A stretch of DNA of 64,000 nt, taken from NCBI GenBank assembly GCA_947504725.1, contig CANNHN010000005.1, forward strand, positions 37,704-101,703, read 5' to 3'. Made by a program: the position numbers and the translations under genes. The notes beneath the pieces are model-generated. The model ran no database searches. It saw nothing but the letters and a program-made list of their open reading frames with translations, and had not been told where the DNA came from. This DNA comes from Bacteroidota bacterium. Its GTDB lineage: Bacteria > Bacteroidota > Bacteroidia > 2-12-FULL-35-15. How positions within the stretch are numbered: position 1 is the first letter of the stretch; each line of letters opens with the position of its first letter. This document shows positions 1-64,000 of this stretch, piece by piece.

Positions 1-104
1 AATATGATCGTCAAGACAGAATCGTTAAAGTCATTTCCAATGCTGTAAATTCTCCATCTGAATTGCGTTTTAAAGGTGTGGTGCTGAAACCCAAGAAAAA
101 ATAA
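1..104 (+). CDS. 3' end of a DUF1573-like protein (partial, runs off window start)
   Basis: Frame from nt 3 reads YDRQDRIVKVISNAVNSPSELRFKGVVLKPKKK* (TAA 102-104), resembling the 'V.SNA.NSP..L..KG.V' C-terminus of DUF1573 proteins. Confidence 0.55.
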   Translation, partial: YDRQDRIVKVISNAVNSPSELRFKGVVLKPKKK

Positions 105-174
105 ACCTGTCCGTCTGTCGGTTTATGTAATAATTAAAATACTAACTTTGGGCACTTTTTAAAACAAACTAAAA

Positions 175-1374
175 ATGCCAAAAGTATCTTCCAAAGGCAA
201 TTCAATGCCTTCGTCACCCATTCGTAAATTAGTTCCATTTGCAGAAGCAGCAAAAAAACGCGGGACAAAAATATATCATTTGAATATCGGTCAGCCCGAT
301 ATTGAAACGCCTGAGGCAATGCTCAACGCGATTAAGAATGCTGATATTAAAGTGTTGGAATATTCTCATTCTGCAGGAATCGAATCGTACAGAAAAAAAT
401 TAGCAGGATATTACGGAACCTTCAATATAAATATTGATGAAAATGATATTATTATTACAACAGGTGGTTCTGAAGCAATCTCCATTGCAATGATGGCTTG
501 CTTTAATGATGGAGATGAAATTATTATTCCAGAACCTTTTTATGCAAACTACAATGGATTTTCTTGTGCTGCTGATGTAAAAGTAGTTCCGGTAAAATCA
601 TTTATTGAAACAGGTTTTGCATTGCCACCAATTGCTGAATTCGAAAAATTAATTACTCCCAAAACAAAAGGGATTATGATTTGTAACCCCGGAAATCCTA
701 CTGGATACTTGTATTCACGAGAAGAGTTGGAATCATTAAAGCAATTGGTGTTGAAATACGATTTATTTTTATTGAGTGATGAGGTGTACCGCGAATTTTG
801 TTACGATGGAAAAGAATATGTTTCTGTAATGCATCTATCCGGAATTGATAATAATGTGATTTTATTGGATTCAATCTCAAAACGTTATAGTGCTTGTGGT
901 GCTAGAATCGGAGCGCTGATTTCGAAAAACAAAGAAGTGATGTCGACTGCAATGAAATTTGCACAAGCACGATTGAGTCCACCAACATTCGGACAAATAG
1001 GAGCTGAAGCGGCTTTGAATACTCCTAAAGAATATTTTGATAAAGTACAAAAGGAATACGTATCCCGAAGAGATTTTGTTATTGAAGCATTGAATAAAAT
1101 GGAAGGAGTGTTTTGTCCGAATCCTAGTGGAGCTTTTTATTGCATCGCTCGTTTGCCGATTGATAATTCAGATAAATTTTGTCAATGGTTATTAGAATCG
1201 TTTCAACACGATGGTAAAACTGTGATGTTGGCTCCAGCAACAGGCTTTTATTCCACACCTGGCGCAGGAACAAATGAAGTTCGTTTGGCTTATGTATTAA
1301 ATAAAGAAGATTTGAAAAATGCGATGATTTGTCTGCAAGAAGCCTTGAAAGTCTATCCAGGAAAGATAAACTAA
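175..1374 (+). CDS. PLP-dependent class I/II aminotransferase (aspartate aminotransferase-like)
   Basis: NIGQPD, NPGNPTG, SDEVY and DSISKRYSACGARIG (PLP lysine) motifs. Confidence 0.93.
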   Translation: MPKVSSKGNSMPSSPIRKLVPFAEAAKKRGTKIYHLNIGQPDIETPEAMLNAIKNADIKVLEYSHSAGIESYRKKLAGYYGTFNINIDENDIIITTGGSEAISIAMMACFNDGDEIIIPEPFYANYNGFSCAADVKVVPVKSFIETGFALPPIAEFEKLITPKTKGIMICNPGNPTGYLYSREELESLKQLVLKYDLFLLSDEVYREFCYDGKEYVSVMHLSGIDNNVILLDSISKRYSACGARIGALISKNKEVMSTAMKFAQARLSPPTFGQIGAEAALNTPKEYFDKVQKEYVSRRDFVIEALNKMEGVFCPNPSGAFYCIARLPIDNSDKFCQWLLESFQHDGKTVMLAPATGFYSTPGAGTNEVRLAYVLNKEDLKNAMICLQEALKVYPGKIN

Positions 1375-1397
1375 GTCATTTTTCATAACAATACAGC

Positions 1398-1435
1398 ATC
1401 CCATCCGTACAATGTATAGATGGGATTTGCTTTTT
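1398..1435 (+). terminator. Intrinsic terminator after the aminotransferase
   Basis: ATCCCATC...GATGGGAT stem followed by TTGCTTTTT. Confidence 0.7.
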
Positions 1436-1483
1436 AGCTCAAAATGGTTAATTTAGCTATCCCAAAACCTGTGGTAGGGCTAA

Positions 1484-2497
1484 ATGGATATATTAAAAAC
1501 ATATTTCTCTCTCAAAGTAAATGCTATTTTAATTCTTAGCATGTTGCTTTTCTTTGCTACTAAGTTAAGTGCTAAAAACATTGTTGGCGGACCAGAAGAC
1601 AGTGTTTCAACTTCATTAAAACCGAAAAGTTTAATCCAAAATATGAACCGTGAGCAGTTGAGCTCCTTGGTTGATTTCCTATTTGAAATGGATACTATTC
1701 CTAGGGATCTGATGAACGAAATCAATAAAGCAATTGCAACATTTAACAATGAAGACAATAAGAACGAGTCTAAAAACACAGTGACATCCATTTTTCCAGC
1801 ATCCGATATGTATGTTAGTTGGGAGATAAATAATTTATTTCCAGAAAAGGATATGCTGAAATTGAAAGGAGATACTTCTGTTGCTCTTTTGTTGAATGGT
1901 GGTGAACGAGGAGATTATTTTCATCCATTTAATGGGCCAATGACATCTGGTTTTGGCTGGAGAGATAGCGCTCAGCACAATGGTGTAGATATTGATTTAA
2001 ATAAAGGCGATAAAGTATGCGCAGCTTTTGATGGAATGGTCAGGATAGCAAAACGAAATGGTGGTTTTGGAAATGTTGTAATAGTTCGTCATTACAATGG
2101 TTTAGAAACGGTTTATGCACATCTTTCAAAATTAAAAGTAAAACCAGGTCAGGTAATTATTGCTGGGCAGGTTGTTGGATTAGGTGGCAGCACCGGTCAT
2201 TCAACGGGCTCTCATTTACACTTTGAAGTTCGATTTAAAGGTGTACCAATTAATCCTAAGTATTTAATTTCTTTCAAACAGCAACGATTATTATACGATG
2301 CAATTACAATTAAAAAAACAAAATGGGGCTTGGCGGCTTTCCCAACAGGAGGAGCTGAGCATATTGTAGAAAAGGGGGATACTGTTTTTGAACTTGCGAA
2401 AAGATATGCAACTACTACTGTTTCAATTAAAGAAATAAATGGTTTAACAGGTAGAGTAAGACTCAAACCAGGGCAGATAATTTGTATTGCTCAATAA
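1484..2497 (+). CDS. M23 family metallopeptidase with C-terminal LysM domain
   Basis: HNGVD, YAHLS and HLHFEVR zinc motifs; C-terminal HIVEKGDTVFELAKRY LysM; N-terminal signal sequence. Confidence 0.92.
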   Translation: MDILKTYFSLKVNAILILSMLLFFATKLSAKNIVGGPEDSVSTSLKPKSLIQNMNREQLSSLVDFLFEMDTIPRDLMNEINKAIATFNNEDNKNESKNTVTSIFPASDMYVSWEINNLFPEKDMLKLKGDTSVALLLNGGERGDYFHPFNGPMTSGFGWRDSAQHNGVDIDLNKGDKVCAAFDGMVRIAKRNGGFGNVVIVRHYNGLETVYAHLSKLKVKPGQVIIAGQVVGLGGSTGHSTGSHLHFEVRFKGVPINPKYLISFKQQRLLYDAITIKKTKWGLAAFPTGGAEHIVEKGDTVFELAKRYATTTVSIKEINGLTGRVRLKPGQIICIAQ

Positions 2498-2501
2498 GTA
2501 A

Positions 2502-2678
2502 TTATTCTGCATTCTTGTTCAGCTTATTTAGGCATCTCATAAAAGCATCTCTCATTCCCTCATATTGCGTTTCTCTTCCTAAGTTGCTTGTTCGATGTGC
2601 TTCATTGATAACTTCGTTTACGTGTACAATTTGCTGATTCAGCCATTGAACTACTTCTTTTAATTGTTCTGAGTTCAT
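2502..2678 (-). CDS. Small 58-aa hypothetical protein (not in the ORF track)
   Basis: Hand translation MNSEQLKEVVQWLNQQIVHVNEVINEAHRTSNLGRETQYEGMRDAFMRCLNKLNKNAE*; fills the gap convergent with the M23 gene; minus-strand TATTTTTG box at 2786-2793. Confidence 0.7.
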   Translation of the reverse strand: MNSEQLKEVVQWLNQQIVHVNEVINEAHRTSNLGRETQYEGMRDAFMRCLNKLNKNAE

Positions 2679-2793
2679 CGGTTTATAGTTTAGAGTTAAT
2701 GATTAGTACGGCAGTGTTTGTAATATAGTTTCGATAGATTATACTAAAGCCCCTTTTTTATGGATATTTGCAGTGAAATAATACACAAAAATA

Positions 2794-3441
2794 ATGTTTC
2801 GGAGCTTTGTTACACAGCTAGAGAGCCTTTTGAATAAGGAATTACCAGGAGAAAGTGCTCAGTTCTCGATGGCACCAGTTAATCGGATGCGTTTGCAAGA
2901 TATTTCTAAAGATAATTACAAACCAAAGCAAAGCGCAGTGCTCATTTTACTTTTTCCTGAAGCAAATTCAATTAAAACAATCCTCATTCAAAGAGGGAAA
3001 TATGAAGGAGTACATAGCGGTCAAATTGCTTTTCCAGGTGGACAATACGAGGAGGGTGATCTAGATCTAAAACAAACTGCTTTGCGAGAAACATTTGAAG
3101 AAATTGGAATTTCTTCCGAAAACATAAGTGTAGTGGGTTGTTTAACGGATGTGTATATCACACCAAGTAATTTTTTAGTGAAACCTTATGTTGGAATAAT
3201 GAATCAAAAGCCAAATTTCATTTTAGATTCAAATGAAGTTGCGCTTGTTATTCCAGTTGATTTATTGAGATTGAATAGCAAAGATATTCGGAAAGAAAAA
3301 TCGATTTTGCAGAGTGGTGGTTTCAAAATAAAAACCCCCTATTATGAAATAGAGGGTTTAACAGTATGGGGTGCAACAGCAATGATGATAAGTGAACTAA
3401 ATGCTGTTGTTGCTCAAATAAAAATTACTTCTTCTTATTAA
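2794..3441 (+). CDS. NUDIX CoA pyrophosphatase (NudL-like)
   Basis: HSGQIAFPGG...ALRETFEEIG Nudix box and C-terminal VWGATA. Confidence 0.9.
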   Translation: MFRSFVTQLESLLNKELPGESAQFSMAPVNRMRLQDISKDNYKPKQSAVLILLFPEANSIKTILIQRGKYEGVHSGQIAFPGGQYEEGDLDLKQTALRETFEEIGISSENISVVGCLTDVYITPSNFLVKPYVGIMNQKPNFILDSNEVALVIPVDLLRLNSKDIRKEKSILQSGGFKIKTPYYEIEGLTVWGATAMMISELNAVVAQIKITSSY

Positions 3442-4216
3442 AATCGGTCATGATATTATCATAACACAAATAATAACTTCCTTTCGAAAGGTTTGAGATG
3501 TCTAGTTTGTTTCCAAAACCACGCTTGATTACATTTCCGTAAGAATCAAAAACTTCATACATTGTTTCAGCTGAAAAATCAATAGCATCTGAAGTTTTGG
3601 TCATAGCATAAGTAGGTTGACCCGTAGCTGAAACAAAAAGCACATTCGTTGACGATTTTGCTAAATCTCCGTAACCAATTTGTTTAACTCTGAATTTGTT
3701 TTCACCAGAGTGAGCAGTTGTTTGAAAGGTATACGCATTGCTTACTAAAGAGCCTCCGCCTTTTACTTCACCAACTGGAATCCATTTGTTCCATCGGAAT
3801 TGCTCAACAACATAAGGCAATGAACCCATTTCGTTTTTAGTTGACCAATTCAAAACACCATTCTTATCTATATTAATATTGATTACTTCAAACGTAGCTT
3901 TTGGTTTTAATGCTTCAGGGTTTAATACTTTCGGGCTGCAATCATCTTTGTGACGAATTTCAACAATAACAGGTGTTCCGGGTATGATAGAAAATGCGGG
4001 AAAATCAATTTCAAACGCTGAGGAGTTTACTTCATCGGTTGATACTTTACCATTTATTGTAACTTCATATGTGCAAAATCCAACACCATTGCCAGCATAT
4101 CCATTTTGGATATATAAATTTTTGTCTTGATATTTACCTTCCACTACAATGATTCCAGAGAATCCATTGATAAATGAAATTAAAAATAAGGATGATAAAA
4201 GGAGTGTTTTTTTCAT
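3425..4216 (-). CDS. Secreted hypothetical protein with a T9SS CTD-like C-terminus
   Basis: Start at MKKTLLLSS (4216), because a -7 box lies at 4246-4253; C-terminus YEVFDSYGNVIKRG...LDISNLSKGSYYL resembles a type A CTD. Confidence 0.65.
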   Translation of the reverse strand: MKKTLLLSSLFLISFINGFSGIIVVEGKYQDKNLYIQNGYAGNGVGFCTYEVTINGKVSTDEVNSSAFEIDFPAFSIIPGTPVIVEIRHKDDCSPKVLNPEALKPKATFEVININIDKNGVLNWSTKNEMGSLPYVVEQFRWNKWIPVGEVKGGGSLVSNAYTFQTTAHSGENKFRVKQIGYGDLAKSSTNVLFVSATGQPTYAMTKTSDAIDFSAETMYEVFDSYGNVIKRGFGNKLDISNLSKGSYYLCYDNIMTDFNKKK

Positions 4217-4245
4217 TTTATGTTTAATGTTCGTCATTTCGTCTA

Positions 4246-4253
4246 CAAATATA
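4246..4253 (-). promoter_or_regulatory. Bacteroidota -7 promoter box TATATTTG
   Basis: Exact TAnnTTTG match on the minus strand, 30 nt upstream of ATG 4216. Confidence 0.65.
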
Positions 4254-4361
4254 TATAATTAATCGAAGACTTATCCTATTTTTTTTTGAAAAATTGCAAA
4301 AGAAAAATTCAATAAAACACTTAATGTGTTGAAAATCAACTATTTGAATTTAATGCGATAA

Positions 4362-4559
4362 TTAAAGAAGTAATAGATGTTTAAGCTTTACTATACCATA
4401 CAAGGCAAAAAATATAAATAATGCAAATAGCAATACTTTGTAGCTGCCTTTAAACAATATTTTATTATTGCCTTTATCTTTTCTATACGCCCAGATTATT
4501 CCGATTAGAAAAGACAGAAAAAAAAGTATTGCAAAAATTAATTGTCCGCGTGAAAACAT
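4362..4559 (-). CDS. Small two-TM membrane protein, conserved hypothetical of Bacteroidota type
   Basis: MFSRGQLIFAILFF...WAYRKD...FKGS pattern with two hydrophobic segments. Confidence 0.75.
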   Translation of the reverse strand: MFSRGQLIFAILFFLSFLIGIIWAYRKDKGNNKILFKGSYKVLLFALFIFFALYGIVKLKHLLLL

Positions 4560-4676
4560 TTTTTCTATAATTATCGACTACAAAAGTACTATTAAAATAG
4601 CATCGTTATTGAAAAAGAAAAAAATAATTAATTGTGTTATTTGGATTAAATTTACAACAAATTGAGTTTTGGAATT

Positions 4677-6800
4677 ATGAATAAGCTTAAAATAGGTGCA
4701 ATGCTAATGCTGTTATTTTTTTCTAGTAATAGTATTGCTGGAAAAATATCTAAAGCCTATGATGCATTAAGAATTTATAATTACTTTGAAGCAAAACGAT
4801 TATTCGAAAAGTCGTTAAAAAAAGAAACATCTCCTGCTGCATTTGGATTAAGCAACATTTATTATAGAACAGATAATCCGTTTTCAAATATTGATAGTGC
4901 TTACCAATACATAATTCTTTCAGAAAAAAAATTTCAATCACTTTCTACTAAAACTAAACTAAACTATCTGCTCTTTGGAGTATCTGAATTGTCAATTGAC
5001 TCTTTGAAAAACAAAATTCATAAAAAAGCTTTTGATTTTTATAAAAGTCAAAATACAATAGTTGCATTTGATAAATACATTTCTAATTATGTAACAGCTC
5101 CCGAATGTTTTGATGCGATAGCGTTAAGAAATGAATTGGCTTTCAATGAAACGAAAACATTAGACACCTATCAAGCATATGAAAGATTTATTGAAACGTA
5201 CCCATTCTCGGTCGAATTAAAAGAAGCAACAGAACGATTTTATCTGACAAAATTCAAATCACTCACAAAAAACAATACGATTGAAGCCTTTGAGCAATTT
5301 CTTGTTCAGGACCCTCAAAGTCCGTTTGCAGATGAAGCAAAAAATAAAATATTTTTTTTAGCTACAAAAAACGGAACAGTTGAAGAATATTATCAATTTA
5401 TTCAAAAATATCCGGATAATCCGAACGTTGATTATGCTTGGTTGACATTATATTCATTGTATACCGCGTCTTATGATCTTGCTTCTTTGTTGGATTTTAA
5501 AACTGAGTTTACAGATTTTCCTTTTAAGGATATTTTAAAAGAAGACATTGAATTGTGCAACAAAACTCTTTTACCTATTCGCGAAAATGGTAAGTGGGGA
5601 TTTGTTGATAGTTCAGGTTACACTGTTATTCCTTGTATATATGAGTGGGTCGAAAATTTTTCAGAAGGGCTAGCTGAGTGTGGATTAAATAATAAATCAG
5701 GATTTATTAATAAAGCTGGAAAACTAATTATTCCATTTTTGTATGAGCAGGTAGACGCTTTCAATAAAGGTTTTTCTGTAGTTAAGATAAATGAAAAGTA
5801 TGGTTTAATAAACAAGTTGGGTAAACGTATTTTGCAGTTTAGTTACGATGAAATTTCAGAATTTTCGGAAGGGTTTGCCACGGTTTCCATTGGTGATAAG
5901 TTTGGTTACATAAATGAGCAAGTAGAAATTGTAATCCCAATTAATTATACAAAAGCGTTTGATTTTAAGGAAGAATTAGCCGCTGTTGAAATTGGTGGAC
6001 AATCTGGTTATATCAATAAGTTTGGAGAAGTAATAATTGGATTTAAGTTTGATTGGGTTGATAATTTTAAAAACGGTTTGGCGAAGGTGAAGTCACTAAA
6101 AAAATTAGGCATCATTAATAAAAAAGGAGAATTTGTTTTGCCTTGTGAATACGATTTAATTGGTGATTATAAAAATGATTTAGTGATGGTGATGAAGGAT
6201 CAAAAATACGGCTTTGCAAATCGAGAAGGAAAACTAATTGTTCCACTTGAATTTGATTACAGTGGAAATTTTTCGCTGCCACTCGAATATAAAAATGGTT
6301 TTGCCGTTGCAGAAAAAAATGGCAAACAAGGCTTGATAGATATAACGGGAAAATATGTTACTGCTAAAGATTTTGATCGCATAGAGCCTTTTAGTGAAGG
6401 TTTTGCGCCCGTTATGAAAAAGGATAAATGGGGATTTATAGATGAGAAAATGAAATTAGTTGTTTCTTATACTTATCATTCTGTTCAACAATTTGAGGAT
6501 TGTATTTCTTCCGTTACAAAAAATAATAAAATCGGTTTTATTAATAAGTCTGGAAAAGTAGTAATCGATTTTCTATACGATGAATCAGACGATTTTGCAC
6601 ACTTTAATAATGGATTATGTGTCGTGATGTTAGATGAGAAAATGGGACTGGTTGATTTATCAGGAAAGTTAGTCGTTCCATGTGAAGTAGATCTAATTAC
6701 AAAAGAAAAAGAAACTGTTTTTAAATTTGAGAAAAATTCAAAGATTGCATATTACAATAGTGCAACTAGAAGTTATATTTGGAAGGAAGTTGGATATTAG
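4677..6800 (+). CDS. WG-repeat (KWG) protein with N-terminal helical repeats
   Basis: Many 'GKWGFVD / KYGLIN / F.EG.A.V' repeats from about residue 310; signal peptide; ATG 4677 preferred over TTG 4662. Confidence 0.9.
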   Translation: MNKLKIGAMLMLLFFSSNSIAGKISKAYDALRIYNYFEAKRLFEKSLKKETSPAAFGLSNIYYRTDNPFSNIDSAYQYIILSEKKFQSLSTKTKLNYLLFGVSELSIDSLKNKIHKKAFDFYKSQNTIVAFDKYISNYVTAPECFDAIALRNELAFNETKTLDTYQAYERFIETYPFSVELKEATERFYLTKFKSLTKNNTIEAFEQFLVQDPQSPFADEAKNKIFFLATKNGTVEEYYQFIQKYPDNPNVDYAWLTLYSLYTASYDLASLLDFKTEFTDFPFKDILKEDIELCNKTLLPIRENGKWGFVDSSGYTVIPCIYEWVENFSEGLAECGLNNKSGFINKAGKLIIPFLYEQVDAFNKGFSVVKINEKYGLINKLGKRILQFSYDEISEFSEGFATVSIGDKFGYINEQVEIVIPINYTKAFDFKEELAAVEIGGQSGYINKFGEVIIGFKFDWVDNFKNGLAKVKSLKKLGIINKKGEFVLPCEYDLIGDYKNDLVMVMKDQKYGFANREGKLIVPLEFDYSGNFSLPLEYKNGFAVAEKNGKQGLIDITGKYVTAKDFDRIEPFSEGFAPVMKKDKWGFIDEKMKLVVSYTYHSVQQFEDCISSVTKNNKIGFINKSGKVVIDFLYDESDDFAHFNNGLCVVMLDEKMGLVDLSGKLVVPCEVDLITKEKETVFKFEKNSKIAYYNSATRSYIWKEVGY

Positions 6801-6802
6801 AA

Positions 6803-7675
6803 TTAAAGTTTTATTTTTTGTCCAAGCCTCAAAGTGCTAGTCGCTTTAATTCCATTCTTTTTACACAAAACTTTTGTAGTCGTTCCGTATCGCCTTGCTA
6901 TTCCTGAAAGTGTGTCTCCTTTTTTTACAGTATGTACTTTTTTTCCTTTTGAACTAGCATAATTTTTTGCTGCAGCTTTTTTCGCTTCTGATACATAATC
7001 AAATGTTGCCATGTCGATGCACAGCATGTTGGAGACTAATTTTTTATCATCAAAAGAAATTATTTCGGTTGGGTTTATCGGATGGCCTAAATAACGAACT
7101 TCAAAATGTAAATGGCTTCCACGTGAACGACCTGTATTTCCTCCTAGTCCAATTACATCACCCGCAAATACCTCTTGTCCTACTACAACATTTATTTTTG
7201 AAAGATGTGCATAATAAGTCTCTAATCCATTGTCGTGACGAACAACAATCACATTTCCATAACTTTTACTTTTTTTAGCGATTCTGATTTTACCATCAAA
7301 AGCCACATTTACTGAGTCGCCTGTTTCTAAATCGATATCTACTCCGTAATGGTAACGTTTTTTTCTAGGGCCAAATTTGGATGTTACTCTTCCTGAAAAT
7401 GGGTGAACATATCCACAGTTGTGTTCGCTATACAATGCAAATTCTCGTACACTATCATTCAACGATTTCATATCTGCTTTTGCCGTGTGAATGTTTGTAG
7501 TATCCCAACCAGAATATAAACCATTAGCTGGAAAAAAAATTACAGAATCAGTATGATCCATCATCTCGTCTTCGTCCATCGTAAATGGAATAGTGTCGAT
7601 AGTTGTTTGGGCACAAAGGAAATTAGTTGAAAAATGTATTGTGAAAAGAAAAAATATTAAAATAAATCGTTTCAT
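6803..7675 (-). CDS. M23 family metallopeptidase with C-terminal LysM (paralog of 1484-2497)
   Basis: HYGVD, YAHLS and HLHFEVR motifs; HTVKKGDTLSGIARRYG LysM. Confidence 0.92.
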   Translation of the reverse strand: MKRFILIFFLFTIHFSTNFLCAQTTIDTIPFTMDEDEMMDHTDSVIFFPANGLYSGWDTTNIHTAKADMKSLNDSVREFALYSEHNCGYVHPFSGRVTSKFGPRKKRYHYGVDIDLETGDSVNVAFDGKIRIAKKSKSYGNVIVVRHDNGLETYYAHLSKINVVVGQEVFAGDVIGLGGNTGRSRGSHLHFEVRYLGHPINPTEIISFDDKKLVSNMLCIDMATFDYVSEAKKAAAKNYASSKGKKVHTVKKGDTLSGIARRYGTTTKVLCKKNGIKATSTLRLGQKIKL

Positions 7676-7907
7676 ATAATATTAATTACCACTTCCGAAG
7701 CTCTTAAAGAGGTAATTCTATTATATAAATGTATTTATATAAGAATCACATTCGGTGTGTTCATTTGTAAATCAGCAAAATTGGTACAATCAGTATCCAT
7801 GTTTTTTACTTTCCAATAAAGTATCGGAATTACAAATATGTGCATTTTTTTGAGTTATGCAAGTGTTAATTATTGTTAAGCAGAAGTATTTTATACACAA
7901 ACAAATG

Positions 7908-8873
7908 TTAATGTTTAACAATAGCTTTGAAACGGTCGTCTGTAAGAGTTTCTAGAAATTCAAGTAAATCCGTTTTTTCTATTTTAGATAATGCAATAGG
8001 TTTTAAAAGTAATGTGTCTGAATTTATACTTCCTTTTACAAAATCTGATGGTGCATTGTAATAATCTATTACCTCTGAAAGTGTTTTAAACATTCCATTG
8101 TGCATATAAGGTGCTGTAACAGAAATGTTTCTTAACCCAGGCACTTTAAATTTTCCAATATCTGCGCTGTCTTTAGTCGCATCAAATCTTCCCATGTCCT
8201 TTAATTCTTTTGCATTATACAAACCAATGTTTCTGAATTGATCTCCCGTGAAGTCAGGGCCAAAATGGCAATCAAAACATTTCCCTTTTTCATTAAATAT
8301 TTTTTGTCCGCGTTTTGCAGATTCGCTGATTGCATTTGTGTCGTCTTTCATAAATCGATCAAATGGTGTGTCTCCCGTTTCAAGTGTCCGTTCGAAAGAT
8401 GCAATTGCATCTAGTAAATTAGTTCTGTTGGGTGATTCGTTGTATATTTTTTTAAAATATTTTTGATAATATTTGTTTGCAATTAATTTTTTTATTGCTT
8501 CTGCAATCGGTAAATTCATTTCTACTGGATTTTCTATTGGTCCAGCAGCTTGTTCTTCCAATGAAGTTGCTCTTCCATCGTGAAAAAAGAAATTTCTGGA
8601 ACTTTGGTTCATTGCACTTGGAGTGTTACGATTACCTGTTTTCCCGTTTACTCCTTTGCTGAAAGCAATAGTGTCTGAAAATGCATAACTTGGAATATGG
8701 CATGATGCGCAGCTAATTTCATTATTCTGCGAAAGTATTGGATCTGAAAAAAGTAGTTCACCTAATTCCTCTTTTTTAGCAGGTTCTCGTTTTAGTTCTT
8801 CTGGTGCACTTGAACTACATGCATTTATAAATAGTATACCTAGCGCGGCTATAAAAAGGAATATAGATTTCAT
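7908..8873 (-). CDS. Di-haem cytochrome c peroxidase (MauG/CcpA family) lipoprotein
   Basis: CASCH and CFDCH haem motifs, RNTPS, FKVPGLRN, PYMHNG; lipobox INAC; ATG 8873 because a -7 box overlaps the track's TTG. Confidence 0.92.
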   Translation of the reverse strand: MKSIFLFIAALGILFINACSSSAPEELKREPAKKEELGELLFSDPILSQNNEISCASCHIPSYAFSDTIAFSKGVNGKTGNRNTPSAMNQSSRNFFFHDGRATSLEEQAAGPIENPVEMNLPIAEAIKKLIANKYYQKYFKKIYNESPNRTNLLDAIASFERTLETGDTPFDRFMKDDTNAISESAKRGQKIFNEKGKCFDCHFGPDFTGDQFRNIGLYNAKELKDMGRFDATKDSADIGKFKVPGLRNISVTAPYMHNGMFKTLSEVIDYYNAPSDFVKGSINSDTLLLKPIALSKIEKTDLLEFLETLTDDRFKAIVKH

Positions 8874-8888
8874 TCGTTCATTTTTTGA

Positions 8889-8969
8889 CAAATGTAAACG
8901 ACAATTTCGTAATAAAAAACCTTGTTCTGCAATTTATAGTGATTACAAATAATCTTAATGTTATATTTG
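8889..8969. promoter_or_regulatory. Divergent -7 boxes (TACATTTG minus at 8889-8896; TATATTTG plus at 8962-8969)
   Basis: Two exact TAnnTTTG matches facing the peroxidase and cyclophilin genes. Confidence 0.65.
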
Positions 8970-9003
8970 TAAAAAACAATTTTAATTTAGAAAATATAAG
9001 CGT

Positions 9004-9441
9004 ATGAAAACAGCAGAAATAGTTACAGCAAAAGGAACAATGAAGGTTGAGTTTTATGAAAAAGATGCACCAGGAACGGTGAAAAATTTTTGTGATTTAG
9101 CCCAAAAAGGATTTTATGATGGATTAACATTCCATAGAGTTATTCCTGGATTTGTTATTCAAGGAGGATGTCCAAATGGAACTGGAGCAGGCGGACCAGG
9201 ATATAACATTAAATGTGAGTTGGATGGCGATAATCAATTTCATGATAAAGGAGTTTTATCGATGGCACATGCTGGAAGAGATACAGGTGGTTCTCAGTTT
9301 TTTGTTGTTATTAGTAGAGCACAAACGGCTCACTTGGATAGAAAACATACCTGTTTTGGTAAGGTAGTTGAAGGATTAGATGTAATTGAGCAAATTCGAG
9401 GCGGTGATGTAATTTCGAAAATCGTTATTCACGAAAACTAA
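9004..9441 (+). CDS. Cyclophilin-type peptidyl-prolyl isomerase
   Basis: FYDGLTFHRVIPGFVIQGG, MAHAGRDTGGSQFF, HTCFGKV. Confidence 0.95.
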   Translation: MKTAEIVTAKGTMKVEFYEKDAPGTVKNFCDLAQKGFYDGLTFHRVIPGFVIQGGCPNGTGAGGPGYNIKCELDGDNQFHDKGVLSMAHAGRDTGGSQFFVVISRAQTAHLDRKHTCFGKVVEGLDVIEQIRGGDVISKIVIHEN

Positions 9442-9510
9442 GACAAAAGTCCGTTAGAAATTGAATTATACCTTTCGTGTATTTATTTAAACAAATAATA
9501 GTTTCTAACG

Positions 9511-9518
9511 TAAATTTG
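9511..9518 (+). promoter_or_regulatory. -7 box TAAATTTG upstream of the M61 peptidase operon
   Basis: Exact consensus match about 110 nt before ATG 9627. Confidence 0.5.
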
Positions 9519-9563
9519 TAAAGAATTAATCTGAAATTGATTTTTTGTACAGGTTATTCAAAA

Positions 9564-9600
9564 AAGGGAATGGTATCGTAGCAGCCATTCCCTTATTACT
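9564..9600 (+). terminator. Stem-loop with T-rich tail between the cyclophilin and M61 genes
   Basis: AAGGGAATGG...CCATTCCCTT 10-bp stem followed by ATTACTTTTT. Confidence 0.55.
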
Positions 9601-9626
9601 TTTTATCTTTAATATAAAATGTTAAA

Positions 9627-11474
9627 ATGAAACGCTTCATACTCTCTTTCATATTCTTTTTTGTCTCGACTCTTTTTTTATACTCAGAAAACAGATATGA
9701 ATTTTCTGTTGACTTAACAAAGTGTGTGAAAGATAAATTACTTGTTGAGTTAATGACACCTAATTTGAATAGCAATGAAGTAATTTACCGACTCCCTAAA
9801 ATTGTTCCAGGCACTTATGAGATATTGAATTTTGGTCGATTTGTATCTAATTTTAAAGTATATGATAGCTTGGGAACTGAAATGGAATTTGAGAAATTGG
9901 ATGTAAATAGTTGGAAAATAATTAATGCAAAAAAAATAAAAAAACTTTCTTATGAAGTGGAAGATACTTGGGATACAGAGATTAAAGAACCGTATGTTTT
10001 TGAGCCAGGTGGAAGTAATTTTGAAGCAGGAAAAAACTTTGTTTTAAACCCTCATTGTTTATTTGGATTTTTCGAAGGTATGAAGGGCGTTCCTTATCAA
10101 ATAAATATAATACGTCCTTCTGATTTTTTTGGTGCATGTAGTTTAACAGATGTTGTATCGAAGGGGAATGTGGATACATATTCAATTGTTGATTATAAGG
10201 AACTTCAAGATGCACCTATGATGTATAATGTTCCTGATACAACAGTTTTGAACATTGGAGAAACTCAGGTTTTAATTTCAGTGTATTCGCTAAATAAAAT
10301 TTCTTCCTCAAAATTTATTTCCGAACAAATTTCAGAAATATTATTTGCTCAGGAGGAATATCTAGGAGGCGTTTTGCCAATTAAAAAATATGTGTACTTG
10401 ATTTATTTAACTTCAACAGGAGGCATTTCTGGGTCAAGTGGAGCTTTGGAGCATAGTTATTCTTCGATGTATTTTTTACCTGAGATGGATCAGAAATATT
10501 TATCTCAAACGATTCGTGATGTTTCAGCACATGAATTTTTTCACATTGTAACTCCATTGAATATTCACGCTGAACAAATCGGTGATTTTAATTTCAATGA
10601 TCCGCAGATGTCGAAACATCTTTGGTTGTATGAAGGTACTACTGAGTATGCGTCTGGTTTGGTTCAGATAAAATATGGTAACATGTCTTTGTCAGATTAT
10701 TTAAAAGTAATTGAGTCGAAAGTTTCGGGTAGTAAAGGATTTAACGATTCCATTTCTTTTACATTAATGAGTGAAGGGTGTTTAAAGCAATATAAAGATC
10801 AATATTCCAATGTTTATCAAAAAGGAGCATTGATTGGGATGTGCTTGGATATTCAATTAAGATATTTATCAAAAGGAAAATACGGATTGCAAGAATTGAT
10901 GGTTGATTTATCTAAGACATATGGTAAAAATAAATCATTTAAAGACGATGAATTGTTTGATCAAATTGTAAAATTGACTTATCCTGAGATTGGCGATTTT
11001 TTTCACAATTATGTTGAAGGCAACAAGCCTTTGCCTGTTAAAGAAATGTTAGAGTTGGTAGGAATTGGGGTTGCAGATGCTAGCGGAAACAAACAAATAT
11101 CAATCGGAGGAATTAGTATAGGATTAAACACAGCCACTAATAGATTAATGATTGTAAATACCGAAGCAATGGATGATTTTGGAAAAGCAATTGGTTATCA
11201 AGAATATGATGAGTTAATAAAATTCAATGGTAAAAAGTTGACTGTTAATAATTCTCAAGAAGTAATTGGTGGTTTTGTTCAAAATGCAAAAGAGGGGGAC
11301 GAATTGCTAGTAGTTGTAGGTAGAAGGAAGTCAGATACTTCTAAAACTAAAAAAATTAAGTTAAAAGCAAAATTATTTCCTGTTCTTCCTGCTGCTAGTA
11401 ATAATTTAATCCCATTTACAAATGCTACAGATGAACAATTGAAATTGCGTACCGACTGGATAGGAAAACATTAA
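9627..11474 (+). CDS. M61 glycyl aminopeptidase-family zinc peptidase with PDZ-like C-terminus
   Basis: GALEHSYS, SAHEFFH (HExxH), WLYEGTTEY, YQKG motifs; signal peptide. Confidence 0.9.
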   Translation: MKRFILSFIFFFVSTLFLYSENRYEFSVDLTKCVKDKLLVELMTPNLNSNEVIYRLPKIVPGTYEILNFGRFVSNFKVYDSLGTEMEFEKLDVNSWKIINAKKIKKLSYEVEDTWDTEIKEPYVFEPGGSNFEAGKNFVLNPHCLFGFFEGMKGVPYQINIIRPSDFFGACSLTDVVSKGNVDTYSIVDYKELQDAPMMYNVPDTTVLNIGETQVLISVYSLNKISSSKFISEQISEILFAQEEYLGGVLPIKKYVYLIYLTSTGGISGSSGALEHSYSSMYFLPEMDQKYLSQTIRDVSAHEFFHIVTPLNIHAEQIGDFNFNDPQMSKHLWLYEGTTEYASGLVQIKYGNMSLSDYLKVIESKVSGSKGFNDSISFTLMSEGCLKQYKDQYSNVYQKGALIGMCLDIQLRYLSKGKYGLQELMVDLSKTYGKNKSFKDDELFDQIVKLTYPEIGDFFHNYVEGNKPLPVKEMLELVGIGVADASGNKQISIGGISIGLNTATNRLMIVNTEAMDDFGKAIGYQEYDELIKFNGKKLTVNNSQEVIGGFVQNAKEGDELLVVVGRRKSDTSKTKKIKLKAKLFPVLPAASNNLIPFTNATDEQLKLRTDWIGKH

Positions 11475-11483
11475 AATAGTGTA

Positions 11484-12542
11484 ATGAGCAAGAAAGCACT
11501 TTATTGGATATGTCAGGTTGGTGGTTGGCTGTTTTTAGTCTTAGCACAAAGTTTGTATCTTAAATTAAGTGATGCATTGACTCTAGAAACTGCCACCAGC
11601 CAGTTTTTGCTCTTGTTTTTTGGAATAGTATTGTCTCATCTTTATCGTAATTTAATTGTTTCATATGGATGGTTGAAAACAAAGATTATTCTTCTTATTC
11701 CTAGAGTTGTTCTAGCAAGTATTTTGCTAGCTATTTTAGGAGATTATTTCCAATATGGAGTTGAATTATTACTTGGAATTGCAGGTGATAAACATCAAAA
11801 TACAATTACGATTGTTGCTAATATTTTGAATTTAATTCCTTTCTTTTTTTCATGGTCGCTAATTTATTTTTTATTTCACTTTATAGAAAATTATAAAAAA
11901 GCTGAAATAGAAAATTTAAAATGGGAAGCTTCTATAAATGAAATCGAGTTAAATAAATTGAAATCTCAATTGAATCCTCATTTTATGTTTAATGCTATGA
12001 ATAGTATTCGAGCGCTCGTTGATGAGAACCCAAGCAAATCAAAAGATGCAATCACTCAGCTCTCAAATATTTTGAGAAACACTTTGCAAATGGGTAAAAA
12101 GAAAGTGATTCCTTTTGATGAAGAATTTAAAATTGTAAATGACTATTTAGCACTTGAGTCGATTCGTTATGAAGAACGATTAAAAACAAGTGTACGTATT
12201 GATCCTGAAAGTAAAACGTTTAGTATTCCTCCTTTGATGATTCAAACGTTAGTGGAGAATGGTATTAAACACGGTGTTTCAAAATTAATTAATGGTGGTG
12301 TTTTGGAAATTGAAACTGTTGTTAAGAATGATGCGCTGGTTGTTAAAATTTTCAATAGTGGTCAACTGTTAAGTGAAATATCTGATAGCGGGTTTGGAAT
12401 TAAAAATACGAAACAGAGGTTACATTTGTTGTATGGGAAAGCAGCATCACTGACGATTTCAAATGTCGATTCTTCTAATGTTTTAACGGAGTTAATTATT
12501 CCTAAAAATGTAATTAGTTATGAAACTTCAGAGTACATTTAA
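11484..12542 (+). CDS. LytS-type membrane sensor histidine kinase
   Basis: Several TM helices, LKSQLNPHFMFNAMN H-box, QTLVENGIKHG, GFGIKN. Confidence 0.93.
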   Translation: MSKKALYWICQVGGWLFLVLAQSLYLKLSDALTLETATSQFLLLFFGIVLSHLYRNLIVSYGWLKTKIILLIPRVVLASILLAILGDYFQYGVELLLGIAGDKHQNTITIVANILNLIPFFFSWSLIYFLFHFIENYKKAEIENLKWEASINEIELNKLKSQLNPHFMFNAMNSIRALVDENPSKSKDAITQLSNILRNTLQMGKKKVIPFDEEFKIVNDYLALESIRYEERLKTSVRIDPESKTFSIPPLMIQTLVENGIKHGVSKLINGGVLEIETVVKNDALVVKIFNSGQLLSEISDSGFGIKNTKQRLHLLYGKAASLTISNVDSSNVLTELIIPKNVISYETSEYI

Positions 12543-12592
12543 ATTAATTTAAAACATAGTTTGATTTTATTTAGCAACCTAAATTAGAACCA

Positions 12593-13315
12593 ATGAAGGC
12601 AGTACTTATTGATGATGAGCGATTGGCACGACAAGAACTAAAAAGTTTACTATCTGCTTATCCAGAAATAGAGATCGTTGGAGAAGCCAACAATTCAGAA
12701 ACGGCAATTGAAAGTATCAAATTGTTGAAACCAGATGTTATTTTTTTAGATATTCAAATGCCAGGAAAAAATGGGTTTGAGTTGTTAGAAGAAATTAGCG
12801 GGGTGCCAGAAGTTGTTTTTGTTACAGCTTACGATGAATATGCAATTCGAGCATTTGAAGTTAATGCTTTGGATTATCTTTTAAAACCAGTTCAATCCAA
12901 TCGTTTGGCTGAAACAGTTAAAAAAATATTAAATAAAGAAAACAGTGATAAGCAAGAGTCAAAAGAGTTGTCACTTCCTTTAAATGACAATGATCAAGTT
13001 TTTGTTAAGGATGGCGAGAAATGTTGGTTTGTCAAATTGAGTGATGTTCGTTTGTTTGAATCTGAAGGTAATTATGTAAGAATTTATTTTGATAAAAATA
13101 GGCCATTGATCCTACGTTCTTTGAATAATTTAGATGAGCGTTTGAATAATCGGACCTTTTTTAGAGCGAGTAGAAAACATATCATTAATTTAAAGTGGGT
13201 AGAAAGTATCGAAAGTTGGTTCAATGGTGGATTGATGGTTAAACTTAGGGGTGGAGAACAAATAGAGATTTCGCGCAGACAAGCAGCAAAATTGAAGGAT
13301 ATGATGAGTTTGTAG
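12593..13315 (+). CDS. LytTR-family response regulator
   Basis: IDDE, FLDIQMP, FVTAY receiver motifs; C-terminal FFRASRKHIINL LytTR domain. Confidence 0.95.
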   Translation: MKAVLIDDERLARQELKSLLSAYPEIEIVGEANNSETAIESIKLLKPDVIFLDIQMPGKNGFELLEEISGVPEVVFVTAYDEYAIRAFEVNALDYLLKPVQSNRLAETVKKILNKENSDKQESKELSLPLNDNDQVFVKDGEKCWFVKLSDVRLFESEGNYVRIYFDKNRPLILRSLNNLDERLNNRTFFRASRKHIINLKWVESIESWFNGGLMVKLRGGEQIEISRRQAAKLKDMMSL

Positions 13316-13351
13316 TTTTGTGCTTTACAATAAATTTTTACATTTAGTAAA

Positions 13352-13966
13352 ATGAAAAATGCTTGGCAACTTTATTTTTCTAGACCAAACAAGCGAACGG
13401 AATTTCTGTTTACCATCGGAATTCTGACTCTTACGCTAATCTCATTTGTATATTTTCTTACATTCAATGAAAACAGATTTGGCTATGTTTTTAAAGATCC
13501 AATTTTAAATTTATTTGAGCCGGTTGCTATTTCGGAGGTTACTTTTTTTATTACATACTTTTTTGCTATATATGGAATAATCATTTCCTTTCGTGAGCCA
13601 GCTTTGTTTGTTACTTTACTACAGGCATATACTATTATGACTTTATTTCGTATAACTTGTTTATATGTTATTCCATTAGAAGCTCCAGATAAAATCATTC
13701 CGTTGAAAGATACCTTTTTGCAATCTACTTTTTATTCGGGAAGAGAGAATTTAAAGGATTTATTTTTTTCTGGACATACAGCAACTATTTTTTTGTTTGC
13801 TTTTGCATTTAGAAAAATAGGAATAAAAATAATGTTTCTTTTCGGTGCAAGCCTTGTTGGAATATTGGTTATAGTGCAGCACGTACATTATAGCATAGAT
13901 GTTCTTGCAGCTCCCATTTTTGCTTTTCTTTCAATAAAAATTCAGATGAAATTAAAATTGAATTAA
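13352..13966 (+). CDS. PAP2-superfamily membrane protein of sphingomyelin-synthase (PAP2_C) type
   Basis: DLFFSGHT and HVHYSIDV motifs match the SMS catalytic signature; multi-TM. Confidence 0.8.
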   Translation: MKNAWQLYFSRPNKRTEFLFTIGILTLTLISFVYFLTFNENRFGYVFKDPILNLFEPVAISEVTFFITYFFAIYGIIISFREPALFVTLLQAYTIMTLFRITCLYVIPLEAPDKIIPLKDTFLQSTFYSGRENLKDLFFSGHTATIFLFAFAFRKIGIKIMFLFGASLVGILVIVQHVHYSIDVLAAPIFAFLSIKIQMKLKLN

Positions 13967-13970
13967 TCTC

Positions 13971-14090
13971 TTATTCTTCTTTTTCATCAAAATGTATTTC
14001 GTATGGTGATACTAAAAAACCTATTACTGCAATAAATGCAACAATTGCTATGGTTGCTGGATTGAATAAAATTGAGATGAAAGTTTCCAT
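13971..14090 (-). CDS. Small 39-aa single-TM protein (not in the ORF track)
   Basis: METFISILFNPATIAIVAFIAVIGFLVSPYEIHFDEKEE*; A-rich start context aataaaaaacATG. Confidence 0.6.
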   Translation of the reverse strand: METFISILFNPATIAIVAFIAVIGFLVSPYEIHFDEKEE

Positions 14091-14151
14091 GTTTTTTATT
14101 GCAAAGTACCGCAATCCGAATTATGGAATTATAAAGGCAGTATTATCAAAT

Positions 14152-14727
14152 CTACATTTGAGTGTAAACAAATTTCTGAAGTTCAGGAAAGAACTCTTTA
14201 AATTCTTTTTCAAACAAAGGATAGTGCTCTTTTAAATCCTGAATAGCATATTCCATGTTAGAAACAAAACTGGCTCTTCTCGACATTCCATTTAACACTT
14301 TTTCTATTCCTTCGAAATTTGCATAGGCAGATAGGATATTGTATTCCAACATGTATTTAGTAAACAGCTGAGACTTTATCGGAAATGTATGCTTGTGTTT
14401 ATCGATGAGTAAATAAATATTTTTTGTGTATTGGTCTAACGATTTATTCGAATAGTTTTCCCAATTAATAGCCAAGTAATGATCATAATAAATATCCACA
14501 ATCACACTTGCATACTTTTTGTATTTAGGTCGTAATCGTGTTTTGCTAATTTCAACAATAGGATGTATGTCTGTAAACGCATCTATTTTTCGGTGTAGGA
14601 TAATTCCTTTTTGAATTTCCTCAGGAAACGAATTGAATGCACTTCCTTTTATTGAATCCGCAATGAAATTGCCGATGATTAAACCTTCCGATTCTCCTGA
14701 TAAATATAGGTGAGATAAGAAATTCAT
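14152..14727 (-). CDS. acpH: Acyl carrier protein phosphodiesterase (DUF479)
   Basis: MNFLSHLYLSG, GNFIAD..KG, LHRKIDAFTD.HP, DIYYDHYLA. Confidence 0.92.
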   Translation of the reverse strand: MNFLSHLYLSGESEGLIIGNFIADSIKGSAFNSFPEEIQKGIILHRKIDAFTDIHPIVEISKTRLRPKYKKYASVIVDIYYDHYLAINWENYSNKSLDQYTKNIYLLIDKHKHTFPIKSQLFTKYMLEYNILSAYANFEGIEKVLNGMSRRASFVSNMEYAIQDLKEHYPLFEKEFKEFFPELQKFVYTQM

Positions 14728-15510
14728 TTATAATTCTTTTGCTTTGTTCCAATAAACATCCATTTCAGCTAATGTCATTTCACTTAATGGTTTTCCTATT
14801 TTACCCGCTTCTGCTTCAAGGTATTGAAATCGTTTAATGAATTTCTTATTTGTTCGTTCTAAAGCATCTTCAGCATTTATATCTATAAAACGTGCATAGT
14901 TGATTAATGAAAATAATACATCGCCAAATTCACCTTCTATTTTTTCTTTCGATGCTTTTGTATCTATTTCATGTTTTAGTTCATTAATTTCTTCTTGAAC
15001 TTTTCCCCATACTTGTTCTGGCTTATCCCAGTCGAAACCAACGGCACGCGCTTTTTCTTGAATACGAGATGCTTTAATTAATGATGGTAAAGAATTCGGA
15101 ACACCACCTAAAACAGATTTGTTTCCTTCTTTCAACTTTAATTTTTCCCAATTTTCTTTTACTTCTTGTTCATTTTGAACTATTACGTCACCGTATATGT
15201 GTGGATGTCGACTAATCAATTTCTCGCATAAGGAGTTTATTACATCAGCAATATCAAATTCGTTTGTTTCAGATGCAATTCGCGCATAAAAAACAATATG
15301 TAATAAAACATCGCCCAATTCTTTCTTGATATTCGGCAGATCATTATCTAAAATGGCATCTGCAAGCTCATACGTTTCTTCAATTGTTAAATGACGCAAC
15401 GATTCAATTGTTTGCTTTTTATCCCAAGGACATTTCTCGCGCAATTCGTCCATAATTATCAATAAACGCTCAAATGCCTTTAATTTTTCTTCCATTTTCT
15501 TATTTATCAT
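14728..15510 (-). CDS. mazG: Nucleoside triphosphate pyrophosphohydrolase MazG
   Basis: LREKCPWDKKQT, EETYEL.DA, ELGDVL, RHPHIYG, EFGDVLF; start 15510 or 15495. Confidence 0.95.
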   Translation of the reverse strand: MINKKMEEKLKAFERLLIIMDELREKCPWDKKQTIESLRHLTIEETYELADAILDNDLPNIKKELGDVLLHIVFYARIASETNEFDIADVINSLCEKLISRHPHIYGDVIVQNEQEVKENWEKLKLKEGNKSVLGGVPNSLPSLIKASRIQEKARAVGFDWDKPEQVWGKVQEEINELKHEIDTKASKEKIEGEFGDVLFSLINYARFIDINAEDALERTNKKFIKRFQYLEAEAGKIGKPLSEMTLAEMDVYWNKAKEL

Positions 15511-15602
15511 GATATTCCCTAATATGTTAGCTAAAATAAGCATTATTCAGTTGAAATTTGGCTGTGTTTTAGCCAATATTTTTAATAATTTTGTATGATA
15601 CA

Positions 15603-16718
15603 ATGTTTTCACAAAAATTATATAAAGTCGGAAGAATCATCTGCATTTTTATTTTGCTTATGCAAGAGTCTGCCATTGCTCAACATGCTTGTAAAAAAGA
15701 TTTTGTAGTGGTTGCTGATGCACATTTTGGTTATATTATTAGCCAGCGGCAAAGTATTGTCCATTTGATTAAAGGACAAATTGGTGGTGGGGAATTAACC
15801 TACATATTTAGAACTTCTGGAAAAAGATCGTGGCAAACACTACATGCGTATCCTGAATTTGGGTTTAGCTACATGCATTTGTATTTGGCGAATCCTTCCC
15901 AAATTGGAAATTTGGATGCGCTTTACCCTTATATGAACCTTAGGTTAAATAAGCAAAAAAGAAATTTTAAAATGTATTTAAGATTAGGTATGGGTGTTGC
16001 CTACCTCTCGAAGCCATTTGATCCCGAAACAAATCATAAAAATAATGCGATTGGTTCACATATAAACGGTTATGTAAATATTAGATTCAGCTCTTCCTTT
16101 AAGTTAGGTCGCTCTTGGCGTATAGATTCTGGTATAGGATTAACACATGCATCAAATGGCGCAGTTCAAACACCTAATTTGGGGCTAAATATGGCTACTG
16201 TTAATTTAGGGGTTGGTTATGTGTTTGGCAATAAAAAATTAGAAATGTGTAAAGACTCTGTTTTGCCTAAACTATCCAAAAGATGGCATCCTTCAGTTTT
16301 AGGGATTTTTGGTTTCAAAGAAATGGAAAACCCATTGGGAAATAAATACATGGCATATAATTTAAGTGCTAATTTGTATTATTCGGCCAGTTATAAAACA
16401 AAATTTGGGACTGGATTAGAGTTTGTTTATAGTAATGCTACTCGTAAAAATTTGGAGCACGATTCGATTTCTACTGAAAGAATAAGAGATGTTTTGAAAA
16501 TAGGAATAAAAGCAGGTTATGCTTTTCATGTAGATAGAATCTCTATTCCGATAGATTTTGGATACTATGTATATCAAAATGATAATTTAAAAGAAAAATT
16601 TTTTCACCGAATTGGTGTTAGATATATGCTTACAAAACATGTGATTGCAAATGTGACATTATACACACATTGGGCAAAAGCGGATTATTTTGAATGGGGT
16701 TTAGGATATGAATTTTAA
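15603..16718 (+). CDS. Acyloxyacyl hydrolase / PagL-like lipid A deacylase outer-membrane beta-barrel
   Basis: NNAIGSHIN, GLTHASNG..QTPNLGLN motifs; terminal aromatic GYEF; -7 box TAATTTTG at 15586-15593 supports ATG 15603. Confidence 0.8.
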   Translation: MFSQKLYKVGRIICIFILLMQESAIAQHACKKDFVVVADAHFGYIISQRQSIVHLIKGQIGGGELTYIFRTSGKRSWQTLHAYPEFGFSYMHLYLANPSQIGNLDALYPYMNLRLNKQKRNFKMYLRLGMGVAYLSKPFDPETNHKNNAIGSHINGYVNIRFSSSFKLGRSWRIDSGIGLTHASNGAVQTPNLGLNMATVNLGVGYVFGNKKLEMCKDSVLPKLSKRWHPSVLGIFGFKEMENPLGNKYMAYNLSANLYYSASYKTKFGTGLEFVYSNATRKNLEHDSISTERIRDVLKIGIKAGYAFHVDRISIPIDFGYYVYQNDNLKEKFFHRIGVRYMLTKHVIANVTLYTHWAKADYFEWGLGYEF

Positions 16719-16730
16719 AAAAAATTATTA

Positions 16731-17459
16731 ATGAAAATTTTAAAATTTATTACGATTATAATGATTCTGTTTTCTTCATGTAAAAAAGAAAATAGATGTG
16801 ATTGTATTAAACGAACTGGTAGTATTGTTACAGAAATAAGAACCGTTCCAGCATTTGACAGGATTTTTACCGAGCAGGACGTAGATGTGTATATTACGGA
16901 AGATACTTACTCTGAAGTGAAAGTGGAAGCGGGTGAAAATATTATTCCATTAGTTGAAACCGTAGTTGAAAACGGGCAATTGATTATTAGAAATAAAAAC
17001 AAATGTAATTGGGCGAGAAGTTATAAGAAACCATTGAATGTTTATATCAAAACTCCTGGTTTAAATTATATTCATTCCAATGGAAGTGGAAATATTAAAT
17101 CGTTAAACACCATAACCGTTGATTCTTTTGATGTGAGAACAGAAGGAGCAGGAAACATAGAGTTGAAAATTAATAACAGAGTAATAGTATCACATATTTA
17201 TGGAATTGGAGATTTAATATTAACTGGTTTTTCTGACCAGCACTATGTAAGTATTGGTGGCGCTTCCTTTTTATACACATCTGGATTAAATACAAATTTT
17301 ACATGGATACAGTCATATACAAGTGGAACGTGTTATATTAGAACCGCTGGATTATTAATGTATAGGATTGATGCCCAAGGTGACGTATATTGTTCTGGAA
17401 ATCCTGCATCAGTTCAACAGGTTGCAAACGAAGGAACTGGGAAATTATATTTTCAATAA
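16731..17459 (+). CDS. DUF2807 (head GIN domain) lipoprotein
   Basis: Lipobox FSSC; VEAGENIIPLVETVVENG.L and repeated G.G.I beta-solenoid pattern. Confidence 0.85.
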   Translation: MKILKFITIIMILFSSCKKENRCDCIKRTGSIVTEIRTVPAFDRIFTEQDVDVYITEDTYSEVKVEAGENIIPLVETVVENGQLIIRNKNKCNWARSYKKPLNVYIKTPGLNYIHSNGSGNIKSLNTITVDSFDVRTEGAGNIELKINNRVIVSHIYGIGDLILTGFSDQHYVSIGGASFLYTSGLNTNFTWIQSYTSGTCYIRTAGLLMYRIDAQGDVYCSGNPASVQQVANEGTGKLYFQ

Positions 17460-17476
17460 ATTTATACAAACTAATA

Positions 17477-18205
17477 ATGTTTAAGTGGAATAAAATAAAA
17501 ATTCATTATTTATTAAGGCTAACGGTCTTTTGGTTTTTGTTTTTTGCATTGTTTAGAGTGATTTTCATTGTGTATCACCATGCAAAAATTCCTGATGGAG
17601 AGCATTCAGAAACAAGTTTGAGCTTTTTATACGCTTTACGTTTAGATTTAGCTACAATTTGTATGTTGCTCATTTTCCCTTTTGTGTTGTGGTCGTTTCA
17701 ACAATTTTATAAAAGTAAGTTCATTCATCAAATTAATTTATCTTACAATATTCTTCTCATTTCTATCGTTTCAGTTTTAAGCATTTTCAATATTAAAATT
17801 TATGGTGAATATGGATCTTTGCTAAATACTGAAGATTTAGTTTATCTGGTTTATCCTAAAGAAGCAATTACATTCTTATCAGTTTGGTCGTTATTGCTTT
17901 TGTTAGCTTCAGCAGCCTTTTTTGCATTCATTGGAATTCGGTTTTATCGTAGAAATATTACAAATTTTTCTTTGCCTTTTGAAAATAAAAAAATAAAAAT
18001 TGGTCAAATAGTTTTATTCCCGATTTGTTTGTTTCTTGGCATAAGTATTGGCTCAAAAGCCGTTCCTGAAAATGAAATGAATATACATTATTCGTACATA
18101 AAAATAAACAATGATATTGCAACAAATAATATCTGGTATTTAGGGAACAGTATTTGCAATAGAAACGATACACTTTATATAAATAGTCATTTGAATGCGG
18201 AATAA
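17477..18205 (+). CDS. LTA-synthase-family N-terminal membrane domain only (no sulfatase domain)
   Basis: FRVIF...ALRLDL..I..., IYGEYGSLLN and NDIATNNIWY resemble the LtaS-family membrane region; ATG 17477; ends 242 aa later, overlapping the next ATG. Confidence 0.65.
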   Translation: MFKWNKIKIHYLLRLTVFWFLFFALFRVIFIVYHHAKIPDGEHSETSLSFLYALRLDLATICMLLIFPFVLWSFQQFYKSKFIHQINLSYNILLISIVSVLSIFNIKIYGEYGSLLNTEDLVYLVYPKEAITFLSVWSLLLLLASAAFFAFIGIRFYRRNITNFSLPFENKKIKIGQIVLFPICLFLGISIGSKAVPENEMNIHYSYIKINNDIATNNIWYLGNSICNRNDTLYINSHLNAE

Positions 18206-19565
18206 TTATTTTTTATCTTCCTTTTTTATTCTCCTTATTTCTTTTTCAACAGTATCTTTTGTGTTTGGACAAAAAGAAAAAAAAGTTGGTTTGTGGAAGT
18301 CTCTAAATACACCTACTGCGAAAGATACTTCAGCGGATGATTATTATGGCGATAATAGCATTCGTTACGAAGATTATATTTATAAAAAAAGTATTAAAAC
18401 TGTAGAGTTGCGAGATGAAAGCTTTATTTTGAGTAAAGCCATTTTAAATTTAGGCTCCGAAGAAAAATTAAAACTGAGTTTTGATGATTTGGATGCTGAT
18501 TTAAAGAATTACTCTTATACCCTCATACATTGCAATTCAAACTGGCAACCATCCGATTTAATGCCTAACGAATATATTGATGGTTTTTTAGATAACTCCA
18601 TTAATGATTTTAGATACTCTTTTAATACACTTCAAAAGTATACCCATTACAATGTTACTTTTCCAAATAGCTCATTGCGGATTACAAAATCTGGAAATTA
18701 TATTTTGAAGGTTTATCAAGATGGTAATCCAGAAAATATTGTGCTTACTAGAAGATTTTTAGTTTTTCAAAACAAGATAATTATTGAATCTAATGTTACA
18801 GCAGCAAGTGTTATTGAATATCGTTCATTTAAACACGAAATTGATTTTAAAATTAATTTTACAGGCTATCAAGTAAATAATCCTTATAGCGATTTAAAAG
18901 TAGTGTTAACTCAAAATGGGCGTTGGGATAATGCTAAAACAGATCTAAAACCAATCTTTGTAAAAGACAATGAATTGGTATATGATTATGATGAACAAAA
19001 TGTGTTTGATGGAGGAAATGAGTTTCGATTTTTTGATATTAAAAGTATTCGTTATCATTCCGAACGAATTTATAAAGTTAGGAAAGACAGCTTAGGGAAT
19101 CATGTTGAGCTTTATACAGATGAAAAGCGGACTTTCAAACGTTATTATTCTCAGCCAGATATGAATGGTGATTTCCTAATTAGAATTCAAGAAGGAAATA
19201 ATAGTGAGGTAGAAGCTGATTATTGCTTTGTTAAATTTTTTCTGCCCTATGATGTTCCTTTTACGGACGGCAATTTGTATGTTTTTGGTGGTTTTAATGG
19301 CTGGAAATGCACAACAGAGAATTTGTTACATTTTAATAATACTCGTTTTGGTTATGAATGTATTTTATACTTAAAACAAGGGTACTATAATTATGAATAT
19401 GTTTTTTTAAAAGATGGGGAGGTAGCAGCAGATGAAACAGTAATTGAAGGAATGCATTATGATACTGAAAATGACTACAGTATCTATGTTTACCACCGTC
19501 AACCTGGCACTTTTTACGACCAATTAATTGGGGTAAAGCGTTTGAATTCAATGAAGCAGTATTAG
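18195..19565 (+). CDS. DUF5103 protein (T9SS SprA plug-type)
   Basis: L.LSFDDL, HCN.NW.PS.L...EY..GF, SGNYILKVY, F.GGNEFRFFD, LKQGYYNYEY, TENDY motifs. Confidence 0.85.
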   Translation: MRNNYFLSSFFILLISFSTVSFVFGQKEKKVGLWKSLNTPTAKDTSADDYYGDNSIRYEDYIYKKSIKTVELRDESFILSKAILNLGSEEKLKLSFDDLDADLKNYSYTLIHCNSNWQPSDLMPNEYIDGFLDNSINDFRYSFNTLQKYTHYNVTFPNSSLRITKSGNYILKVYQDGNPENIVLTRRFLVFQNKIIIESNVTAASVIEYRSFKHEIDFKINFTGYQVNNPYSDLKVVLTQNGRWDNAKTDLKPIFVKDNELVYDYDEQNVFDGGNEFRFFDIKSIRYHSERIYKVRKDSLGNHVELYTDEKRTFKRYYSQPDMNGDFLIRIQEGNNSEVEADYCFVKFFLPYDVPFTDGNLYVFGGFNGWKCTTENLLHFNNTRFGYECILYLKQGYYNYEYVFLKDGEVAADETVIEGMHYDTENDYSIYVYHRQPGTFYDQLIGVKRLNSMKQY

Positions 19566-19784
19566 TTCTTAAATAGTAGGTTTAAATTAAGATTTCACCT
19601 CCAAAAAATTGAAAATCACCTATTCTTTGTTAGATATATTTTTTGAAAAGCAACCTTCTGCCTAGAAAAGCGTCTTAATATCAAAGGTTATGATGCTACA
19701 AATGTTGAAAACCTTTTGGCTTAATACTTGTTGTCTAGTATAAGAATTGTTTATCATTGTAATAGTCAAACCAAGCATTATAAA

Positions 19785-20189
19785 ATGTATGTTATGGGAA
19801 ATCAATCTACTCAAGTTACCCACGGAATAAAAATCAGCGTTGAAACAAAGTTTCAAGCTGAACATTCAGTTGCTGAACATCGTCATTTCCTTTTTTCTTA
19901 CCGAATTACTATTGAAAACAAAAGCGAATATACTGTTCAATTAATTTCACGTCATTGGGATATTTACGATTCTAGCAGCGAGCATAGTGAAGTGGATGGA
20001 GAAGGAGTTGTTGGCGAACAACCTGTGTTAGAACCTGGAGAAGTATTTGAATATGAATCGGCATGCAGCTTAACTACAGATATGGGAAGAATGAGTGGGA
20101 AATATCTGATGGAGAGAAAAATTGATAAAGCTCGTTTTTATGTGACAATTCCTGAATTTGAATTGATTGTACCGCAAAGATTGAATTAG
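19785..20189 (+). CDS. apaG: ApaG
   Basis: FSYRITIEN, QLISRHW.I, V.GEGVVGEQP.L.PGE.F.Y.S; start 19785 or 19794. Confidence 0.95.
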   Translation: MYVMGNQSTQVTHGIKISVETKFQAEHSVAEHRHFLFSYRITIENKSEYTVQLISRHWDIYDSSSEHSEVDGEGVVGEQPVLEPGEVFEYESACSLTTDMGRMSGKYLMERKIDKARFYVTIPEFELIVPQRLN

Positions 20190-20206
20190 TTCCTCCGCTT
20201 CGGTCG
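20190..20206. repeat. Degenerate REP-like half site
   Basis: TTCCTCCGCTTCGGTCGGAATGACA; its reverse complement starts GTCATTCCGACCGAAGCG, related to the GTCATTTCGAGCGAAG repeats at 52930 and 53717. Confidence 0.5.
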
Positions 20207-20233
20207 GAATGACAAAAATATTCATCCCCAATT

Positions 20234-20270
20234 AATCCCTCTGCTTTTTATAAGGAGAGGGATTTTTTTT
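20234..20270 (+). terminator. Terminator for apaG overlapping the 3' end of the convergent NUDIX gene
   Basis: AATCCCTCT...AGAGGGATT stem plus T8. Confidence 0.65.
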
Positions 20271-20706
20271 GAAGCATTCCTCCAACTATTTTATCAATCG
20301 CAAGCGTAAAGTCATTTTCGGAGATTGATTTTAAGTCTATCCATCTGAATGTTTGTTCGTGTTCTTTTCCTCCTTCAAAATCAAACACTTTTTCTGTGGT
20401 CTTTATTTCAAAAGTTGAGCAGGGCTTTACTAAATAATAAATGCTTATGATTTGATGTTCGGAGTTGTATGCAGATATTTGCATGTAGTCAGTTGTGTAA
20501 AAATGTTCAATTACTTCTATTTGATTATTAGTTTCTTCCATGAACTCCCTAATAATACAATCAATAGTCCCTTCACCAAATTCCAAACCACCACCTGGAA
20601 ATTTTGTGATTTTAAATCCTTTAATAAGTTCATCTGACAAAAGAACTTGATTTAGCTCGTTTATGAGAATTCCATAAACACGGATGTTGAATTTGTTGAT
20701 TGGCAT
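20248..20706 (-). CDS. NUDIX hydrolase
   Basis: KFPGGGLEFGEG...CIIREFMEET Nudix box. Confidence 0.9.
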   Translation of the reverse strand: MPINKFNIRVYGILINELNQVLLSDELIKGFKITKFPGGGLEFGEGTIDCIIREFMEETNNQIEVIEHFYTTDYMQISAYNSEHQIISIYYLVKPCSTFEIKTTEKVFDFEGGKEHEQTFRWIDLKSISENDFTLAIDKIVGGMLQKKSLSL

Positions 20707-20718
20707 TGTGTGATTTTT

Positions 20719-21408
20719 TTAATTTTTTGTCGCTCTTACCATTTCTCTTTTTCTAGGTGGACCAGGAAGTGTTTCAACTATAAATCCTACTTTTTTTAAT
20801 GTTCGCTTCACTTCTCCTTTGGCGCAATAGGTAACTAAACATCCTTTGGGATTTGTTGCAACGTAAATTTTCGAAAACAATTCTTCTGTCCACATATCAG
20901 GTTGTACTCTTGGTCCGAATGCATCAAAAAATATTAAATCAAAAGAGGAGGAGAAGGTGATTTCTTGTAAAGTATTTTTAATTTTTTGCAAGCTGAAATT
21001 GTTCGATAATTCAATTTTCTTTTCCCATTCTGCTTTGTGTATATCTAGGAATGCTTTTTCTAATTTCGATTCATTTTTATTTTCAATTTTTGAAATCAAT
21101 TTCACATAGTTTAACTGACTTACAATCATAGTATCGAGAGGGAAAGCTTCTAGAGATGTATAATCCAATTTTACATTTAATTTTTCTGCTTCCAAAAAAG
21201 AAAGCAACGCATTTAATCCTGTTCCAAATCCGATTTCTAAAATGGAGATAGTGGAGTAATTTTGTGATACTAAATATTGAATGCCAGTCTTAATAAAAAC
21301 ATGCTGTGCTTCCTGAATGGCTCCATGAATTGAGTGGTAATGCTCATCTAAGTCTTTCACATACAATGAATGTGATCCGTCAGCGGTTGTAATCAGTTCT
21401 CTGTTCAT
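20719..21408 (-). CDS. mnmD: tRNA mnm5s2U34 methyltransferase, stand-alone MnmC methyltransferase domain
   Basis: EHYHS..GAIQEA.HVF, ILEIGFGTGLN, FFDAFGP, W..E.F, TYCAKG.V.R.L...GF, GPPRKREM. Confidence 0.9.
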   Translation of the reverse strand: MNRELITTADGSHSLYVKDLDEHYHSIHGAIQEAQHVFIKTGIQYLVSQNYSTISILEIGFGTGLNALLSFLEAEKLNVKLDYTSLEAFPLDTMIVSQLNYVKLISKIENKNESKLEKAFLDIHKAEWEKKIELSNNFSLQKIKNTLQEITFSSSFDLIFFDAFGPRVQPDMWTEELFSKIYVATNPKGCLVTYCAKGEVKRTLKKVGFIVETLPGPPRKREMVRATKN

Positions 21409-21415
21409 AGTAGAT

Positions 21416-21454
21416 AAAAAAAGAACGCAAAGAAATTTTCTTTGCGTTCTTTTT
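21416..21454 (-). terminator. Intrinsic terminator after the OmpA-family gene
   Basis: GAACGCAAAGAA-ATT-TTCTTTGCGTTC 12-bp stem flanked by A and T tracts. Confidence 0.8.
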
Positions 21455-21469
21455 AATTTATAAAGAAAT

Positions 21470-23533
21470 TTATTTACTTAAAATCTTAAACTCCGTTCTT
21501 CTGTTTAACTGTCGACCTTCGTCTGTGTCGTTCGTTGCAATTGCTTGCTCCTCGCCAAACCCAACTGATGTCAATCTTCCTGCAGAAATTCCAGCTTTTA
21601 CAAGGTAATCAAGAACTGCTTTTGCACGATTGTTAGATAATGTTTTGTTATACTCGTCTGCACCTTTTGAATCTGTGTGACCAGAGATTTCAATTTTTAA
21701 AGTAGGAACGTCATTTAATAATTTTGTTAAACGCTCTAATTCATTTGTTGACTCAGGACGTAATGTTGCTTTGTCGAAATCAAAGAAAATGTTTTTCAAA
21801 ATAATTTTACTTCCAACAGCAATGTTTTTCAATGCAACATCTTTTACAACTTCTTGATAAGCTGCTGTGTTTGGAATGTCAAAGTTCTCAGAGTGGAATA
21901 AATAATTGTCCTTCTTCACTGCAATACCATAATTTCTTCCAGCAGGTAACGAAACTAAATATTTACCAGTTGCGCTATTTGAAGTAAAACTTGCAATTAC
22001 TTGATTTTTTAAGTTGTCTACTATTTCAATAGTTGCTTCTAAAGGTTGTTTTGTTAAATAATCAGTAATTACACCTTTTAATATCGTTAACTGAGCTTCT
22101 TTAATTGCAAGTACAGGAGCAATAACTGTTTCTTTAACAGGTGCAGCTTGACTAGCCAATAAATTATCTTCGTTGTTTAATACCATAGGTTTTTCTAAAC
22201 CAAGGAAAGTGATGACATAAATGTCCTTCTCACCATAACCATTTGCGTTGAAAGATGCATAATAACCATGTTTGCCACTTGCAGATGTAACAAAAAATAC
22301 GTCATCATCTGGTGTGTTTACAGGGTAGCCAATGTTTTCTGGGGTTGTCCATGTTTTTGTTTCGCTGTTGTACACAGTTTTAAAAATATCATAACCACCC
22401 ATACTCTTATGTCCTTGAGAACTAAAATAAAGGGTTTTACCGTCTGGGTGAAGGAATACTCCTTCTTCACCATATTGTGTGTTAATTGTTGGTCCCAGGT
22501 TTACTGCTTTCCCCCATTTCCCTTTTTCGTCTTTTGTAGAGATATAGATATCTCTATCTCCTAATCCGCCATCTGGTTTGTCTGTAACAAAATAAACTGA
22601 TTTTCCATCTGGGGTGTAACATGCAGATGATTCATGATAAGATGTGTTGATGTTTTTATTCATCTGATCTGGCTTACTCCATTTGTCACCTTTTAGTTCT
22701 GACTCATATAAATCGCCATTATTTTTACCAATATAAATTAAAAATTTCTGTCCATCAGCTGATAAACCTGAATTCGCATCATGGTTATCTGTATTAATAG
22801 GAGATCCCATATTTACTGCTTTTGTCCATTTACCGTTTACTCGAGTTGACATATAGATGTCTTCAAAATATTCGTTGATTCCTGGATCTATTAATTCTCC
22901 TGTGCTTCCAGTTCTTCTAGAAGTAAATAACATTACTGATTCATCTGCAGAAATTACCGGTCCATAATCTGGGAATTGTGAATTTACATCTGGACCAACG
23001 TTATCAATGAATACACGAATCGGATTTTTTACCATTTCTTTTCCGTTTAAACATTGACTGATGTGAACATTTACATCTCCCATCAATAAAACTAATTCTT
23101 CACCTTTTAAAGTTTGTTGAAATGTTTGAAACTCTTTTATTGCTTTGTCCCATTCCATATTTAAATGGTATGCTTTCCCTAGTAAAAAGTGTACTTGTGG
23201 GTCAACAGCAGGGTTTAATTGTATCGCTTTTTCTAAAAAAGGAATTGATTTTAATTTGTAATTTGAATACAAATAACATTTACCAATTTTATAGTTTAGC
23301 AGTGCATTGTTTGGGTTAAATTTTTGTGCAGCCAAATAGAATGGATCTAATGCTTGTTTGTAAAAAACAGTTGCCATTGAAAAAAATTCATCGCCTTTTT
23401 CGATGTTATTTTTTGCTTCTTTCAAACCATCTTTATTGTCTTTGAAATTGTCTTTAGTAAATTCTACATTTTGAGCAGAAATGTTTGAAACAAAAAGTAG
23501 AGAGAGTATGTATATTAATTTTTTCATTTTCAT
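21470..23533 (-). CDS. TPR / PD40 beta-propeller / OmpA_C protein (PorE-like architecture, SPI signal)
   Basis: TPR N-terminus, repeated 'N.G..INT...D/E..P.I..DG' PD40 units, C-terminal IFFDFDKA...ISGHTD...LS..RA...NRRTEF. Confidence 0.92.
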   Translation of the reverse strand: MKMKKLIYILSLLFVSNISAQNVEFTKDNFKDNKDGLKEAKNNIEKGDEFFSMATVFYKQALDPFYLAAQKFNPNNALLNYKIGKCYLYSNYKLKSIPFLEKAIQLNPAVDPQVHFLLGKAYHLNMEWDKAIKEFQTFQQTLKGEELVLLMGDVNVHISQCLNGKEMVKNPIRVFIDNVGPDVNSQFPDYGPVISADESVMLFTSRRTGSTGELIDPGINEYFEDIYMSTRVNGKWTKAVNMGSPINTDNHDANSGLSADGQKFLIYIGKNNGDLYESELKGDKWSKPDQMNKNINTSYHESSACYTPDGKSVYFVTDKPDGGLGDRDIYISTKDEKGKWGKAVNLGPTINTQYGEEGVFLHPDGKTLYFSSQGHKSMGGYDIFKTVYNSETKTWTTPENIGYPVNTPDDDVFFVTSASGKHGYYASFNANGYGEKDIYVITFLGLEKPMVLNNEDNLLASQAAPVKETVIAPVLAIKEAQLTILKGVITDYLTKQPLEATIEIVDNLKNQVIASFTSNSATGKYLVSLPAGRNYGIAVKKDNYLFHSENFDIPNTAAYQEVVKDVALKNIAVGSKIILKNIFFDFDKATLRPESTNELERLTKLLNDVPTLKIEISGHTDSKGADEYNKTLSNNRAKAVLDYLVKAGISAGRLTSVGFGEEQAIATNDTDEGRQLNRRTEFKILSK

Positions 23534-23568
23534 TATTATTTTAAAATCGACTAGTTTATAATTTAAAA

Positions 23569-24630
23569 TTATTTACAATCTCCAGTATAATTTCTAGCTG
23601 ATTCAATTCCTAATTCAGCTGCTTTTTTCCAATCAGCGCAGGCACCTGCGTTGTCTCTCAACATTTCTTTAGCAATTCCTCTGTTTAAGTATGCGTAACC
23701 ATAAGATGCATTTAATTGAATTGCTTTTGTGCAATCTTCAACGCTTCCTTTGTAATCTTTTAATTTGTATTTAGCGGATGCTCGATTGTTAAAAGCAAAT
23801 GAATAATCAGCTTTAATCTGAATCGCTTTTGAAAAATCATCAATAGCACCTTGGAAATCTCCATTGTCTAGTTTAGCACTTCCACGATTGTTGTAAGCAA
23901 CATAATAATCTTTTTTCTGATTGATTGCTTCTGTGTAGTCACTAATAGCACCTTTAAAATCTCCTTGTTTGCGCTTAGCACTAGCAAGATTATTATGTGT
24001 AAATGCCATCTCTGAATTAGCAACTAATGCTTTGTTGTAATCTGAAATGGCCCCTTTTAAATCATCTAGTTGACGTTTAGCACTCCCTCTATCGTTGTAA
24101 GCATAGGCGTAATCTGGTTTTACAGTTATTGCTTTTGTGAAATCTTCAATTGCTCCTTTGTAATCAGTGTTTTCAAATTTAATTCCACCTCTATAATAAT
24201 ATGCTTGAGCATAATCCGCTTTCATTTCAACTGTTTTTGTATAGTCTGCAATAGCACCATCTTTGCTTCCAAGTGCATATTTAGATTGGCCTCTGCTAAA
24301 ATAGCTATCGGCAGTTTGATTGATTGTAAGTGCTTTGTCGAAATCGGCAATTGCTCCGTTATAATCTTTCATTTCAAACTTAGTTGTTCCTCTATTATAA
24401 TAGGCTCTCTCGAAATCGGCCTTTAAAGCTATGGCTTGATTAAAATCGTTTAATGCGCCACTGAAATTTTTATTTGCGAAGTTGGCGATTCCACTATTGT
24501 AGAATTTTTCTGCGTCTTGTGAACCATCATCAAGTATTTTTGCTTTTATAATACTATCCGTTTGGGCAGTTGTCAGGTTTTGCAAAGCAATAGAGCAAAA
24601 TACGACTAGTAGTAATTTCGTAACCTTCAT
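23569..24630 (-). CDS. Secreted TPR-repeat protein (about 9 repeats)
   Basis: 34-aa periodic AY.NRG..K..L.DY.GAI.D(F/Y).KAI repeats; signal peptide ending AQ. Confidence 0.93.
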   Translation of the reverse strand: MKVTKLLLVVFCSIALQNLTTAQTDSIIKAKILDDGSQDAEKFYNSGIANFANKNFSGALNDFNQAIALKADFERAYYNRGTTKFEMKDYNGAIADFDKALTINQTADSYFSRGQSKYALGSKDGAIADYTKTVEMKADYAQAYYYRGGIKFENTDYKGAIEDFTKAITVKPDYAYAYNDRGSAKRQLDDLKGAISDYNKALVANSEMAFTHNNLASAKRKQGDFKGAISDYTEAINQKKDYYVAYNNRGSAKLDNGDFQGAIDDFSKAIQIKADYSFAFNNRASAKYKLKDYKGSVEDCTKAIQLNASYGYAYLNRGIAKEMLRDNAGACADWKKAAELGIESARNYTGDCK

Positions 24631-24849
24631 AATTTTATCGTTTTAGATACGATAAATATAGCAAGATTTTTTTAAAGTAAAAAAGGCTGATGTTTTTGCC
24701 AGAAATTAGAGAATCTAGTACTTATTATTAGAGAAAAGTGTAAGAGATGGGGTTAATTAACTCAAATTCAGTAGAATATAACTTTATGTTGTTTTCTCTG
24801 TTTTAAAATAGTTCTATTTAAAGTTGGATAATTTTAATATCATTGTAAT

Positions 24850-26685
24850 ATGAAAAAAATATTTTTAAGTTCCATTATTGTATCAAGTTTGTTTTCAGCT
24901 TGTACTAGTTCAACAGAAGAGAAAACTAATAAAGAATATACTGCTGAACAAATTGCAGAAGAAAGCAAAAAGGTAAGTGCTTTTTTTGATCGTGCTTTCG
25001 ATGCAAAAATTGACAGAGATCCTATGCAGCAATCCATTTTTGGAATTAAAAAGGATTATGATAAATGGCAAAACATTAGTGAGAGCAATGCTCAAAAAGA
25101 AGTGGAAATTTCGAAAGGATATTTAGATTCTTTACATGCAAATTTTAAAATAGAAGCATTAGATGAGCAATCTAAAATTAGCTACCGATTATTTGAAAAA
25201 GCGTGTGAAGACGTAATAGCGAATTATAATTGGCATTTATTTGATTATCCTATAAATCAAATGGGTGGCTTGCATACAGAGATTCCTGCATTTTTAATTA
25301 ATGTGCATAAAATTGAAAATGTTAAAGACGCTGAAGCATATGTTTCAAGATTAAATGGTATAAGTGTTTTATTTGATCAGTTACTTGAGAATTTGAAATT
25401 GCGAGAAGCAAGAAACATTATTCCTCCAAAGTTTGTTTTTCCATATGTTTTAAATGATTGCAAAAATATAACAAGTGGTAAGCCTTTTGATCAATCAGGG
25501 ACTGTTAATCCTCTTATGGAAGATTTTATGAAAAAGGTTAATGAATTGAAAGATTGTAAAGGAGAAGAAAAACAAGCGTTAATTGAAAAAGCAAGTATTG
25601 CACTGAAGTCTTCAGTTAAACCAGCTTACGATAAATTATCCGTATATTTTTTAGAGCTGGAGAAAAAAGCCACGACAGATGATGGAATTTGGAAAGTTAA
25701 AGATGGAGATGCTTATTATGATTTTGCTTTAAAACAAACAACTACTACTGCATTAACTGCAGATGAAATTCATGAAATTGGATTAAAGGAGGTTGCTCGT
25801 ATTCATGATGAAATGAGGGTGATTATGAAAAAAGTAAATTTCAAAAGTGATAATCTCCAAGAATTTTTTGATTTTATGAGAGAAGACAAACAGTTTTACT
25901 ATGCAAATGATGAAGCAGGAAAAGAAGCATACCGTGTAAAGGCTGTAAAAATCATTGATGATATGAAAAAGGAGTTGGATAAATTATTTTTAACAAAACC
26001 CAAAGCTGATATAGTTGTTAAGCCAGTTGAAGCATTTCGTGAAAAATCTGCTGGTGGTGCTTTTTATGAAGATCCTGCTATTGATGGTTCTCGTCCAGGA
26101 AGATATTATATAAATCTTTACAATATGGCAGATCAAGCAATTTATCAAATGGAAGCATTGGCTTATCATGAAGGAATTCCTGGTCACCACATGCAAATTG
26201 CGATTGCTCAGGAGTTGAAAGGTATTCCCAAGTTTAGAATGTATGGTGGCAATACTGCTTATATAGAAGGTTGGGCTTTGTATTCGGAATTGGTGCCAAA
26301 AGAAATTGGTTTTTATCAAGATCCGTATTCTGATTTTGGTAGATTAGCTATGGAATTATTTAGAGCAGCTCGATTGGTAGTTGATACTGGAATTCATCGT
26401 AAAAAATGGTCGCGAGAAAAAGCGTTGGCGTATTTTAAAGAGAATACTCCCAATCCTGAGGGCGATAATAAGAAAGAGATAGAACGTTATATTGTTTGGC
26501 CTTCTCAGGCAACAGGATATAAAATAGGAATGAACAAAATTATCGAACTTCGAGAAAATGCTAAGAAAAAATTAGGAGATAAGTTTGACATTCGCCAATT
26601 TCACGATGTTATTTTAACTTCTGGTCCAGTTCCAATGGATATTTTAGAAGAAATGGTGGATAGTTGGGTAGCGAAAAAGAAATAG
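24850..26685 (+). CDS. DUF885 family lipoprotein (metallopeptidase-like)
   Basis: Lipobox FSAC; HEGIPGHHMQ, AYIEGWALYSE, RAARLVVDTGIH, P.QA.GYKIG. Confidence 0.92.
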   Translation: MKKIFLSSIIVSSLFSACTSSTEEKTNKEYTAEQIAEESKKVSAFFDRAFDAKIDRDPMQQSIFGIKKDYDKWQNISESNAQKEVEISKGYLDSLHANFKIEALDEQSKISYRLFEKACEDVIANYNWHLFDYPINQMGGLHTEIPAFLINVHKIENVKDAEAYVSRLNGISVLFDQLLENLKLREARNIIPPKFVFPYVLNDCKNITSGKPFDQSGTVNPLMEDFMKKVNELKDCKGEEKQALIEKASIALKSSVKPAYDKLSVYFLELEKKATTDDGIWKVKDGDAYYDFALKQTTTTALTADEIHEIGLKEVARIHDEMRVIMKKVNFKSDNLQEFFDFMREDKQFYYANDEAGKEAYRVKAVKIIDDMKKELDKLFLTKPKADIVVKPVEAFREKSAGGAFYEDPAIDGSRPGRYYINLYNMADQAIYQMEALAYHEGIPGHHMQIAIAQELKGIPKFRMYGGNTAYIEGWALYSELVPKEIGFYQDPYSDFGRLAMELFRAARLVVDTGIHRKKWSREKALAYFKENTPNPEGDNKKEIERYIVWPSQATGYKIGMNKIIELRENAKKKLGDKFDIRQFHDVILTSGPVPMDILEEMVDSWVAKKK

Positions 26686-26770
26686 TTCAAAGTTTGAAAG
26701 TTAAAAGAAAAAAATATTAAATAGTGTAAAGTTCTCAAACTTTAAATTTTGAACTTTATAACTTTAAACT
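26684..26770. repeat. Inverted degenerate heptamer arrays
   Basis: AGTTCAA AGTTTGAA AGTTAAA AG ... AAACTTT AAATTTT GAACTTT ATAACTTT AAACT. Confidence 0.55.
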
Positions 26771-26777
26771 AAATAAA

Positions 26778-27896
26778 ATGGCAAAAAAATCTACCCCGAA
26801 ATCAAAAGCATCTAAGTCCATTCTTAATGCTAAATCACATGATTTTTTAAAAACATATTTAAATAATGCTTCTCCAACTGGTTTTGAAAGTGAAGGTCAA
26901 AAGCTTTGGTTAGATTATATTAAACCGTATACGGATGATTATTTTACTGATAATTATGGAACTGCTGTTGCTGTTATAAATCCAAAAGCTGCATATAGAG
27001 TAGTGATTGAAGCGCATGCGGATGAGATTTCTTGGTTTGTACATTATATTACAAATGACGGTTTTATTTATTTAAGAAGAAATGGTGGTAGTGATCATAT
27101 GATTGCTCCTTCTAAAAGAGTAAACATCCATACGGATAAAGGAATTGTAAAAGCTGTTTTTGGATGGCCAGCAATTCACGTTCGTGATGCAGCTCGTGAT
27201 GAACCGCCAACATTAAAAAATATTTTTTTGGATTGTGGTTGTGCTACTAAAAAGGAAGTAGAGGCATTGGGCGTTCATGTAGGTTGTGTTATTACCTATG
27301 AAGATGAATTTATGGTTTTAAATAATCGTTATTATGTAGGGCGAGCATTGGACAATAGAGTAGGTGGTTTTATGATTGCAGAAGTTGCTCGTTTGTTAAA
27401 GGAAAGCAAAACAAAATTGCCATTTGGATTGTACTTTACAAACTCTGTTCAAGAAGAAGTAGGATTGCGTGGAGCAGAAATGATTTCTCAAACAATACGA
27501 CCAAATGTTGCCATCATTACTGATGTTTGTCACGATACACAATCGCCAATGATGAACAAAGTTTCTAGCGGTGATTTAGCTTGTGGAAAAGGACCTGTTT
27601 TAACCTATGGGCCAGCAGTTCAAAATAATCTGCTAAAATTGATAATTGATGCGGCAAATAAAAAGAAAATTCCATTTCAACGAGCAGCAGCTTCAAGAGC
27701 TACTGGAACGGACACGGATGCTTTTGCCTATTCAGTTGGAGGCGTTCCTTCGGCATTGATTTCATTGCCGCTCCGTTACATGCATACTACTGTTGAAAGT
27801 GTACATAAAGATGATGTTGAAAATGTAATTAAGTTGATTTTTGAGACTTTAAAGACTATAAAAAACAATCATGATTTCAAATACATTAAAAAATAA
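26778..27896 (+). CDS. M42 family metallopeptidase
   Basis: SPTGFE, AHADEI, ALDNR.G, VQEEVGLRGA, GTDTD, PLRYMHT. Confidence 0.93.
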   Translation: MAKKSTPKSKASKSILNAKSHDFLKTYLNNASPTGFESEGQKLWLDYIKPYTDDYFTDNYGTAVAVINPKAAYRVVIEAHADEISWFVHYITNDGFIYLRRNGGSDHMIAPSKRVNIHTDKGIVKAVFGWPAIHVRDAARDEPPTLKNIFLDCGCATKKEVEALGVHVGCVITYEDEFMVLNNRYYVGRALDNRVGGFMIAEVARLLKESKTKLPFGLYFTNSVQEEVGLRGAEMISQTIRPNVAIITDVCHDTQSPMMNKVSSGDLACGKGPVLTYGPAVQNNLLKLIIDAANKKKIPFQRAAASRATGTDTDAFAYSVGGVPSALISLPLRYMHTTVESVHKDDVENVIKLIFETLKTIKNNHDFKYIKK

Positions 27897-27977
27897 TAAT
27901 AAAAAGGATGAGTGTTTCTTATTATTGTAAAACTTTCTAGATTAGTTCTCGTATGAAAACATAATAAAATACCCTAG

Positions 27978-28853
27978 ATGAATAATAAAACTACTTTGTA
28001 TTTATACTTATTGCCTTCTCTGCTTCTTTTGAGTTCATGCAGTGATAATTCAAATATTCCGCTAGGGATAACCTCTAACTCTATTGATTCTGTTGCTTTG
28101 CAACAAACAAAATCAACTTCAGTTCTTGCATCGAATTATGAAATGGTAATTAGTGATATTCCATTCCCATTCGAAATTATCGACAATTTATATTCTAAAA
28201 ATATTCCGTTTAATCAAAAGGCAATGAATGAAGTTGCAAATGTTGAGAATTGTAATTTGTATAATTCAAAAGCAATGAATTTAGGCATTTTTGGAGCAGA
28301 TTTGTCTTATGCTGTTACGTATGAAGAGTTTCAGTCGATTGGATCCCGCGTTAAAACTACGAAGCGTTTAGCTGATGAATTAAATATTCCTTATGCTTTT
28401 GATCAAGCAATGATGGATAAATATTCTAAGTACAAAGACAATAAAGATTCATTAACTAAAATTGTGTACGATTCTTATAATCAGGTTGACAAATCCTTAA
28501 AGAACGATGAACGTTTTGGAGTGGCGGCTTTGGTTGTTACAGGAAGTTGGCTGGAAGGTTTGTATATTTCTACAAAAACTTTTATAGATGCTCCTAAAAC
28601 GCCTGATAATAGTTCTTTGTACAAAGTTATCTATGAACAAAAGCAGAGTTTAAAAATTGTGGTGAACTTGCTTGACGAGTATAAAAAAGATGCTTATGTC
28701 TCTAAAGTTATAGAAGAGTTGAATTTGATCATTTCTGAATACAATAACATTTCTTCTGATGTTGCGATGAATGAAAAGCAGTTGATTGCGCTTCATGCTA
28801 AGATTGAGTCGTTTCGTGCAAAAATTGTAGAAGGGGTCGTGATTACTTTTTAA
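27978..28853 (+). CDS. Uncharacterised helical lipoprotein, paralog of 48470-49366
   Basis: Lipobox LSSC; SKAMNLGIFGADLSY, LADEL, G.WLEGL, EQK.SL motifs shared with 48470-49366. Confidence 0.8.
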   Translation: MNNKTTLYLYLLPSLLLLSSCSDNSNIPLGITSNSIDSVALQQTKSTSVLASNYEMVISDIPFPFEIIDNLYSKNIPFNQKAMNEVANVENCNLYNSKAMNLGIFGADLSYAVTYEEFQSIGSRVKTTKRLADELNIPYAFDQAMMDKYSKYKDNKDSLTKIVYDSYNQVDKSLKNDERFGVAALVVTGSWLEGLYISTKTFIDAPKTPDNSSLYKVIYEQKQSLKIVVNLLDEYKKDAYVSKVIEELNLIISEYNNISSDVAMNEKQLIALHAKIESFRAKIVEGVVITF

Positions 28854-29640
28854 ATTTCATTAAAAAAGAATTCAGTTTTTTTAATTCGTCTGTATTTATC
28901 AGATCCACTCCACAGTCCAGAAGAGTTTTCCAAACAATTATATTTTCGGGAGAAGCCCATAAACGAACTTTCTTTCCTTGTTGATGAGCTTGATTCACAA
29001 GTGTTATCAATTTTTCTTTTTCTGTTGTTGGAATTTCTCCTTTCCCTTTCCAAGTTAATACGTTTGAATATTTTGTACTAGCCATAAAACAAAATGAGGA
29101 ATCAAGAGATTTGTCTAAACTCATTAAGCTTTGGTCAGCAAAGGCATAACGTGTAGTTTCTTTTTGAAGAGCATCGTAAGGCTTGTTTCCTGTTATGACA
29201 ATTGTAACAGCATTCACAATTACTTTTCCGTTTTCGAATTTGCTAAGGATGGATTTGTATTTTTCTAAATATTTTTTTAATATTTTGTAGGTTTCTTGAC
29301 CATCTGTTTTGAAATCAATTAAAAGAATAATTGATTCGTTACATTTTTTATAAACAAATCCATTGTTTTTGTTGCAGCTGTCTAGTAGCGGTTTTAAATA
29401 TAAATTTTCTAATGTTTTTTCTTTTTTGAAAACTGGATGAGTATGAGATACAATCAATTCGTTTTTTATTAGGAATATATCTACTTCAATACTTGCAAAT
29501 TTATTTAGTAATGCATCTGATAAAGGATGTTTCTGTTTGTAATCATTATGTGCATGTGCGTTTTTGAAAATACAATCTTGTGAACTTAATGTATTGCATA
29601 AGAGGAAAACAGAAACTGCGACAACTAATTTTATGTACAT
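28843..29640 (-). CDS. Secreted PI-PLC/GDPD-like phosphodiesterase (Aim6-like)
   Basis: NAHAHNDY, SIEVDI, LLIDFK, RLWASP, INTD..L; ATG 29640 with signal peptide ending SSQ. Confidence 0.85.
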   Translation of the reverse strand: MYIKLVVAVSVFLLCNTLSSQDCIFKNAHAHNDYKQKHPLSDALLNKFASIEVDIFLIKNELIVSHTHPVFKKEKTLENLYLKPLLDSCNKNNGFVYKKCNESIILLIDFKTDGQETYKILKKYLEKYKSILSKFENGKVIVNAVTIVITGNKPYDALQKETTRYAFADQSLMSLDKSLDSSFCFMASTKYSNVLTWKGKGEIPTTEKEKLITLVNQAHQQGKKVRLWASPENIIVWKTLLDCGVDLINTDELKKLNSFLMKFKK

Positions 29641-29653
29641 GCTGGGTGTTTTT

Positions 29654-29889
29654 TTAAACACATAGACACATAGTTTTTATTGTTTTCTTTTTTGAATAAC
29701 ATAAATTTGAATAATTTGATTTGAGTAATTGACAAGGAACAAAAGTTGTAGCTGTATTGCATAGAATTGAAGCAAGCTTCAATCAATAGAGATCTGTTTC
29801 TATGTTAAAAATTTATTTTTCTATGTAACCCTTTACTTCATTAATTGGGATTTAATAGAATTTTTTTCTCTATGTGTCTATGTGTTTAA
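29654..29889. mobile_element. 236-bp non-coding element with perfect 20-bp terminal inverted repeats (MITE-like)
   Basis: TTAAACACATAGACACATAG (29654-29673) is the exact reverse complement of CTATGTGTCTATGTGTTTAA (29870-29889). Confidence 0.55.
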
Positions 29890-29982
29890 TTTTTTTTTGT
29901 TAGCGGTGTGTTTTAATCATAAAAATGAGGAAATTTTGTTTTAAATTGCTATTTTAGTGAAAAATTATTCAAATTATCTAGA

Positions 29983-31518
29983 ATGGCAATCATTGGTTCG
30001 GTAATAAAGCGATCGTTTGAATTAAGAGAAAGATTACCCAAAATTCGTAAGAAAGACGGGTATAAACAACAAACGAAAGTATTAAAGAAATTGTTAGCTA
30101 AAGCTGAGTTTACAGCATTTGGAGAACATTATAATTTTTCGAAAATATTAGGGGAATATGATGTGATTACTGCTTTTCAACAAACAGTGAAAACGCATGA
30201 TTACAACTCAATTTTCAAAGAATGGTGGCATCGAGCAAAAGATGGAGAAGCCAATGTTTGTTGGCCCAAAAAAATAAAATACTTCGCTTTAAGCTCGGGC
30301 ACATCTGAGTCGTCAAGCAAATACATTCCAGTTACAGCCGACATGCTGAAAGTGATTCAGAAAGTAGGTTTACGTCAAATGATTTCGCAAGTACATTATG
30401 GTTTACCTAAAGAACATTTTGAAAGAGGCGTTTTGATGGTAGGAGGAACAACTAATTTAAAATTCAACGGCAGCTATTATGAAGGTGATTTAAGTGGAAT
30501 TACTACTGGCACGCTACCATTTTACGTGCAAGGATATAATAAACCAGGAAGAGTCATAACAAAAGAACGCAATTGGGAAGATCGGCTTGAAGAAATTACC
30601 AAAAAAGCTAAAGAGTGGGATATAGGTATTATTGCTGGTGTTCCTGCTTGGATACAAATTTTATTTGAAAAAATAATTGCGTTTTATAAGGTAGAGACCA
30701 TTCATGATATTTGGCCCAATTTGAATGTATACATTCATGGAGGCGTTTCATTTGCACCCTACAAAAAAGGTTTTGAAAAATTACTTGAGAGGCCAATTAT
30801 TTACATCGATACTTATTTAGCATCTGAAGGATATATCGCATTTCAAAACAGACAAGAATCCGATTCGATGAAAATCATGTTGGACAATGGTTTGTTTTAT
30901 GAATTTGTTCCCTTTAACGAAAAGAATTTTGACGAAGATGGAAATATGGTTGCAAACCCATTAATCTATCACATTGATCAAGTAAAAGAAGGAGAAGAGT
31001 ATGCGTTGCTATTAAGCACCTGTTCAGGAGCTTGGCGTTATTTGATTGGTGACGTTATTAAATTTACTTCTTTGGAAAAAGATGAAATTGTAATTACTGG
31101 AAGAACAAAACATTTTTTGAGTTTGTGTGGAGAACATCTTTCTTTAGATAATATGAATCGTGCCATTGAACTTGTTTCTGCTGAATTGAATATTGACATT
31201 AAAGAATTTGCTGTTGCAGGGATAAACTACAATACGATGTTTGCGCATCATTGGTTTATAGGTACAGACGATGCTGTTGATCCAAAAGTTTTACGTAAAA
31301 GGATTGATGAGACGTTGATGGAGCTGAATGATGATTACAAAGTGGAAAGAATTTCGGCTTTAAAAGATGTAATTGTTGATATTTTTCCATCACATGTTTT
31401 TTACGATTATATGAAAATCAAAGGCAAAGTAGGATCATCGCATAAATTCCCTCGAGTTTTAAAAAAGAATCAGTTGCTTGAGTGGGAGTCGTATTTGAAA
31501 ATGAAAAACAAAGGATGA
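29983..31518 (+). CDS. GH3 family acyl-acid amido synthetase-like protein
   Basis: LSSGTSESSSKYIP, YLASEG, WRYLIGD, TGRTK.FLSLCGE motifs. Confidence 0.92.
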   Translation: MAIIGSVIKRSFELRERLPKIRKKDGYKQQTKVLKKLLAKAEFTAFGEHYNFSKILGEYDVITAFQQTVKTHDYNSIFKEWWHRAKDGEANVCWPKKIKYFALSSGTSESSSKYIPVTADMLKVIQKVGLRQMISQVHYGLPKEHFERGVLMVGGTTNLKFNGSYYEGDLSGITTGTLPFYVQGYNKPGRVITKERNWEDRLEEITKKAKEWDIGIIAGVPAWIQILFEKIIAFYKVETIHDIWPNLNVYIHGGVSFAPYKKGFEKLLERPIIYIDTYLASEGYIAFQNRQESDSMKIMLDNGLFYEFVPFNEKNFDEDGNMVANPLIYHIDQVKEGEEYALLLSTCSGAWRYLIGDVIKFTSLEKDEIVITGRTKHFLSLCGEHLSLDNMNRAIELVSAELNIDIKEFAVAGINYNTMFAHHWFIGTDDAVDPKVLRKRIDETLMELNDDYKVERISALKDVIVDIFPSHVFYDYMKIKGKVGSSHKFPRVLKKNQLLEWESYLKMKNKG

Positions 31519-32132
31519 TTTTAAAAGCCATTTTATCGGGATTGACACTCGGATTAGCACTTGCTTTGTCCTTGGGGCCCTCGTTTTTTGCGCTTATTCA
31601 AACAAGTACTAAGCGTGGATTTCGTCCTGCATTTTGGTTGGCCTTCGGTATTTTTTTAAGTGATATTCTTTGTGTGTTTTTAGCCTATTTCGGAGTTGCT
31701 CAGTTTTTAGATAGTCCTCAAAATAAAATTTATGTTGGATTGATAGGAGGGACAGTTCTTGTTATGTTTGGATTTTTTAGTGTGTTCCAGCGCAAGAAAG
31801 TTGAATCAGCTAACTTGGAAGTGAAAGCTGTAAGTATGCCAGTTTACGTTACAAAAGGTTTTTTTCTTAATTTATTAAACCCTGTAGTTATTGGTTTGTG
31901 GATGGCTTGTGTAGTTACGGTAAGTTCAAATAAGGATTATACTTTTATTCATATCCTTTTGTTTTTCATCGTTTCATTAACTACCGTTTTTTTTACAGAT
32001 GTGCTGAAAGCATATTCAGCAAACAAAATAAGTAAATTTTTAAGTGAAAAAGTATTGAGAATTATTAGCATCATTGCCGGAATAATTTTAATGCTTTCCG
32101 GAGTAATAATGATTTATAAAGTATTTGCTTAG
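31515..32132 (+). CDS. LysE family translocator
   Basis: L..SLGPSFFALIQTS.KRGF, GIFLSD, KGFFLNLLNP; ATG overlaps the GH3 stop (ATGA). Confidence 0.88.
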   Translation: MILKAILSGLTLGLALALSLGPSFFALIQTSTKRGFRPAFWLAFGIFLSDILCVFLAYFGVAQFLDSPQNKIYVGLIGGTVLVMFGFFSVFQRKKVESANLEVKAVSMPVYVTKGFFLNLLNPVVIGLWMACVVTVSSNKDYTFIHILLFFIVSLTTVFFTDVLKAYSANKISKFLSEKVLRIISIIAGIILMLSGVIMIYKVFA

Positions 32133-32181
32133 CCTCATCCGACCTTTGTTTGCCTTGTCTTAAGTGGAAAAGGACTATTCG

Positions 32182-32595
32182 TTATTTCTCTAAAATAGTT
32201 TTTATATTCGGTTTGAAATATAAATTGCTTTTTAATATTTTTCCATCTTCTCTAAAAATAGGTTCTCCATTTTCATCCAATTTACTCATGTTACTTCGTT
32301 GGATTTCGTCAAACACTTCTTCTATTTTATGTTGCAATCCATGACGCAAAATGGTTCCAAATAAAATGTATAATTGATCTCCCAAAGCATCGGCAATCTC
32401 TACCAAATCATTGTTTTTGCATGCTTCTAAATACTCTTCGTTTTCTTCTTTGATAAGATTATAACGCAATGTGTATTCATTTTCACCAACTTCAGCAGTG
32501 GGAGTATATCTATTTCCGATTTTAAAAGTATCGTGAAATATTTCAACATATCTGATTTTATGAATAAGAGTTCCTGTTGTTTCTTTGGTTTCCAT
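32182..32595 (-). CDS. MazG-like/all-alpha NTP pyrophosphohydrolase (dUTPase-like)
   Basis: LRYNLIKEE.EEY, EIADALGD.LY, V..SNMSKL, DGKILK...Y.KP. Confidence 0.88.
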   Translation of the reverse strand: METKETTGTLIHKIRYVEIFHDTFKIGNRYTPTAEVGENEYTLRYNLIKEENEEYLEACKNNDLVEIADALGDQLYILFGTILRHGLQHKIEEVFDEIQRSNMSKLDENGEPIFREDGKILKSNLYFKPNIKTILEK

Positions 32596-32609
32596 TGTTT
32601 ATTTTTTTT

Positions 32610-32649
32610 TAAATCTGCACATCAGTAAATTGGTAAATCTGCACATTAA
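32610..32649. repeat. Degenerate octamer tandem array
   Basis: TAAATCTG CACATCAG TAAATTGG TAAATCTG CACATTAA; contains a 13-bp direct repeat at 24-bp period. Confidence 0.55.
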
Positions 32650-32650
32650 T

Positions 32651-33289
32651 TTACTTCTTTTTCTTCGCTCTATACTGCGAATTAATTCCATCTAAAATGT
32701 CAGCGGTAATATCCAAACTTGGGTCAGCCAGTAAAACCGGACTTAATGGTCCTTCACTATAAGTTAATACATAATTGTAGTTCCCAACTTTATTGTATTC
32801 AATAATATAATCGGATAAGTTTTTACGAGCTTCTTCTGTTCTTGCTTGGATTTTTTCACCCAATGCTTCTGATTTCATTTGCAGCTGATCTAATTCCTCT
32901 TTTCTTTTTGCAAATTTTTCTTGTTCTCCTTGAATTTGATTGTCGGACAATAATCCACCTTGTGCTTTTTGTTCAAATGCCATATAATCTTGTTGCAATT
33001 TTTCGCCTTTCGATTGATATTGTGTTTGTAACGAATTTTGTTCTGCTTGAGCAGATGCACTTACGTCTTTCAAAAAGTCGTAGCCTTCACTCAAAACGTC
33101 CAAGTTCACAAATACAATTTTCGAAGCTTTAATATCAGTAGGGGCTTTCACTATAGGTTTTTCTACTGCTGTAGAATCATTTACAACAGCCAGTTCGGCA
33201 CTTGATGGATTCGAAAAATGTAAAAAATACAAGATGGCTACTGCTATCACTAATATGATATTTAGAACGCCAGAAAAAGTTTGATTCAT
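32651..33289 (-). CDS. ompH: OmpH/Skp family periplasmic chaperone
   Basis: N-terminal TM, KIVFVNLDVL...Y, long coiled coil, YNYVL, DIT..IL.G.N; -7 box TATCTTTG at 33312-33319. Confidence 0.85.
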   Translation of the reverse strand: MNQTFSGVLNIILVIAVAILYFLHFSNPSSAELAVVNDSTAVEKPIVKAPTDIKASKIVFVNLDVLSEGYDFLKDVSASAQAEQNSLQTQYQSKGEKLQQDYMAFEQKAQGGLLSDNQIQGEQEKFAKRKEELDQLQMKSEALGEKIQARTEEARKNLSDYIIEYNKVGNYNYVLTYSEGPLSPVLLADPSLDITADILDGINSQYRAKKKK

Positions 33290-33323
33290 AGTGTTTGATT
33301 TAATTTGTATTCAAAGATAAAAT

Positions 33324-33354
33324 AAAAAACGTCCTCCAGTACTGAAGGACGTTT
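33324..33354 (-). terminator. Terminator after ahpC
   Basis: AAACGTCCTCCAG/CTGAAGGACGTTT stem with an A-tract on the plus strand (U-tract on minus). Confidence 0.75.
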
Positions 33355-33380
33355 CTGTTCTTATTAAAAAATGTTAACAA

Positions 33381-34010
33381 CTATTTTTTAGACAAATAGC
33401 TAGCAACACCATCGTGTGTCGCTTTCATAGCTGTTTCACCTTTCACCCAGTTAGCTGGACAAACTTCTCCGTTTTCTTCGTTGAATTGTAATGCATCTAC
33501 CATACGAATTGCTTCATCTACATTACGTCCAAGAGGCAAATCGTTTATCAATTGATGACGAACAACTCCTTTTTTATCGATTAAATACAAACCACGGAAA
33601 GCAATCATTGGTCCAGTTGCAATCAATGCATTGTTTTCATCTACTTCATATTCTCCAAATAAAACATCAAAGTTCATAGAGATTGTTTTTGTAGTATCTG
33701 CAACAATAGGGTATTTTACTCCTTGGATTCCGCCTTGTGCTTTTGGCATTTGCAACCAACCCCAGTGTGATTGTTCTGTATCCGTAGAGCACGCTACAAC
33801 TGCAACATTTCGCGATTCGAATTCAGCAATTTTTTCTTGAAAAGCGTGTAATTCTGTTGGACAAACAAATGTGAAATCTTTTGGATAGAAAAAGAAAATC
33901 ACGTGTTTTTTGCCGATATATTGTTCTAATGAGAAGTCTGCTACAATTTCTCCTCCATTAATTACCGCTTTCGCTTTAAATAAAGGCGCCTTTTTTCCTA
34001 CTAATGCCAT
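33381..34010 (-). CDS. ahpC: Typical 2-Cys peroxiredoxin
   Basis: FYPKDFTFVCPTE, GRNVDE..R...ALQ, GEVCPANW. Confidence 0.95.
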   Translation of the reverse strand: MALVGKKAPLFKAKAVINGGEIVADFSLEQYIGKKHVIFFFYPKDFTFVCPTELHAFQEKIAEFESRNVAVVACSTDTEQSHWGWLQMPKAQGGIQGVKYPIVADTTKTISMNFDVLFGEYEVDENNALIATGPMIAFRGLYLIDKKGVVRHQLINDLPLGRNVDEAIRMVDALQFNEENGEVCPANWVKGETAMKATHDGVASYLSKK

Positions 34011-34062
34011 TTTTTATATATTTTTTAGGTTTAACAAAATTTTTCGCCACGAATTTACGAAA

Positions 34063-34105
34063 ATAGGTGCTTCAAATTTCATTTATAGGAGAAACAATTT
34101 ACTAT
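34063..34105. promoter_or_regulatory. Possible OxyR-like site between the divergent peroxiredoxin genes
   Basis: ATAG at 34063 and 34085 (22-bp spacing as in the OxyR consensus); intervening CTAT positions only partly matched. Confidence 0.3.
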
Positions 34106-34136
34106 CTTTATTGTTCATCTAAAAATACAACTAATT

Positions 34137-34601
34137 ATAAAAATTGAAGTAGGACAAAAAGCACCAGCGTTTACACTCTTGGATAGTGATAAAAATGAAG
34201 TTTCATTGGAACAATATAAAGGAAAGAATGTATTGTTATTGTTTTTTCCATTTGCATTTACGGGAACGTGCACAGCAGAGTTGTGTTCAACTCGAGACGA
34301 TATCGCTTCTTATAACAACTCGAATGCACAAGTATTCGGTATTTCTATTGATACACGTTTTACTTTGGGTAAATTCAAAGCAGAGCAAAATCTGAACTTC
34401 CCTTTGCTTTCTGATTTCAATAAAGGCGTTTCAACTGCTTATGGCTGTTTGTACGAAACGTTTTTAGGAATGAATGGAGTTTCAAAACGCTCTGCATTTG
34501 TAATTGATAAAGACGGGATTGTACGTTACGCTGAGATTTTAGATAATGCTTCTGACCTTCCAAATTTTGTTGCTGTTAAGGAAGTATTAGCAGGATTGTA
34601 G
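34137..34601 (+). CDS. 1-Cys/AhpE-like peroxiredoxin, apparently starting at ATA
   Basis: FFPFAFTGTCTAELC; frame extends upstream as ATA-KIEVGQKAPAFTL from 34137, with in-frame TAG at 34086 and no ATG/GTG/TTG before 34179. Confidence 0.85.
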   Translation: MKIEVGQKAPAFTLLDSDKNEVSLEQYKGKNVLLLFFPFAFTGTCTAELCSTRDDIASYNNSNAQVFGISIDTRFTLGKFKAEQNLNFPLLSDFNKGVSTAYGCLYETFLGMNGVSKRSAFVIDKDGIVRYAEILDNASDLPNFVAVKEVLAGL

Positions 34602-34635
34602 ACCTCACCCCTAACCCCTCTCCAAAGGAGAGGGG
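34601..34635. repeat. REP-like palindrome, CCCTCTCC/GGAGAGGG class
   Basis: GACCTCACCCCTAACCCCTCTCCAAAGGAGAGGGG; near-identical inverted copy at 54726-54757. Confidence 0.8.
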
Positions 34636-34769
34636 TATTTCTCCTTAATTGTGATTTGTTTTTATAATCATGATAATAACTTCTAACTTCTGATTAGTAG
34701 TCACAAAAGTTGTGAAACGGACAACATAAATATTACTTTCAATTTTATTGCGAAGGGAATTCTTCACCA

Positions 34770-34806
34770 GAGGGGTAGGTGTCCGCCCAGGCGGACGGAT
34801 GGGGTA
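34770..34806. repeat. GC-rich REP-like hairpin
   Basis: GAGGGGTAGGT-GTCCGCC-CA-GGCGGAC-GGATGGGGTA in otherwise AT-rich DNA. Confidence 0.55.
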
Positions 34807-34807
34807 A

Positions 34808-35524
34808 TTACATCAACATAATCGCTGTACCAGCACCCAATAAAATCATCACAAATTTTATGAGGTTGAAACGGTGATTTTCACTTGATTCGAAAAGGAT
34901 GGTGGTGGAGATGTGTAAGAAAATACCTACTACCACCGCCATTATTTTATCGAAGTAAATTGATAAATCCAAAATCATGTTTTGTCCGATGGCGTAACTG
35001 ATGAATGTTCCCAAAGGAGTAACCAGCGCAAAAACGACAAGCCATATTACTGCATTTCTTTTGCTAATATGAGATGCCAATAACATCGTCATTAATGCCA
35101 CTGCAATTGGAATGTTGTGCATTACAATGCCAATTAGTAAAGAGTTGTGTGAGTTGGCTTCTGTAGCTGCCAAAGGCATGCCTTCTAAAAACGAGTGAAT
35201 GGAAAGACCAATCATCATCGCGAAAGGAAATGCATTCTGATGATGATCGTGTTTGTGCACATGAATATGTCCGTGCTCAATTCCCTCTGAGAAAAACTCC
35301 AACAAAATCTGAGCAAAAAATCCAATTAAAATGTAGATGCCGACATTCTCTGTTCCAGACGAATAGATTTCGGGAATAAGATGCAAAACGCTTATCGCGA
35401 AAAGGAATGCTCCACTAAAAGAAAGTAAAAGTTTTAAATTTTTACTACTAATGTTAATGAATAGCACACTCACTCCGCTAATGATAACAGATAAAAAAAG
35501 AATGATGTACATTAAATAATTCAT
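34808..35524 (-). CDS. ZIP family metal transporter
   Basis: LHLIPE, His-rich loop HGHIHVHKHDHH, HSFLEGMP, HNIP, GIFLHI. Confidence 0.92.
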   Translation of the reverse strand: MNYLMYIILFLSVIISGVSVLFINISSKNLKLLLSFSGAFLFAISVLHLIPEIYSSGTENVGIYILIGFFAQILLEFFSEGIEHGHIHVHKHDHHQNAFPFAMMIGLSIHSFLEGMPLAATEANSHNSLLIGIVMHNIPIAVALMTMLLASHISKRNAVIWLVVFALVTPLGTFISYAIGQNMILDLSIYFDKIMAVVVGIFLHISTTILFESSENHRFNLIKFVMILLGAGTAIMLM

Positions 35525-35530
35525 AGTGTT

Positions 35531-36274
35531 TTAATCTTTTCTAGCAATTATAATCAACCTCTCCGAACTCTTCTCATCAAACTCCTCCAGCTTATAATTT
35601 CCCCGCAAATGTACTATTTTAAGTTTATTTGCTTCAAAGTATTTCTCAAAATCATTCAGTATTAGTGCTTTTACGCACTCTTCAAATTGATATGCTTTCC
35701 CTTTATCTTTAAACTGAATTTTTTTTACGATAAAATTATCTTCAACCGTTTTGCTGATTTTAAATTCAATTCCATCAATAATTTTTTCTTCCTGGTAAGC
35801 AAGATTTGAAATCGCCTTTTTCGAATTCATAAAGTCGAGCACAAAAAATCCTCCTGGCTTCAATGCTTTGCATGCTGCATTTACAACTGCTTGGTCATCT
35901 CGTTCTTGCTCAAAATATCCGAAGCTTGTAAACAGATTTACAACCATATCAAAATAATTTGTGCGAAATAGTTTTCGCATATCGTGTGTGTAAAAATGTA
36001 GTGTTTCGTTTTCTGAAGTCTTTGCAGAAGTAATGCTTTTTTCGGAAAGATCAATTCCTGTTACATCAAATCCTTTTTTGTTGAGGTAAATCGAATGTCG
36101 ACCTTTTCCACAACCTAAATCTAAAAAACGGTTTGTTTTTTCTGGTTTCAGCAATTGAATTAGATTATCAATAAATAATTCAGCTTCCGAAAAATCTCTG
36201 TTTTTATACAAAATATGATAGTAAGGCGAGTCGAACCAGCATTCAAACCATTCAGGATGTTTATTTTTCGACAT
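35531..36274 (-). CDS. Class I SAM-dependent methyltransferase
   Basis: WFDSPYYHILY, LDLGCGKGRH, NLFTSFGYF. Confidence 0.92.
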   Translation of the reverse strand: MSKNKHPEWFECWFDSPYYHILYKNRDFSEAELFIDNLIQLLKPEKTNRFLDLGCGKGRHSIYLNKKGFDVTGIDLSEKSITSAKTSENETLHFYTHDMRKLFRTNYFDMVVNLFTSFGYFEQERDDQAVVNAACKALKPGGFFVLDFMNSKKAISNLAYQEEKIIDGIEFKISKTVEDNFIVKKIQFKDKGKAYQFEECVKALILNDFEKYFEANKLKIVHLRGNYKLEEFDEKSSERLIIIARKD

Positions 36275-36347
36275 TTTAGGAATATTTGTACAAAAATAGA
36301 AATTATTAGTCCCAATTGATTAAATTTGGCAATAGTAACTAAACATT

Positions 36348-37751
36348 ATGGCAAAAATCAATCAAATTACTTCCGTTGATTGGCAAACCGAACTAAGAGC
36401 TGCAGCTTTAAAGTATCATTTACTTATTGCTTGGGTGGCTGTAGGCTTGAATCCTATTTGGGCGATTGGTGACTATTTCAACAGCCCTTTTCATTTTATC
36501 GATTTCCTGATTTTTAGATTAGTAGTATCCTTCGTCACGCTAGTTGTTGTATTGTCTAAAGAAAAGCTTAGGAATCATACTGAATACATTGCTTTTATTC
36601 CTTTTGTTGGAATTTCTATTCAAAACGCATACATGTTTAGCGTTATGAATGTGGATGAATTACAAAAACATACATTCGCATATATAGCATTGTTTATTGG
36701 AGCTGGAATGTTTGTATTGTGGCGCCCGATATACTCAATAATGATCGTTGTTATATCTCTTTTAGCAAATGTTGTTTGTTTTTGGTTATTTGGACATTTA
36801 GCAATAGGGGATGTTTTGATTAATGGTGGTATGCTAACTTTATCAGTTGCATTGTTTACCATTTTGCTAATTTATACACGTACGAATCTTACCAAAAAAG
36901 AAATTATTGCCCGTCTGGCTTTGGCCGAATCCAATAATCTATTGGAGATTAAAAACGAAATTATTGAAGAAAAAAATAAAGACATCCGAGATAGTATTAA
37001 CTATGCGCAACGGATACAACAAGCAATTCTTCCTGCTGCCGAAAAAATAGATGCGGTTTTAAAAGATTATTTTATTTTATTTAAACCGAAGGATATTGTG
37101 AGTGGCGATTTTTATTGGCATACAGTTATAAATACAACTCCCCAAGATGGAACTCCATCGGAAAATATTGTAGTGATGGCAGCCGTAGATTGTACTGGAC
37201 ATGGTGTTCCTGGGGCGTTGATGAGTATTATTGGAAGTACCATCTTAAACCAAACGACTACTGCTGCAGCCGTAAATTCTCCTGCTGATGCACTTGGATT
37301 TTTGAATAAAGAAATCACCAAAACATTAAATTCGATAAAAGATGGAATGGACATGGCTTTGTGTGCAATCAATTTTGAAAAATTAGAATTGCAATACGCT
37401 GGTGCAAATAATCCATTATACATTGTGCGTCAAAAGCAATTTATAGAAGTAAAACCAGATAAGCTAGCGATTGGTGCAGATACAGAGGATTCTGCTGTGA
37501 AAGTGTTCACCAACCATTTAATCAAATTAGAAAAAGGAGATTCTGTCTATTTATTTACGGATGGTTATGCTGATCAGTTTGGTGGTCCGAATGGAAAAAA
37601 ATTCAAGTACAAAAAATTCCAAGAGTTATTAATTGAGATGCAAGATAATACGATGGAAGAACAAAAACACATTTTAAATTACCACCACGAATTGTGGAGA
37701 GGGACATTGGAACAAGTGGATGATATACTTGTAATTGGGATAAGAATTTGA
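36348..37751 (+). CDS. Membrane-bound PP2C (SpoIIE-type) Ser/Thr phosphatase
   Basis: About 6 TM helices, then SINYAQRIQ, KPKDIVSGDFYW, DCTGHGVPGA, DGMD, FTDGYADQFGG, DDILVIG; -7 box TAAATTTG at 36321-36328. Confidence 0.93.
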   Translation: MAKINQITSVDWQTELRAAALKYHLLIAWVAVGLNPIWAIGDYFNSPFHFIDFLIFRLVVSFVTLVVVLSKEKLRNHTEYIAFIPFVGISIQNAYMFSVMNVDELQKHTFAYIALFIGAGMFVLWRPIYSIMIVVISLLANVVCFWLFGHLAIGDVLINGGMLTLSVALFTILLIYTRTNLTKKEIIARLALAESNNLLEIKNEIIEEKNKDIRDSINYAQRIQQAILPAAEKIDAVLKDYFILFKPKDIVSGDFYWHTVINTTPQDGTPSENIVVMAAVDCTGHGVPGALMSIIGSTILNQTTTAAAVNSPADALGFLNKEITKTLNSIKDGMDMALCAINFEKLELQYAGANNPLYIVRQKQFIEVKPDKLAIGADTEDSAVKVFTNHLIKLEKGDSVYLFTDGYADQFGGPNGKKFKYKKFQELLIEMQDNTMEEQKHILNYHHELWRGTLEQVDDILVIGIRI

Positions 37752-37916
37752 CAGGTTATAAAGTATTTAGAGTAAAAAGAAAGAGAAGCGTTTTATTTAA
37801 TATAGATACTACCTCACATCTAATCACTCGTTTCCCAATCGCATGTCTATCCATACTACTCAATCTCGTAGTTGCTTTTCCCAAAATTTTATATCTTTAC
37901 TTCCAAATAATCGGTT

Positions 37917-40900
37917 TTGAATAAATTTTACTCTAAATATTTATATTCCTTATTCGTTATAACACTTTTTTTTGGTGTTGTAAATTCTGTACATTCCCAA
38001 GAATTTAAATTCACTCACATCACTTCAGAGCAAGGCCTTTCTATGGGTGTTGTTAATTGTGTTTTGCAAGATAGTAGAGGTTTTATGTGGTTTGGTACTC
38101 AAGATGGATTGAATAAATATGATGGTTATAACATCACTGTATATAAGAATAACCAAATTGATTCCAATTCTCTTTCCAATAATTTTATCAATACTTTATA
38201 CGAAACTAAAAACGGTGAACTTATTATTGGAACCAATGGTGGTGGATTTGATGTTTACAATTTAAGTTCGGGAAAGTTTACACATCACATCGGTTTACAA
38301 AGCAATAAAAATAGTCTCAGCAATAACAATGTAAAATCCATTTTAGAAGATAAAGAAGGGTTGTTGTGGATTGGTACAGATGATGGATTGAATTCGTATA
38401 ATCAAAAAACAAAAAGATTCACCCGTTATCTTAATGACAATAAAAATGCAAATTCTATTTCTAATAACAATGCCTGGTGTTTGTTGGAAGCAACTGATGG
38501 TAAGTTGTGGATTGGTACGTATGGCGGAGGATTAAATTCTTTTGATAAGCGAACAGGGAAGTTTGAACATTTTAATCAGTTTAACAATTCAGGTAGTTTA
38601 TTGTATGAAAACATTAATCTAATTAGAACGATTTATGAAGATAAAGAAGGAATGTTTTGGATTGGAACTTTCGGTGAAGGCGTTCAGATTTTTGATCCGC
38701 ATTCAGGAAAATTTATCAAAAATATTAGAAATTCAGAATCGGATCCCAATTCATTAAGCAACGATAGAGTCTTGAGCATTAATGAAGATATGAATGGAAT
38801 CTTGTGGATTGCAACATATGGTGATGGAATAAATTTATACAATAAAAAAACGGGTAGATTCAGAAGCATTTTACATGATGAAAAAATTCTTACAGGTTTA
38901 AGTAGTAATCAGATAAAATGTATTTACCATGATAAAGTAGGTTCGGTTTGGATTGGAACAGAAGGTGGCGGAGTAAATGCTCATTTTAGAGCATCTAGCA
39001 AGTTTAAGTTTTTTACGAATCATTCAGGATCAGCAGAAGGCTTAAAAAGTAATATCGTTTATGCATTACTAGAAGACAGGGATGGTCTTTTGTGGATTGG
39101 AACAGGTAGGGGGGGCTTGTCAACCCTCGACAGAGAGACGAATACCTATCAACATTATCCTCAATTATCCAAAGGTGCAAATGAATCAATTCTTTCTTTG
39201 TGCGAAGATTCAGATGGGATTATATGGGTTGGGACATGGGGGAATGGCTTGTACTCATATAATAAAAAAACAAAAGAAATTATTTCTTATCCCGAATTTA
39301 AAGAAGTAAATGCTGGGACTATCGTTTCTGTTTTTGAAGATGCAAATGGTAACATTTGGGTAGGAACATATGGAGCAGGGGTGTTTTTTTACAATAAAGC
39401 GAGTACCAATTTCACTAAGTATGATAGTAGTAATGGGCTAAGCATTAATAATATTTATAATATATATCAGGATAGTAAAAAAAATATTTGGATTGCTACT
39501 GATGGTGGAGGAGTTGTTAAATATAATTCTGAATCAAATGTTTTTAAAACGTATAATCGAGATGAAATGCTCAATAGTATTAGTTCAAATTCCGTTAATT
39601 GTTCTTATGAAGACAAAGAAGGAAATATGTGGTTTGGGACAACGAATGGGTTGAATAAGCTAGATGTGAAAACTGGAAAATTCGAAGCGTATTTTGAAAA
39701 AGATGGTTTGCCGAATGATTTTATTTATTCATTGCTTCCTGATAGCAAAGGTAATTTATGGATGAGCACTAACAAAGGTGTTTCAAAGTATAATCCTAAA
39801 ATAAAAAATGAAAACGGTGCTGCTTTTAGAAATTATGATGTGAATGATGGTTTGCAAGGATTAGAGTTTAATCAAGGGGCTTATCATCAATGTGAAGATG
39901 GGGAAATATTTTTAGGAGGAGTAAATGGATTCAATGTTTTTTACCCAGATAAAATCCAAGACAATCCCAATGTTCCTCAAATACATATTATTTCCTATAA
40001 ACGTTTTGGTAAAGAAGTGCTTTTGGATACTTTAATTTATGATAAACAATATTTAGAACTAACGTATAAACAGAATTTTTTCTCATTTGATTTTGTTGCA
40101 TTGGATTATCAAATGCCTGGAAAAAACAAATACTCCTACATGTTGGTAGGCGTTGATGAAGATTGGTCGCCACCAAGTACACAGCGTTACGCAAGTTACA
40201 CTGAATTGAGTGGAGGTGATTACATTTTGCGAGTACGTGGAGCAAATAATGATGGGACATGGAACAATGAAGGAGTCACACTTCACATTCGTATTAATCC
40301 CCCATTTTGGAAAACGAAATGGTTTTACACACTTTGTGTTGTTTTAGTCATTGGTGGATTTTGGGGTTTCTTGAAATACAGAACAAGTTCGATTAAGCGC
40401 GAAAATAAAATTCTTGAAGAAAAAGTTGAAGAACGAACGCAAGAATTAGCTCAAAAAAACAAGGATATTACCAGCAGTATTCAGTACGCTAAACGAATTC
40501 AATTGGCTATTTTGCCTCCTTTGGAACAGATTTTCAAACATTTCCCAGAATCGTTTGTGTTATATAAACCTAAGGATATTGTGAGTGGAGACTTTTATTG
40601 GTTTGGAGTGAAAGATGGTAAGAAGATAATTGCAGCGGTTGATTGCACTGGTCACGGTGTTCCAGGTGCATTTATGAGTATGATCGGGCATAACTTGTTG
40701 AATCAAATTATTAGCGAAAATGGCATTACTCAGCCCGATGAAATTTTGAATGCCTTGCACCGAGGGGTTCAAGCAGCCTTAAAACAAGGAACAAATGTGG
40801 TGGATACGAGTGATGGAATGGATGTAGCGATTTGTTGTATTGATACCGCAAACAATGAATTGAAGTATGCAGGTGCTTATCGACCTTTATTTATTGTAAA

Positions 40901-41219
40901 TGGGGTAAAATTCGACAAAGTAGAAGCAGATAAAAACCCAATAGGTGGTTCTCAATTGGATGCGGATCGTAAGTTTACCGCTCATAGCATTAAAATTAAC
41001 AAAGGTGACACATTCTATATGGCATCGGATGGTTATGCCGACCAATTTGGTGGTGAAAAAGGTAAAAAATTCATGGTTAAACGATTCAATGAATTGATGT
41101 TAGAAATGCAGTCACAGAGCATGGAAGAGCAATGTATAACGTTGGATGAAAAGTTTGAAAACTGGCGAGGCTCTTACCAGCAAATTGATGATATTTTGGT
41201 AATCGGAATAAGATTTTAA
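37917..41219 (+). CDS. Periplasmic beta-propeller (Reg_prop) + Y_Y_Y + TM + PP2C phosphatase
   Basis: About 14 'ED..G.LWIGT..GG' repeats, YTELSGGDYILRVRG, one TM, PP2C motifs as in 36348-37751. Confidence 0.93.
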   Translation: MNKFYSKYLYSLFVITLFFGVVNSVHSQEFKFTHITSEQGLSMGVVNCVLQDSRGFMWFGTQDGLNKYDGYNITVYKNNQIDSNSLSNNFINTLYETKNGELIIGTNGGGFDVYNLSSGKFTHHIGLQSNKNSLSNNNVKSILEDKEGLLWIGTDDGLNSYNQKTKRFTRYLNDNKNANSISNNNAWCLLEATDGKLWIGTYGGGLNSFDKRTGKFEHFNQFNNSGSLLYENINLIRTIYEDKEGMFWIGTFGEGVQIFDPHSGKFIKNIRNSESDPNSLSNDRVLSINEDMNGILWIATYGDGINLYNKKTGRFRSILHDEKILTGLSSNQIKCIYHDKVGSVWIGTEGGGVNAHFRASSKFKFFTNHSGSAEGLKSNIVYALLEDRDGLLWIGTGRGGLSTLDRETNTYQHYPQLSKGANESILSLCEDSDGIIWVGTWGNGLYSYNKKTKEIISYPEFKEVNAGTIVSVFEDANGNIWVGTYGAGVFFYNKASTNFTKYDSSNGLSINNIYNIYQDSKKNIWIATDGGGVVKYNSESNVFKTYNRDEMLNSISSNSVNCSYEDKEGNMWFGTTNGLNKLDVKTGKFEAYFEKDGLPNDFIYSLLPDSKGNLWMSTNKGVSKYNPKIKNENGAAFRNYDVNDGLQGLEFNQGAYHQCEDGEIFLGGVNGFNVFYPDKIQDNPNVPQIHIISYKRFGKEVLLDTLIYDKQYLELTYKQNFFSFDFVALDYQMPGKNKYSYMLVGVDEDWSPPSTQRYASYTELSGGDYILRVRGANNDGTWNNEGVTLHIRINPPFWKTKWFYTLCVVLVIGGFWGFLKYRTSSIKRENKILEEKVEERTQELAQKNKDITSSIQYAKRIQLAILPPLEQIFKHFPESFVLYKPKDIVSGDFYWFGVKDGKKIIAAVDCTGHGVPGAFMSMIGHNLLNQIISENGITQPDEILNALHRGVQAALKQGTNVVDTSDGMDVAICCIDTANNELKYAGAYRPLFIVNGVKFDKVEADKNPIGGSQLDADRKFTAHSIKINKGDTFYMASDGYADQFGGEKGKKFMVKRFNELMLEMQSQSMEEQCITLDEKFENWRGSYQQIDDILVIGIRF

Positions 41220-41318
41220 ACTATATCGCTCCATTTTCGACATATTTTTGAGAAATTGCAAAAAATACCTATATTTGATGTTAGGATAAAACATTGAGAA
41301 ACTAAAAAAACCAATAAC

Positions 41319-42143
41319 ATGAAACGTATTCTATATTCATCACTTTTATTTGTTTCTGCAGTTACTGCATTAACTCTTAGTTCTTGTAAAAAAGAAGATC
41401 CAGATACGGAAACGCAATCAGCTATTGATAATAGTGTTTGCGAAGGAGAATTTACTGGAAGATTGGGAATAATCAATAGTATAGCTATCAAAGAACAAGG
41501 AGTAAAATCAATGAGAGCAATAGGTCAACCGATTATTTCATTTGTTGCCGCTGATACTCTAGATGGTTTTCCAATCACAATGTATCTTGATTATGGAACA
41601 GGAACAACAGATCCTGTTGATGGAAAAACACGAAAAGGACAAGTAACGGCAAAATTTAGTAATTCTTGGGATGCTTTAGGAACAAATGTAACGGTTAAGT
41701 TAATCAACTATTACGTTAAAACGGCTACTGGTGCTAATTTCGTTCAATATGCATGCGATAGTATAATGATTGGTCACCCTACTGCAGCAACGTTCACTAA
41801 TGATATTATTGGTGGAAAATGTGTTGCTGCTACTTGGAACCTAGAATGGTCTTGTAATAGAACTTTAACGCAAACAGCTGGTTTGGGTGATACGCTTTTA
41901 ACGAACGATGTTTATCAGTTTACAGGTAATGCAGTAGGAAAGACTCGCGAGGGTAAAGGATATACTGTAAACGTGGTTTCTCCAGTTACTAAGAGCATGT
42001 CTTGTACTTGGATTCAATCTGGTAGAATTGATTTAACGCCAGAAGGAAAAGCTACTCGTACCGTAGATTACGGAACTGGTCTTTGTGATGATCAGGCAAC
42101 GCTTACTATCAATGGTAATTCTTTTGCTTTTACCATGAATTGA
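41319..42143 (+). CDS. Uncharacterised lipoprotein, probably surface exposed
   Basis: Lipobox LSSC followed by KKED (acidic export-signal-like); DYGTG..D motifs; own -7 box TATATTTG at 41270-41277. Confidence 0.8.
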   Translation: MKRILYSSLLFVSAVTALTLSSCKKEDPDTETQSAIDNSVCEGEFTGRLGIINSIAIKEQGVKSMRAIGQPIISFVAADTLDGFPITMYLDYGTGTTDPVDGKTRKGQVTAKFSNSWDALGTNVTVKLINYYVKTATGANFVQYACDSIMIGHPTAATFTNDIIGGKCVAATWNLEWSCNRTLTQTAGLGDTLLTNDVYQFTGNAVGKTREGKGYTVNVVSPVTKSMSCTWIQSGRIDLTPEGKATRTVDYGTGLCDDQATLTINGNSFAFTMN

Positions 42144-42230
42144 TGAATCCATGAAAATCCTTATTTATTAAGGTTTTTCGAAAGATTGCAAGGATAAATT
42201 AATAAGGAGTAAATAATTAGTGTTTGCTGT

Positions 42231-42259
42231 TTGATTAATAAAACTTATTTATATATTTG
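42231..42259 (+). promoter_or_regulatory. siaBC promoter: TTG-N18-TATATTTG
   Basis: TTG 42231-42233 and exact -7 box 42252-42259. Confidence 0.65.
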
Positions 42260-42310
42260 CTTTAATTAACTAAACAGAATTGTCAGCTTTATCGATTTAA
42301 CTTAGTGTTT

Positions 42311-42856
42311 ATGATGTTAGATATTTACGATTTTTATGATAAAATGGAGCGTAATAATATTATGCTCTCTTTTAAAGGTGATATCACTTCTGAATTACTT
42401 ACCTCCATATTGCAAATAATGGAATCCAAATTGGATAATTTGCAAGAAGAACCTAAAATTAAAAAGAAAGTTTACAACGTATTGGTTGAGTGTCTTCAAA
42501 ACCTGTATCATCATATGGATGAAGTTGCTCCTGAAGAAAATGATGCTATTCGATCTGCAATCTTCATGATTGGCAAGTTGGATAATCAATACAACATTGT
42601 AACAGGAAATTATATTAAAAAAGAAAACGTAGAAGGATTAAAGAAACGTTTAGAGGATATAAATTTATTATCGAAAGAAGAATTAAAGGAATATTACAAA
42701 GCTGTTTTAAATAATGGTGAAATGTCAATGAAAGGTGGAGGTGGATTAGGAATGATTGATATCGCGCGTAAAACAGGAGAGAAATTGAATTTTAACTTTT
42801 CTCCAGTAGACGATAAATTTTCATTTTTCAGTTTAAATATTAAAATATCACAATAA
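42311..42856 (+). CDS. siaB: SiaB family protein kinase (DUF6272)
   Basis: FKGDIT.ELL, LVECLQNLYHH, TGNYI, ELKEYYK, GGGLGMIDIARKTG. Confidence 0.88.
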   Translation: MMLDIYDFYDKMERNNIMLSFKGDITSELLTSILQIMESKLDNLQEEPKIKKKVYNVLVECLQNLYHHMDEVAPEENDAIRSAIFMIGKLDNQYNIVTGNYIKKENVEGLKKRLEDINLLSKEELKEYYKAVLNNGEMSMKGGGGLGMIDIARKTGEKLNFNFSPVDDKFSFFSLNIKISQ

Positions 42857-42866
42857 AAATAAGATT

Positions 42867-43247
42867 ATGGAAACAATTTCAATTGAAGGAACACCAAAAA
42901 CACCAACAATCATTTTTGATACTGGAAAAGGCTTTTTGGAAATTAAGGGACGCTCTATACCTGAAAACTCTATTGAGTTTTACAAGCCATTAGTGGATTG
43001 GTTAGAAAAATATGCTGCGAAACCTCAGGCTGCTACAAACGTAAATGTTCAATTAGAATATTTTAATACAAGTTCATCTAAATGTATTTTAGATGTATTT
43101 AAGAAATTGGAAGCTATTAACAAAGGTGGAAGTACAGTTGTTATTAACTGGTACTATGAAGAAGATGATGAGGATATGTTAGAAGCGGGTGAAGATTATC
43201 AAGCAATCATCAATGTGCCTTTTAAAATGGTTCAAGTAGCTGAATAA
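42867..43247 (+). CDS. siaC: SiaC family phosphoprotein (DUF1987)
   Basis: T.KTP.I.FD, GRSIPEN, LEYFNTSSSK (Thr68), WYYEEDDEDM.E.GED. Confidence 0.92.
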   Translation: METISIEGTPKTPTIIFDTGKGFLEIKGRSIPENSIEFYKPLVDWLEKYAAKPQAATNVNVQLEYFNTSSSKCILDVFKKLEAINKGGSTVVINWYYEEDDEDMLEAGEDYQAIINVPFKMVQVAE

Positions 43248-43268
43248 TTTTTCTTTAAATTAATATTT

Positions 43269-43312
43269 AAAGCGAGATGAAGTGCATTGCATTTTGTCTC
43301 GCTTTGTCTTTT
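43269..43312 (+). terminator. Terminator after siaC
   Basis: AAAGCGAGA...TCTCGCTTT stem plus GTCTTTTT. Confidence 0.65.
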
Positions 43313-43315
43313 TAT

Positions 43316-43362
43316 TTCGACTCCGCACACTTTTATAATAGAGTCCAGTGTCTGGAGTTGAA
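43316..43362. repeat. Degenerate REP-like hairpin (TTCGACTCC...GGAGTTGAA)
   Basis: Imperfect long inverted repeat between the convergent siaC and anti-sigma genes. Confidence 0.45.
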
Positions 43363-43421
43363 GTATTTACGTATAGATTTTTTTGAATTGTAGTTTTAGC
43401 TATTTGTAGGAAAGCATAAGG

Positions 43422-44195
43422 TTATACATTCCCCATCAAATACATTGCACTCATTGTTGGAGACGAGCTACCACCTTTCTTTTCCAATGTTACTGCAAAA
43501 GCCTGCGCCCCTACAATTGTTTTCATTTTTTGAAGAGAAGCTGAATCGCTCTTCATGTCAAATACTCCAGCATCAACAGCTTTGCCGTCAACTATAGCCC
43601 AAAGTTGATATTGTTTATCGTCTGACGGCATTGGTAAAGAATTTACATTAATGTATACGTCCTTTGTATTTTGATTCCAATATAAAGCTGCCAGTGAGGT
43701 AGGTGACATTTCCATTCCCTTTAGCATAATTTTTTTGTTTTCAGGGTGCATTAAAACAGCCATTTCTTGTGCCATTTCTCCATATGATTTTGATTGTGAT
43801 TCAAAATCGGTAGCATATTGTTCATTTTTTAAAACTATTGAAGCAATTTGTTCTTCATTGTCTTTTATATTGTTAAGTAATATAACATTGTAAATAGAGC
43901 TCCCTATTAATAATGCAATAGATGCGGCTAAGAGCCATGATCTATTTTTGTTCGGCTGGAGAGTTAAAACTGTGTTTTTAGTGAAATCTATTTCACTTTG
44001 TATTTTTTGTTTTAATGCCGAAGGAGGATTTTTAGAAGCATGACTCATTAGTGTTCCTTCAATAAGTTCAATCTCCGCTAACACTTCAGCGTGTTTTCTT
44101 GACATTGCTTCAACTTCCGCTCGTTCTTTTTCAGAAAGGAGCCCAAGTACGTAGCTTTCAATAATACCTGATGATATGTAATCTTGAATATTCAA
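43422..44195 (-). CDS. Anti-sigma factor (RskA/anti-sigma-K type)
   Basis: YISSGIIESYVLG.LS..ER.EVE, TM, P.DKQYQLWAI..GK.VDAG, FAVTLEK.GGS..PT. Confidence 0.92.
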   Translation of the reverse strand: MNIQDYISSGIIESYVLGLLSEKERAEVEAMSRKHAEVLAEIELIEGTLMSHASKNPPSALKQKIQSEIDFTKNTVLTLQPNKNRSWLLAASIALLIGSSIYNVILLNNIKDNEEQIASIVLKNEQYATDFESQSKSYGEMAQEMAVLMHPENKKIMLKGMEMSPTSLAALYWNQNTKDVYINVNSLPMPSDDKQYQLWAIVDGKAVDAGVFDMKSDSASLQKMKTIVGAQAFAVTLEKKGGSSSPTMSAMYLMGNV

Positions 44196-44196
44196 T

Positions 44197-44739
44197 TTAG
44201 TTCATTTTTTTTCTTAATTCGATTATGGCAGCCCTAACTCTTGTTTTTACAGTGCCTAAAGGTATATTCAATTCTTTTGATGTTTCTTCTTGAGTGAATC
44301 CCTTAAAGTAAATAAAATCAATTAATTTTCGATATTCTTCTTTTAATTTATGGACCTCTTCTTTTATTCCAATTGTGTCTGAATTGAATGAGACAATATT
44401 CTGTTCGTTGACTTCATAAACGGAATTATCGATGTCATGGATTTTGTTTTCTAACTTGAATTGTTTCGATCGGGAATAGTCAATTGCCGAATTTCGTGCA
44501 ATATTGAGCATCCAAGTGAATAATCTACCTTTGCTCGTGTCGTACTTTTCGATGTTTTTCCAAATTTTAATAAAAACATCTTGTAAAAGATCTTGAGCAA
44601 TTTCTTCTGCAGGTATTATTCGACTTACGATACCGTATAAAGCAGAAGAATAATTGTCGTATAAAACATTGTATGCATTTGCATCCTTGTTTTTTAATAA
44701 GGAAACTAATTCTTCTTCTGTAAAGGGGTTCTTTTTCAA
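44197..44739 (-). CDS. ECF RNA polymerase sigma-70 factor (TTG start)
   Basis: LYDNYSSALYG, DLLQDVF..IW, FTWMLNIARN.AID, LNIPLGTVKTR. Confidence 0.93.
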   Translation of the reverse strand: MKKNPFTEEELVSLLKNKDANAYNVLYDNYSSALYGIVSRIIPAEEIAQDLLQDVFIKIWKNIEKYDTSKGRLFTWMLNIARNSAIDYSRSKQFKLENKIHDIDNSVYEVNEQNIVSFNSDTIGIKEEVHKLKEEYRKLIDFIYFKGFTQEETSKELNIPLGTVKTRVRAAIIELRKKMN

Positions 44740-44751
44740 TTATTTTCTTGC

Positions 44752-44781
44752 AAAAAAGCTTCTCTCTTTCGAAAGAAGCTT
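44752..44781 (-). terminator. Terminator after the TerB-ABC gene
   Basis: AAGCTTCT...AGAAGCTT stem with A6 on the plus strand. Confidence 0.6.
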
Positions 44782-44806
44782 CTGTTGAATTTTAAATATC
44801 TATTAT

Positions 44807-47800
44807 TTATCGTCCTTTTTTTCTGCTTAATTTACTAAACAAAATTTCTAAACCTGTGATTAATTTTTTAAGCATGTCGAAATAAAGTGTTATTGCTAAT
44901 ACTAGCGACATTCCCCAGATTACAAGAATATTTACATTATATGTATCGTAATATTTGCCAAAGAATTTTTTACGTGGCGCAAAAAAGTGCGCTCTTCCCA
45001 TATCAGAATCTACTGGATCTAAATAAATAGGGTCAATTTTTTGAACATAAGCTCCATCTAAATCCAAAATACGATAAGGCGTATTTCTATTTGTTACCAA
45101 GTCTTGTAAACTTTCATTTTCATATTCGTTTTTGTCTTTAATATATTGTAAACGAGAAACGCTATCCTTATTCATTAAGCTAACTTCTTTTTCTCTTAAA
45201 GTAGTAGCTCGTTTGAAATTGTTCAAATACACATTTCTGAGTGTGTTGTTTGTGAAGTCTCGCACCTGATTTGCAACAGTGGGGCTAAATGAGACAATAT
45301 TCAAGTTGTCAAATCCACCACATTTTAATTTCTCGTTTCCTGGTACATTTATTTCTTTGCGTATTTCATTTTGAATCATCTTTAAAGCATCTTCTACTTC
45401 TTTTCTGCTTTCTGCTTTTTTGTAATTCGATTCACAAAAATCAATTTTTTTAGCAATCTCAGTTAACCAATAATCTTTTTTGTAAGTAGCAACGTGAATT
45501 GCTTTGTCGAATTTGTATGTTTTTTTGGTGAATTTGTTGTCTTTAAATTGCTTTACTGCCAATGCTTCAAATGCCCATCTAGAAGCCATCATATCGCCAA
45601 CCAACGGCACAACACTTTGTGAGGTAATGATTGGGTTTAATTTATCGAATTTCACCATTACACCACTAAACAATAATTGTGGAATAATTAAAATAGGAAT
45701 TAATATATATATTGTAACTGCTGAATTGAAACTTGAAGAAATGTTTAATCCTAACATATTAGCAAAACAGAATGTGCTAAATAATAAAATCCAATATTGG
45801 AAAGTCATTCCTTGAATTTCTAAAACGTAATTTCCAACTAATACAAACAAAATGGCTTGTATTGATGATAAAGAAAACATGATAATTATTTTTGACCACA
45901 AGTAGCTTCCCTTACTTAAGTTTAAAAAAGATTCGCGTTTTTGAATTTTTCTGTCTCTAATAATCTCTTCTGCACTCACTGTTAGTCCAATAAATAAAGA
46001 AACTACCACAGACATAAACATATAGATAATAATGTTTTCGTTTTCACGGAATGTGTACCCTACTTTATTTGATAAATCTAGATTTACAAATTTAATGAAG
46101 TATGCAAGGATGAAAGCAAGTAAAGGTGCTTCTAAAAAATTGATAGAAATGTACTGTGTGTTTGTCATTTTCGACAAGACATCACGTGTGATAAATACTT
46201 TGAATTGTTTGAATTTATTTGGAATTCTAAATGTGCTTTCTGGAATTTCAGTAATGTTTTCAACTTCCTCAATCGATTTCTCAATCTTCTCTCTGTAATG
46301 AACGTTCCATTCTGATGGAGAAACTTTTCTGTTACGAGTTATGTTACCGTACTCGTCCAATACTTTTGATTCAATAATATTGAATACTTGTTCGGGATTT
46401 ACGTTACCACATTCTATACATTCACTTTCGTTACTGTTTACATGATTAACAACAGTTTTAAAATAGATAACAGAATCTACAGGATTGCCATAATAAATTG
46501 GATATCCACCAACATCGAGAATCATCAACTTGTCGAACATTTTAAAAATGTCTGACGATGGCTGATGGATAACTACAAAAACCAACTTGCCTTTTAAAGC
46601 AAGTTCTTTAAGTAAGTCCATAATGTTTTCTGAGTCACGAGATGACAAACCAGAAGTTGGCTCATCAACAAATAAAACAGATGGTTCACGTATTAACTCT
46701 AAAGCAATATTCAGTCGCTTACGTTGTCCCCCTGAAATTGTTTTTTCTAATGGGCTACCTACTTTTAAATCTCTTGTTTCAATTAATCCAATGCTTGTTA
46801 AAACATCAGTTACCATTTGAGTAACAACTGCGTCTGTTTTATTTCCGAAACAAAGTTTAGCATTGTAAAATAAATTTTGGAAAACGCTCAACTCCTCAAT
46901 TAATAAATCGTCCTGTGATACGTGACCAATTACTCCTTCAACTTTTGACTTTTCGGAATGTATGTTGATTCCATTGATTTTTACCGAACCACCACTCGGA
47001 ATTTCCATTCCGTTCAAAACGTTTAGTAGGGTAGATTTTCCGGCCCCTGAGCCTCCCATTATTCCTATAAGTTTTCCGGAATCTTCACTGAAATTGATAT
47101 CGCGTAAACCTAATTTCCCACCTTTAAATTTAAATTCTAAGTTTTTTACAGCAAATGATACTTTTGCTTTTGAAGTATCACTCATAAAAGAACTTAAAAT
47201 ATCACTATAATAAACAGGTTTTACTTTTGAACTTCTAAGAGATGATCCAGGAGTTAAGATGAAAACTTTTCCTTGAGTTAGTAATTGTCCATTTAGTAAA
47301 ATATCGCTTTTGCCATAATATAATAAGGCATACATATTCACACTTTGAATCCACAAAATGCGTGCTTGTCCAGTTACACCTTCAGCGTAAATATGTTTTG
47401 TTTCTTTTAAGTTGTGTGATGTTTTGTTGTCGATGATAAGAATTTGTGGTGATTCTGGAATATTCTCTATACCAGCTCTCACAAATTGCATAGAACGTTT
47501 AAACTCTTCATCATCAATGTTAAATGTTTCCGCAACCGTAGTTACGAATTCCATTTCTTGTTCAGCGATTTCAGTGTTGGAATTAATAAATTCAATTAAA
47601 CGAAGTAATACAACAACTTTTTGAACTTGCGTAAGCTCTCCATTTATTTGGGTACAAATCTTTAAAATTTTAACAGAATTAAGGGAAGTGCGTTTTGCTG
47701 TTCCATCTTTCTTTTTTGTAACTTGGTGGTGAGCTTCAAGAAATTCATCAAAAATTGCCAAGTATTGTTCAACAAGCTCTTGATTTAATTGTTGTTTTAA

Positions 47801-47899
47801 AAATGATTGTACAATTAAACGTCCATTGTCATCAATGCCATCAACTCTTGCAATAATTGCAAACATTTGCATGAGGGCCTTTAATATTCTTTCACTCAT
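44807..47899 (-). CDS. TerB-like domain + ABC ATPase + ABC-2/ABCG permease fusion with a large extracytoplasmic domain
   Basis: N-terminal helical TerB-like region; GGSGAGKS, ISGGQRKRL, FVDEPTSGL, VIHQPS (White/ABCG-like); TM block with EEIIRDR.I..RE, PQLLFSG, SRWAFEAL. Confidence 0.88.
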   Translation of the reverse strand: MSERILKALMQMFAIIARVDGIDDNGRLIVQSFLKQQLNQELVEQYLAIFDEFLEAHHQVTKKKDGTAKRTSLNSVKILKICTQINGELTQVQKVVVLLRLIEFINSNTEIAEQEMEFVTTVAETFNIDDEEFKRSMQFVRAGIENIPESPQILIIDNKTSHNLKETKHIYAEGVTGQARILWIQSVNMYALLYYGKSDILLNGQLLTQGKVFILTPGSSLRSSKVKPVYYSDILSSFMSDTSKAKVSFAVKNLEFKFKGGKLGLRDINFSEDSGKLIGIMGGSGAGKSTLLNVLNGMEIPSGGSVKINGINIHSEKSKVEGVIGHVSQDDLLIEELSVFQNLFYNAKLCFGNKTDAVVTQMVTDVLTSIGLIETRDLKVGSPLEKTISGGQRKRLNIALELIREPSVLFVDEPTSGLSSRDSENIMDLLKELALKGKLVFVVIHQPSSDIFKMFDKLMILDVGGYPIYYGNPVDSVIYFKTVVNHVNSNESECIECGNVNPEQVFNIIESKVLDEYGNITRNRKVSPSEWNVHYREKIEKSIEEVENITEIPESTFRIPNKFKQFKVFITRDVLSKMTNTQYISINFLEAPLLAFILAYFIKFVNLDLSNKVGYTFRENENIIIYMFMSVVVSLFIGLTVSAEEIIRDRKIQKRESFLNLSKGSYLWSKIIIMFSLSSIQAILFVLVGNYVLEIQGMTFQYWILLFSTFCFANMLGLNISSSFNSAVTIYILIPILIIPQLLFSGVMVKFDKLNPIITSQSVVPLVGDMMASRWAFEALAVKQFKDNKFTKKTYKFDKAIHVATYKKDYWLTEIAKKIDFCESNYKKAESRKEVEDALKMIQNEIRKEINVPGNEKLKCGGFDNLNIVSFSPTVANQVRDFTNNTLRNVYLNNFKRATTLREKEVSLMNKDSVSRLQYIKDKNEYENESLQDLVTNRNTPYRILDLDGAYVQKIDPIYLDPVDSDMGRAHFFAPRKKFFGKYYDTYNVNILVIWGMSLVLAITLYFDMLKKLITGLEILFSKLSRKKGR

Positions 47900-47925
47900 T
47901 TTGCTTTGTGATTAAGTAGTTTTAG

Positions 47926-47963
47926 AAAAAAAAGGCATTAATACCGCAGTAATTAATGCCTTT
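47926..47963 (-). terminator. Stem-loop with U-tract between the 144-aa gene and the ABC gene
   Basis: AAAGGCATTAAT...ATTAATGCCTTT 12-bp stem next to an A-tract. Confidence 0.7.
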
Positions 47964-47982
47964 CAAATAAACAGTTTGAAAA

Positions 47983-48417
47983 TTATTTTTGTTGTCTGAA
48001 GCCAATTAATAAAACGGCTCTTCCAGAGCCTTGAGCTCCACCACTTAATTTTGCTTCAACAACACAATCAAGTGTGTTAGATATGTTGAAATCCCAATAT
48101 GGAGCATTCTTAAATTCGCTATTTGTAAATAATAAATTTCTTTCTGTGTCATAAACTGAGAAAATTAAATTTCCATCTGACAAACCGCTACAAGCAGCAA
48201 TACGATATAATGTTCCACCGTAAAGTGTTGTATGGAATTCTGCAGTTTCATCTGTGTTCATTAATAAAGCTCTGTATTGTTGACCATCAGAAATAAACTT
48301 ACTTTCTAAGTGTCTTGCACATTGATTAGCAATTGTATCCGCAATTTGAGCTGATGCGCTGTTTATAGTAATGAATCCACTAACAACTAATACTATTTTT
48401 AAAATTCCTTTTTTCAT
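47983..48417 (-). CDS. Secreted hypothetical protein (144 aa)
   Basis: Signal peptide ending ASAQ; C...L...FISDGQ.YRA, YRIAAC, WDF motifs. Confidence 0.8.
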   Translation of the reverse strand: MKKGILKIVLVVSGFITINSASAQIADTIANQCARHLESKFISDGQQYRALLMNTDETAEFHTTLYGGTLYRIAACSGLSDGNLIFSVYDTERNLLFTNSEFKNAPYWDFNISNTLDCVVEAKLSGGAQGSGRAVLLIGFRQQK

Positions 48418-48469
48418 TTCTGTTATAAATTTTTATTTAACGATTGAGTAGTGTATAACTGAACCGAAA

Positions 48470-49366
48470 TTATCCTACAATTTGACTTCTAATAGATTTT
48501 ACCTTTTGAGTAATTGACTCAATTTGCTCAGGAGTGATGTTTACTTCTGATTTACTTGTGATGGTTGTTGTTTTCTTTTCAGCATCAGTAGTAGGTTTTA
48601 CATATGTATATTTAAATTCTACACCATCAAAAACGGATGATAAGTCATTTAAATTATCAATAAACTCTGTGTATTCAGGTTGACTGTAGAATTGAGTCAA
48701 TAATTTGATTAAACTTTGTAAAGAAGTTTTTTGCTCAGCGATTCTGCGCTTTACATCTTCGTTCGGCTTAGTTTTATAAACATTTGTTGCAAAGTGTAAA
48801 CTTTCTAACCATCCACCTGCAAGCACTAATCCACTTACATCGCTACGGTCGTTGTTTTTTAAATAAGCATCACTTGAGCGATAAGCAACTCCAACCAATA
48901 CCAACATTGAATCTTTATTTCCTAAATTTTTAGCAAAACGTTCAATTGTATTCGCATCAAATGCGCCTGAAACACCTAATTCATCAGCTAGTTTTTTAGC
49001 GGAATTTAAATATCCAATCGCATCCTGGTTTTGATCATAAATTGTAACATAACCTAAATCTGCGCCATAAATACCCAAGTTCAACGCTTTTGAAAAGTTG
49101 GTTGAATAATCAGAGGCTTTATTTGATGGATTCAGAATCTCTTTGCTGTATGCGGCACCGCTTCCTTTAATCAAGAATGCTGTTTGAATTGGTGAAGGGA
49201 TACTGAAAATTTCTCCATTAACATTCAAAATTGTTGTTTGCGTGCTGTCAACTGGAGGTAAAGCGTCTGGATCTTTTGCGCCATCGCTTCCACAGCCAAC
49301 TGCAAATAGTGCAGAAACCGATAGTAATAAAAAGGTTCCTCTAAATGTGATAAATTTCAATCTCAT
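48470..49366 (-). CDS. Uncharacterised helical lipoprotein (paralog of 27978-28853)
   Basis: Lipobox AVGC; IPSP, SKALNLGIYGADLGY, GGWLESL, EQK.SL; -7 box TATTTTTG at 49407-49414. Confidence 0.82.
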   Translation of the reverse strand: MRLKFITFRGTFLLLSVSALFAVGCGSDGAKDPDALPPVDSTQTTILNVNGEIFSIPSPIQTAFLIKGSGAAYSKEILNPSNKASDYSTNFSKALNLGIYGADLGYVTIYDQNQDAIGYLNSAKKLADELGVSGAFDANTIERFAKNLGNKDSMLVLVGVAYRSSDAYLKNNDRSDVSGLVLAGGWLESLHFATNVYKTKPNEDVKRRIAEQKTSLQSLIKLLTQFYSQPEYTEFIDNLNDLSSVFDGVEFKYTYVKPTTDAEKKTTTITSKSEVNITPEQIESITQKVKSIRSQIVG

Positions 49367-49611
49367 TTCAATTATGGGTTTTATTGAGTGTTTTATAATT
49401 AATGGTCAAAAATAATACTTTATCTATTAAATCAAACAATTCATCAGCATATTTTTAATATTTTACAAACCAAACACGTCTCTCGCATTTGCAGAGTGCT
49501 CTTATTCATTGAGTTACTTAAATTTCGCAAAATCAAATGCTTTTAAACTGCCTGATTATGAGGTTGTTTTGAGTTTTTTTTTAAAATTGTAAATTTAATA
49601 TGTGTAAATAA

Positions 49612-49684
49612 AAAAGCATCCTGAAATTTCAGAATGCTTTTCTCTCTCTAAAACACACCTGGTTAGACTTCTTAACCAGGTGTG
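49612..49684 (-). terminator. Tandem hairpins downstream of the T9SS cargo gene
   Basis: CACACCTGGTTA-N7-TAACCAGGTGTG (49654-49684) and AAAAGCAT...ATGCTTTT with an A-tract. Confidence 0.65.
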
Positions 49685-49698
49685 AGTAACAAAACAAA

Positions 49699-50592
49699 CT
49701 ATTGAATTATGAATTTTCCTTTAGATAGTATGCTGTTGAAGCTATTTACTTGATAGATGTAATTGCCTTTTGATAGAGTGCCTTCCTCTATTATTACTTT
49801 GTTGCTAGTCAGATTCCCGATTTCTATCACTTTTTTACCCGACATATCAAATATGCTTACAATTGCCGACTCTAACTGCTCAAAATTAGTATCTATTACT
49901 AAAGTTGCAGAACCTGTAAATGGATTTGGGAAAACGGTGGATGATAACAATGAGTTTGCATTTTCTATAATCGACATAGGTGTTTCAGGTATGTTGATTC
50001 TGTCGATATACAAAGTTGGTAGCTCCCAAGTAGAGTCGTTCCACATATAATATTTGCTAGAATTGAACATAATAATGATAGAATCAGGCGTTACTCCTGG
50101 CATTAAGTCGTTGATGTTTACTGTAAACGAAGTATAGCTTGCTGTTGCAGGCAAAGTTTTTACCGAATAAGCAACAGTATCGCGCGACATCGTCAAGGTA
50201 TTGTAACGTTTTAAAACAACTGTAACTTCTGCAGAATCTCCTGTGCCCTGATCGTTGTATTTATAAAACCCTGAAAATGTAGTAGGTTTTGAAGTAAAAG
50301 GTGTTCCTGATTCCATAAAACTGCCATAATCCAAAGGAGGTTGACCATTTACCATAACTCCTGGAGCAATTCCGCAGGCAAACCATCCTTGAATTTTTGT
50401 TGCGTATGTACCTTGGAAAGCATCTGTAGTTTGTTTTACAGTATTGCAATAAAATGGCCACCAGTTAGTAGGAACAGTATCTGGCGAATAAGAACTTGTA
50501 GTAGTCCAACTTTCAAACCCCGGGTTCGATAGTGTTTGTCAATTCATACTTAAGCCTGCTAAAAGTAAGAATGCAATTAGTGATTTTCTCAT
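49699..50592 (-). pseudogene. T9SS type A cargo protein (PCMD-like domain + CTD) interrupted by an in-frame TGA
   Basis: MRKSLIAFLLLAGLSMN*(TGA 50541-50539)QTLSNPGFESW... continues in frame into the track ORF 50355; CTD VFPNPF...IFDMSGK...LSKGNYIY...GKFIIQ; -7 box TACATTTG at 50622-50629. Confidence 0.8.
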
Positions 50593-50708
50593 TATATCTG
50601 TTTTTAAGAATTAATATGATACAAATGTAAATCCAACCATTTGATAAGCGTTTGTACAAAAAAAGGTGATAATGGTACTTTTTATGGCAATTGGCTATCT
50701 TTGCACAA

Positions 50709-51908
50709 ATGAAGGACGAAAACGACATAAAGATGATTGCCAAAACCAATTTTGGTTTGGAGGAATTATTATCACAAGAATTACAACGACTAGGTGCAAA
50801 AAATGTAGAAATACACAATCGTGCCGTTAGTTTTACGGGCGACAAAGGTTTTATGTATAAAGCCAATTTATGTTGTAGAGTGGCTCTAAGAATTTTAGTT
50901 CCGTTTAAATCGTTTAAAGTAAGTGACGAAAAATCATTGTATGTAGGAATGCAATCTATCAACTGGGAAGATTACATGGAAGTAACAGATACAATTGCAA
51001 TCGATACAGTTTTAAGTTCAGAATTATTTACACACTCGCAATACATTTCGCAAAAAGCAAAAGATGCAATTGTGGATCAGTTTAGAGCAAAACATGGCGA
51101 ACGTCCTTCCGTGGATTTGGATAGACCAACGTTGAGAATTAATCTTCACATAGTTGGTGATACATGCACAGTTGCTTTGGATAGCTCAGGAGAATCCTTA
51201 CACAAACGTGGTTATAGAGATAAAACAAATTTAGCTCCTATCAATGAGGTGCTCGCTGCTGGATTGGTTTTGCTAACGGGTTGGGACAAGCGCACAAATT
51301 TTATTGATCCGATGTGTGGCTCTGGAACTATTTTAATTGAAGCGGCATTGATTGCAAATAATATTCCCGCAGGATACTTTCGTGAAGAGTTTGGATTTCA
51401 ACGTTGGAATAAATTTATGCCTTATGAGGAAGAATTATGGAACACCATTTTTGATTCCGCAGTAAATAAAATTACGAATCACGAACAAAAAATTTTAGGT
51501 GGTGAACTTTCTCCTAACGTTGCAAAAAAGGCAAAAGAAAATATCAAGTTCGCAAAGGTAGATGATATTGTTTCTATCAAAAATGTAGACATGAAAGATT
51601 TTGAAGTTCCTGCTGGAAGAGGTGTTGTTATTATTAATCCACCATACGGTGAACGTATGGATAAGGATAATATTGATGAGCTTTATAAAATGATGGGCGA
51701 TACGTTCAAGAAAAATTTTGCAGGTTACGATTGTTGGATACTAAGTTCAAACATGGAAGCATTCAAACATGTTGGATTGCGTCCTTCACGAAAAATCCAA
51801 TTGTATAACGGACCATTAGAATGTCGTTTTATGAAATTTGAAATGTATCAAGGGACGAAAAAGATTCATAAGATGGAAGGAAGAGAACAGAATAATAATA
51901 AAGAATAA
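50709..51908 (+). CDS. THUMP-domain RNA methyltransferase (RlmL/Trm14-like)
   Basis: GLEELL..EL, DSSGESLHKRGYR, AP.NEVLAAG, DPMCGSGTI.IEAA, NPPYGER; -7 box TATCTTTG at 50696-50703 supports ATG 50709. Confidence 0.92.
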   Translation: MKDENDIKMIAKTNFGLEELLSQELQRLGAKNVEIHNRAVSFTGDKGFMYKANLCCRVALRILVPFKSFKVSDEKSLYVGMQSINWEDYMEVTDTIAIDTVLSSELFTHSQYISQKAKDAIVDQFRAKHGERPSVDLDRPTLRINLHIVGDTCTVALDSSGESLHKRGYRDKTNLAPINEVLAAGLVLLTGWDKRTNFIDPMCGSGTILIEAALIANNIPAGYFREEFGFQRWNKFMPYEEELWNTIFDSAVNKITNHEQKILGGELSPNVAKKAKENIKFAKVDDIVSIKNVDMKDFEVPAGRGVVIINPPYGERMDKDNIDELYKMMGDTFKKNFAGYDCWILSSNMEAFKHVGLRPSRKIQLYNGPLECRFMKFEMYQGTKKIHKMEGREQNNNKE

Positions 51909-51918
51909 ATAAATACGA

Positions 51919-52887
51919 ATGAAAAAAATTGCTGTATTTACTTCAGGAGGCGATTCGCCAGGAATGAATGCTTGTTTGCGTGCCGTTGTTCGTACTGCTG
52001 TATATCATAACATTCAAGTTGTTGGAATTAAACATGGTTATGATGGAATGATAAACAATGAATTTGTTGAAATGGATTCTAAATCTGTTGCAAACATTAT
52101 TCATCATGGCGGAACGATTTTAAAAACAGCAAGAAGTAAAGAATTCATGACTGTTGAAGGACAGAAGAAAGCGTTAGATAATTTAAAGAAACACGGAATA
52201 GAAGGAGTAGTTGTAATCGGTGGAGATGGTTCATTTAAAGGTGCTTTGGAATTTAGTAAGATGTGCAACATTCCTTTTGTTGGTTGTCCAGGTACAATTG
52301 ATAACGATTTGGTTGGAACAGATTTTACAATTGGTTACGATACGGCAATCAATACAGTTGTAGATGCCGTAGATAAAATTAGAGATACAGCAGAAAGTCA
52401 TGACCGATTATTTTTTGTAGAGGTGATGGGTAGAGATGCCGGATTGATTGCTTTAAGAGCTGGAATTGGAGCAGGAGCAGAAAGTATTATTATGCCGGAA
52501 ACAAAAACAGATATTGAAGATTTGATAAAACGTTTAGAAAACGGAAGAAAAAATAAATCTTCAAAAATTATTATTGTTGCAGAAGGCGATGAAGCTGGTG
52601 GAGCATTTGCAATTGCAGAAAAAGTAAAAAAACGTTTACCAGAATATGATACTCGTGTAACGGTACTTGGACATATTCAACGCGGAGGAAATCCAACTGC
52701 TATGGATCGAGTAAATAGTAGTAGAATGGGCTTTGCTTCTGTGGAAGCCTTGATGAAAGGTGAAAAAAATATTATGATTGGAATTGTAGATAAAAATATT
52801 CAATACACTCCTTTTGAAAATGCTGTAAAACACATTCAGGAATTAAATCCCGATTTAATGCGGATGGTTGGGATCCTTTCTTTGTAA
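51919..52887 (+). CDS. pfkA: ATP-dependent 6-phosphofructokinase
   Basis: TSGGDSPGMNA, IGGDGS, PGTIDND, EVMGR..G, LGHIQRGG. Confidence 0.97.
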   Translation: MKKIAVFTSGGDSPGMNACLRAVVRTAVYHNIQVVGIKHGYDGMINNEFVEMDSKSVANIIHHGGTILKTARSKEFMTVEGQKKALDNLKKHGIEGVVVIGGDGSFKGALEFSKMCNIPFVGCPGTIDNDLVGTDFTIGYDTAINTVVDAVDKIRDTAESHDRLFFVEVMGRDAGLIALRAGIGAGAESIIMPETKTDIEDLIKRLENGRKNKSSKIIIVAEGDEAGGAFAIAEKVKKRLPEYDTRVTVLGHIQRGGNPTAMDRVNSSRMGFASVEALMKGEKNIMIGIVDKNIQYTPFENAVKHIQELNPDLMRMVGILSL

Positions 52888-52892
52888 AATCA

Positions 52893-52972
52893 CATGTCGT
52901 TTCTAGTGATGTTGTTTTCAAATACGCATGTCATTTCGAGTGATTTTGCAGCGCAAAATTGTATCGAGAAAT
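52893..52972 (+). repeat. REP-like repeat plus a degenerate tandem copy
   Basis: GTCATTTCGAGTGATTTTGCAGCGCAAAATTGTATCGAGAAAT (52930-52972); CATGTCGTTTCTAGTGAT (52893-52910) matches 52927-52944 at 16/18. Confidence 0.7.
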
Positions 52973-53011
52973 AGTTAGTAAACAATTTCTATTATCCATT
53001 GTTACACATCC

Positions 53012-53665
53012 ATGCTAAAGTCAAAACACTTTTTCTTTTTATTCTTTCTTACACTTACAACCAGTAGTTGTGTGTTTTTTCGGCCTTCTCCCAAAAAGCT
53101 TTACAAGCGTGCTTTAAACGAAAAACCATATGATGTCATAATCGTTCCTGGTTGTCCGTATGATGGCAACGATTGGACAACAGCAATGAAAGGACGAGTG
53201 ATTTGGGCGGATTACCTTATTAAACAAGGAATAGCAAAAAATGTTATTTTTTCGGGTGGCGCCATTTATACGCCTTATGTTGAGGCAAAAGTGATGGCCA
53301 AATTTGCAGAAGAATTAGGAACACCAAAGGAAAAAATATTTATTGAAGACAAAGCAGAACATAGCACCGAAAATATTTATTACTCCTATCACTTTGCAAA
53401 AAAAATGGGATTCACTAAAATAGCTGTGGCTTCCGATCCATTTCAATCCAACTTATTAATGCGTTTTTCTCGAATACGATTTAAGCTGCCAATTGCTCAC
53501 ATTCCTTTTATAATAGATACGCTGTCGAAAATTGATGATGTTTATCCAAAGATTGATGCTAGTGATTGTAAGGTTGAAAATTTCCAGCCCATTACCGAAA
53601 CTCAAACAAAGCGCCAGCGAAGAAGAGGAACATTTGGGAAGAATATTAAGTTTGAGAAGGAGTAG
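53012..53665 (+). CDS. YdcF/DUF218 family lipoprotein
   Basis: IIVPG, R...A..L.KQG, IFSGGA, EA..M, E..AEHSTENIYYS; lipobox TSSC. Confidence 0.88.
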   Translation: MLKSKHFFFLFFLTLTTSSCVFFRPSPKKLYKRALNEKPYDVIIVPGCPYDGNDWTTAMKGRVIWADYLIKQGIAKNVIFSGGAIYTPYVEAKVMAKFAEELGTPKEKIFIEDKAEHSTENIYYSYHFAKKMGFTKIAVASDPFQSNLLMRFSRIRFKLPIAHIPFIIDTLSKIDDVYPKIDASDCKVENFQPITETQTKRQRRRGTFGKNIKFEKE

Positions 53666-53716
53666 CCATTTTATGTCATAATCAAGCTCAAAATACTTTT
53701 CCACACAACCAATTTT

Positions 53717-53741
53717 GTCATTTCGAGCGAAGTCGAGAAAC
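53717..53741 (+). repeat. REP-like repeat
   Basis: GTCATTTCGAGCGAAGTCGAGAAAC, same class as 52930. Confidence 0.7.
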
Positions 53742-53761
53742 TTTGTATGTATATTTGTTCA

Positions 53762-56326
53762 ATGAGTCGCACCACCTATTTTGTTGATGTTATATTGCCA
53801 CTTTCGGTTCCCAATTTGTACACCTATCGTGTGCCTTTTGAATGGAACGAGTCGATTGCAATTGGTAAAAGAGTGGTGGTGCAATTTGGCCGAGGGAAAT
53901 TATATTCTGCACTTATCCGAAGAATTCACGAAAATCCCCCAAAGCAATACGTTGCCAAATACATTGATTCTATTTTAGATGATACTCCAATCGTCAATCA
54001 AAAACAATTTGAATTGTGGGATTGGATGAGCAGTTATTATATGTGCACCATTGGTGAAGTGATGATTGCGGCTTTGCCGGGCGGATTGCGTTTATCGAGC
54101 GAAACAAAAATTTTACTGAACCAAAATTATAAAGAACAATCCGCTAGTATTGAATTAAGCGATAAAGAATATTTAATTGTTGATGCTCTCGAAATTCGAC
54201 AAGTTTTAACACTCACGGATATTTCTGGAATCATCGAACAAAAAATTGTTTATCCGATTATCAAATCACTCATCGAAAAAGGTGTTGTTGTTTTACAAGA
54301 AGAGCTGAAAGAAAAATTCAAGCCTAAGATTGAGAGCTACGTTCGGATAACAGACTTTGCCGACAATGAAGAAAATCTAAAAACCATTTTTGATGCATTG
54401 GAACGAAAAGCTCCAAAGCAATTGGATGTCGTGATGGCATACATCACATTGTCGAAGCGTTATTCCCAAGAACGTGTTGAAGTCAGGAAATCAGATATTC
54501 TGAAAATGGTGGATGGAGCTGAAGCTGCTTTGAAATCATTAGTGAAAAAAAATACGTTTGAAATGTATGAACGTGAAGTTGGACGATTGGCAAGTTTTGA
54601 AAATGAAAACAAAATTTCAAATCTGAATGAAGAACAACAAAAGGTCTTGGAGTCAATCAATCTTCAGTTTTCTGGAAAGGCAAATCTTGATGGAGAATCT
54701 AAAAAAATAGTAAGCAACGAAAACTCCCTCTCCTTAGGAGAGGGCAGGGGTGAGGTCGATGTAGTATTGTTACACGGAGTTACCTCCTCGGGCAAAACAG
54801 AAATTTACGTAAAACTAATTGAACAAGCCATTGCAGAAGGAAAGCAAGTTTTGTATTTGCTTCCTGAAATTGCATTGACAACACAAATTATAAATCGTTT
54901 AAGAAAATATTTTGGCGAAGCTGTGGGTGTTTATCATAGTAAGTTCAATGAGAACGAAAGAGTAGAAGTATGGAATAATGTACTTAATCTGAAGTCGGAT
55001 ATTTCAAATTTTAAATTGGTAATTGGAGCGCGCTCCGCATTATTTTTGCCTTTCAGCAATTTAGGATTAGTTATTGTTGACGAAGAACACGATACTTCCT
55101 TTAAACAATATGATCCCGCTCCTCGTTACAATGCGCGCGATGCAGCCATTTATTTGGCGCACATTCACAAAGCAAAAACGTTGTTAGGTTCTGCAACTCC
55201 AAGTTTGGAAAGTTATTTCAACGCTCAGGAAGGTAAATATGGTTTTGCTGAAATGACCAAACGTTTTGGTGGAATTCAAATGCCTGAAATATTAATTGCC
55301 GATGTGAAAGAAGCGACTCGAAAAAAAATGATGAAGTCGCATTTTTCGCCATTGCTTTTAGATACCGTTACTTTAGCATTAGAAAAAAAGGAACAAGTTA
55401 TATTGTTTCAAAATAGAAGAGGTTTTGCTCCTCAATTAGAATGCAATATGTGTGCTTGGGTGCCACAATGTGCGAATTGTGATGTGAGTTTAACGTATCA
55501 CAAATTAAGCAATCAGTTGCGTTGTCACTATTGTGGTTATTCGATAAAACCACCAACCAAATGTGCTGCTTGTGGTGATACCGATTTAAAGATGAAAGGT
55601 TTTGGTACCGAAAAAATTGAAGAAGAATTATCTATTTTTTATCCGAAAGCCAGAATTGCACGTATGGATTTGGATACAACTAGAAGTAAATTTGCGCATC
55701 AACACATCATCCAAGATTTTGAAGAAGGGAATATCGATATTTTGGTAGGAACACAAATGGTGACCAAAGGATTGGATTTTGATAATGTAAGCATGGTTGG
55801 CATTTTGAATGCCGACAGCATGTTGAACTTCCCTGATTTTAGATCATTTGAACGTAGCTATCAATTGATGGCCCAAGTATCGGGGAGAGCAGGACGAAAA
55901 AACAAACGCGGAAAGGTAATTATTCAATCGCAAAATCCTGAACACAGTATTATTCAAGAAGTAATTGCCAATGATTTTTTATCGATGTATACGAATCAAT
56001 TACTGGATAGAAAAAATTTCAATTACCCTCCTTACTTTAGATTGATAGAAATTACGGTGATTCATAAAGATGTAGATATGGTAAATGCGTCTGCTAAATT
56101 TTTGGCAGATGCACTAAAAAAACATTTTGCTAAACGTGTGCTCGGACCAGAGTTTCCATTGGTTTCTCGTATCCGTAATTTGTTTCATAAAAATATATTA
56201 TTAAAAGTAGAAAGAGATGCTTCGGTTGGACAAGTAAAAAAAATAGTAAGTGAATTGCTTGTGAAATTTAAATCGACCAGTGATTATAAGTCGGTGAGAG
56301 TAAATATTGATGTGGATCCAATGTAA
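53762..56326 (+). CDS. priA: Primosomal protein N' (replication restart helicase)
   Basis: HGVTSSGKTE, DEEHD.SFKQ, GSATPSLE, two CxxC zinc pairs, QVSGRAGR; -7 box TATATTTG at 53750-53757. Confidence 0.97.
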   Translation: MSRTTYFVDVILPLSVPNLYTYRVPFEWNESIAIGKRVVVQFGRGKLYSALIRRIHENPPKQYVAKYIDSILDDTPIVNQKQFELWDWMSSYYMCTIGEVMIAALPGGLRLSSETKILLNQNYKEQSASIELSDKEYLIVDALEIRQVLTLTDISGIIEQKIVYPIIKSLIEKGVVVLQEELKEKFKPKIESYVRITDFADNEENLKTIFDALERKAPKQLDVVMAYITLSKRYSQERVEVRKSDILKMVDGAEAALKSLVKKNTFEMYEREVGRLASFENENKISNLNEEQQKVLESINLQFSGKANLDGESKKIVSNENSLSLGEGRGEVDVVLLHGVTSSGKTEIYVKLIEQAIAEGKQVLYLLPEIALTTQIINRLRKYFGEAVGVYHSKFNENERVEVWNNVLNLKSDISNFKLVIGARSALFLPFSNLGLVIVDEEHDTSFKQYDPAPRYNARDAAIYLAHIHKAKTLLGSATPSLESYFNAQEGKYGFAEMTKRFGGIQMPEILIADVKEATRKKMMKSHFSPLLLDTVTLALEKKEQVILFQNRRGFAPQLECNMCAWVPQCANCDVSLTYHKLSNQLRCHYCGYSIKPPTKCAACGDTDLKMKGFGTEKIEEELSIFYPKARIARMDLDTTRSKFAHQHIIQDFEEGNIDILVGTQMVTKGLDFDNVSMVGILNADSMLNFPDFRSFERSYQLMAQVSGRAGRKNKRGKVIIQSQNPEHSIIQEVIANDFLSMYTNQLLDRKNFNYPPYFRLIEITVIHKDVDMVNASAKFLADALKKHFAKRVLGPEFPLVSRIRNLFHKNILLKVERDASVGQVKKIVSELLVKFKSTSDYKSVRVNIDVDPM
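54724..54757. repeat. REP-like palindrome inside the priA reading frame
   Basis: CTCCCTCTCCTTAGGAGAGGGCAGGGGTGAGGTC, read as SLSLGEGRGEV; inverted homolog of 34601-34635. Confidence 0.8.
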
Positions 56327-56338
56327 AATGTATTTGTT

Positions 56339-56920
56339 ATGAAATTTAGTTGTATTTATTTCTTTGGTCTTTTAGTATTGATAAGCTCTTGCGGACCAGA
56401 AAAAATAGGAGAGGTTAAAAATGGAGTTGCTATTGTTGATACAGTTGCCTCACAAGAGCCTGCTGTTTCTGAAACCTACAGATTGGAAACTTTCCAGAAC
56501 ATGGAGATGATAGAATATTGTTTGTTGCTTCCTTTAAGTGAATACACATTGGTTGACGAAAAAAGTGAAAAGGCGGCTCATTCGTTTATTCATAAAACGA
56601 AAAAAGACAATACAATTGCTATTCAAGGCTTGTTGAGAGCCAATTCGGAAGTTTCAATTGAAGAGTATTTTAAAAATTCATTGGAAGATGCTGAATTGGA
56701 AGGAAAAATTATTGAGAAAAAAGAATTGAAAAAAGACAAGAATTGTTTTTATGCAAAAGGCTATTGGAACAATTCAATTCATGAATCTCGTTTTATAGAA
56801 GTATGTTGGTTGCGGAGCGATGAGGTAGTGAAATATTATTCCTCTTTTGATATTGCAGATACTACATTGTGGAATAAACGATTGGAAGAAATTTTGAAAT
56901 CCGGCAGCGTTTGTAAATAA
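56339..56920 (+). CDS. Hypothetical lipoprotein
   Basis: Lipobox ISSC; no family recognised. Confidence 0.7.
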   Translation: MKFSCIYFFGLLVLISSCGPEKIGEVKNGVAIVDTVASQEPAVSETYRLETFQNMEMIEYCLLLPLSEYTLVDEKSEKAAHSFIHKTKKDNTIAIQGLLRANSEVSIEEYFKNSLEDAELEGKIIEKKELKKDKNCFYAKGYWNNSIHESRFIEVCWLRSDEVVKYYSSFDIADTTLWNKRLEEILKSGSVCK

Positions 56921-56947
56921 CGAAGCCCCGATTTCTCGGGGGCTTCG
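56921..56947. terminator. GC-rich hairpin between convergent genes
   Basis: CGAAGCCCCGA-TTTC-TCGGGGGCTTCG. Confidence 0.6.
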
Positions 56948-56968
56948 TCTCCAACCCTACCACCCCAA

Positions 56969-58564
56969 CTATTTTACTTTTATTATCATTGGACTCATTG
57001 CTACAACAATTCCATCTGGTCCCATTCCTTTTATTTCTTCAAAAAAGATTCGTTCATTCTTTTTTACTTTTTGTAAGCGTGTTATCATTGCAGATGTAAG
57101 CATGTTAGATGTTGAAAAATAATCTTCTGCAATTCCTCCGCTTATAAAACTCATTGTGAATGAAGTTACAACAGGTTTTGATTCGTATTCAAAAGAAGGA
57201 TAAAATGCGATTAATCCTTTTTGAACAGTAATCGTTCCTTTGTTCACACTTCCGCTTTCAGTCATTTCAGCAAATTTTGCACTTGGTTTTGGAATTCTTC
57301 TTACTCTGAATTCTTGAACACCCATATTTCTTTTTTCGCCATTCTCTAAATTTGCGATTACAGAAACATTTACAACTCCGTCAGTGATTGGTTTTATTAT
57401 ATACTTTCCATTTCCTTGGCTTATCATTATGGCATTTGATGCCGATACTGTGAGTTTTTCATTTGGAACACCAGGGACAGAAACCGAAATTGGATTTTCT
57501 AATCCTCGATATACTAGATTCATGTTTTCAGCTGCAACAGTTAATGATGGCTTTGCAACAATGTATTCCGATTTGAAAGGATAAATCATTTCTTTTCCTT
57601 TTGGAGAAATTACTTTCACCGTTCCAGAATAGGTCATGATTCCTTCTTTGTTGGTACTTGCTACATATTTTCCTAATCCTCGTTCAACTGGAATTGCATT
57701 TGGTGTTCCATTAAACGATTTGCTTGCTTCATTGTAATCTCCCACCATAACTTCAGGATTTCTAGTTTTATTGAATGCTGCAAGAAAAACTTGTGCTTTG
57801 TATTCTTCACCCAACATTACATAATTACTTTCCGGAATTACTTTTGCTGCAATCGTATCAAACTTCATCGTTTCTACATCCATCTCTTTTAATAAATAAT
57901 CAACAGTAGTTGCTTCTGCATTTTTTACATCGTTTTTTAGTTTTGATAAAATCGTAAGACTAGCTACTAATGGACGGTCATAAAAATTATACAACTCCCA
58001 ATTCTCATTTTCTTCACTGAATTTCGGGTCATCTGTATTGATGTCTAATTTTACTTTTGACTTATCTTTCGGTAAAATATAACTGCTTAATTGTGTTCTG
58101 TATGCATTCAATCTGTTTTTTAAATCGCGTGAAGCACCAGCAGAACCATCTTCCGAATTGCCAATTAAAATATTAGTTGGAATATTGTAGTCATCTTTGT
58201 TTTCGATGCTTGCCATTTGAATGGTGTCTGCAACACTTTGCTCCAATCCTTCTGTTTTTGCAATCAACTCTTTTTGAAGTTTATCAATAAAATCATTTAA
58301 TTCTTGAGAACGCTTTTTTACATCCTGTGCTTTTTTCCAGTTGGGTGTTACTTTTACTGGATCTACACTCTTCGCTAAATCGAACATCGAGTAAAGCGTT
58401 TCGTTATTGTCAGTAAAATTGATGTTTGTGTTTTCCAATCCTTTATTTACAATTACAAAAGCATCTAAAATGTCTTTGGAAACATTCAATGCTAAAAGAC
58501 AGGTAAGTACTAAGTACATCATACCAATCATTTTTTGTCGTGGGGTGTCTTTTGCTGAAGCCAT
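56969..58564 (-). CDS. gldM: GldM/PorM T9SS-gliding motor rotor protein (no gldK/L/N adjacent)
   Basis: TPRQKMIGMMYLVL..LLALNVSK.ILDAF N-terminus with R9 and Y17; F...PLVA.LT.LSKL.NDVKNAE; NLVYRGLENPISVSVPG; FRVRRIPKP. Confidence 0.92.
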   Translation of the reverse strand: MASAKDTPRQKMIGMMYLVLTCLLALNVSKDILDAFVIVNKGLENTNINFTDNNETLYSMFDLAKSVDPVKVTPNWKKAQDVKKRSQELNDFIDKLQKELIAKTEGLEQSVADTIQMASIENKDDYNIPTNILIGNSEDGSAGASRDLKNRLNAYRTQLSSYILPKDKSKVKLDINTDDPKFSEENENWELYNFYDRPLVASLTILSKLKNDVKNAEATTVDYLLKEMDVETMKFDTIAAKVIPESNYVMLGEEYKAQVFLAAFNKTRNPEVMVGDYNEASKSFNGTPNAIPVERGLGKYVASTNKEGIMTYSGTVKVISPKGKEMIYPFKSEYIVAKPSLTVAAENMNLVYRGLENPISVSVPGVPNEKLTVSASNAIMISQGNGKYIIKPITDGVVNVSVIANLENGEKRNMGVQEFRVRRIPKPSAKFAEMTESGSVNKGTITVQKGLIAFYPSFEYESKPVVTSFTMSFISGGIAEDYFSTSNMLTSAMITRLQKVKKNERIFFEEIKGMGPDGIVVAMSPMIIKVK

Positions 58565-58640
58565 GATTTCTGAGTTTTTTTAAGTTTATATTAAACTTGA
58601 ATTTTGCCTCATAATGCTAGCTAAGAAAAAAAGATACAAT

Positions 58641-58669
58641 AAAAAACGCCACAAGATGTGCATGTGGCG
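58641..58669 (-). terminator. Intrinsic terminator 77 nt upstream of gldM
   Basis: Minus strand CGCCACA-TGCACATCT-TGTGGCG-TTTTTT. Confidence 0.75.
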
Positions 58670-58726
58670 CTATGAGGGAGTAGCCTCATGAAAAAACAAT
58701 AAAATTGGACACTAATTTAAGTGACA

Positions 58727-58797
58727 CAAAGGAAACTATTTTTCTTTCGAGATAATATCCGTAGAGAAGGGTAAATTTTTCTACGTACTAGCACGGA
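58727..58797 (-). promoter_or_regulatory. Operator-like element (copy 2) with a -7-like box TTCCTTTG at 58727-58734
   Basis: ATCCGTAGAGAAGGGTAAATTTTTCTACGTACTAGCACGGA (58757-58797), 33/41 identical to 62978-63018. Confidence 0.7.
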
Positions 58798-58843
58798 GGA
58801 GTAAAATAGGAAGTAAGAAGATAGATTTTTTTCTTTTTATGTT

Positions 58844-61144
58844 TTAAATACGAATTCCAATAACACAGATGTCGTCCACTTGTTCTAAATGGGATTTCCA
58901 TTTATTTATAGCTGACTTAAGCAAGTCTCCTTGTTCGACCAAGGGTAATTTGGCTATGCTTAACAATAATTCTTTTAATTGTTTATACATGAATTTTTTA
59001 CCATTCGGACCTCCGAATTGATCAGCCATTCCATCTGTGAAAGTGTAAACTACATCCTCTTTTTGTAACTGAATGGTATGTTGAGTAAAAGAAACAGAGT
59101 CTTTGTCATGTTTCCCAACCGGCATTTTGTCTGGTAAAAAAGCAAGGATTTCATTTCCTCTTGCAATCCAAACGGGATTGTTGGCAGAAGAGTATGTTAG
59201 TTGCTTCTTTGAAAAATCAAAACTGATCAGACTACAATCCATACCGTCTTTTCCACCTTCTTCACTTCCATCATTCGATAAATGATGAATGATTCTTGCA
59301 CGTGTATAGTTTAAGATTTCATTTGGTGCAGTTAATTGTTGTCCATTCACTGCTTCGTTCAAGCATGAAATATTTAGCATGCTCATGATGGCGCCTGGTA
59401 CTCCATGTCCCGTGCTATCTGCCGTTACCAATGCAAATTGGCCGTTTTTTAATTCACTAGCCCAATAGAAATCTCCACTAACAATATCTTTTGGTTGGAA
59501 AAAAATAAAATGATCTGGTAAATTAGTATTTAAGAATTGTTTACTAGCTAGAAGCGAATGTTGAATCCGTTTCGCGTAATTAATACTGTCGGTGATTTCG
59601 CGGTTCTTTTCCTCAACCAATATTTTTTGTTTTTCAATGTATATGTTTTTTTCTTCCAACAAGCTGTTTGCTTTCTGTTTTTGACGATAGCTGCGATAAG
59701 CAAAAACAGCAAAACATAAAATTAAAAATCCTACAAAACCAACAAAGTATAATATAATGGTTTGTTTTCTTCGTTCTGCAATGTTTAATGCATCCTTTTT
59801 TTCCTGCTCTGCCTTTACAATAGATTCTTTTTTGTCGAATTCATATTGCATTTGTGATTCAACAAGTTTTTTTGAGGTCTCCTGATTTACTAGGCTATCT
59901 CTGTATAGAATAGCCATTTTATGATGTTCGAAAGCTTGTTTCCAAAATTTTCCAGGACCGCTGTTTGGTGTTTGAAATCCTGCTGCCTGTGCACTGTCTA
60001 ATTCAGCTAAACCGCTGTATGTATCTTTAATATAATCTTTGGCTCCAATTTCTTTTGATAGTGTTAATCCTTTGTCAAGATATTCTAACGCTTCTTTGAA
60101 TTTCTTTTGCTTTGTGAAAATTACTCCAATGTTAGTGTAGCAATTAGCGATGCCATTTTTATCTTCAAGTTCCTCTGCAAGTTTTAAAGAAGCGAGTTGA
60201 TTTTTTAAAGCATCTTCATAATTTCCTTTGTTTTTATAAATAATTCCAATGTTATTATACGACATAGCGATTCCTCTTTTGTCGCCTATCTCTTCCATTA
60301 TCTTTAATGAAGCCAGTTGATTTGCAAGTGCTTCGGTGTAGTTGCCTTGCAAGTAATGTATGATTCCAATGTTGTTGTAGGAAGACCCGATTCCATTTTT
60401 ATCACCGATTTCTAATCTGATTTTCAAAGAAGCCAATTGATTTTTTAATGCTTCTTTATAGATATTTTGTGAATAATAGATGTTGCCAATATTGTTGTAA
60501 CAATTAGCAATTCCTTGTTTGTCGCCTAATTCTTCTCTGATTTTTAAGGATGAAAATTGATTTTTTAAAGCATCTGAATAATTTCCTTGTAAGTGGTATA
60601 CGTTGCCAATATTCATGAAACAAATTGCCATTCCATTTTTGTCATTTATTTCTGTTCTGGTTTTTAGAGAAGACAGGTGATTCTTTAATGCTTCGGAGTA
60701 GTTGCCTTGAGCATAATAGATATTTCCTATGTTGTTATAAGATCCTGCTATTCCTTCTTTATCGCTAATTTCTTCCCTAATTTTTAATGAGATTGAATAA
60801 TTTTTTAAAGCATTTTTGTAATCTCCTTGATTGTCGAAAATAATTCCAATATTATTATACGCTTTGCCTTCGCCTTTTTTGAACCCTATTTTTTTTGAAA
60901 CAGCCAATGCGTCATTGGCATATTGATTTGCGCTTGAGTAATCTCCTGTATTCCTTATTTCTCTGCAAAGATTATTGAGGGTGTTGACTTTTGTAGTGTC
61001 TTCTTTGCTAACTTTTATAAAGGATTTAAGTGAGTCGATAGTTTGATTTTGTGCAGAAAAATTTGAATTAAAAAAAATGAATAACATAATCAAAAGAAAG
61101 TTTTTCAAATCTATCTTTCTGTATATATAACTATGGTAATTCAT
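58844..61144 (-). CDS. Periplasmic TPR sensor + TM + PP2C phosphatase
   Basis: Signal ending SAQ; 40-aa repeats DK.GIA.SYNNIG.IY..QGNY..AL...L.SLKI.EE.G; TM; SINYAKRIQ, DIVSGDFYW, DSTGHGVPGA, DDICVIG. Confidence 0.93.
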   Translation of the reverse strand: MNYHSYIYRKIDLKNFLLIMLFIFFNSNFSAQNQTIDSLKSFIKVSKEDTTKVNTLNNLCREIRNTGDYSSANQYANDALAVSKKIGFKKGEGKAYNNIGIIFDNQGDYKNALKNYSISLKIREEISDKEGIAGSYNNIGNIYYAQGNYSEALKNHLSSLKTRTEINDKNGMAICFMNIGNVYHLQGNYSDALKNQFSSLKIREELGDKQGIANCYNNIGNIYYSQNIYKEALKNQLASLKIRLEIGDKNGIGSSYNNIGIIHYLQGNYTEALANQLASLKIMEEIGDKRGIAMSYNNIGIIYKNKGNYEDALKNQLASLKLAEELEDKNGIANCYTNIGVIFTKQKKFKEALEYLDKGLTLSKEIGAKDYIKDTYSGLAELDSAQAAGFQTPNSGPGKFWKQAFEHHKMAILYRDSLVNQETSKKLVESQMQYEFDKKESIVKAEQEKKDALNIAERRKQTIILYFVGFVGFLILCFAVFAYRSYRQKQKANSLLEEKNIYIEKQKILVEEKNREITDSINYAKRIQHSLLASKQFLNTNLPDHFIFFQPKDIVSGDFYWASELKNGQFALVTADSTGHGVPGAIMSMLNISCLNEAVNGQQLTAPNEILNYTRARIIHHLSNDGSEEGGKDGMDCSLISFDFSKKQLTYSSANNPVWIARGNEILAFLPDKMPVGKHDKDSVSFTQHTIQLQKEDVVYTFTDGMADQFGGPNGKKFMYKQLKELLLSIAKLPLVEQGDLLKSAINKWKSHLEQVDDICVIGIRI

Positions 61145-61223
61145 TTTGATTGTATGATTTTTGAAAAAATTAATTAATTCACATTTTTTAGTTTGTTAAA
61201 TATAGAAATAAGTAAGATGTCTC

Positions 61224-61261
61224 AAAAAAAATGGCTGCCAAAATCAGAAGGCAGCCATTTT
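61224..61261 (-). terminator. Terminator after the lipoprotein gene
   Basis: AAATGGCTGCC...GGCAGCCATTT stem with A8 on the plus strand. Confidence 0.8.
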
Positions 61262-61280
61262 AATTTAACTAAACAAAAAC

Positions 61281-62105
61281 TTATTCGCTCATTAAAGCGC
61301 CATCAATACTATACTCAACACCTGTAACTACATCTTCTACTTTTGCATCACTAGCCATTTCAAAAGAAGTTTCTGTAACATTTACATGTCCATCAGATGC
61401 ATAATAGTATTTTGCATGATCCATGCTTGCCAAGGTTGGTGTAGCAAGATCACTAAAGTCAAGTAATTGACCAATTGCAATAGTTCCTGATGCACCATCG
61501 TCAAAAAAGCCAAATTCAAAACTACCTTCTCCAGCTGTACCAACTACAAGAAAAATAGCTAAGTTGTTAATCATAAAATCTGTTCCATCTATTTCTCCAT
61601 CAATTGCTACAATTGCTCTTAATTCAGCACTTCCAGCAATACTGCCCCAGTCAGGATCCGCAGATGTTACTTTGATACCTAATACATAATTGTAGTCAAA
61701 ACTTTTTCCGTTGTAAGATAATTGACCTAAGCCACCACCTGTTGATTCAGAAAAAGTATAGGAAGTTGTAGGTGTTGTTGGATCACTCCATGAATAAACA
61801 GTTCTAGCAGGATCTGAATAGGTTGTTCTGCCGAATGTAACGTTTGAGTATATGTTTGTTCCGGATCCAGCACTTGTAAAACTTTGTTGACTTGAACCAC
61901 CTGCCTGAGCTGTAACAAAACCGCGAAGAATCCTTTGGATGTTCTGACGCATTTGTTTGTTTGCAGGCGAGGTAGTATTGTTTGATTTAGCGATGCTCAG
62001 TTGTTTTTCCTTTTGACAAGAAGCTACACTAAGCAAAATCATCAACAAAGCTGGATAAACAAACATTTTCCCCAACATGTTTGATAAAAACGAAAATTGT
62101 TTCAT
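61281..62105 (-). CDS. Hypothetical Ser/Thr/Gly-rich lipoprotein
   Basis: Lipobox VASC-QKEK; beta-rich composition; start could be further downstream. Confidence 0.75.
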   Translation of the reverse strand: MKQFSFLSNMLGKMFVYPALLMILLSVASCQKEKQLSIAKSNNTTSPANKQMRQNIQRILRGFVTAQAGGSSQQSFTSAGSGTNIYSNVTFGRTTYSDPARTVYSWSDPTTPTTSYTFSESTGGGLGQLSYNGKSFDYNYVLGIKVTSADPDWGSIAGSAELRAIVAIDGEIDGTDFMINNLAIFLVVGTAGEGSFEFGFFDDGASGTIAIGQLLDFSDLATPTLASMDHAKYYYASDGHVNVTETSFEMASDAKVEDVVTGVEYSIDGALMSE

Positions 62106-62133
62106 GTTATTTATATTTTAAGAGGTTAAATAA

Positions 62134-62153
62134 GAGGGAGTATTAACTCCCTC
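62134..62153 (-). terminator. Intergenic hairpin between the OMP and lipoprotein genes
   Basis: GAGGGAGT-ATTA-ACTCCCTC 8-bp stem, weak U-tail. Confidence 0.5.
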
Positions 62154-62174
62154 ATTAAAGATAAACAATATTCT

Positions 62175-62921
62175 CTAGAAAATATATCCCAAACGAATTG
62201 CGCTATTAAAATTTGGTCCAAAATTAACTTCTCTTCCTTGGCTGCTTGGATCAGGATTTCCTGGATCTACTGCTGGAGGTGTAACAGCTGGGTAAGTAGA
62301 AGGATAAGTTGTAGTCATTTTGTGGTCACTGTATTTTACCATTTGGAAACCAAAACCAAATTCAGTTCCTAAATACAAATGCTTTGTAATGTAACAATCA
62401 AAACCTGCTACAACGTTAGCTCCAACTCTGAAAAAACCACCTTTGTTTTTGTTTTTGTCAGTTTGAATTACAAATTGGTCTGTTGTTCCGCCTGCATCAA
62501 GTCCTGTTGGAGTAACTTCTTTTGAAGATTGTCCGGCTAAATCTAATTCAGCTCCAATATATGGGCTCAAGCGATTTGTTCCAGCAAAGTGTTTTTCATA
62601 ACCTGGTCTGATATTCCAACCAAATTGTCTTTTTTTGTAATCCTCAGATACTGTAGTTCCCGCTGTTAAGTTTGAATTAAAAACAGAGTCTGCTTTGGTA
62701 GATGAATAGCTTAATCCAATTCCTAAACGGAATGCAGTGCTTTCGCTTAAAAATCTTCTGTAGCGAATGTATGTTAATTGAATTGGTTTACCATTTAATG
62801 GAACAAAATTCAATTCTAAATTATTTGCTTTTGCAGCAGGTTTAAAGTCTGATGCATCTTGTGCCATTGTTAAAGTGCACACAGATAAAAAAAGTGCTGA
62901 TGTAGTAATAGTTTTTTTCAT
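62175..62921 (-). CDS. Outer-membrane beta-barrel protein
   Basis: ATG 62921 MKKTITTSALFLSVCTLTMAQ signal; amphipathic strands; terminal RLGYIF. Confidence 0.82.
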   Translation of the reverse strand: MKKTITTSALFLSVCTLTMAQDASDFKPAAKANNLELNFVPLNGKPIQLTYIRYRRFLSESTAFRLGIGLSYSSTKADSVFNSNLTAGTTVSEDYKKRQFGWNIRPGYEKHFAGTNRLSPYIGAELDLAGQSSKEVTPTGLDAGGTTDQFVIQTDKNKNKGGFFRVGANVVAGFDCYITKHLYLGTEFGFGFQMVKYSDHKMTTTYPSTYPAVTPPAVDPGNPDPSSQGREVNFGPNFNSAIRLGYIF

Positions 62922-62947
62922 GATAGGATTTATTTGGTTTATATGCA

Positions 62948-63019
62948 CAAAAGTATATATGCTTTTGTGTGCACACAATCCGTATGGGTGGGTAAATTTG
63001 TATCCGTACTAGTACGGAT
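62948..63019 (-). promoter_or_regulatory. Operator-like element (copy 1) with promoter TTG-N20-TACTTTTG
   Basis: Perfect 18-bp palindrome ATCCGTACTAGTACGGAT (63002-63019) within the 41-bp element from 62978; -7 box 62948-62955. Confidence 0.75.
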
Positions 63020-63050
63020 GTGGGCTGTTTGCTCTCTAAATAATGGGGAT

Positions 63051-63698
63051 TTAGTCGATCAGCTTGTTTTCAATCGCAAACTTTATTAGCCCTACAGCGC
63101 TTTTGGTATTCGCTTTTCTGAAGATGTTTTTTCGATGTGTTTCTACAGTACGCTCGCTAATAAATAGGGCTTCACCAATTTGAGCATTACTATATTCTTT
63201 TGCAATAAGTTGAATGATCTCTTTTTCTCGCTCCGTAAAATAAATTTTGTTCTCGCCTTCTTTTTTTTGTCCCCGCTCGCTAAGTGTTTTCATCATCTCA
63301 GCAGAAATCTCATCACTAAAAAACATGCCTCCTGCAGCAATTTTTGTTAATGCATTTATTAGTTCTGTTTTTCCTGTGTTTTTTAAAATATAACCAGATG
63401 CACCAGCATCTAGCATTTCGGAGATGGTACTTCTTTCACCAAACATGGAAAGCACAAGCACTTTTATTTCAGGATGATTTTTTTTAAGCAAACGAGTAAA
63501 TTCAATCCCATTCATTTCAGGCATATTGATATCGCTTAAAACAATATCAGGAGTGTTTTTTTTTATTAATTCAATAGCGATGCTTGCTTTTGTAGCTTCT
63601 CCCACAATAGTAAACGCATTTTCATTATGTAATAAAGCTTTTATACCGTCAACCAGCATTTGATGGTCATCCAAAATAAAAAGTTTGATTTTGCTCAT
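63051..63698 (-). CDS. NarL/FixJ-family (LuxR HTH) response regulator
   Basis: ILDDH, LSDINMPEMNG, LSM, GASGYILK; TEREKEII.LIA..YSN.QI...LFISERTVETHRKNI; ATG 63698. Confidence 0.95.
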   Translation of the reverse strand: MSKIKLFILDDHQMLVDGIKALLHNENAFTIVGEATKASIAIELIKKNTPDIVLSDINMPEMNGIEFTRLLKKNHPEIKVLVLSMFGERSTISEMLDAGASGYILKNTGKTELINALTKIAAGGMFFSDEISAEMMKTLSERGQKKEGENKIYFTEREKEIIQLIAKEYSNAQIGEALFISERTVETHRKNIFRKANTKSAVGLIKFAIENKLID

Positions 63699-63714
63699 AT
63701 TGTAAAAATACGAA

Positions 63715-64000
63715 TTATTTGATAGGAACTTCAATGCTTACTGTGGTTCCTTTTTCAGGGCGTGAATCAAAATTAACATTGCCGTTGAGGTATTCGATTC
63801 TAGATTGAATGTTTTTTAATCCGATACCTTTTTCCATCACTTTGTTTAGGTCAAATCCAATTCCATTGTCCTCAATCATCAAGGTTAACTCATCGTTATG
63901 ACGTATGATTTGGATATTAACAACAGTTGCCTGAGAATGCTTGATAATGTTGTTTACTAATTCTTGAAGCACTCTAAACAAAACTGTTTCCATAGTGCTT
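63715..64000 (-). CDS. C-terminal HATPase domain of a NarX/UhpB-type histidine kinase (partial)
   Basis: LFRVLQELVNNIIKHS, IEDNGIGF, GIGLKNI, G..GT.V; frame stays open past the window end. Confidence 0.92.
   Translation of the reverse strand, partial: STMETVLFRVLQELVNNIIKHSQATVVNIQIIRHNDELTLMIEDNGIGFDLNKVMEKGIGLKNIQSRIEYLNGNVNFDSRPEKGTTVSIEVPIK

Follow-up and report, generated by a model that had tools for sequence, protein, structure and literature searches.

In Pseudomonas aeruginosa, the PP2C phosphatase SiaA and the kinase SiaB of the SiaABCD system (PA0172-PA0169) set the phosphorylation of SiaC at Thr68, through which the cyclase SiaD is activated. This phospho-acceptor sits between N67 and S69 at the N-terminal end of helix alpha2. 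To our knowledge, the only known role of SiaABC is to regulate a c-di-GMP cyclase in Pseudomonas. Related logic is found in the RsbU/RsbP-RsbV-RsbW switch of Bacillus sigma-B and in SpoIIE-SpoIIAA-SpoIIAB, in which one GHKL-type kinase opposes the phosphatases at a single hub with many inputs. Two further systems bear on the locus described here. The hybrid two-component sensors of Bacteroides, such as BT4663, carry periplasmic Reg_prop/Y_Y_Y glycan-binding domains, and Rv1747, an ABC exporter of M. tuberculosis, has N-terminal FHA domains and is regulated by Thr phosphorylation.

The stretch of Bacteroidota DNA analysed here, 64 kb in all and referred to as the window, encodes relatives of SiaA, SiaB and SiaC. 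Five open reading frames placed between 36348 and 43247 in a preliminary description, namely two tandem PP2C sensor phosphatases, a lipoprotein, siaB and siaC, are all found at those positions. The features are as follows.

36348..37751, + strand: PP2C1, membrane sensor phosphatase, 467 aa, SpoIIE and SiaA-type PP2C
37917..41219, + strand: PP2C2, periplasmic-sensor phosphatase, 1100 aa, Reg_prop, Y_Y_Y and SpoIIE
41319..42143, + strand: lipoprotein of an unannotated family, 274 aa, signal peptide and LSSC lipobox
42230..42259, + strand: predicted siaBC promoter, Bacteroidetes-type, TTTG-N18-TATATTTG
42311..42856, + strand: SiaB-family Ser/Thr protein kinase, GHKL-like, DUF6272, NF038262 match
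42867..43247, + strand: SiaC-family phosphoprotein, STAS-like, PF09345 match, predicted phospho-acceptor Thr68
43268..43306, + strand: intrinsic terminator after siaBC, 18-bp stem
44807..49366, - strand: c11-c10-ABC operon, encoding a lipoprotein, a small secreted protein and a 1030-aa ABCG-type exporter
58844..61144, - strand: PP2C3, SiaA-like sensor phosphatase with TPR, one TM segment and PP2C

As in SiaABCD, the genes for the SiaB-family kinase and the SiaC-family phosphoprotein lie side by side. SiaB matches NF038262 ('SiaB family protein kinase') over the whole model (positions 1-177 of 177; 172.3 bits, cut-off 85) and DUF6272 at 2e-43, and it can be aligned over its full length with P. 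aeruginosa SiaB (6kko_A; 1.2e-16). Its motifs E..QN and GGGGLG, which we take to be the GHKL N-box and G-box, align to E..QN and GAGLG of the Pseudomonas kinase. The conserved start of siaB is the ATG at 42311; a GTG at 42305 (giving 42305-42856) was rejected. SiaC matches PF09345 (DUF1987) over profile positions 1-119 of 120, with 154.3 bits (1.4e-45) against a cut-off of 24.5, and shares 34% identity with the Pseudomonas protein (41 of 119 aligned residues). The assignment of Thr68 to the motif YFNTSS holds in the alignment to P. aeruginosa SiaC (PDB 6kko_C; 1.7e-21), in which YFNTSS falls over YLNTSS without gaps and with T68 in register, so that Thr68 and the N67/S69 loop of the SiaABCD system are retained.

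Unlike the genes of SiaABCD, siaBC appear to be transcribed from their own promoter, as had been proposed. The predicted promoter is a conserved Bacteroidetes-type motif, whose -7 block AAACTTATTTATATATTTGC is invariant across 11 related loci with diverging flanks, and whose composite form occurs in just five copies on the + strand of the window; a further copy lies ahead of the lipoprotein gene, at 41247. The terminator, likewise proposed before, is a strong 18-bp stem with 6 GC pairs and a 3-nt loop, followed by the T-run TCTTTTTATT.

The tandem phosphatases were correctly recognized as such, in that both match the PP2C part of the NCBIfam SiaA model, and a third SiaA-like PP2C is encoded inside the same 64 kb; SiaABCD has one phosphatase, compared with two to three here. 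PP2C1 matches Pfam SpoIIE at 1.9e-18 and SiaA model positions 396-657 at 1.2e-49; its hydrophobic N-terminal domain, with about 4-6 TM segments, is followed by a signalling helix and then by a PP2C domain of SiaA type, and it is limited to close relatives (loci L001-L003, L005, L009 and L010). PP2C2 comprises a signal peptide, periplasmic Reg_prop beta-propellers (3e-77; 13 repeats) with Y_Y_Y (9e-17), a TM segment at aa 801-819, a signalling helix and a cytoplasmic PP2C domain (SpoIIE, 1.4e-19; SiaA positions 378-657 at 2e-63). This periplasmic architecture, followed by one TM segment, is that of the BT4663-type sensors, but the output is a PP2C phosphatase rather than a histidine kinase with receiver and AraC module. 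PP2C3, whose gene is 16 kb from siaBC, combines TPR_12 (1e-49), a single TM segment (aa 463-481), SpoIIE (1.6e-21) and SiaA positions 372-657 (4.2e-46); it is possibly a further input to the same switch.

The sole PDB sequence match of PP2C2 is the SiaA PP2C domain (6k4e; 9.4e-40), with the catalytic Asp and Gly aligned. The active-site residues of SiaA, i.e., D457, D474, G477, D600, G601 and D653 (PMC7647112), align in PP2C2 (against 6k4e_A) with GDFY, VDCTGHG, (S/T)DGYADQ and DDIL, and the same metal-binding motifs are readable in the translation of PP2C1 as GDFY, VDCTGHG, TDGYADQ and DDIL. That is, a PP2C domain with all its metal-binding residues and a preceding signalling helix of SiaA type are common to this locus and SiaABCD, whereas the sensor parts (Reg_prop/Y_Y_Y, multi-TM, TPR) are unrelated to SiaA. 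The match of the three phosphatases to the SiaA model is confined to about positions 372-657 (signalling helix and PP2C), and their scores of 169.5, 215 and 157.8 bits lie below the 700-bit cut-off of the SiaA equivalog NF038263. SiaB reaches 98.7 bits with the equivalog NF038264 (cut-off 225 bits) and SiaC 103.8 bits with NF038265 (cut-off 150 bits). Thus, all three are members of the families rather than orthologues of the Pseudomonas system.

The conserved lipoprotein gene is an addition relative to SiaABCD. It lies directly upstream of siaB on the same strand in 54 of 81 loci, with a median start of -1489 relative to siaC. The signal peptide and LSSC lipobox confirm the protein's earlier designation as a lipoprotein; Cys23 of the lipobox does not vary among 68 homologues, and further cysteines are C41, C168, C229 and C256. 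All homologues are annotated as 'hypothetical', and none has a Pfam domain. An AF2 model (pLDDT 89.5) shows a long helix and, after it, an all-beta domain; a fold search against the PDB gave no match (best E 0.13).

Among species-representative genomes of Bacteroidota, at least 564 carry the switch, and of these we compared the best 80 loci ranked by SiaC similarity. siaB adjoins siaC in 80 of the 80, and the common module consists of a sensor PP2C, the lipoprotein, SiaB and SiaC; orthologues of the Reg_prop-type PP2C precede the lipoprotein and siaBC in about 42 loci. No PP2C was found within 10 kb of siaBC in a Bacteroidales-like clade, so the grounds for pairing phosphatase with substrate are homology to SiaA and the synteny seen in the other clade. 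In 78 Bacteroidota sequences, 73 of 126 SiaC positions are at least 95% conserved and Y65, N67, T68 and S69 are invariant, a degree of conservation inflated by the selection of loci on SiaC similarity. In the same genome pairs, and subject to that selection, SiaC identity is no lower than that of class I aldolase (89.5 vs 88.0%) and AccD (88.9 vs 86.5%), and far higher than that of SiaB (79 vs 71%), the PP2C (83 vs 43%) and the lipoprotein (82.5 vs 35%). Taken together, we consider the locus to be the SiaB/SiaC partner switch in its Bacteroidota form, with a target that is neither a diguanylate cyclase nor encoded in the operon; we put the probability of this reading at roughly 0.6.

The Pseudomonas scheme could nevertheless operate in trans, on a diguanylate cyclase or another nucleotide cyclase whose gene lies elsewhere. 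GGDEF genes occur in small numbers in some Bacteroidota lineages, and SiaC has kept the phospho-loop that slots in between the stalk helices of SiaD. However, neither a GGDEF regex search nor tblastn/phmmer searches with GGDEF and EAL consensus probes detected any GGDEF or EAL gene, siaD included, in the operon, in the rest of the window or in the 80 related loci (20-kb neighbourhoods, 1.31 Mb in total); the initial observation that the window has no GGDEF gene thereby extends to all of these loci, which in this respect differ from SiaABCD. The GGDEF probe recovers PleD, WspR and SiaD from the PDB at 1e-38 to 1e-42 (with 8e-38 for SiaD, 7e6g), and the EAL probe was used without a positive control. 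The window also contains no detectable c-di-GMP riboswitch, and a review reports that diguanylate cyclases are absent from Bacteroidetes (PMC10745434). In addition, the SiaD-binding surface of SiaC is replaced: at the 14 SiaD-contact positions of the Pseudomonas protein (taken from PMC8457831), ten residues differ (Pseudomonas to Bacteroidota: D29R, Y31I, I71S, M75L, D79K, R103D, L107A, E110D, D114I and Q10P), three of them with charge reversal. Positions 29, 31, 71, 75, 79, 103, 107, 110 and 114 are invariant in the 78 Bacteroidota sequences, and position 10 is conserved at 94%. Replacement of the residues that grip SiaD, with the N67/T68/S69 phospho-loop kept, is consistent with a different effector, and we regard a cyclase target in trans as very improbable. 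The near invariance of SiaC across the phylum, with no cyclase, likewise suggests that the target is probably something other than a c-di-GMP cyclase. The proposal in the preliminary description that the same phospho-switch drives a different effector is partly supported, by the replaced contacts and by the cyclase-free loci; the proteins concerned are not orthologues of the Pseudomonas system. Nor is the idea wholly new: the work on the SiaC-SiaD structure had already put forward the regulation of other neighbouring proteins as a role for DUF1987 proteins (PMC8457831).

Two alternatives can be considered for that other effector. In one, the output goes through the kinase: SiaB might hold a sigma or transcription factor, as RsbW or SpoIIAB does, until displaced by unphosphorylated SiaC. 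The GHKL-type fold of SiaB resembles that of anti-sigma kinases, SiaC is STAS-like (PMC7647112), and in the window the genes immediately downstream encode an ECF sigma/anti-sigma pair. This ECF/RskA pair already has its own anti-sigma factor, however, and outside the window it adjoins siaBC only in the window's closest relatives (RskA-like matches in 3 loci); ECF genes near other loci share just 26-29% identity. The much lower conservation of SiaB relative to SiaC suggests that it is SiaC that touches the conserved target, and a sigma-binding role has not been reported for Pseudomonas SiaB. In comparison with the Rsb and SpoIIE switches, SiaC (PF09345) and SiaB (DUF6272) belong by Pfam to families separate from STAS and HATPase_c, the conserved Bacteroidota module includes no sigma factor, and its phosphatases are membrane proteins with periplasmic sensors. 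Output through SiaB we find unlikely, and slightly more so than the other alternative, in which SiaC would dock, in one phosphorylation state or the other, onto the N-terminal region of the neighbouring exporter and gate export. The exporter, encoded by the last gene of the c11-c10-ABC operon, is an ABC-2/ABCG-type half-transporter (ABC_tran, ABC2_membrane; TIGR00955, 246 bits), whose cytoplasmic N-terminus is modelled as a TerB-like and an FHA-like beta-sandwich domain (pLDDT 84.7); the top Foldseek matches are FHA domains (probability 0.9-0.99) and the TerB-like PG1108. Its regulation by SiaC would parallel that of Rv1747, which lacks the TerB-like helical domain. In 20 of 81 loci (about a third), siaC and the exporter gene are arranged convergently; these loci fall on either side of the root in the SiaB+SiaC tree and represent at least four different upstream contexts. 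Searches begun with the ABC gene recover the adjacency in L084 (47% identity) and in L086, and the Bacteroidetes promoter motif seen at siaBC also lies ahead of the operon, at 49436. On the other hand, convergent genes are not co-transcribed, about two thirds of siaBC loci lack the adjacency, and only 2 of 6 informative loci show it in the ABC-side search. Housekeeping-type genes (RlmL, a methyltransferase and ZIP) remain in the same block, so plain ancestral synteny could explain it. The FHA resemblance is at the level of fold, with weak E-values (0.03-0.3); no Pfam FHA match was obtained at E up to 10, and the GR...SxxH spacing of the canonical phosphothreonine-binding motif is absent, only LNGQ and GSS(I/L)R being conserved. 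The exporter is a weak candidate, and SiaC-gated export is in our view unlikely. Quite improbable is a broader scheme in which SiaC is a phylum-wide hub, with many periplasmic-sensor PP2Cs acting on Thr68 and the FHA-like domain of the exporter reading phospho-Thr68 as one output. If true, phosphorylated SiaC would be an active form, the reverse of the Pseudomonas logic, and SiaC would provide a protein-based stand-in for c-di-GMP in a phylum largely without that messenger.

We thus return to the SiaB/SiaC switch with a target other than a cyclase, for which the following mechanism can be proposed. The inputs would be membrane phosphatases with differing sensors, i.e., an HTCS-like periplasmic beta-propeller/Y_Y_Y, a multi-TM domain and TPR, with the adjacent lipoprotein probably partnering the HTCS-like sensor of PP2C2. 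The signal would pass through the SiaA-type signalling helix to the cytoplasmic PP2C domain, which would remove the phosphate from SiaC Thr68, and SiaB, a presumably constitutively co-expressed kinase, would rephosphorylate it. Several phosphatases may converge on one SiaC, much as many sensor PP2Cs could converge on one STAS-like hub in the Rsb and SpoIIE switches. Unphosphorylated SiaC would then bind its target through the helix alpha2/alpha3 face, a predicted surface that is strongly acidic and invariant within the phylum; this target would not be a diguanylate cyclase and would be encoded outside the operon.

A SiaABC-type core of kinase, phosphoprotein and phosphatase is widespread in a phylum reported to be without diguanylate cyclases, where it is coupled to sensor domains characteristic of Bacteroidota glycan sensing and where SiaC conservation, in the best-80 set of loci, is on a par with that of central metabolic enzymes such as aldolase and AccD. 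The locus also offers experimental leads in an uncharacterised lipoprotein family with no PDB match and in an unusual exporter family. Bacteroidota encode many membrane 'SpoIIE/PP2C' sensor proteins, and we know of no substrate identified for any of them; SiaC is a concrete candidate. Its target, once found, would open up a signalling pathway in a phylum of importance to gut, soil and aquatic ecology.

The ORF list places five co-directional genes at exactly the coordinates given in the preliminary description and, together with the family matches, confirms what that description reported as the content of the locus at 36348-43247. These genes, and the elements proposed to control siaB and siaC, are as follows.

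36348-37751, + strand: PP2C1, 467 residues, C-terminal Pfam SpoIIE/PP2C domain (1.9e-18)
37917-41219, + strand: PP2C2, 1100 residues, C-terminal Pfam SpoIIE/PP2C domain (1.4e-19)
41319-42143, + strand: lipoprotein, LSSC lipobox cysteine invariant in 68 homologues
42230-42259, + strand: putative siaBC promoter, TTTG-N18-TATATTTG, upstream of siaB
42305-42856, + strand: SiaB-family protein, predicted kinase (NF038262 at 172.3 bits, cut-off 85; DUF6272, 2e-43)
42867-43247, + strand: SiaC-family protein (PF09345, 154 bits)
43268-43306, + strand: terminator 3' of siaC, an 18-bp stem and then a T-run

Both PP2C1 (1.2e-49) and PP2C2 (2e-63) match the NCBIfam SiaA model over its last 260-280 positions, where signalling helix and PP2C domain lie. 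Among PDB sequences, the sole match of the PP2C2 phosphatase domain is SiaA-PP2C (6k4e, 9.4e-40). The residues strictly conserved in SiaA, namely D457, D474, G477, D600, G601 and D653 (PMC7647112), line up with the GDFY, VDCTGHG, DGYADQ and DDIL motifs of PP2C2, which can be read in PP2C1 as well. The N-terminus of PP2C1 is a hydrophobic domain with several transmembrane segments. PP2C2 begins with a signal peptide, 13 Reg_prop repeats and a Y_Y_Y domain, followed by a single transmembrane segment (residues 801-819); the sensor is therefore predicted to lie in the periplasm and the phosphatase in the cytoplasm. PP2C3, encoded 16 kb away from siaBC, is a further SiaA-like sensor phosphatase and brings their number in the 64 kb to three:

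58844-61144, - strand: PP2C3, periplasmic TPR repeats, one transmembrane segment, PP2C domain

SiaA-like PP2Cs with other N-termini are also found near siaBC in related loci L002, L006, L014, L034 and L035, which suggests that several phosphatase inputs may converge on one switch.

Directly downstream of the PP2C3 gene lies a full-length GldM/PorM homologue (56969-58564, - strand; TIGR03517, 321 bits). Its neighbours are that gene, upstream on the same strand, and a 193-residue ORF below it (56339-56920, + strand), so neither gldL nor gldN flanks it. A small protein at 49699-50355 (- strand) carries a type 9 secretion (T9SS) C-terminal sorting domain (Por_Secre_tail); this protein and GldM are consistent with a T9SS-bearing member of the Bacteroidota.

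SiaB can be aligned over its full length with P. aeruginosa SiaB, including its E..QN and GGGGLG motifs, which we take to be the GHKL N-box and G-box. The conserved start of siaB is ATG 42311, as seen when 11 related loci are aligned. The alignment of SiaC with P. aeruginosa SiaC is free of gaps, and thus Thr68, noted previously within YFNTSS, coincides with the Thr68 that is phosphorylated in that protein. Only 10 bp separate siaB from siaC. The suggestion that the two genes have their own promoter and terminator is likewise supported by the stem and T-run and by a AAACTTATTTATATATTTGC block that is invariant across the 11 loci while the adjoining spacer diverges. TTTG-N18-TATATTTG fits the Bacteroidetes -33/-7 consensus; the composite motif has only five + strand copies in the 64-kb window, two of which are upstream of the lipoprotein gene (41247) and siaB (42230).

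The lipoprotein family has no Pfam model, and its homologues are all named 'hypothetical'. Besides the lipobox cysteine, four further cysteines are conserved in the 68-sequence alignment. The lipid-anchor cysteine is followed by KKEDPD, which we take to resemble a Bacteroidota surface-export signal. An AlphaFold model based on the same alignment (pLDDT 89.5) consists of a long helix and then an all-beta domain; although the model is confident, it offered no function, as a Foldseek search of the PDB returned nothing similar (best E 0.13, TM-scores at most 0.3). Because the position of the gene is fixed between that of a periplasmic-sensor phosphatase and siaBC, we suggest that the lipoprotein is a co-sensor.

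A close relative of SiaC is encoded in at least 564 loci of species-representative genomes. The best 80 by SiaC similarity were compared; all are Bacteroidota MAGs, from freshwater, groundwater, soil, marine and gut-type lineages. siaB adjoins siaC in 80/80. Counting the window, the lipoprotein gene is directly upstream of siaB in 54/81 loci, with a full-length Reg_prop-type PP2C upstream of it in about 42, and PP2C1 is confined to the closest relatives. In a neighbour-joining tree of SiaB+SiaC, the loci fall into two groups: a larger clade with the four-gene module PP2C2-lipoprotein-SiaB-SiaC, and a Bacteroidales/Marinilabiliales-like clade with neither a PP2C nor a lipoprotein gene within 10 kb of siaBC. 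Bacteroidales-type genomes also encode a further SiaC paralogue that is divergent (31-33% identity; L048 4679-5164, L080 4765-5163, and L070 at about -5118 from siaC), with a gene for a classical STAS protein a few kb upstream; in L048 and L080 the paralogue gene lies just 3' of guaA without an adjacent SiaB gene. One locus, L009, has a second SiaB-like gene (35% identity, +479..961 from siaC, - strand) convergent to siaC.

The absence of a GGDEF gene from the window, as originally noted, was upheld. The regular expression GG[DE]EF matched no ORF of the window or the 80 related loci, and tblastn and phmmer searches with GGDEF and EAL consensus probes gave a best E of 1.3 over 1.31 Mb. The control against the PDB covered the GGDEF probe, which recovered PleD (3e-42), WspR and SiaD (7e6g, 8e-38). 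According to a review, diguanylate cyclases are absent from Bacteroidetes (PMC10745434). An Rfam scan of the window found no c-di-GMP riboswitch and no other family. For some Bacteroidetes lineages, the absence of diguanylate cyclases is overstated.

Within the window and its relatives, SiaC was compared with neighbouring proteins, as follows.

Median identity, each line over one set of genome pairs (loci chosen by SiaC similarity, hence figures biased upward for SiaC)
SiaC 79%, SiaB 71%
SiaC 83%, PP2C2 43%
SiaC 82.5%, lipoprotein 35%
SiaC 79%, ABC exporter 55%
SiaC 89.5%, class I aldolase 88.0%
SiaC 88.9%, AccD 86.5%

Between the window and Bacteroidales-type loci, SiaC is 75-78% and SiaB 37-50% identical; even given the SiaC-based selection, this conservation is striking and SiaC appears unusually constrained. 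In 78 sequences, 73/126 positions are at least 95% conserved, among them helix alpha2 in full and helix alpha3, which is acidic (YYEEDDEDMLEAGEDYQ). The residues that touch the SiaD stalk are listed for the P. aeruginosa SiaC-SiaD structure (PMC8457831). Y65, N67, T68 and S69 are retained in Bacteroidota, whereas Pseudomonas Q10, D29, Y31, I71, M75, D79, R103, L107, E110 and D114 are replaced by P, R, I, S, L, K, D, A, D and I, respectively, with charge reversal at D29R, D79K and R103D. Nine of these replacements are invariant in Bacteroidota, and P10 is 94% conserved. Thus, the phospho-switch element is retained, and the face that binds the partner has changed and is fixed. Of the sequence evidence, this speaks most strongly for the interpretation put forward earlier, that the same switch drives a different effector; that interpretation is partly supported.

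De novo ORF clustering of the 81 regions yielded one recurrent non-housekeeping neighbour besides the module itself, namely an operon convergent to siaC.

49366-44807, - strand: c11-c10-ABC operon (lipoprotein c11, small secreted protein c10, 1030-residue ABCG-type exporter)
44807-47899, - strand: the exporter (ABC_tran, ABC2_membrane; TIGR00955, 246 bits)
47983-48417 and 48470-49366, - strand: the two small secreted proteins/lipoproteins, without Pfam domain, in a conserved operon
43422-44739, - strand: pair of an ECF sigma factor (SigK-like) and an RskA-type anti-sigma factor, an insertion that separates siaC from the operon

We consider it unlikely that this exporter is the effector of the SiaC switch. 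The operon adjoins siaC in 20/81 loci, which occur to either side of the root of the tree, and the adjacency is maintained across at least four different upstream contexts. However, the two are convergent, and the operon is missing from two thirds of siaBC loci. Starting from ABC homologues, siaC was found in only 2/6 informative loci (L084, L086), so the link is not obligate; moreover, RlmL, a methyltransferase and a ZIP transporter remain in the same block, and therefore ancestral synteny is enough to explain the adjacency. For residues 1-260 of the exporter, a confident model (pLDDT 84.7) shows a helical TerB-like domain, matched by PG1108 in Foldseek, and a beta-sandwich whose top matches are all FHA domains (CEP170, Rad53, KIF1A, MEK1 and Bdellovibrio DgcB; probability 0.9-0.99, but E 0.03-0.3). 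An FHA signature is not detectable in the sequence, with no Pfam match even at E 10, leaving a weak fold-level likeness.

This TerB-like and FHA-like N-terminus is unusual and cytoplasmic, and the exporter also has a C-terminal extension and an extra transmembrane segment (residues 989-1007). The ZIP transporter and TehB-like SAM methyltransferase genes (34808-36274, - strand) are divergent from the phosphatase genes; their linkage to the siaBC block is kept in 10-14 loci, one of them the distant L084.

Other candidates were set aside. Outside the window, the sigma/anti-sigma pair is adjacent only in the closest relatives (L001, partially, and L002), and it has its own anti-sigma factor. Class I aldolase and AccD, encoded downstream of siaBC and in the same direction in 24-26 loci, are limited to a single clade in the tree of SiaB+SiaC and were taken as lineage synteny. 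Fusions among 5144 SiaC-family representatives indicated no effector for Bacteroidota; they comprise SiaB-SiaC, tandem SiaC, HEAT-repeat and zinc-ribbon proteins and one probable gene-call artefact (SLT). Individual architectures are HEAT plus two SiaC (P0385), SiaB plus three SiaC (P0374), SiaB-SiaC (P0366) and a double zinc ribbon plus SiaC (P0506).

The locus is predicted to work like the SiaABC partner switch, and its proteins belong to the SiaB family, the SiaC family and the SiaA-type PP2C subgroup. It is, however, no orthologue of SiaABCD, because the NCBIfam equivalog cut-offs for SiaA, SiaB and SiaC are missed, no SiaD was found in the window or the 80 related loci, the SiaD-binding surface of SiaC is replaced, the sensors are Bacteroidota-typical, and a lipoprotein gene is added. 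That DUF1987 proteins act as regulators of other adjacent proteins had already been proposed by those who described the SiaC-SiaD structure (PMC8457831); our literature search found no study on SiaB/SiaC, DUF1987 or DUF6272 in Bacteroidota. The finding is of moderate interest in that a substrate may become assignable to the many sensor PP2Cs of Bacteroidota, an interest to which the extreme conservation of SiaC adds.

Follow-up and report, generated by a model that had tools for sequence, protein, structure and literature searches.

The locus analysed here raises the question of what a three-gene export operon of Bacteroidota does, and whether it is controlled by the SiaB/SiaC partner switch encoded close by. 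The operon occupies positions 44807-49366 on the minus strand of the window, the 64,000-nucleotide stretch of DNA under analysis, and comprises three conserved genes, whose products are a lipoprotein of 298 aa, a secreted protein of 144 aa and an ABC half-transporter of 1030 aa (Table 1). All the elements described in an earlier sequence-only reading are found in the ORF list and profile searches at the coordinates given there, and the 1030-aa ORF contains the strings quoted there (YYGKSDILLNGQLL...TPGSSLR, ISGGQRKRL and VIHQPS). Full-length matches to the transporter fall into more than 120 protein clusters at 69-96% identity, and the order of the three genes is retained in relatives down to ~55% transporter identity, which together indicate that the genes are real. 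The operon is uncharacterised.

Table 1. Features of the operon and of its neighbourhood, in window coordinates
Feature	Position	Strand	Support or content
SiaA-like sensor phosphatase, 1100 aa	37917..41219	+	Reg_prop beta-propellers (periplasmic), Y_Y_Y, TM segment, PP2C/SpoIIE
Lipoprotein of no known family, 274 aa, between phosphatase gene and siaB	41319..42143	+	
SiaB-family protein kinase	42305..42856	+	NF038262, 172 bits (cut-off 85); PF19788 (DUF6272), E 2e-43
SiaC-family phosphoprotein, 126 aa	42867..43247	+	PF09345, E 1.4e-45
Hairpin directly after siaC	43268..43306	+	18-bp stem, then T-run
RskA-type anti-sigma factor	43422..44195	-	
ECF sigma factor, SigK-like	44197..44739	-	
ABC half-transporter, 1030 aa	44807..47899	-	TerB-like, FHA-like, NBD, TMD with periplasmic insert (predicted), C-terminal helix
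TM6 and basic C-terminal cytoplasmic helix, residues 986-1030	44810..44944	-	full-length model, hydropathy
Insert of ~195 aa at ABCG extracellular loop 3 position, residues 791-985	44945..45529	-	AlphaFold
ABCG/ABC-2 membrane domain, residues 562-790	45530..46216	-	elbow helix, TM1-TM5, re-entrant helices
NBD, residues 248-483	46451..47158	-	Walker A GGSGAGKST, signature ISGGQRKR, Walker B LFVDEPTSGL, H-loop VIHQPS
Degenerate FHA-like beta-sandwich (predicted), residues 150-242	47174..47452	-	AlphaFold, Foldseek
TerB-like cytoplasmic bundle, seven helices, residues 3-141	47477..47893	-	Pfam, AlphaFold, Foldseek
Small secreted or periplasmic protein, 144 aa	47983..48417	-	ORF, signal peptide ending ...NSASA-Q
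Lipoprotein, 298 aa, first operon gene	48470..49366	-	ORF, signal peptide, lipobox ...ALFAVG-C25

Fold and sequence show the 1030-aa protein to be an ABCG-fold half-transporter, which presumably works as a homodimer. Residues 265-416 match ABC_tran (E 4.6e-30), residues 565-756 match ABC2_membrane (PF01061; E 4.6e-17) and residues 240-798 match TIGR00955, the White/ABCG subfamily (E 7.8e-73; 246 bits, below the curated cut-off of 736). The motif residues of the NBD are invariant across 50 family members. The NBD-TMD core of the full-length AlphaFold model (pLDDT 87.8) resembles ABCG5/8, ABCG2 and ABCG1, with Foldseek TM scores of 0.77-0.80 and E-values down to 1e-25, and sequence matches in the PDB are to ABCG1, ABCG5/8, ABCG2 and Cdr1. 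The White/ABCG-like core with its NBD ahead of the TMD, recognized earlier from motifs, is thus upheld. Hydropathy peaks lie at residues 583-610, 620-647, 667-700 and 720-752. The long extracytoplasmic insert that had also been proposed is borne out by the model, in which it is predicted at pLDDT ~90 to form long helices (795-825, 829-850, 873-909 and 913-936) and a small beta element (944-985). Flanked by the hydrophobic segments 720-752 and 986-1011, it falls between TM5 and TM6, and the ABCG topology would place it in the periplasm.

The source annotations name the protein 'ABC-type multidrug transport system ATPase subunit', and the appearance of ABCG2 and Cdr1 among its structural and sequence matches would likewise suit a conventional pump for multidrug or toxin efflux. 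Such a role is highly improbable: database names of this kind are generic and automatic, a regulatory head is constant throughout the family, which also has a large insert in the periplasm and exported partners of its own, and the gene is conserved in single copy amid housekeeping genes, a setting atypical of drug pumps.

Both proteins encoded ahead of the transporter carry signal peptides and neither can be assigned to a known family, in agreement with their earlier description as exported proteins. The 298-aa lipoprotein gave zero matches in Pfam, NCBIfam and PDB-profile searches; across 18 orthologues (37-72% identity) its Cys25 is invariant, as are the motifs F-S-x-P-S-P, Y-G-A-D-L-G-Y, G-G-W-x-E and R-x-x-E-Q-K. 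The 144-aa protein, also without a match in family searches, is 45-74% identical across 18 orthologues and has conserved SDGQxYR, AEF, PYWDF and SG...GF motifs, together with cysteines that are for the most part conserved and probably disulfide-bonded. Its gene adjoins the lipoprotein gene in every occurrence. The lipoprotein gene precedes the transporter gene in most relatives, and the pair does so in almost every clade of the tree, down to Crocinitomix, and is missing from several. These two proteins are most likely periplasmic or outer-membrane partners of the transporter. It is conceivable, if unlikely, that the complex is a mechanotransmitter like FtsEX, MacB or LolCDE, in which ATP hydrolysis moves the periplasmic stalk to activate or release the lipoprotein and small protein, and no substrate crosses the inner membrane. 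The confidently modelled helical insert and the two conserved periplasmic partners would fit such a device, as would the ability of the pair to occur apart from the transporter (a second pair with no transporter gene, one occurrence, in L173). Against it, the membrane domain is close to those of true ABCG transporters, including the TM helices of the substrate cavity, and the two partner genes are absent nearby in many family members. This alternative bears on the output alone and would leave room for control by Sia.

The siaBC pair lies on the opposite strand to the operon, and the distance of ~1.6 kb noted earlier is 1560 bp when measured from the end of siaC to the transporter stop codon. 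In alignment, the window SiaC keeps the Y65-F-N67-T68-S69 segment that in Pseudomonas aeruginosa SiaC provides the phospho-acceptor and effector-binding face (PMC8457831). The hairpin after siaC is likely to be a terminator between the convergent transcription units. An ECF sigma/anti-sigma pair sits between siaC and the transporter gene, with a 67-bp gap between the sigma gene and the transporter stop codon in which no terminator was predicted. Only L006, L009 and L021 have such a pair close to the transporter; it is a lineage-specific insertion and probably lies outside the conserved system.

The significance of this proximity was assessed in a SiaC-centred scan of 80 metagenome loci, picked solely for a close SiaC. 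These include loci of the window's class (class 1), with a SiaA-like phosphatase gene upstream, and loci in which siaBC has no phosphatase gene nearby (class 2). Class-1 loci carry a four-gene module of SiaA-like phosphatase, lipoprotein of the 41319-42143 type and siaBC, the lipoprotein being co-conserved with the SiaA-like gene. Downstream flank of 1 kb or more is available for 27 class-2 loci, of which 21 have a full-length transporter homologue convergent with siaC, in all but one of these at a gap below 1 kb. Grouped at 70% identity, the loci with this adjacency comprise no fewer than 8 lineages by SiaB and 18 by transporter, their transporters are 46-66% identical among themselves, and the core of siaB-siaC and transporter is retained while the outer flanks differ. 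Co-occurrence with siaBC is much stronger in this class than the window alone implied. The window's own class has mostly lost the adjacency, with siaBC near the transporter in 2 of 27 metagenome loci and ~10 of 80 species-level genome loci. L103 has all seven genes of the cluster, the gap being 215 bp, and siaBC lies 150-240 bp from the transporter gene in L056 and L062. Of the two outcomes that the sequence-only reading had named as counting against it, a linker unlike FHA and a lack of genomic association with SiaB/SiaC, neither was observed. The earlier proposal of the exporter as a candidate Sia effector is supported by the conserved adjacency, with the limit that this adjacency is rare in the class to which the window belongs.

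Part of the adjacency signal could be inherited synteny. Taken to its limit, this would mean that the exporter works apart from Sia, that the two genes adjoin as a leftover of an ancestral arrangement, and that the N-terminal head is an autoinhibitory or ligand-sensing module which regulates the exporter by itself in response to metal, lipid or membrane state. Other stress proteins associated with membranes do contain TerB domains. Among close relatives of the window, most lack Sia genes within 8-10 kb of the transporter, as do all four sampled distant family members, where the transporter gene is solitary; the convergent orientation, which means that the genes are not co-transcribed, points the same way, and some loci have further recurrent neighbours, including the housekeeping gene RlmL, GuaA and an S41 peptidase. 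We nevertheless regard full independence as somewhat unlikely, given how many lineages keep the class-2 pair at short range while their flanks change. Moreover, L073 and L074 have an orphan SiaC paralogue, with its acceptor Thr retained, on the same strand 28 bp after the transporter gene, and in L062, where siaBC has no phosphatase gene beside it, the transporter operon is the sole neighbour of related function. Adjacency in so many distant lineages makes a functional link between Sia and the transporter likely, on the strength of gene association, which is not the same as interaction.

The 250-aa N-terminal module through which such a link could operate is a fixed part of the transporter family, which comprises 802 representative clusters; the best 150 of the 802 measure ~1000 aa or, where shorter, are partial sequences. 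The TerB-like N-terminus suggested earlier stands: of 45 diverse family members, 30 match Pfam TerB (best E 1.3e-9), residues 8-136 of the window protein do so slightly below the gathering score of 24.4 (21 bits, E 3.6e-4), and the helical bundle resembles 2h5n, PG1108 of P. gingivalis (Foldseek TM 0.54). In the AlphaFold model of residues 1-252 (pLDDT 89) the bundle is followed by a beta-domain at pLDDT ~95 (strands 153-157, 168-171, 177-184, 189-196, 212-215 and 220-222), and then by a conserved P-I-Y-Y-S-D-I motif and a linker helix into the NBD. Nearly all of the top 50 Foldseek matches to this model are FHA domains, among them those of CEP170, Rad53 FHA1, MEK1, KIF1A, EssC and DgcB, with probabilities of 0.95-1.0, yet weak E-values (8e-3 to 0.2) and target-normalised TM scores of 0.40-0.55. 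The predicted structure and these marginal E-values suggest a degenerate FHA-like fold, as had been supposed for the linker, although none of the sequence methods applied picked up FHA. Conservation is centred on N203 (42/45), G204 (36/45), G218 (44/45) and a basic residue at 222 (42/45).

An FHA-like fold next to a gene for a phosphothreonine protein raises the prospect that the domain binds phosphothreonine-68 of SiaC, so that phospho-SiaC recruits or activates the exporter. The presence of the acceptor Thr68, the conserved neighbourhood of the genes and the precedent of Rv1747, an FHA-bearing NBD-TMD exporter positively regulated by Ser/Thr phosphorylation (PMC3138270), would all be in keeping with this. 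We judge it decidedly unlikely. The phosphothreonine-binding residues (the Arg of GR, and the Ser and His of SxxH) are absent across the whole family, loop 158-167 is hypervariable in length and sequence, the Pfam FHA profile matches none of 45 members, and N203-G204 would, from the Pfam FHA consensus, fit the structural 'vNG' turn better than a peptide-contacting Asn. Furthermore, in the only studied system SiaC N67, T68 and S69 bind the effector and phosphorylation of T68 abolishes that binding (PMC8457831). The Rv1747-like regulation invoked in the sequence-only reading finds no support here, where the binding residues are missing and SiaC logic runs in the opposite direction, with the unphosphorylated form binding the effector.

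We favour, at roughly even odds, the reading that the transporter is an output of the SiaB/SiaC partner switch, with unphosphorylated SiaC docking on the TerB/FHA-like head. The occurrence of siaBC tail-to-tail with the transporter gene in many distant relatives makes it a good candidate for this role in Bacteroidota. SiaC would dock through Y65, N67, T68 and S69 and alter ATP hydrolysis or transport. Once SiaB phosphorylates T68, SiaC would come off the transporter, and a PP2C phosphatase, in the window the 1100-aa SiaA-like periplasmic sensor, would restore it. The cargoes of ABCG-fold relatives are lipids and other hydrophobic molecules, sterols included. Because of the ABCG fold, the periplasmic stalk and the lipoprotein partner, the cargo may be a hydrophobic or envelope component passed across the periplasm. 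The authors of the SiaC-SiaD structure proposed that DUF1987 proteins modulate adjacent proteins (PMC8457831).

Eukaryotic ABCG proteins (ABCG1, ABCG2 and ABCG5/G8, and plant ABCG16 and ABCG25) share with the transporter the placing of the NBD before the TMD and the VIHQPS motif. They differ from it in sequence (20-25% identity), and the transporter has ~245 extra N-terminal residues and an extracellular loop 3 expanded to ~195 helical residues. The FHA domains of EssC lack the canonical phosphothreonine-binding residues, as does the transporter. In EssC of type VII secretion (PDB 5fwh) an FHA-type fold likewise forms the cytoplasmic N-terminus of a membrane ATPase, but that ATPase is of the FtsK/SpoIIIE class rather than ABC and has no detectable sequence relationship to the protein here. 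The exporter Rv1747 of Mycobacterium tuberculosis, which is built as FHA-FHA-NBD-TMD and is under the control of the kinase PknF (PMC3138270), has the same order of regulatory head, NBD and ABC-2/ABCG-type TMD, with an FHA-type fold in the head, and both genes are linked genetically to a Ser/Thr phospho-signalling gene. Here, in contrast, a single degenerate FHA-like domain follows the TerB-like helices, SiaB takes the place of a Hanks-type kinase such as PknF, a large periplasmic insert and two exported partners are present, and the organism is a Gram-negative one of the Bacteroidota. The closest comparison for the switch is SiaABCD of P. aeruginosa (PMC8457831; bioRxiv 10.1101/674879), which has in common a SiaB-family kinase, a SiaC (DUF1987) protein with the same Y65/N67/T68/S69 face and a PP2C phosphatase. 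A GGDEF effector equivalent to SiaD is absent among the genes scanned; many of the loci have no phosphatase gene nearby, and where present in the window the phosphatase carries a Reg_prop/Y_Y_Y periplasmic sensor. The conserved neighbour is instead an ABC transporter, convergent rather than co-transcribed, and the same logic would apply, with a phosphoprotein modulating the adjacent effector.

The lipoprotein, the small secreted protein and the ABC half-transporter are encoded by three consecutive minus-strand ORFs, in which every sequence string quoted in the sequence-only reading of this DNA was located. A four-gene Sia module on the plus strand converges on these genes. It encodes a SiaB-family kinase and its phosphoprotein SiaC together with a SiaA-like phosphatase whose SpoIIE/PP2C domain occupies residues 900-1100. 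The G+C content of the window is 30-36%, and the closest relatives are uncultured Bacteroidia. An ECF sigma/anti-sigma pair lies between the two gene sets and, since it is on the transporter strand and no terminator was predicted between the transporter stop codon and the pair, may be co-transcribed with the transporter. A scan for sigma-70 promoters, whose consensus does not cover those of Bacteroidota, predicted 30 sites where 35.8 would be expected and gave no information. On the other side of the operon, a 218-aa ORF carries a Por_Secre_tail type IX sorting domain (E 5.7e-9) and a partial PCMD match, and could be the end of a longer gene that has been truncated.

Features of the transporter operon, the Sia module and their surroundings (window coordinates)
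Feature	Coordinates	Strand	Remarks
Three consecutive ORFs (operon)	49366-44807	-	intergenic gaps of 52 and 83 bp
298-aa lipoprotein, first ORF of the operon		-	signal peptide and lipobox cysteine C25
144-aa protein, second ORF		-	cleavable signal peptide
1030-aa ABC half-transporter, third ORF	44807-47899	-	
ECF sigma factor (SigK-like)	44197-44739	-	67 bp past the transporter stop, between transporter gene and siaC
RskA-type anti-sigma factor	43422-44195	-	same strand as the transporter
1100-aa SiaA-like sensor phosphatase	37917-41219	+	13 Reg_prop repeats (propellers), Y_Y_Y, PP2C/SpoIIE
274-aa lipoprotein, family not assigned	41319-42143	+	second gene of the Sia module
SiaB-family kinase	42305-42856	+	
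SiaC	42867-43247	+	
Strong hairpin terminator (predicted)	43268-43306		after siaC
218-aa ORF with Por_Secre_tail domain	49699-50355	-	between the operon and divergent RlmL-PFK genes
RlmL-type (THUMP) methyltransferase	50691-51908	+	beyond the lipoprotein gene of the operon

The transporter is a single polypeptide in which Pfam places the nucleotide-binding domain (ABC_tran, residues 265-416) N-terminal to the transmembrane domain (ABC2_membrane, residues 565-756). Its ATPase motifs are complete (Walker A GGSGAGKST, signature ISGGQRKR, Walker B LFVDEPTSGL with the catalytic glutamate, and H-loop VIHQPS), and residues G282, K288, S389-G391, D412-E413 and H445 are invariant in 50 family members. 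An AlphaFold model of the full-length protein (pLDDT 87.8, pTM 0.78) matched ABCG5/8, ABCG2, ABCG1 and the plant transporters ABCG16/25 in Foldseek with target-normalised TM scores of 0.77-0.80 and E values down to 2.6e-25, in agreement with the sequence searches. The NCBIfam model of the White/ABCG subfamily, TIGR00955, aligns across residues 240-798 (E 7.8e-73). Membership of this White/pigment-precursor permease subfamily was nevertheless rejected, the score of 246 bits falling below the curated cut-off of 736, and the protein is ABCG-like yet not a member. Between the hydrophobic segment at 720-752 and the last such segment at 986-1011 lies an insert of ~195 residues, confidently predicted by AlphaFold to form long helices at 795-825, 829-850, 873-909 and 913-936 together with a small beta element. 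Since the insert occupies the position of extracellular loop 3 in the ABCG topology, it should project into the periplasm.

The transporter belongs to a large and uniform family, in which more than 120 sequence clusters are 69-96% identical to it across its full length. When its first 250 residues were searched against 1.8 billion representative proteins, clustered at 50% identity, 802 clusters were returned at E<=1e-3. The top 150 of these are ~1000 aa long or shorter partial sequences, with an alignment that almost invariably begins at residue 1, indicating that the N-terminal head is a fixed part of the transporter family.

The structure of this head was predicted with AlphaFold for residues 1-252 using 45 diverse homologues (pLDDT 89, pTM 0.85). 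The model comprises a seven-helix bundle (residues 3-141), a compact beta domain with its strands within residues 153-222, and a helix (231-242) leading into the nucleotide-binding domain. The bundle resembles PDB entry 2h5n (Foldseek TM 0.54), and its sequence shows a weak match to TerB (PF05099) at residues 8-136 (E 3.6e-4), for which the window protein, at 21.2-23.8 bits, falls just short of the gathering score of 24.4; the same Pfam family matches 30 of the 45 diverse relatives, at best with E 1.3e-9. The linker following the bundle had been guessed from sequence to be a degenerate FHA-like fold, and both parts of this guess are supported, the fold tentatively. A Foldseek search of the predicted head against the PDB returned an almost exclusively FHA list (CEP170, Rad53 FHA1, MEK1, KIF1A/KIF13, EssC, DgcB, RNF8 and TIFA) with probabilities of 0.95-1.0 over 85-105 aligned columns, at marginal E values (8e-3 to 0.2) and TM scores (0.40-0.55). 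By sequence, none of the 45 members matches the FHA family PF00498 in Pfam at E<=1, and the 45-member family profile found no FHA chains in the PDB. When the N-terminal 250 residues were searched against PDB chains, both singly and with this profile, the matches were at chance level only: a zincin-like protein (E 1.4) and staphostatin (E 0.02).

Conservation in the 45-member alignment is concentrated at G177 (35/45), Y194 (36/45), G196 (39/45), N203 (42/45), G204 (36/45) and G218 (44/45), and at position 222, which is basic in 42 of 45. The arginine of the FHA GR motif and the serine and histidine of SxxH have no counterpart at the equivalent loops in any of the 45 members, and loop 158-167, where the GR loop would be expected, is hypervariable in both length and sequence. 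Judged against the Pfam consensus, the conserved L-N-G is most likely the structural 'vNG' turn of FHA domains and not the asparagine that contacts the peptide. We accordingly read the modelled beta domain as a minimal, degenerate FHA-like sandwich which, from its residues, is unlikely to recognize phosphothreonine in the canonical manner.

SiaC/DUF1987 proteins are widespread. To our knowledge only one of their effectors has been characterised, the Pseudomonas diguanylate cyclase SiaD, and we know of no SiaC effector described in Bacteroidota. The window SiaB scores 172 bits against the NF038262 cut-off of 85 and 98.7 bits against the cut-off of 225 for the equivalog model NF038264; SiaC matches PF09345 with E 1.4e-45 and scores 103.8 bits against the cut-off of 150 for its equivalog NF038265. 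The SiaC acceptor residue, T68, lies within the motif YFNTSS, of which Y65-F-N67-T68-S69 are identical to P. aeruginosa SiaC. None of the 10 genes scanned between 37.9 and 50.4 kb of the window encodes a GGDEF/SiaD effector. In its sensor architecture the SiaA-like protein is similar to the periplasmic portions of hybrid two-component sensors from Bacteroidetes.

The sequence-only reading had proposed the transporter as a candidate effector of this Sia switch, and we examined the genomic association of the two gene sets from both directions. The transporter-centred survey covered 80 loci from species-representative genomes and 5 metagenome loci. Here siaBC lies within 10 kb of the transporter in only about 10 loci, at distances of 0.15-7.8 kb. 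These include five loci in the clade of the window (L006, L012, L013, L015 and L028) and three on deep branches (L041, L056 and L062), in the last of which siaBC stands alone, with no phosphatase gene, 167 bp from the transporter stop codon. Two further loci (L073 13814-14215 and L074 13815-14213, both plus strand) carry an orphan SiaC paralogue 28 bp after the transporter gene and on the same strand. This paralogue is 33% identical to the window SiaC and keeps the acceptor threonine, with no SiaB nearby. Four distant family members are solitary genes with neither Sia genes nor partner genes nearby. The sigma/anti-sigma pair is found close to the transporter in just three loci (L006, L009 and L021), for which reason it was rejected as a component of the system. 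By eye, the start of the ORF that immediately precedes the transporter gene in L073 (9923-10651) is like that of an LptB-type ABC ATPase. A few kb downstream of the transporter, a Bacteroidota metagenome contig has two genes containing the thiol-activated (cholesterol-dependent) cytolysin domain PF01289 (L001 15857-16984 and 20324-21445; L003 8869-9996 and 13336-14580), accompanied by a CUB-domain protein that bears a type IX secretion sorting signal.

Taken alone, the transporter-centred survey could reflect decaying synteny. This reading was changed by the SiaC-centred scan, in which 80 metagenome loci were chosen by the sole criterion of encoding a close relative of the window SiaC (73-98% identity), and adjacency was counted in loci whose downstream flank was 1 kb or longer, 27 for each of two locus classes. 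Class 1, the window's own type, has a SiaB 67-99% identical to that of the window, frequently preceded by genes for the SiaA-like phosphatase and the 274-aa lipoprotein; these two genes and siaBC form a conserved four-gene module in class-1 loci. Only 2 of the 27 have the transporter in the vicinity, and one of them (L103) has the complete seven-gene cluster with a gap of 215 bp. In class 2, where SiaB is mostly 38-53% identical to that of the window, a full-length transporter homologue that includes the TerB/FHA-like head is encoded convergently just after siaC in 21 of 27 loci, and the intervening gap is below 1 kb in 20 of these 21, often 6-250 bp. No PP2C phosphatase gene was found in the flanks of the transporter-adjacent class-2 loci. 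The adjacent class-2 transporters are 46-66% identical to one another. At a threshold of 70% identity, the transporter-adjacent loci divide into no fewer than 8 lineages by SiaB and 18 by transporter. The named cluster members are from Marinilabiliales, Salinivirgaceae and other Bacteroidetes MAGs, every name being generic. The scan shows an association between siaBC and the transporter. Because L056, L062 and L103 bridge both classes, we take tail-to-tail pairing to be ancestral and to have been loosened in the window lineage, here through insertion of the sigma/anti-sigma pair.

Outside the core, genes vary by locus, with RlmL, GuaA and an S41 peptidase recurring in a subset. Of 13 long class-2 loci, 7 have the RlmL-type gene immediately upstream of siaB; its different placement in the window suggests that the transporter block was inverted inside a syntenic region of long standing. 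Inspection by eye identified a gene for a STAS-type anti-sigma antagonist beyond the transporter in L158 (14712-15396; L155 by ORF cluster), adjoined in L158 by an Hpt-like gene. Also by eye, the genes directly upstream of the transporter in L158, L155 and L143 differ from the usual partner pair, those of L158 appearing to encode a PepSY-TM-like protein and a 157-aa lipoprotein, and a second, divergent SiaC-like gene (132-134 aa) is present a few kb upstream of siaBC in L141 (4777-5175), with a matching ORF in L143.

The two exported partners are themselves well conserved: among 18 orthologues, identity is 37-72% for the lipoprotein and 45-74% for the 144-aa protein, and both have invariant motifs. 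Searches with both proteins and with the 18 orthologues of each against Pfam, NCBIfam and the PDB, by sequence and by profile, returned nothing significant. Almost all clades on a tree of 86 transporter sequences have the pair ahead of the transporter, among them that of Crocinitomix catalasitica, whose strain ATCC 23190 (L085) has all three genes of the operon; the pair is missing from a few clades. A second copy of the pair in L173 (1407-2801, plus strand) has no adjoining transporter gene, implying that the pair is a unit of its own which usually travels with the transporter; it is followed there by a convergent 937-aa ORF whose N-terminus appears UvrA-like by eye.

In P. aeruginosa, unphosphorylated SiaC binds the helical stalk of SiaD through Y65, N67, T68 and S69; once SiaB has phosphorylated T68 this binding is lost, and SiaA reverses the phosphorylation (PMC8457831). 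The same authors suggested that DUF1987 proteins generally modulate adjacent proteins (PMC8457831). Across the SiaC-centred loci (L094-L173), SiaC identity is 73-98%, against 38-99% for the neighbouring SiaB and 31-80% for the adjacent transporter, a degree of conservation that would fit a small protein constrained by several binding partners. From the P. aeruginosa SiaC logic, the identical Y65-S69 face and this conservation we propose the transporter as an effector of the Sia switch. SiaC would dock on the cytoplasmic TerB/FHA-like head in a phosphorylation-dependent manner, the bound form most likely being the unphosphorylated one. Judging by its ABCG fold, periplasmic stalk and lipoprotein partner, the transporter may carry a hydrophobic or envelope molecule. 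A role in mechanotransmission, in the manner of FtsEX or MacB, may alternatively apply to the transporter. The most far-reaching of our readings is that Bacteroidota SiaB/SiaC gates an ABCG-fold envelope exporter directly, and not via c-di-GMP, through phosphorylation-dependent docking of SiaC on the TerB/pseudo-FHA head; we give this a probability of about 35%. If it is correct, SiaC would be the first STAS-like phosphoprotein known to control an ABC transporter, and the operon would provide a new envelope export route with a periplasmic stalk and two novel partner proteins.

A literature search found no paper on the transporter family or on its association with siaBC. The bacterial ABCG-fold family defined here, with its putative regulatory head, large predicted periplasmic stalk and two exported partners, is unstudied, and may serve envelope biogenesis in Bacteroidota. 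It supplies a concrete, widely conserved adjacent candidate effector for SiaC in this phylum, making targets of the Sia switch outside c-di-GMP signalling directly testable.

Two known systems invite comparison. The window kinase and phosphoprotein are recognized at the family level as parts of a Sia partner switch, but they fall short of the equivalog cut-offs and the window is without a GGDEF effector. Rv1747 of M. tuberculosis is an FHA-bearing, phospho-regulated exporter of NBD-TMD order (PMC3138270), whereas the FHA-like domain here is degenerate and lacks the diagnostic residues, and the neighbouring kinase is of the SiaB and not the Hanks type. The system described here therefore resembles both the Sia switch and Rv1747, and is a member of neither.

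Follow-up and report, generated by a model that had tools for sequence, protein, structure and literature searches.

The window is the whole stretch of DNA that was analysed, 64,000 nucleotides of contig CANNHN010000005.1 from the assembly GCA_947504725.1 of a Bacteroidota bacterium (genome G000). All genomes involved in the analysis are MAGs. The window contains the following features, among them two copies of a dispersed repeat (the unit), with positions counted from the first base of the window:

53747-56326, plus strand: priA, the gene for the replication-restart helicase PriA (859 aa, intact, the sole priA of the genome)
54671-54757, plus strand: lineage-specific insert SGKANLDGESKKIVSNENSLSLGEGRGEV (29 residues, aa 309-337) in the loop ahead of the Walker A strand, as delimited by ortholog alignments
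54718-54722, plus strand: CGAAA, a degenerate CG[GA]AN box; in many units such a box precedes the hairpin by 5-12 nt
54726-54744, plus strand: unit hairpin, consisting of C-arm CCCTCTCC (54726-54733), loop TTA (54734-54736) and G-arm GGAGAGGG (54737-54744), matching the family logo
54747-54757, plus strand: tail GGGGTGAGG(TC), purine-rich, mirroring the G-arm and a potential third strand
34601-34636, minus strand: intergenic unit copy (tail, spacer and 10-bp hairpin) between convergent genes

The PriA protein was matched to structures 6dcr, 4nl4 and 6dgd (E=2e-112), and the Walker A residues G344-T351, the DEEH motif at 445-448 and eight zinc-binding cysteines were invariant across 44 orthologs. 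The one other PriA match in G000 was weak (E=8.5e-7, aa 626-730), and UvrB structures matched the same stretch. The insert SGKANLDGESKKIVSNENSLSLGEGRGEV directly precedes DVVLLHGVTSSGKT and, as originally suspected from its appearance, is an insertion: it is missing from every ortholog outside the genus and from the nearest relative, G005 (L002/L080), whose protein reads QFS-SENK-DVVLLHG. Within the genus, the loop varies from 0 to 60 aa and is unalignable in the ortholog alignments. The repeat-derived part of the insert is its last 11-15 codons, and the remainder is linker sequence, hypervariable within the genus. In the AlphaFold2 model, the pLDDT was below 50 for residues 312-333, which lie between helix 295-309 and strand 339-343; the insert is thus predicted to be a disordered surface loop, with the flanking helix and the strand leading into Walker A intact.

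The sequence at 54726-54757 reads CCCTCTCC TTA GGAGAGGG CA GGGGTGAGG TC and is a full copy of a dispersed GC-rich repeat, CCCTCTCC-N3-GGAGAGGG-N2-GGGGTGAGGTC. Units of this family are approximately 33-48 nt long and consist of a C/G hairpin of 8-10 bp, preceded in some copies by a CGGAG-like box, then a spacer of 2-3 nt and a purine tail mirroring the G-arm. The CG[GA]AN box was found upstream of 17 of 40 units, versus 6.4% of random 16-mers (p=1e-10); at the position of the CGAAA box, the priA orthologs of L079 and L126 have GCGAGG. The hairpin in priA has a perfect 8-bp stem (-7.9 kcal/mol as single-stranded DNA). With the tail placed in mirror (antiparallel) register, 8/8 allowed purine-motif triplets were obtained for 26 of 37 genomic units, versus 3-4 in shifted or parallel registers. 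By its sequence, the layout is that of a hairpin with a mirror-repeat, potential third strand, of the BoxC/PIT/TMECO type. Five of the six reading frames of the unit are free of stop codons. In priA, codons 54725-54757 encode S-L-S-L-G-E-G-R-G-E-V (11 residues), which contains the peptide LSLGEGRGEV originally read from the repeat; the longer peptide is rich in Gly, Ser and Glu.

The intergenic copy overlaps the upstream stop codon by one base (flanking ORFs 34179-34601, plus strand, and 34808-35524, minus strand), and its hairpin folds at -11 kcal/mol (z=-3.4). The reverse complement of 34601-34635 reads CCCCTCTCC TTT GGAGAGGGG TTA GGGGTGAGG TC. The original prediction took the priA copy to be the reverse complement of this segment with three identical blocks; the blocks are identical by direct reading, and the overall correspondence is approximate, the two copies differing by one loop base and three extra bases (32 versus 35 nt). 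Within the window, CCCTCTCCNNNGGAGAGGG was matched twice with at most one mismatch (0.00 expected from 100 shuffles), and AGGGGTGAGGTC was also matched twice (0.07 expected). In the 3.4-Mb genome of G000 there are approximately 40 oriented copies, so the repeat is not confined to these two places.

It could be supposed that the priA segment is a mere low-complexity linker and its likeness to the unit a coincidence or an assembly artefact, since the loop is hypervariable and of low complexity throughout the genus, and MAGs are potentially chimeric. The segment, however, fits the strict family pattern 30/30, where chance would give 0 matches, and agrees with the consensus at all conserved positions, and the insert with its unit occurs in six separately deposited MAG assemblies (G000, G022, L079, L081, L124 and L150) with the frame kept throughout. 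This explanation is barely conceivable.

The copies in G000 are mostly intergenic, and their number differs widely between close relatives. About a quarter are intragenic, every one of them in frame, and the in-frame copies number at least 11, spread over 9 proteins; besides PriA, the hosts include LeuRS (three copies), NuoD, UvrA, GpmI and an RsmB-like protein. Their status as insertions was confirmed against orthologs or structures for the PriA, LeuRS and GpmI copies; compared with structure 1ejj, the GpmI copy adds 12 residues, and the NuoD copy sits in an N-terminal extension. At LeuRS site 1, the net gain is 36 nt, which is the size of a unit. When occupied and empty alleles were compared at the PriA site and three LeuRS sites, neither a target motif nor a target-site duplication was found, and several events looked less like pure insertion than like the exchange of a few codons. 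In priA itself, 87 nt of G000 replace 12 nt of G005, which is not a clean unit-sized insertion.

In lying in frame in conserved genes, the unit resembles the Rickettsia palindromic elements (RPEs), which occur in frame in unrelated conserved genes and add peptides compatible with fold and function (PMC10969869). The likeness proposed originally, an RPE-like gain of a repeat-derived peptide, was borne out by the consensus match, the lack of the insert in the closest ortholog and in all those outside the genus, and the in-frame copies in at least eight other proteins of G000. RPEs are approximately 100-150 bp long and belong to Alphaproteobacteria, with families RPE-1 to -10 in Rickettsia, and to our knowledge they have no known partner enzyme. 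The Bacteroidota unit, by contrast, is far smaller, has a hairpin-plus-mirror-tail layout and also forms the ends of DUF559 cassettes, as described below. It is an analogue of the RPEs and not a member, set apart by size and layout.

Among relatives, orthologs either lack the priA segment or carry it together with the palindrome; like the number of genomic copies, this does not refute the original prediction. A separate gain was found in the distant species L094, where STPSPLGEGRGEV occupies the same PriA loop as a clean addition of 36 nt that its sister L092 lacks. The PriA and LeuRS trees place G022 differently, and the insert of L124 is nearer to that of G000 than the gene is to the gene of G000; gain, loss and lateral exchange are therefore indistinguishable, and the patchy presence of the unit could come partly from allele exchange between species rather than from new insertions.

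Between L001 and L079, the unit is identical at 31 of 33 positions and the adjacent linker at 35 of 54 (Fisher p=0.002), with 70% identity at third codon positions gene-wide. The unit is conserved far above linker and synonymous sites, which would suit its retention in priA for a function, whether as a flexible hinge of the helicase or as a DNA or RNA structure that tunes priA expression or recombination nearby, and the TMECO study (PMC4666352) tied such triplex motifs to local instability of the E. coli genome. Against this, the unit is lacking in the closest relative and in the greater part of the genus, the peptide is predicted to be disordered, the stem is broken in L124, and in L150 a second palindrome is nested inside the hairpin; moreover, gene conversion among the approximately 40 copies would give the same conservation. 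Retention for a function is accordingly judged improbable, and the unit is better regarded as a tolerated passenger.

A candidate for the process that placed the unit comes from LeuRS. At LeuRS site 2, five sister species carry an in-frame DUF559 ORF (approximately 110 aa; Pfam DUF559, E=2e-34) inside perfect terminal inverted repeats of the unit, with the ends CCTCACCCC-TAA-CCCCTCTCC-AAA-GGAGAGGGG and CCCCTCTCC-TTT-GGAGAGGGG-NN-GGGGGTGAGG, and at exactly this position G000 has a lone unit. The priA unit, CCCTCTCC-TTA-GGAGAGGG-CA-GGGGTGAGG, is of the same type as these terminal repeats. Among 12 loci examined, 10 had the DUF559 core motif, and seven of these had matching hairpins on both sides (approximately -200 to -310 and +185 to +220 nt). 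G000 has three DUF559 genes, each between inverted G/C hairpin-plus-tail repeats; one lies in frame in acetyl-CoA synthetase (Acs) and is a cassette of the same design with a different unit variant, and none of the DUF559 cassettes of G000 ends in the exact CCCTCTCC/GGGGTGAGG variant. Hairpin-bracketed DUF559 ORFs were also found in Acs of G018 and in TsaB-like and MetH-like hosts. The DUF559 domain of G000 matched the endonuclease-like structure 3hrl (E=2e-17). Across 31 genomes, unit and DUF559 counts were weakly correlated (rho 0.25, p=0.17) in a crude test that counted a single unit variant and speaks neither for nor against the connection, and two genomes (G003 and G001) have 5-6 units and zero DUF559. 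Lone units and DUF559 are linked by association only.

With a single unit and no bracketed ORF, the priA locus is not itself a DUF559 cassette. The unit might be the leftover of a full cassette from which the ORF and the left end were deleted, with the right-end unit and some linker kept. It is oriented like a right cassette end and lies at the right edge of the insert, and at LeuRS site 2 sister species do vary between a full cassette and a lone unit (G008 versus G022) or a remnant (G020 versus G042). Yet neither a DUF559 ORF nor a left-end unit was found in the PriA loop of the approximately 100 orthologs examined, a search of the 54 nt upstream of the priA unit gave no left-end trace and no DUF559 coding remnant, and the 36-nt net gains in L094 and at LeuRS site 1 require no cassette. 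We consider this origin unlikely.

The cassettes invite comparison with inteins and homing endonuclease genes of the Vsr-like family (PMC2677866, PMC3424549), since the full cassettes are in-frame nuclease insertions at conserved sites of housekeeping genes and are patchy among close relatives; the Vsr/DUF559 clade contains a group I intron homing endonuclease (PMC3424549). Unlike inteins, they have hairpin terminal inverted repeats and no splicing domain (Pfam gave just DUF559 and a weak MTES_1575 match), and the insert is expected to remain in the host protein. Unlike homing endonuclease genes, the priA copy is without any nuclease ORF.

REPs are extragenic. The label 'REP-like', given originally to the priA palindrome, holds loosely, in that the unit, like the REP/REPIN-RAYT system, is a short, GC-rich, dispersed and mostly intergenic palindrome of variable copy number that frequently occurs as inverted pairs, and in both cases a dedicated enzyme encoded between two repeats has been proposed. 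A REP-associated tyrosine transposase (RAYT) is nevertheless very improbable as the agent of its spread. The candidate enzyme here is a PD-(D/E)XK (Vsr-like) nuclease and not an HUH tyrosine transposase, and the third, mirror-repeat block of the unit is absent from REPs. The label also fails on the transposase and the tag. A search for Y1_Tnp (PF01797) in G000 (99.6% complete) and 25 relatives gave no match in G000 and no co-occurrence with units (G005 had four matches and zero units), and a REP/RAYT origin was rejected. A conserved GTAG or CGTC tag at one palindrome end is described for REPs (PMC3733652); no consistent tag of either kind was found in the units, approximately 3 of 40 of which end in ...TCTAC.

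In layout the unit is like the BoxC/PIT/TMECO repeats, which share the C-rich arm, the loop of 3-6 nt, the G-rich arm, the loop of 2-3 nt and a second, mirroring G-rich block, as well as copy numbers that differ greatly between close relatives and pairs in inverted orientation. The published TMECO pattern, CCCTCNCCC-N3-6-GGGNGAGGG-N3-GGGNGAGGG (Holder et al. 2015, PMC4666352), had 0 matches in G000, either exact or with up to two substitutions, and exact membership was rejected: the layout is shared and the motif is not. Stems of the priA-type unit are 8 nt long and of a different sequence (TMECO, 9 nt), which makes it a sibling motif. TMECO is reported from Proteobacteria, has only intergenic copies in E. 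coli MG1655 and was never found beside mobility genes (PMC4666352), whereas in the genus of G000 units occur within genes, in frame, and on either side of a nuclease gene.

Taken together, we put at roughly 80% the probability that the priA segment is a lone copy of the dispersed unit, carried as a tolerated passenger, whose arrival was most likely tied to DUF559. As judged from the disorder and variability of the loop, the unit would spare helicase function and would not be an adaptation. It would have arrived by the same process as the units in loops of LeuRS, NuoD, UvrA, GpmI, the RsmB-like protein and others, and this process would separately have placed a unit in the corresponding loop of PriA in a second species. 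Its most likely connection is with nuclease cassettes of the DUF559 (Vsr-like, PD-(D/E)XK) kind. Lone units would then be remnants left by loss of the ORF, or else non-autonomous partners that are copied when the nuclease triggers repair or gene conversion. After arrival, the far better preservation of unit DNA than of the neighbouring linker may reflect homogenisation against other copies or selection on DNA structure.

A broader reading is tentative, with the odds somewhat against it: the lone priA unit may be the end of an unrecognised, cross-phylum class of tiny selfish elements, in which BoxC/PIT/TMECO-type units would be the ends, recognition sites and non-autonomous derivatives of DUF559 cassettes of approximately 0.45 kb. 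Such cassettes would be built for read-through (five of six frames open, read as Pro/Gly/Ser linkers) and would enter the surface loops of essential proteins through gene conversion set off by the nuclease, with homogenisation of the units as a further effect. A search of the literature on DUF559, on Vsr-like homing endonucleases and on palindromic elements lying in frame in Bacteroidetes gave no report of such an arrangement.

Palindromic repeats that settle in frame in essential genes are familiar chiefly from Rickettsia, and such colonisation is shown here in free-living freshwater Bacteroidia, where priA and about ten other housekeeping proteins have been hit and the same permissive loops have been used repeatedly and independently. 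The unit bracketing a DUF559 ORF provides a testable candidate for the maker or mover of BoxC/PIT/TMECO-type repeats. If the selfish-element reading is true, these long-unexplained triplex-motif repeats would gain a partner enzyme, and an intein-like niche without splicing would be recognised. For annotation, units produce spurious ORF extensions and odd low-complexity loops, and they flag the loops in which essential proteins tolerate insertions.

The gene was identified as priA by matches of its product to solved PriA structures (E = 2e-112), and it is single-copy in the source genome (G000; 43 contigs, 3.40 Mb, 34.5% G+C, 99.6% complete). It carries a copy of a dispersed GC-rich repeat, here called the unit, in which a hairpin (C-arm, loop and G-arm) is followed by a short spacer and a purine tail that is a mirror repeat of the G-arm. 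The features in the window are as follows.

53747-56326, + strand: priA, ORF of 859 amino acids
54671-54757: PriA insert of 29 residues (aa 309-337), with the unit at its right edge
54726-54757: priA unit, CCCTCTCC-TTA-GGAGAGGG-CA-GGGGTGAGG-TC
34601-34635: intergenic unit, reverse-complemented CCCCTCTCC-TTT-GGAGAGGGG-TTA-GGGGTGAGG-TC

Only these two sites were found by pattern searches of the window, with approximately 0 expected from shuffled sequences. The original prediction took the priA unit for the reverse complement of the intergenic one; the three blocks that it named are identical, and a single loop base and three additional bases distinguish the copies. Its reading of an in-frame, translated repeat ahead of the Walker A motif was borne out, as the unit keeps the frame and encodes SLSLGEGRGEV (residues 327-337) immediately N-terminal to DVVLLHGVTSSGKT. 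The stop codon (34599-34601) of a peroxiredoxin-like gene (34179-34601) shares its last base with the start of the intergenic unit (34601-34636), and several other units adjoin or lengthen ORF ends (e.g. the YyaL-like C-terminal tail, C12:38493-38522); such units are an annotation hazard.

The repeat has further genomic copies, since about 40 oriented units were found in the whole G000 assembly. The core of approximately 33 nt, derived from a logo of the copies, reads (CT)CCCTCTCC, a 3-4 nt loop, GGAGAGGG, two bases and GGGGTGAGGT(C). A CG[GA]AN box lies 5-12 nt upstream in 17 of the 40 copies, compared with 6.4% of random 16-mers (p = 1e-10), and CGAAA occupies this position in the priA copy. 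The stem folded at -7.9 kcal/mol in priA and at -11 kcal/mol in the intergenic unit. Of the six frames of the consensus unit, five lack stop codons, the sole closed one reading GGGG-TGA-GG. Double-tailed, fully palindromic units were observed at C2:203582-203615 and C3:246600-246634.

Of 37 units, 26 scored 8/8 allowed purine-motif triplets (G.G-C, A.A-T, T.A-T) when the tail was set antiparallel, and shifted or parallel registers gave 3-4. The layout of C-arm, G-arm and mirror third block is the same as that of BoxC/PIT/TMECO repeats, among which the TMECO intrastrand triplex motif follows the pattern CCCTCNCCC-N3-6-GGGNGAGGG-N3-GGGNGAGGG and, as reported by Holder et al. 2015 (PMC4666352), occurs exclusively between genes in E. 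coli MG1655 and shows no association with mobility functions. The exact published TMECO pattern had no match in G000; the unit is a sibling of this motif. The earlier label "REP-like" holds only loosely, for a dispersed hairpin repeat, but an element of the REP/RAYT type (REP repeats with a Y1 transposase) was rejected, because G000 has no Y1 transposase and relatives with one (G005) have no units.

PriA orthologs from 40 related genomes and 78 further public loci, all of the latter from uncultured freshwater Bacteroidia MAGs, were aligned. The inserted appearance of the segment was corroborated: outside the genus, a helix ending in F is followed by 3-4 residues and (K/E)(D/E)VVLLHG with no insert, and the closest relative on the PriA tree (G005 = L080; support 99) has QFS-SENK-DVVLLHG. 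Within the genus, this position is taken by a hypervariable linker whose length ranges from 0 to approximately 60 residues. L079, L081, L126 (= G022), L124, which has one stem base altered, and L150 share a homologous insert with the unit at its end. The distant species represented by L094 carries STPSPLGEGRGEV, a clean 36-nt gain at this loop position, and its sister L092 (support 100) has no unit there. Unit presence requires at least three state changes on the PriA tree. Small palindromes of other kinds, with the translations CHPERSRMG or VILSGVEG, are nested in the unit hairpin in L150 (PriA loop) and in L040 and L049 (LeuRS site 2), which suggests that other hairpin repeats in turn use units as sites of insertion.

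Between G000 and L079, nucleotide identity was 88% gene-wide, 70% at third codon positions, 65% (35/54) in the 54-nt linker upstream of the unit and 94% (31/33) in the unit (Fisher p = 0.002, unit against linker); the DNA sequence of the unit has thus been retained as the sequence around it drifted. Between G000 and L124, the corresponding values were 81%, 60%, 89% (48/54) and 94% (31/33). This insert is more similar than the surrounding gene, and these sequence comparisons suggest its exchange among lineages. Both patterns would be expected under gene-conversion homogenisation of copies or recombination spreading occupied alleles, either of which may apply.

In an AlphaFold2 model of PriA built from 44 orthologs (mean pLDDT 78, pTM 0.72), pLDDT is below 50 over residues 312-333, a stretch preceded by helix 295-309 and followed by strand 339-343, the lead-in to the P-loop (GVTSSGKT, 344-351). 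The orthologs show no variation in Walker A, DEEH or the eight zinc-binding cysteines. We infer that the unit occupies a putatively tolerated, disordered surface loop, and the priA copy is most likely a harmless passenger. A second hypervariable PriA loop was observed at 54990-55030 (aa 416-425; pLDDT below 50 at 416-419), where relatives (L008, L010, L013, L017, L018, L021, L022) carry peptides such as KVQSSKF, SKLKVESS and LNFKLSNFKL, which recur in LeuRS loops. These look like a tandem heptamer family, (AAAGTTC)n, translated on either strand; it is a second repeat family occupying the same permissive loops, and AAAGTTCAAAGTT has 20 sites in G000.

ORFs running across each unit copy were sought, and the unit-encoded peptides were searched for in the six-frame proteome. 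In-frame copies recur in LeuRS, NuoD and further G000 proteins, with both orientations and three different frames in use.

In-frame units in other G000 proteins
LeuRS (essential gene, C9:49163-51946), three different loops (C9:49665-49694, 50013-50045, 50756-50786): SLSFGEGRGEV; APSPSGEGRGEA; PSPSGEGRGEV
NuoD, N-terminal extension: SLSLGEGRGEV
UvrA: PSPLERAGVM
GpmI, 12-residue insertion relative to structure 1ejj: DLTPTLSKGDG
RsmB-like methyltransferase: YLTLALSKGEG
YyaL-like protein, C-terminal tail: YLTPTLSKGEG
C2:29197-29799, ORF, C-terminal tail: DLTPTLSKGEG
C1:376042, - strand, ORF of 436 aa, putative signal peptide: SLPFGEGRGG (SLPFGEGRGGV)

In the last ORF, the unit peptide directly follows the hydrophobic core of the putative N-terminal signal peptide (MRKLYIFLLLIF...) and might alter or form the cleavage region.

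LeuRS loops in sister species are empty or hold a decayed unit, another unit variant or, at site 2, a full cassette, that is, an ORF for DUF559 (Vsr-like nuclease) bracketed by two inverted units. At site 1, the occupied allele is a whole extended unit (TTTCGGAGCGGCT...GGTGAGGTCTGG), with 48 nt replacing 12 nt (net gain 36); site 3 has two different unit variants in different species. In a genus-wide LeuRS alignment, site 2 has a lone unit in G000; in five species (G008, G024, G016, G006, G020), 150-190 residues are inserted there in frame, and the ORF of the insert matches Pfam DUF559 (E = 2e-34). The left end (CCTCACCCC-TAA-CCCCTCTCC-AAA-GGAGAGGGG) and right end (CCCCTCTCC-TTT-GGAGAGGGG-NN-GGGGGTGAGG) of the insert are copies of the priA-type unit that form perfect terminal inverted repeats. 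Sisters on the LeuRS tree differ: all three sites carry units in G000 and none does in G005, G008 has a full cassette and G022 a lone unit, and G020 has a full cassette and G042 a remnant.

Three DUF559 genes are present in G000.

C7:101563-101865: DUF559 in frame within acetyl-CoA synthetase (Acs, 782 aa; C7:100645-102990), between two variant units
C15:27460-27783: free-standing DUF559 gene, between other G/C hairpin variants
C3:88032-88340: free-standing DUF559 gene, likewise between such variants

The DUF559 domain matched the endonuclease-like structure 3hrl (E = 2e-17), and a PD-(D/E)XK survey placed Vsr, DUF559 and DUF2726 in one clade, including a group I intron homing endonuclease (PMC3424549). 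The Acs cassette (approximately 150 aa) has variant hairpin-plus-tail ends of the CCCTTCCC/GGGAAGGG type, and G018 has a cassette at the same site (L078). The DUF559 core motif was found in 10 of 12 related loci; at 7 of these 10, matching hairpins flank the core on both sides, about -200 to -310 and +185 to +220 nt from it. Among the host proteins are Acs and TsaB-like and MetH-like proteins, and many DUF559 matches in the class lie within open frames of 700-1900 aa. Tails point outward in all in-frame cassettes seen (about 6 events) and inward in three free-standing loci (C15 and C3 of G000; L077), which read box-hairpin-tail, gene, tail-hairpin-box, a contrast of 3 versus about 6 events and thus a small sample. 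Inverted unit pairs approximately 70-90 nt apart with tails outward (C2:60028-60171, C4:44180-44310, C17:32922-33073) look like MITE-like cassettes from which the DUF559 ORF has disappeared.

Common ends and sites link lone units to DUF559 as a sequence association without observed movement, rather than as a demonstrated mechanism, because no cassette with exactly priA-type ends was found in G000, unit and DUF559 counts across genomes correlate weakly (rho 0.25-0.33, not significant), and neither a target-site duplication nor a target motif was found; units also occur in some genomes that have no DUF559. Strict unit counts within the genus range from 0 to 21 per genome, with 17 in G000 versus 0 genome-wide in G005, its sister on both the PriA and LeuRS trees, which has empty alleles at all four sites checked. 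This contrast may reflect rapid gain, wholesale loss or allele exchange.

RPEs (Rickettsia palindromic elements) are the usual reference case for palindromic elements inserted in frame (PMC10969869), and the proposal of peptide gain of this kind is supported by the in-frame priA copy, the genomic copies and the other in-frame proteins. The priA segment is an RPE-like, in-frame, repeat-derived loop, and in this genus the unit additionally forms the ends of DUF559 nuclease cassettes. No description of hairpin-ended DUF559 cassettes or in-frame triplex-type units in Bacteroidota was found in the literature, and the wider phenomenon of in-frame units and DUF559 cassettes merits experimental follow-up.
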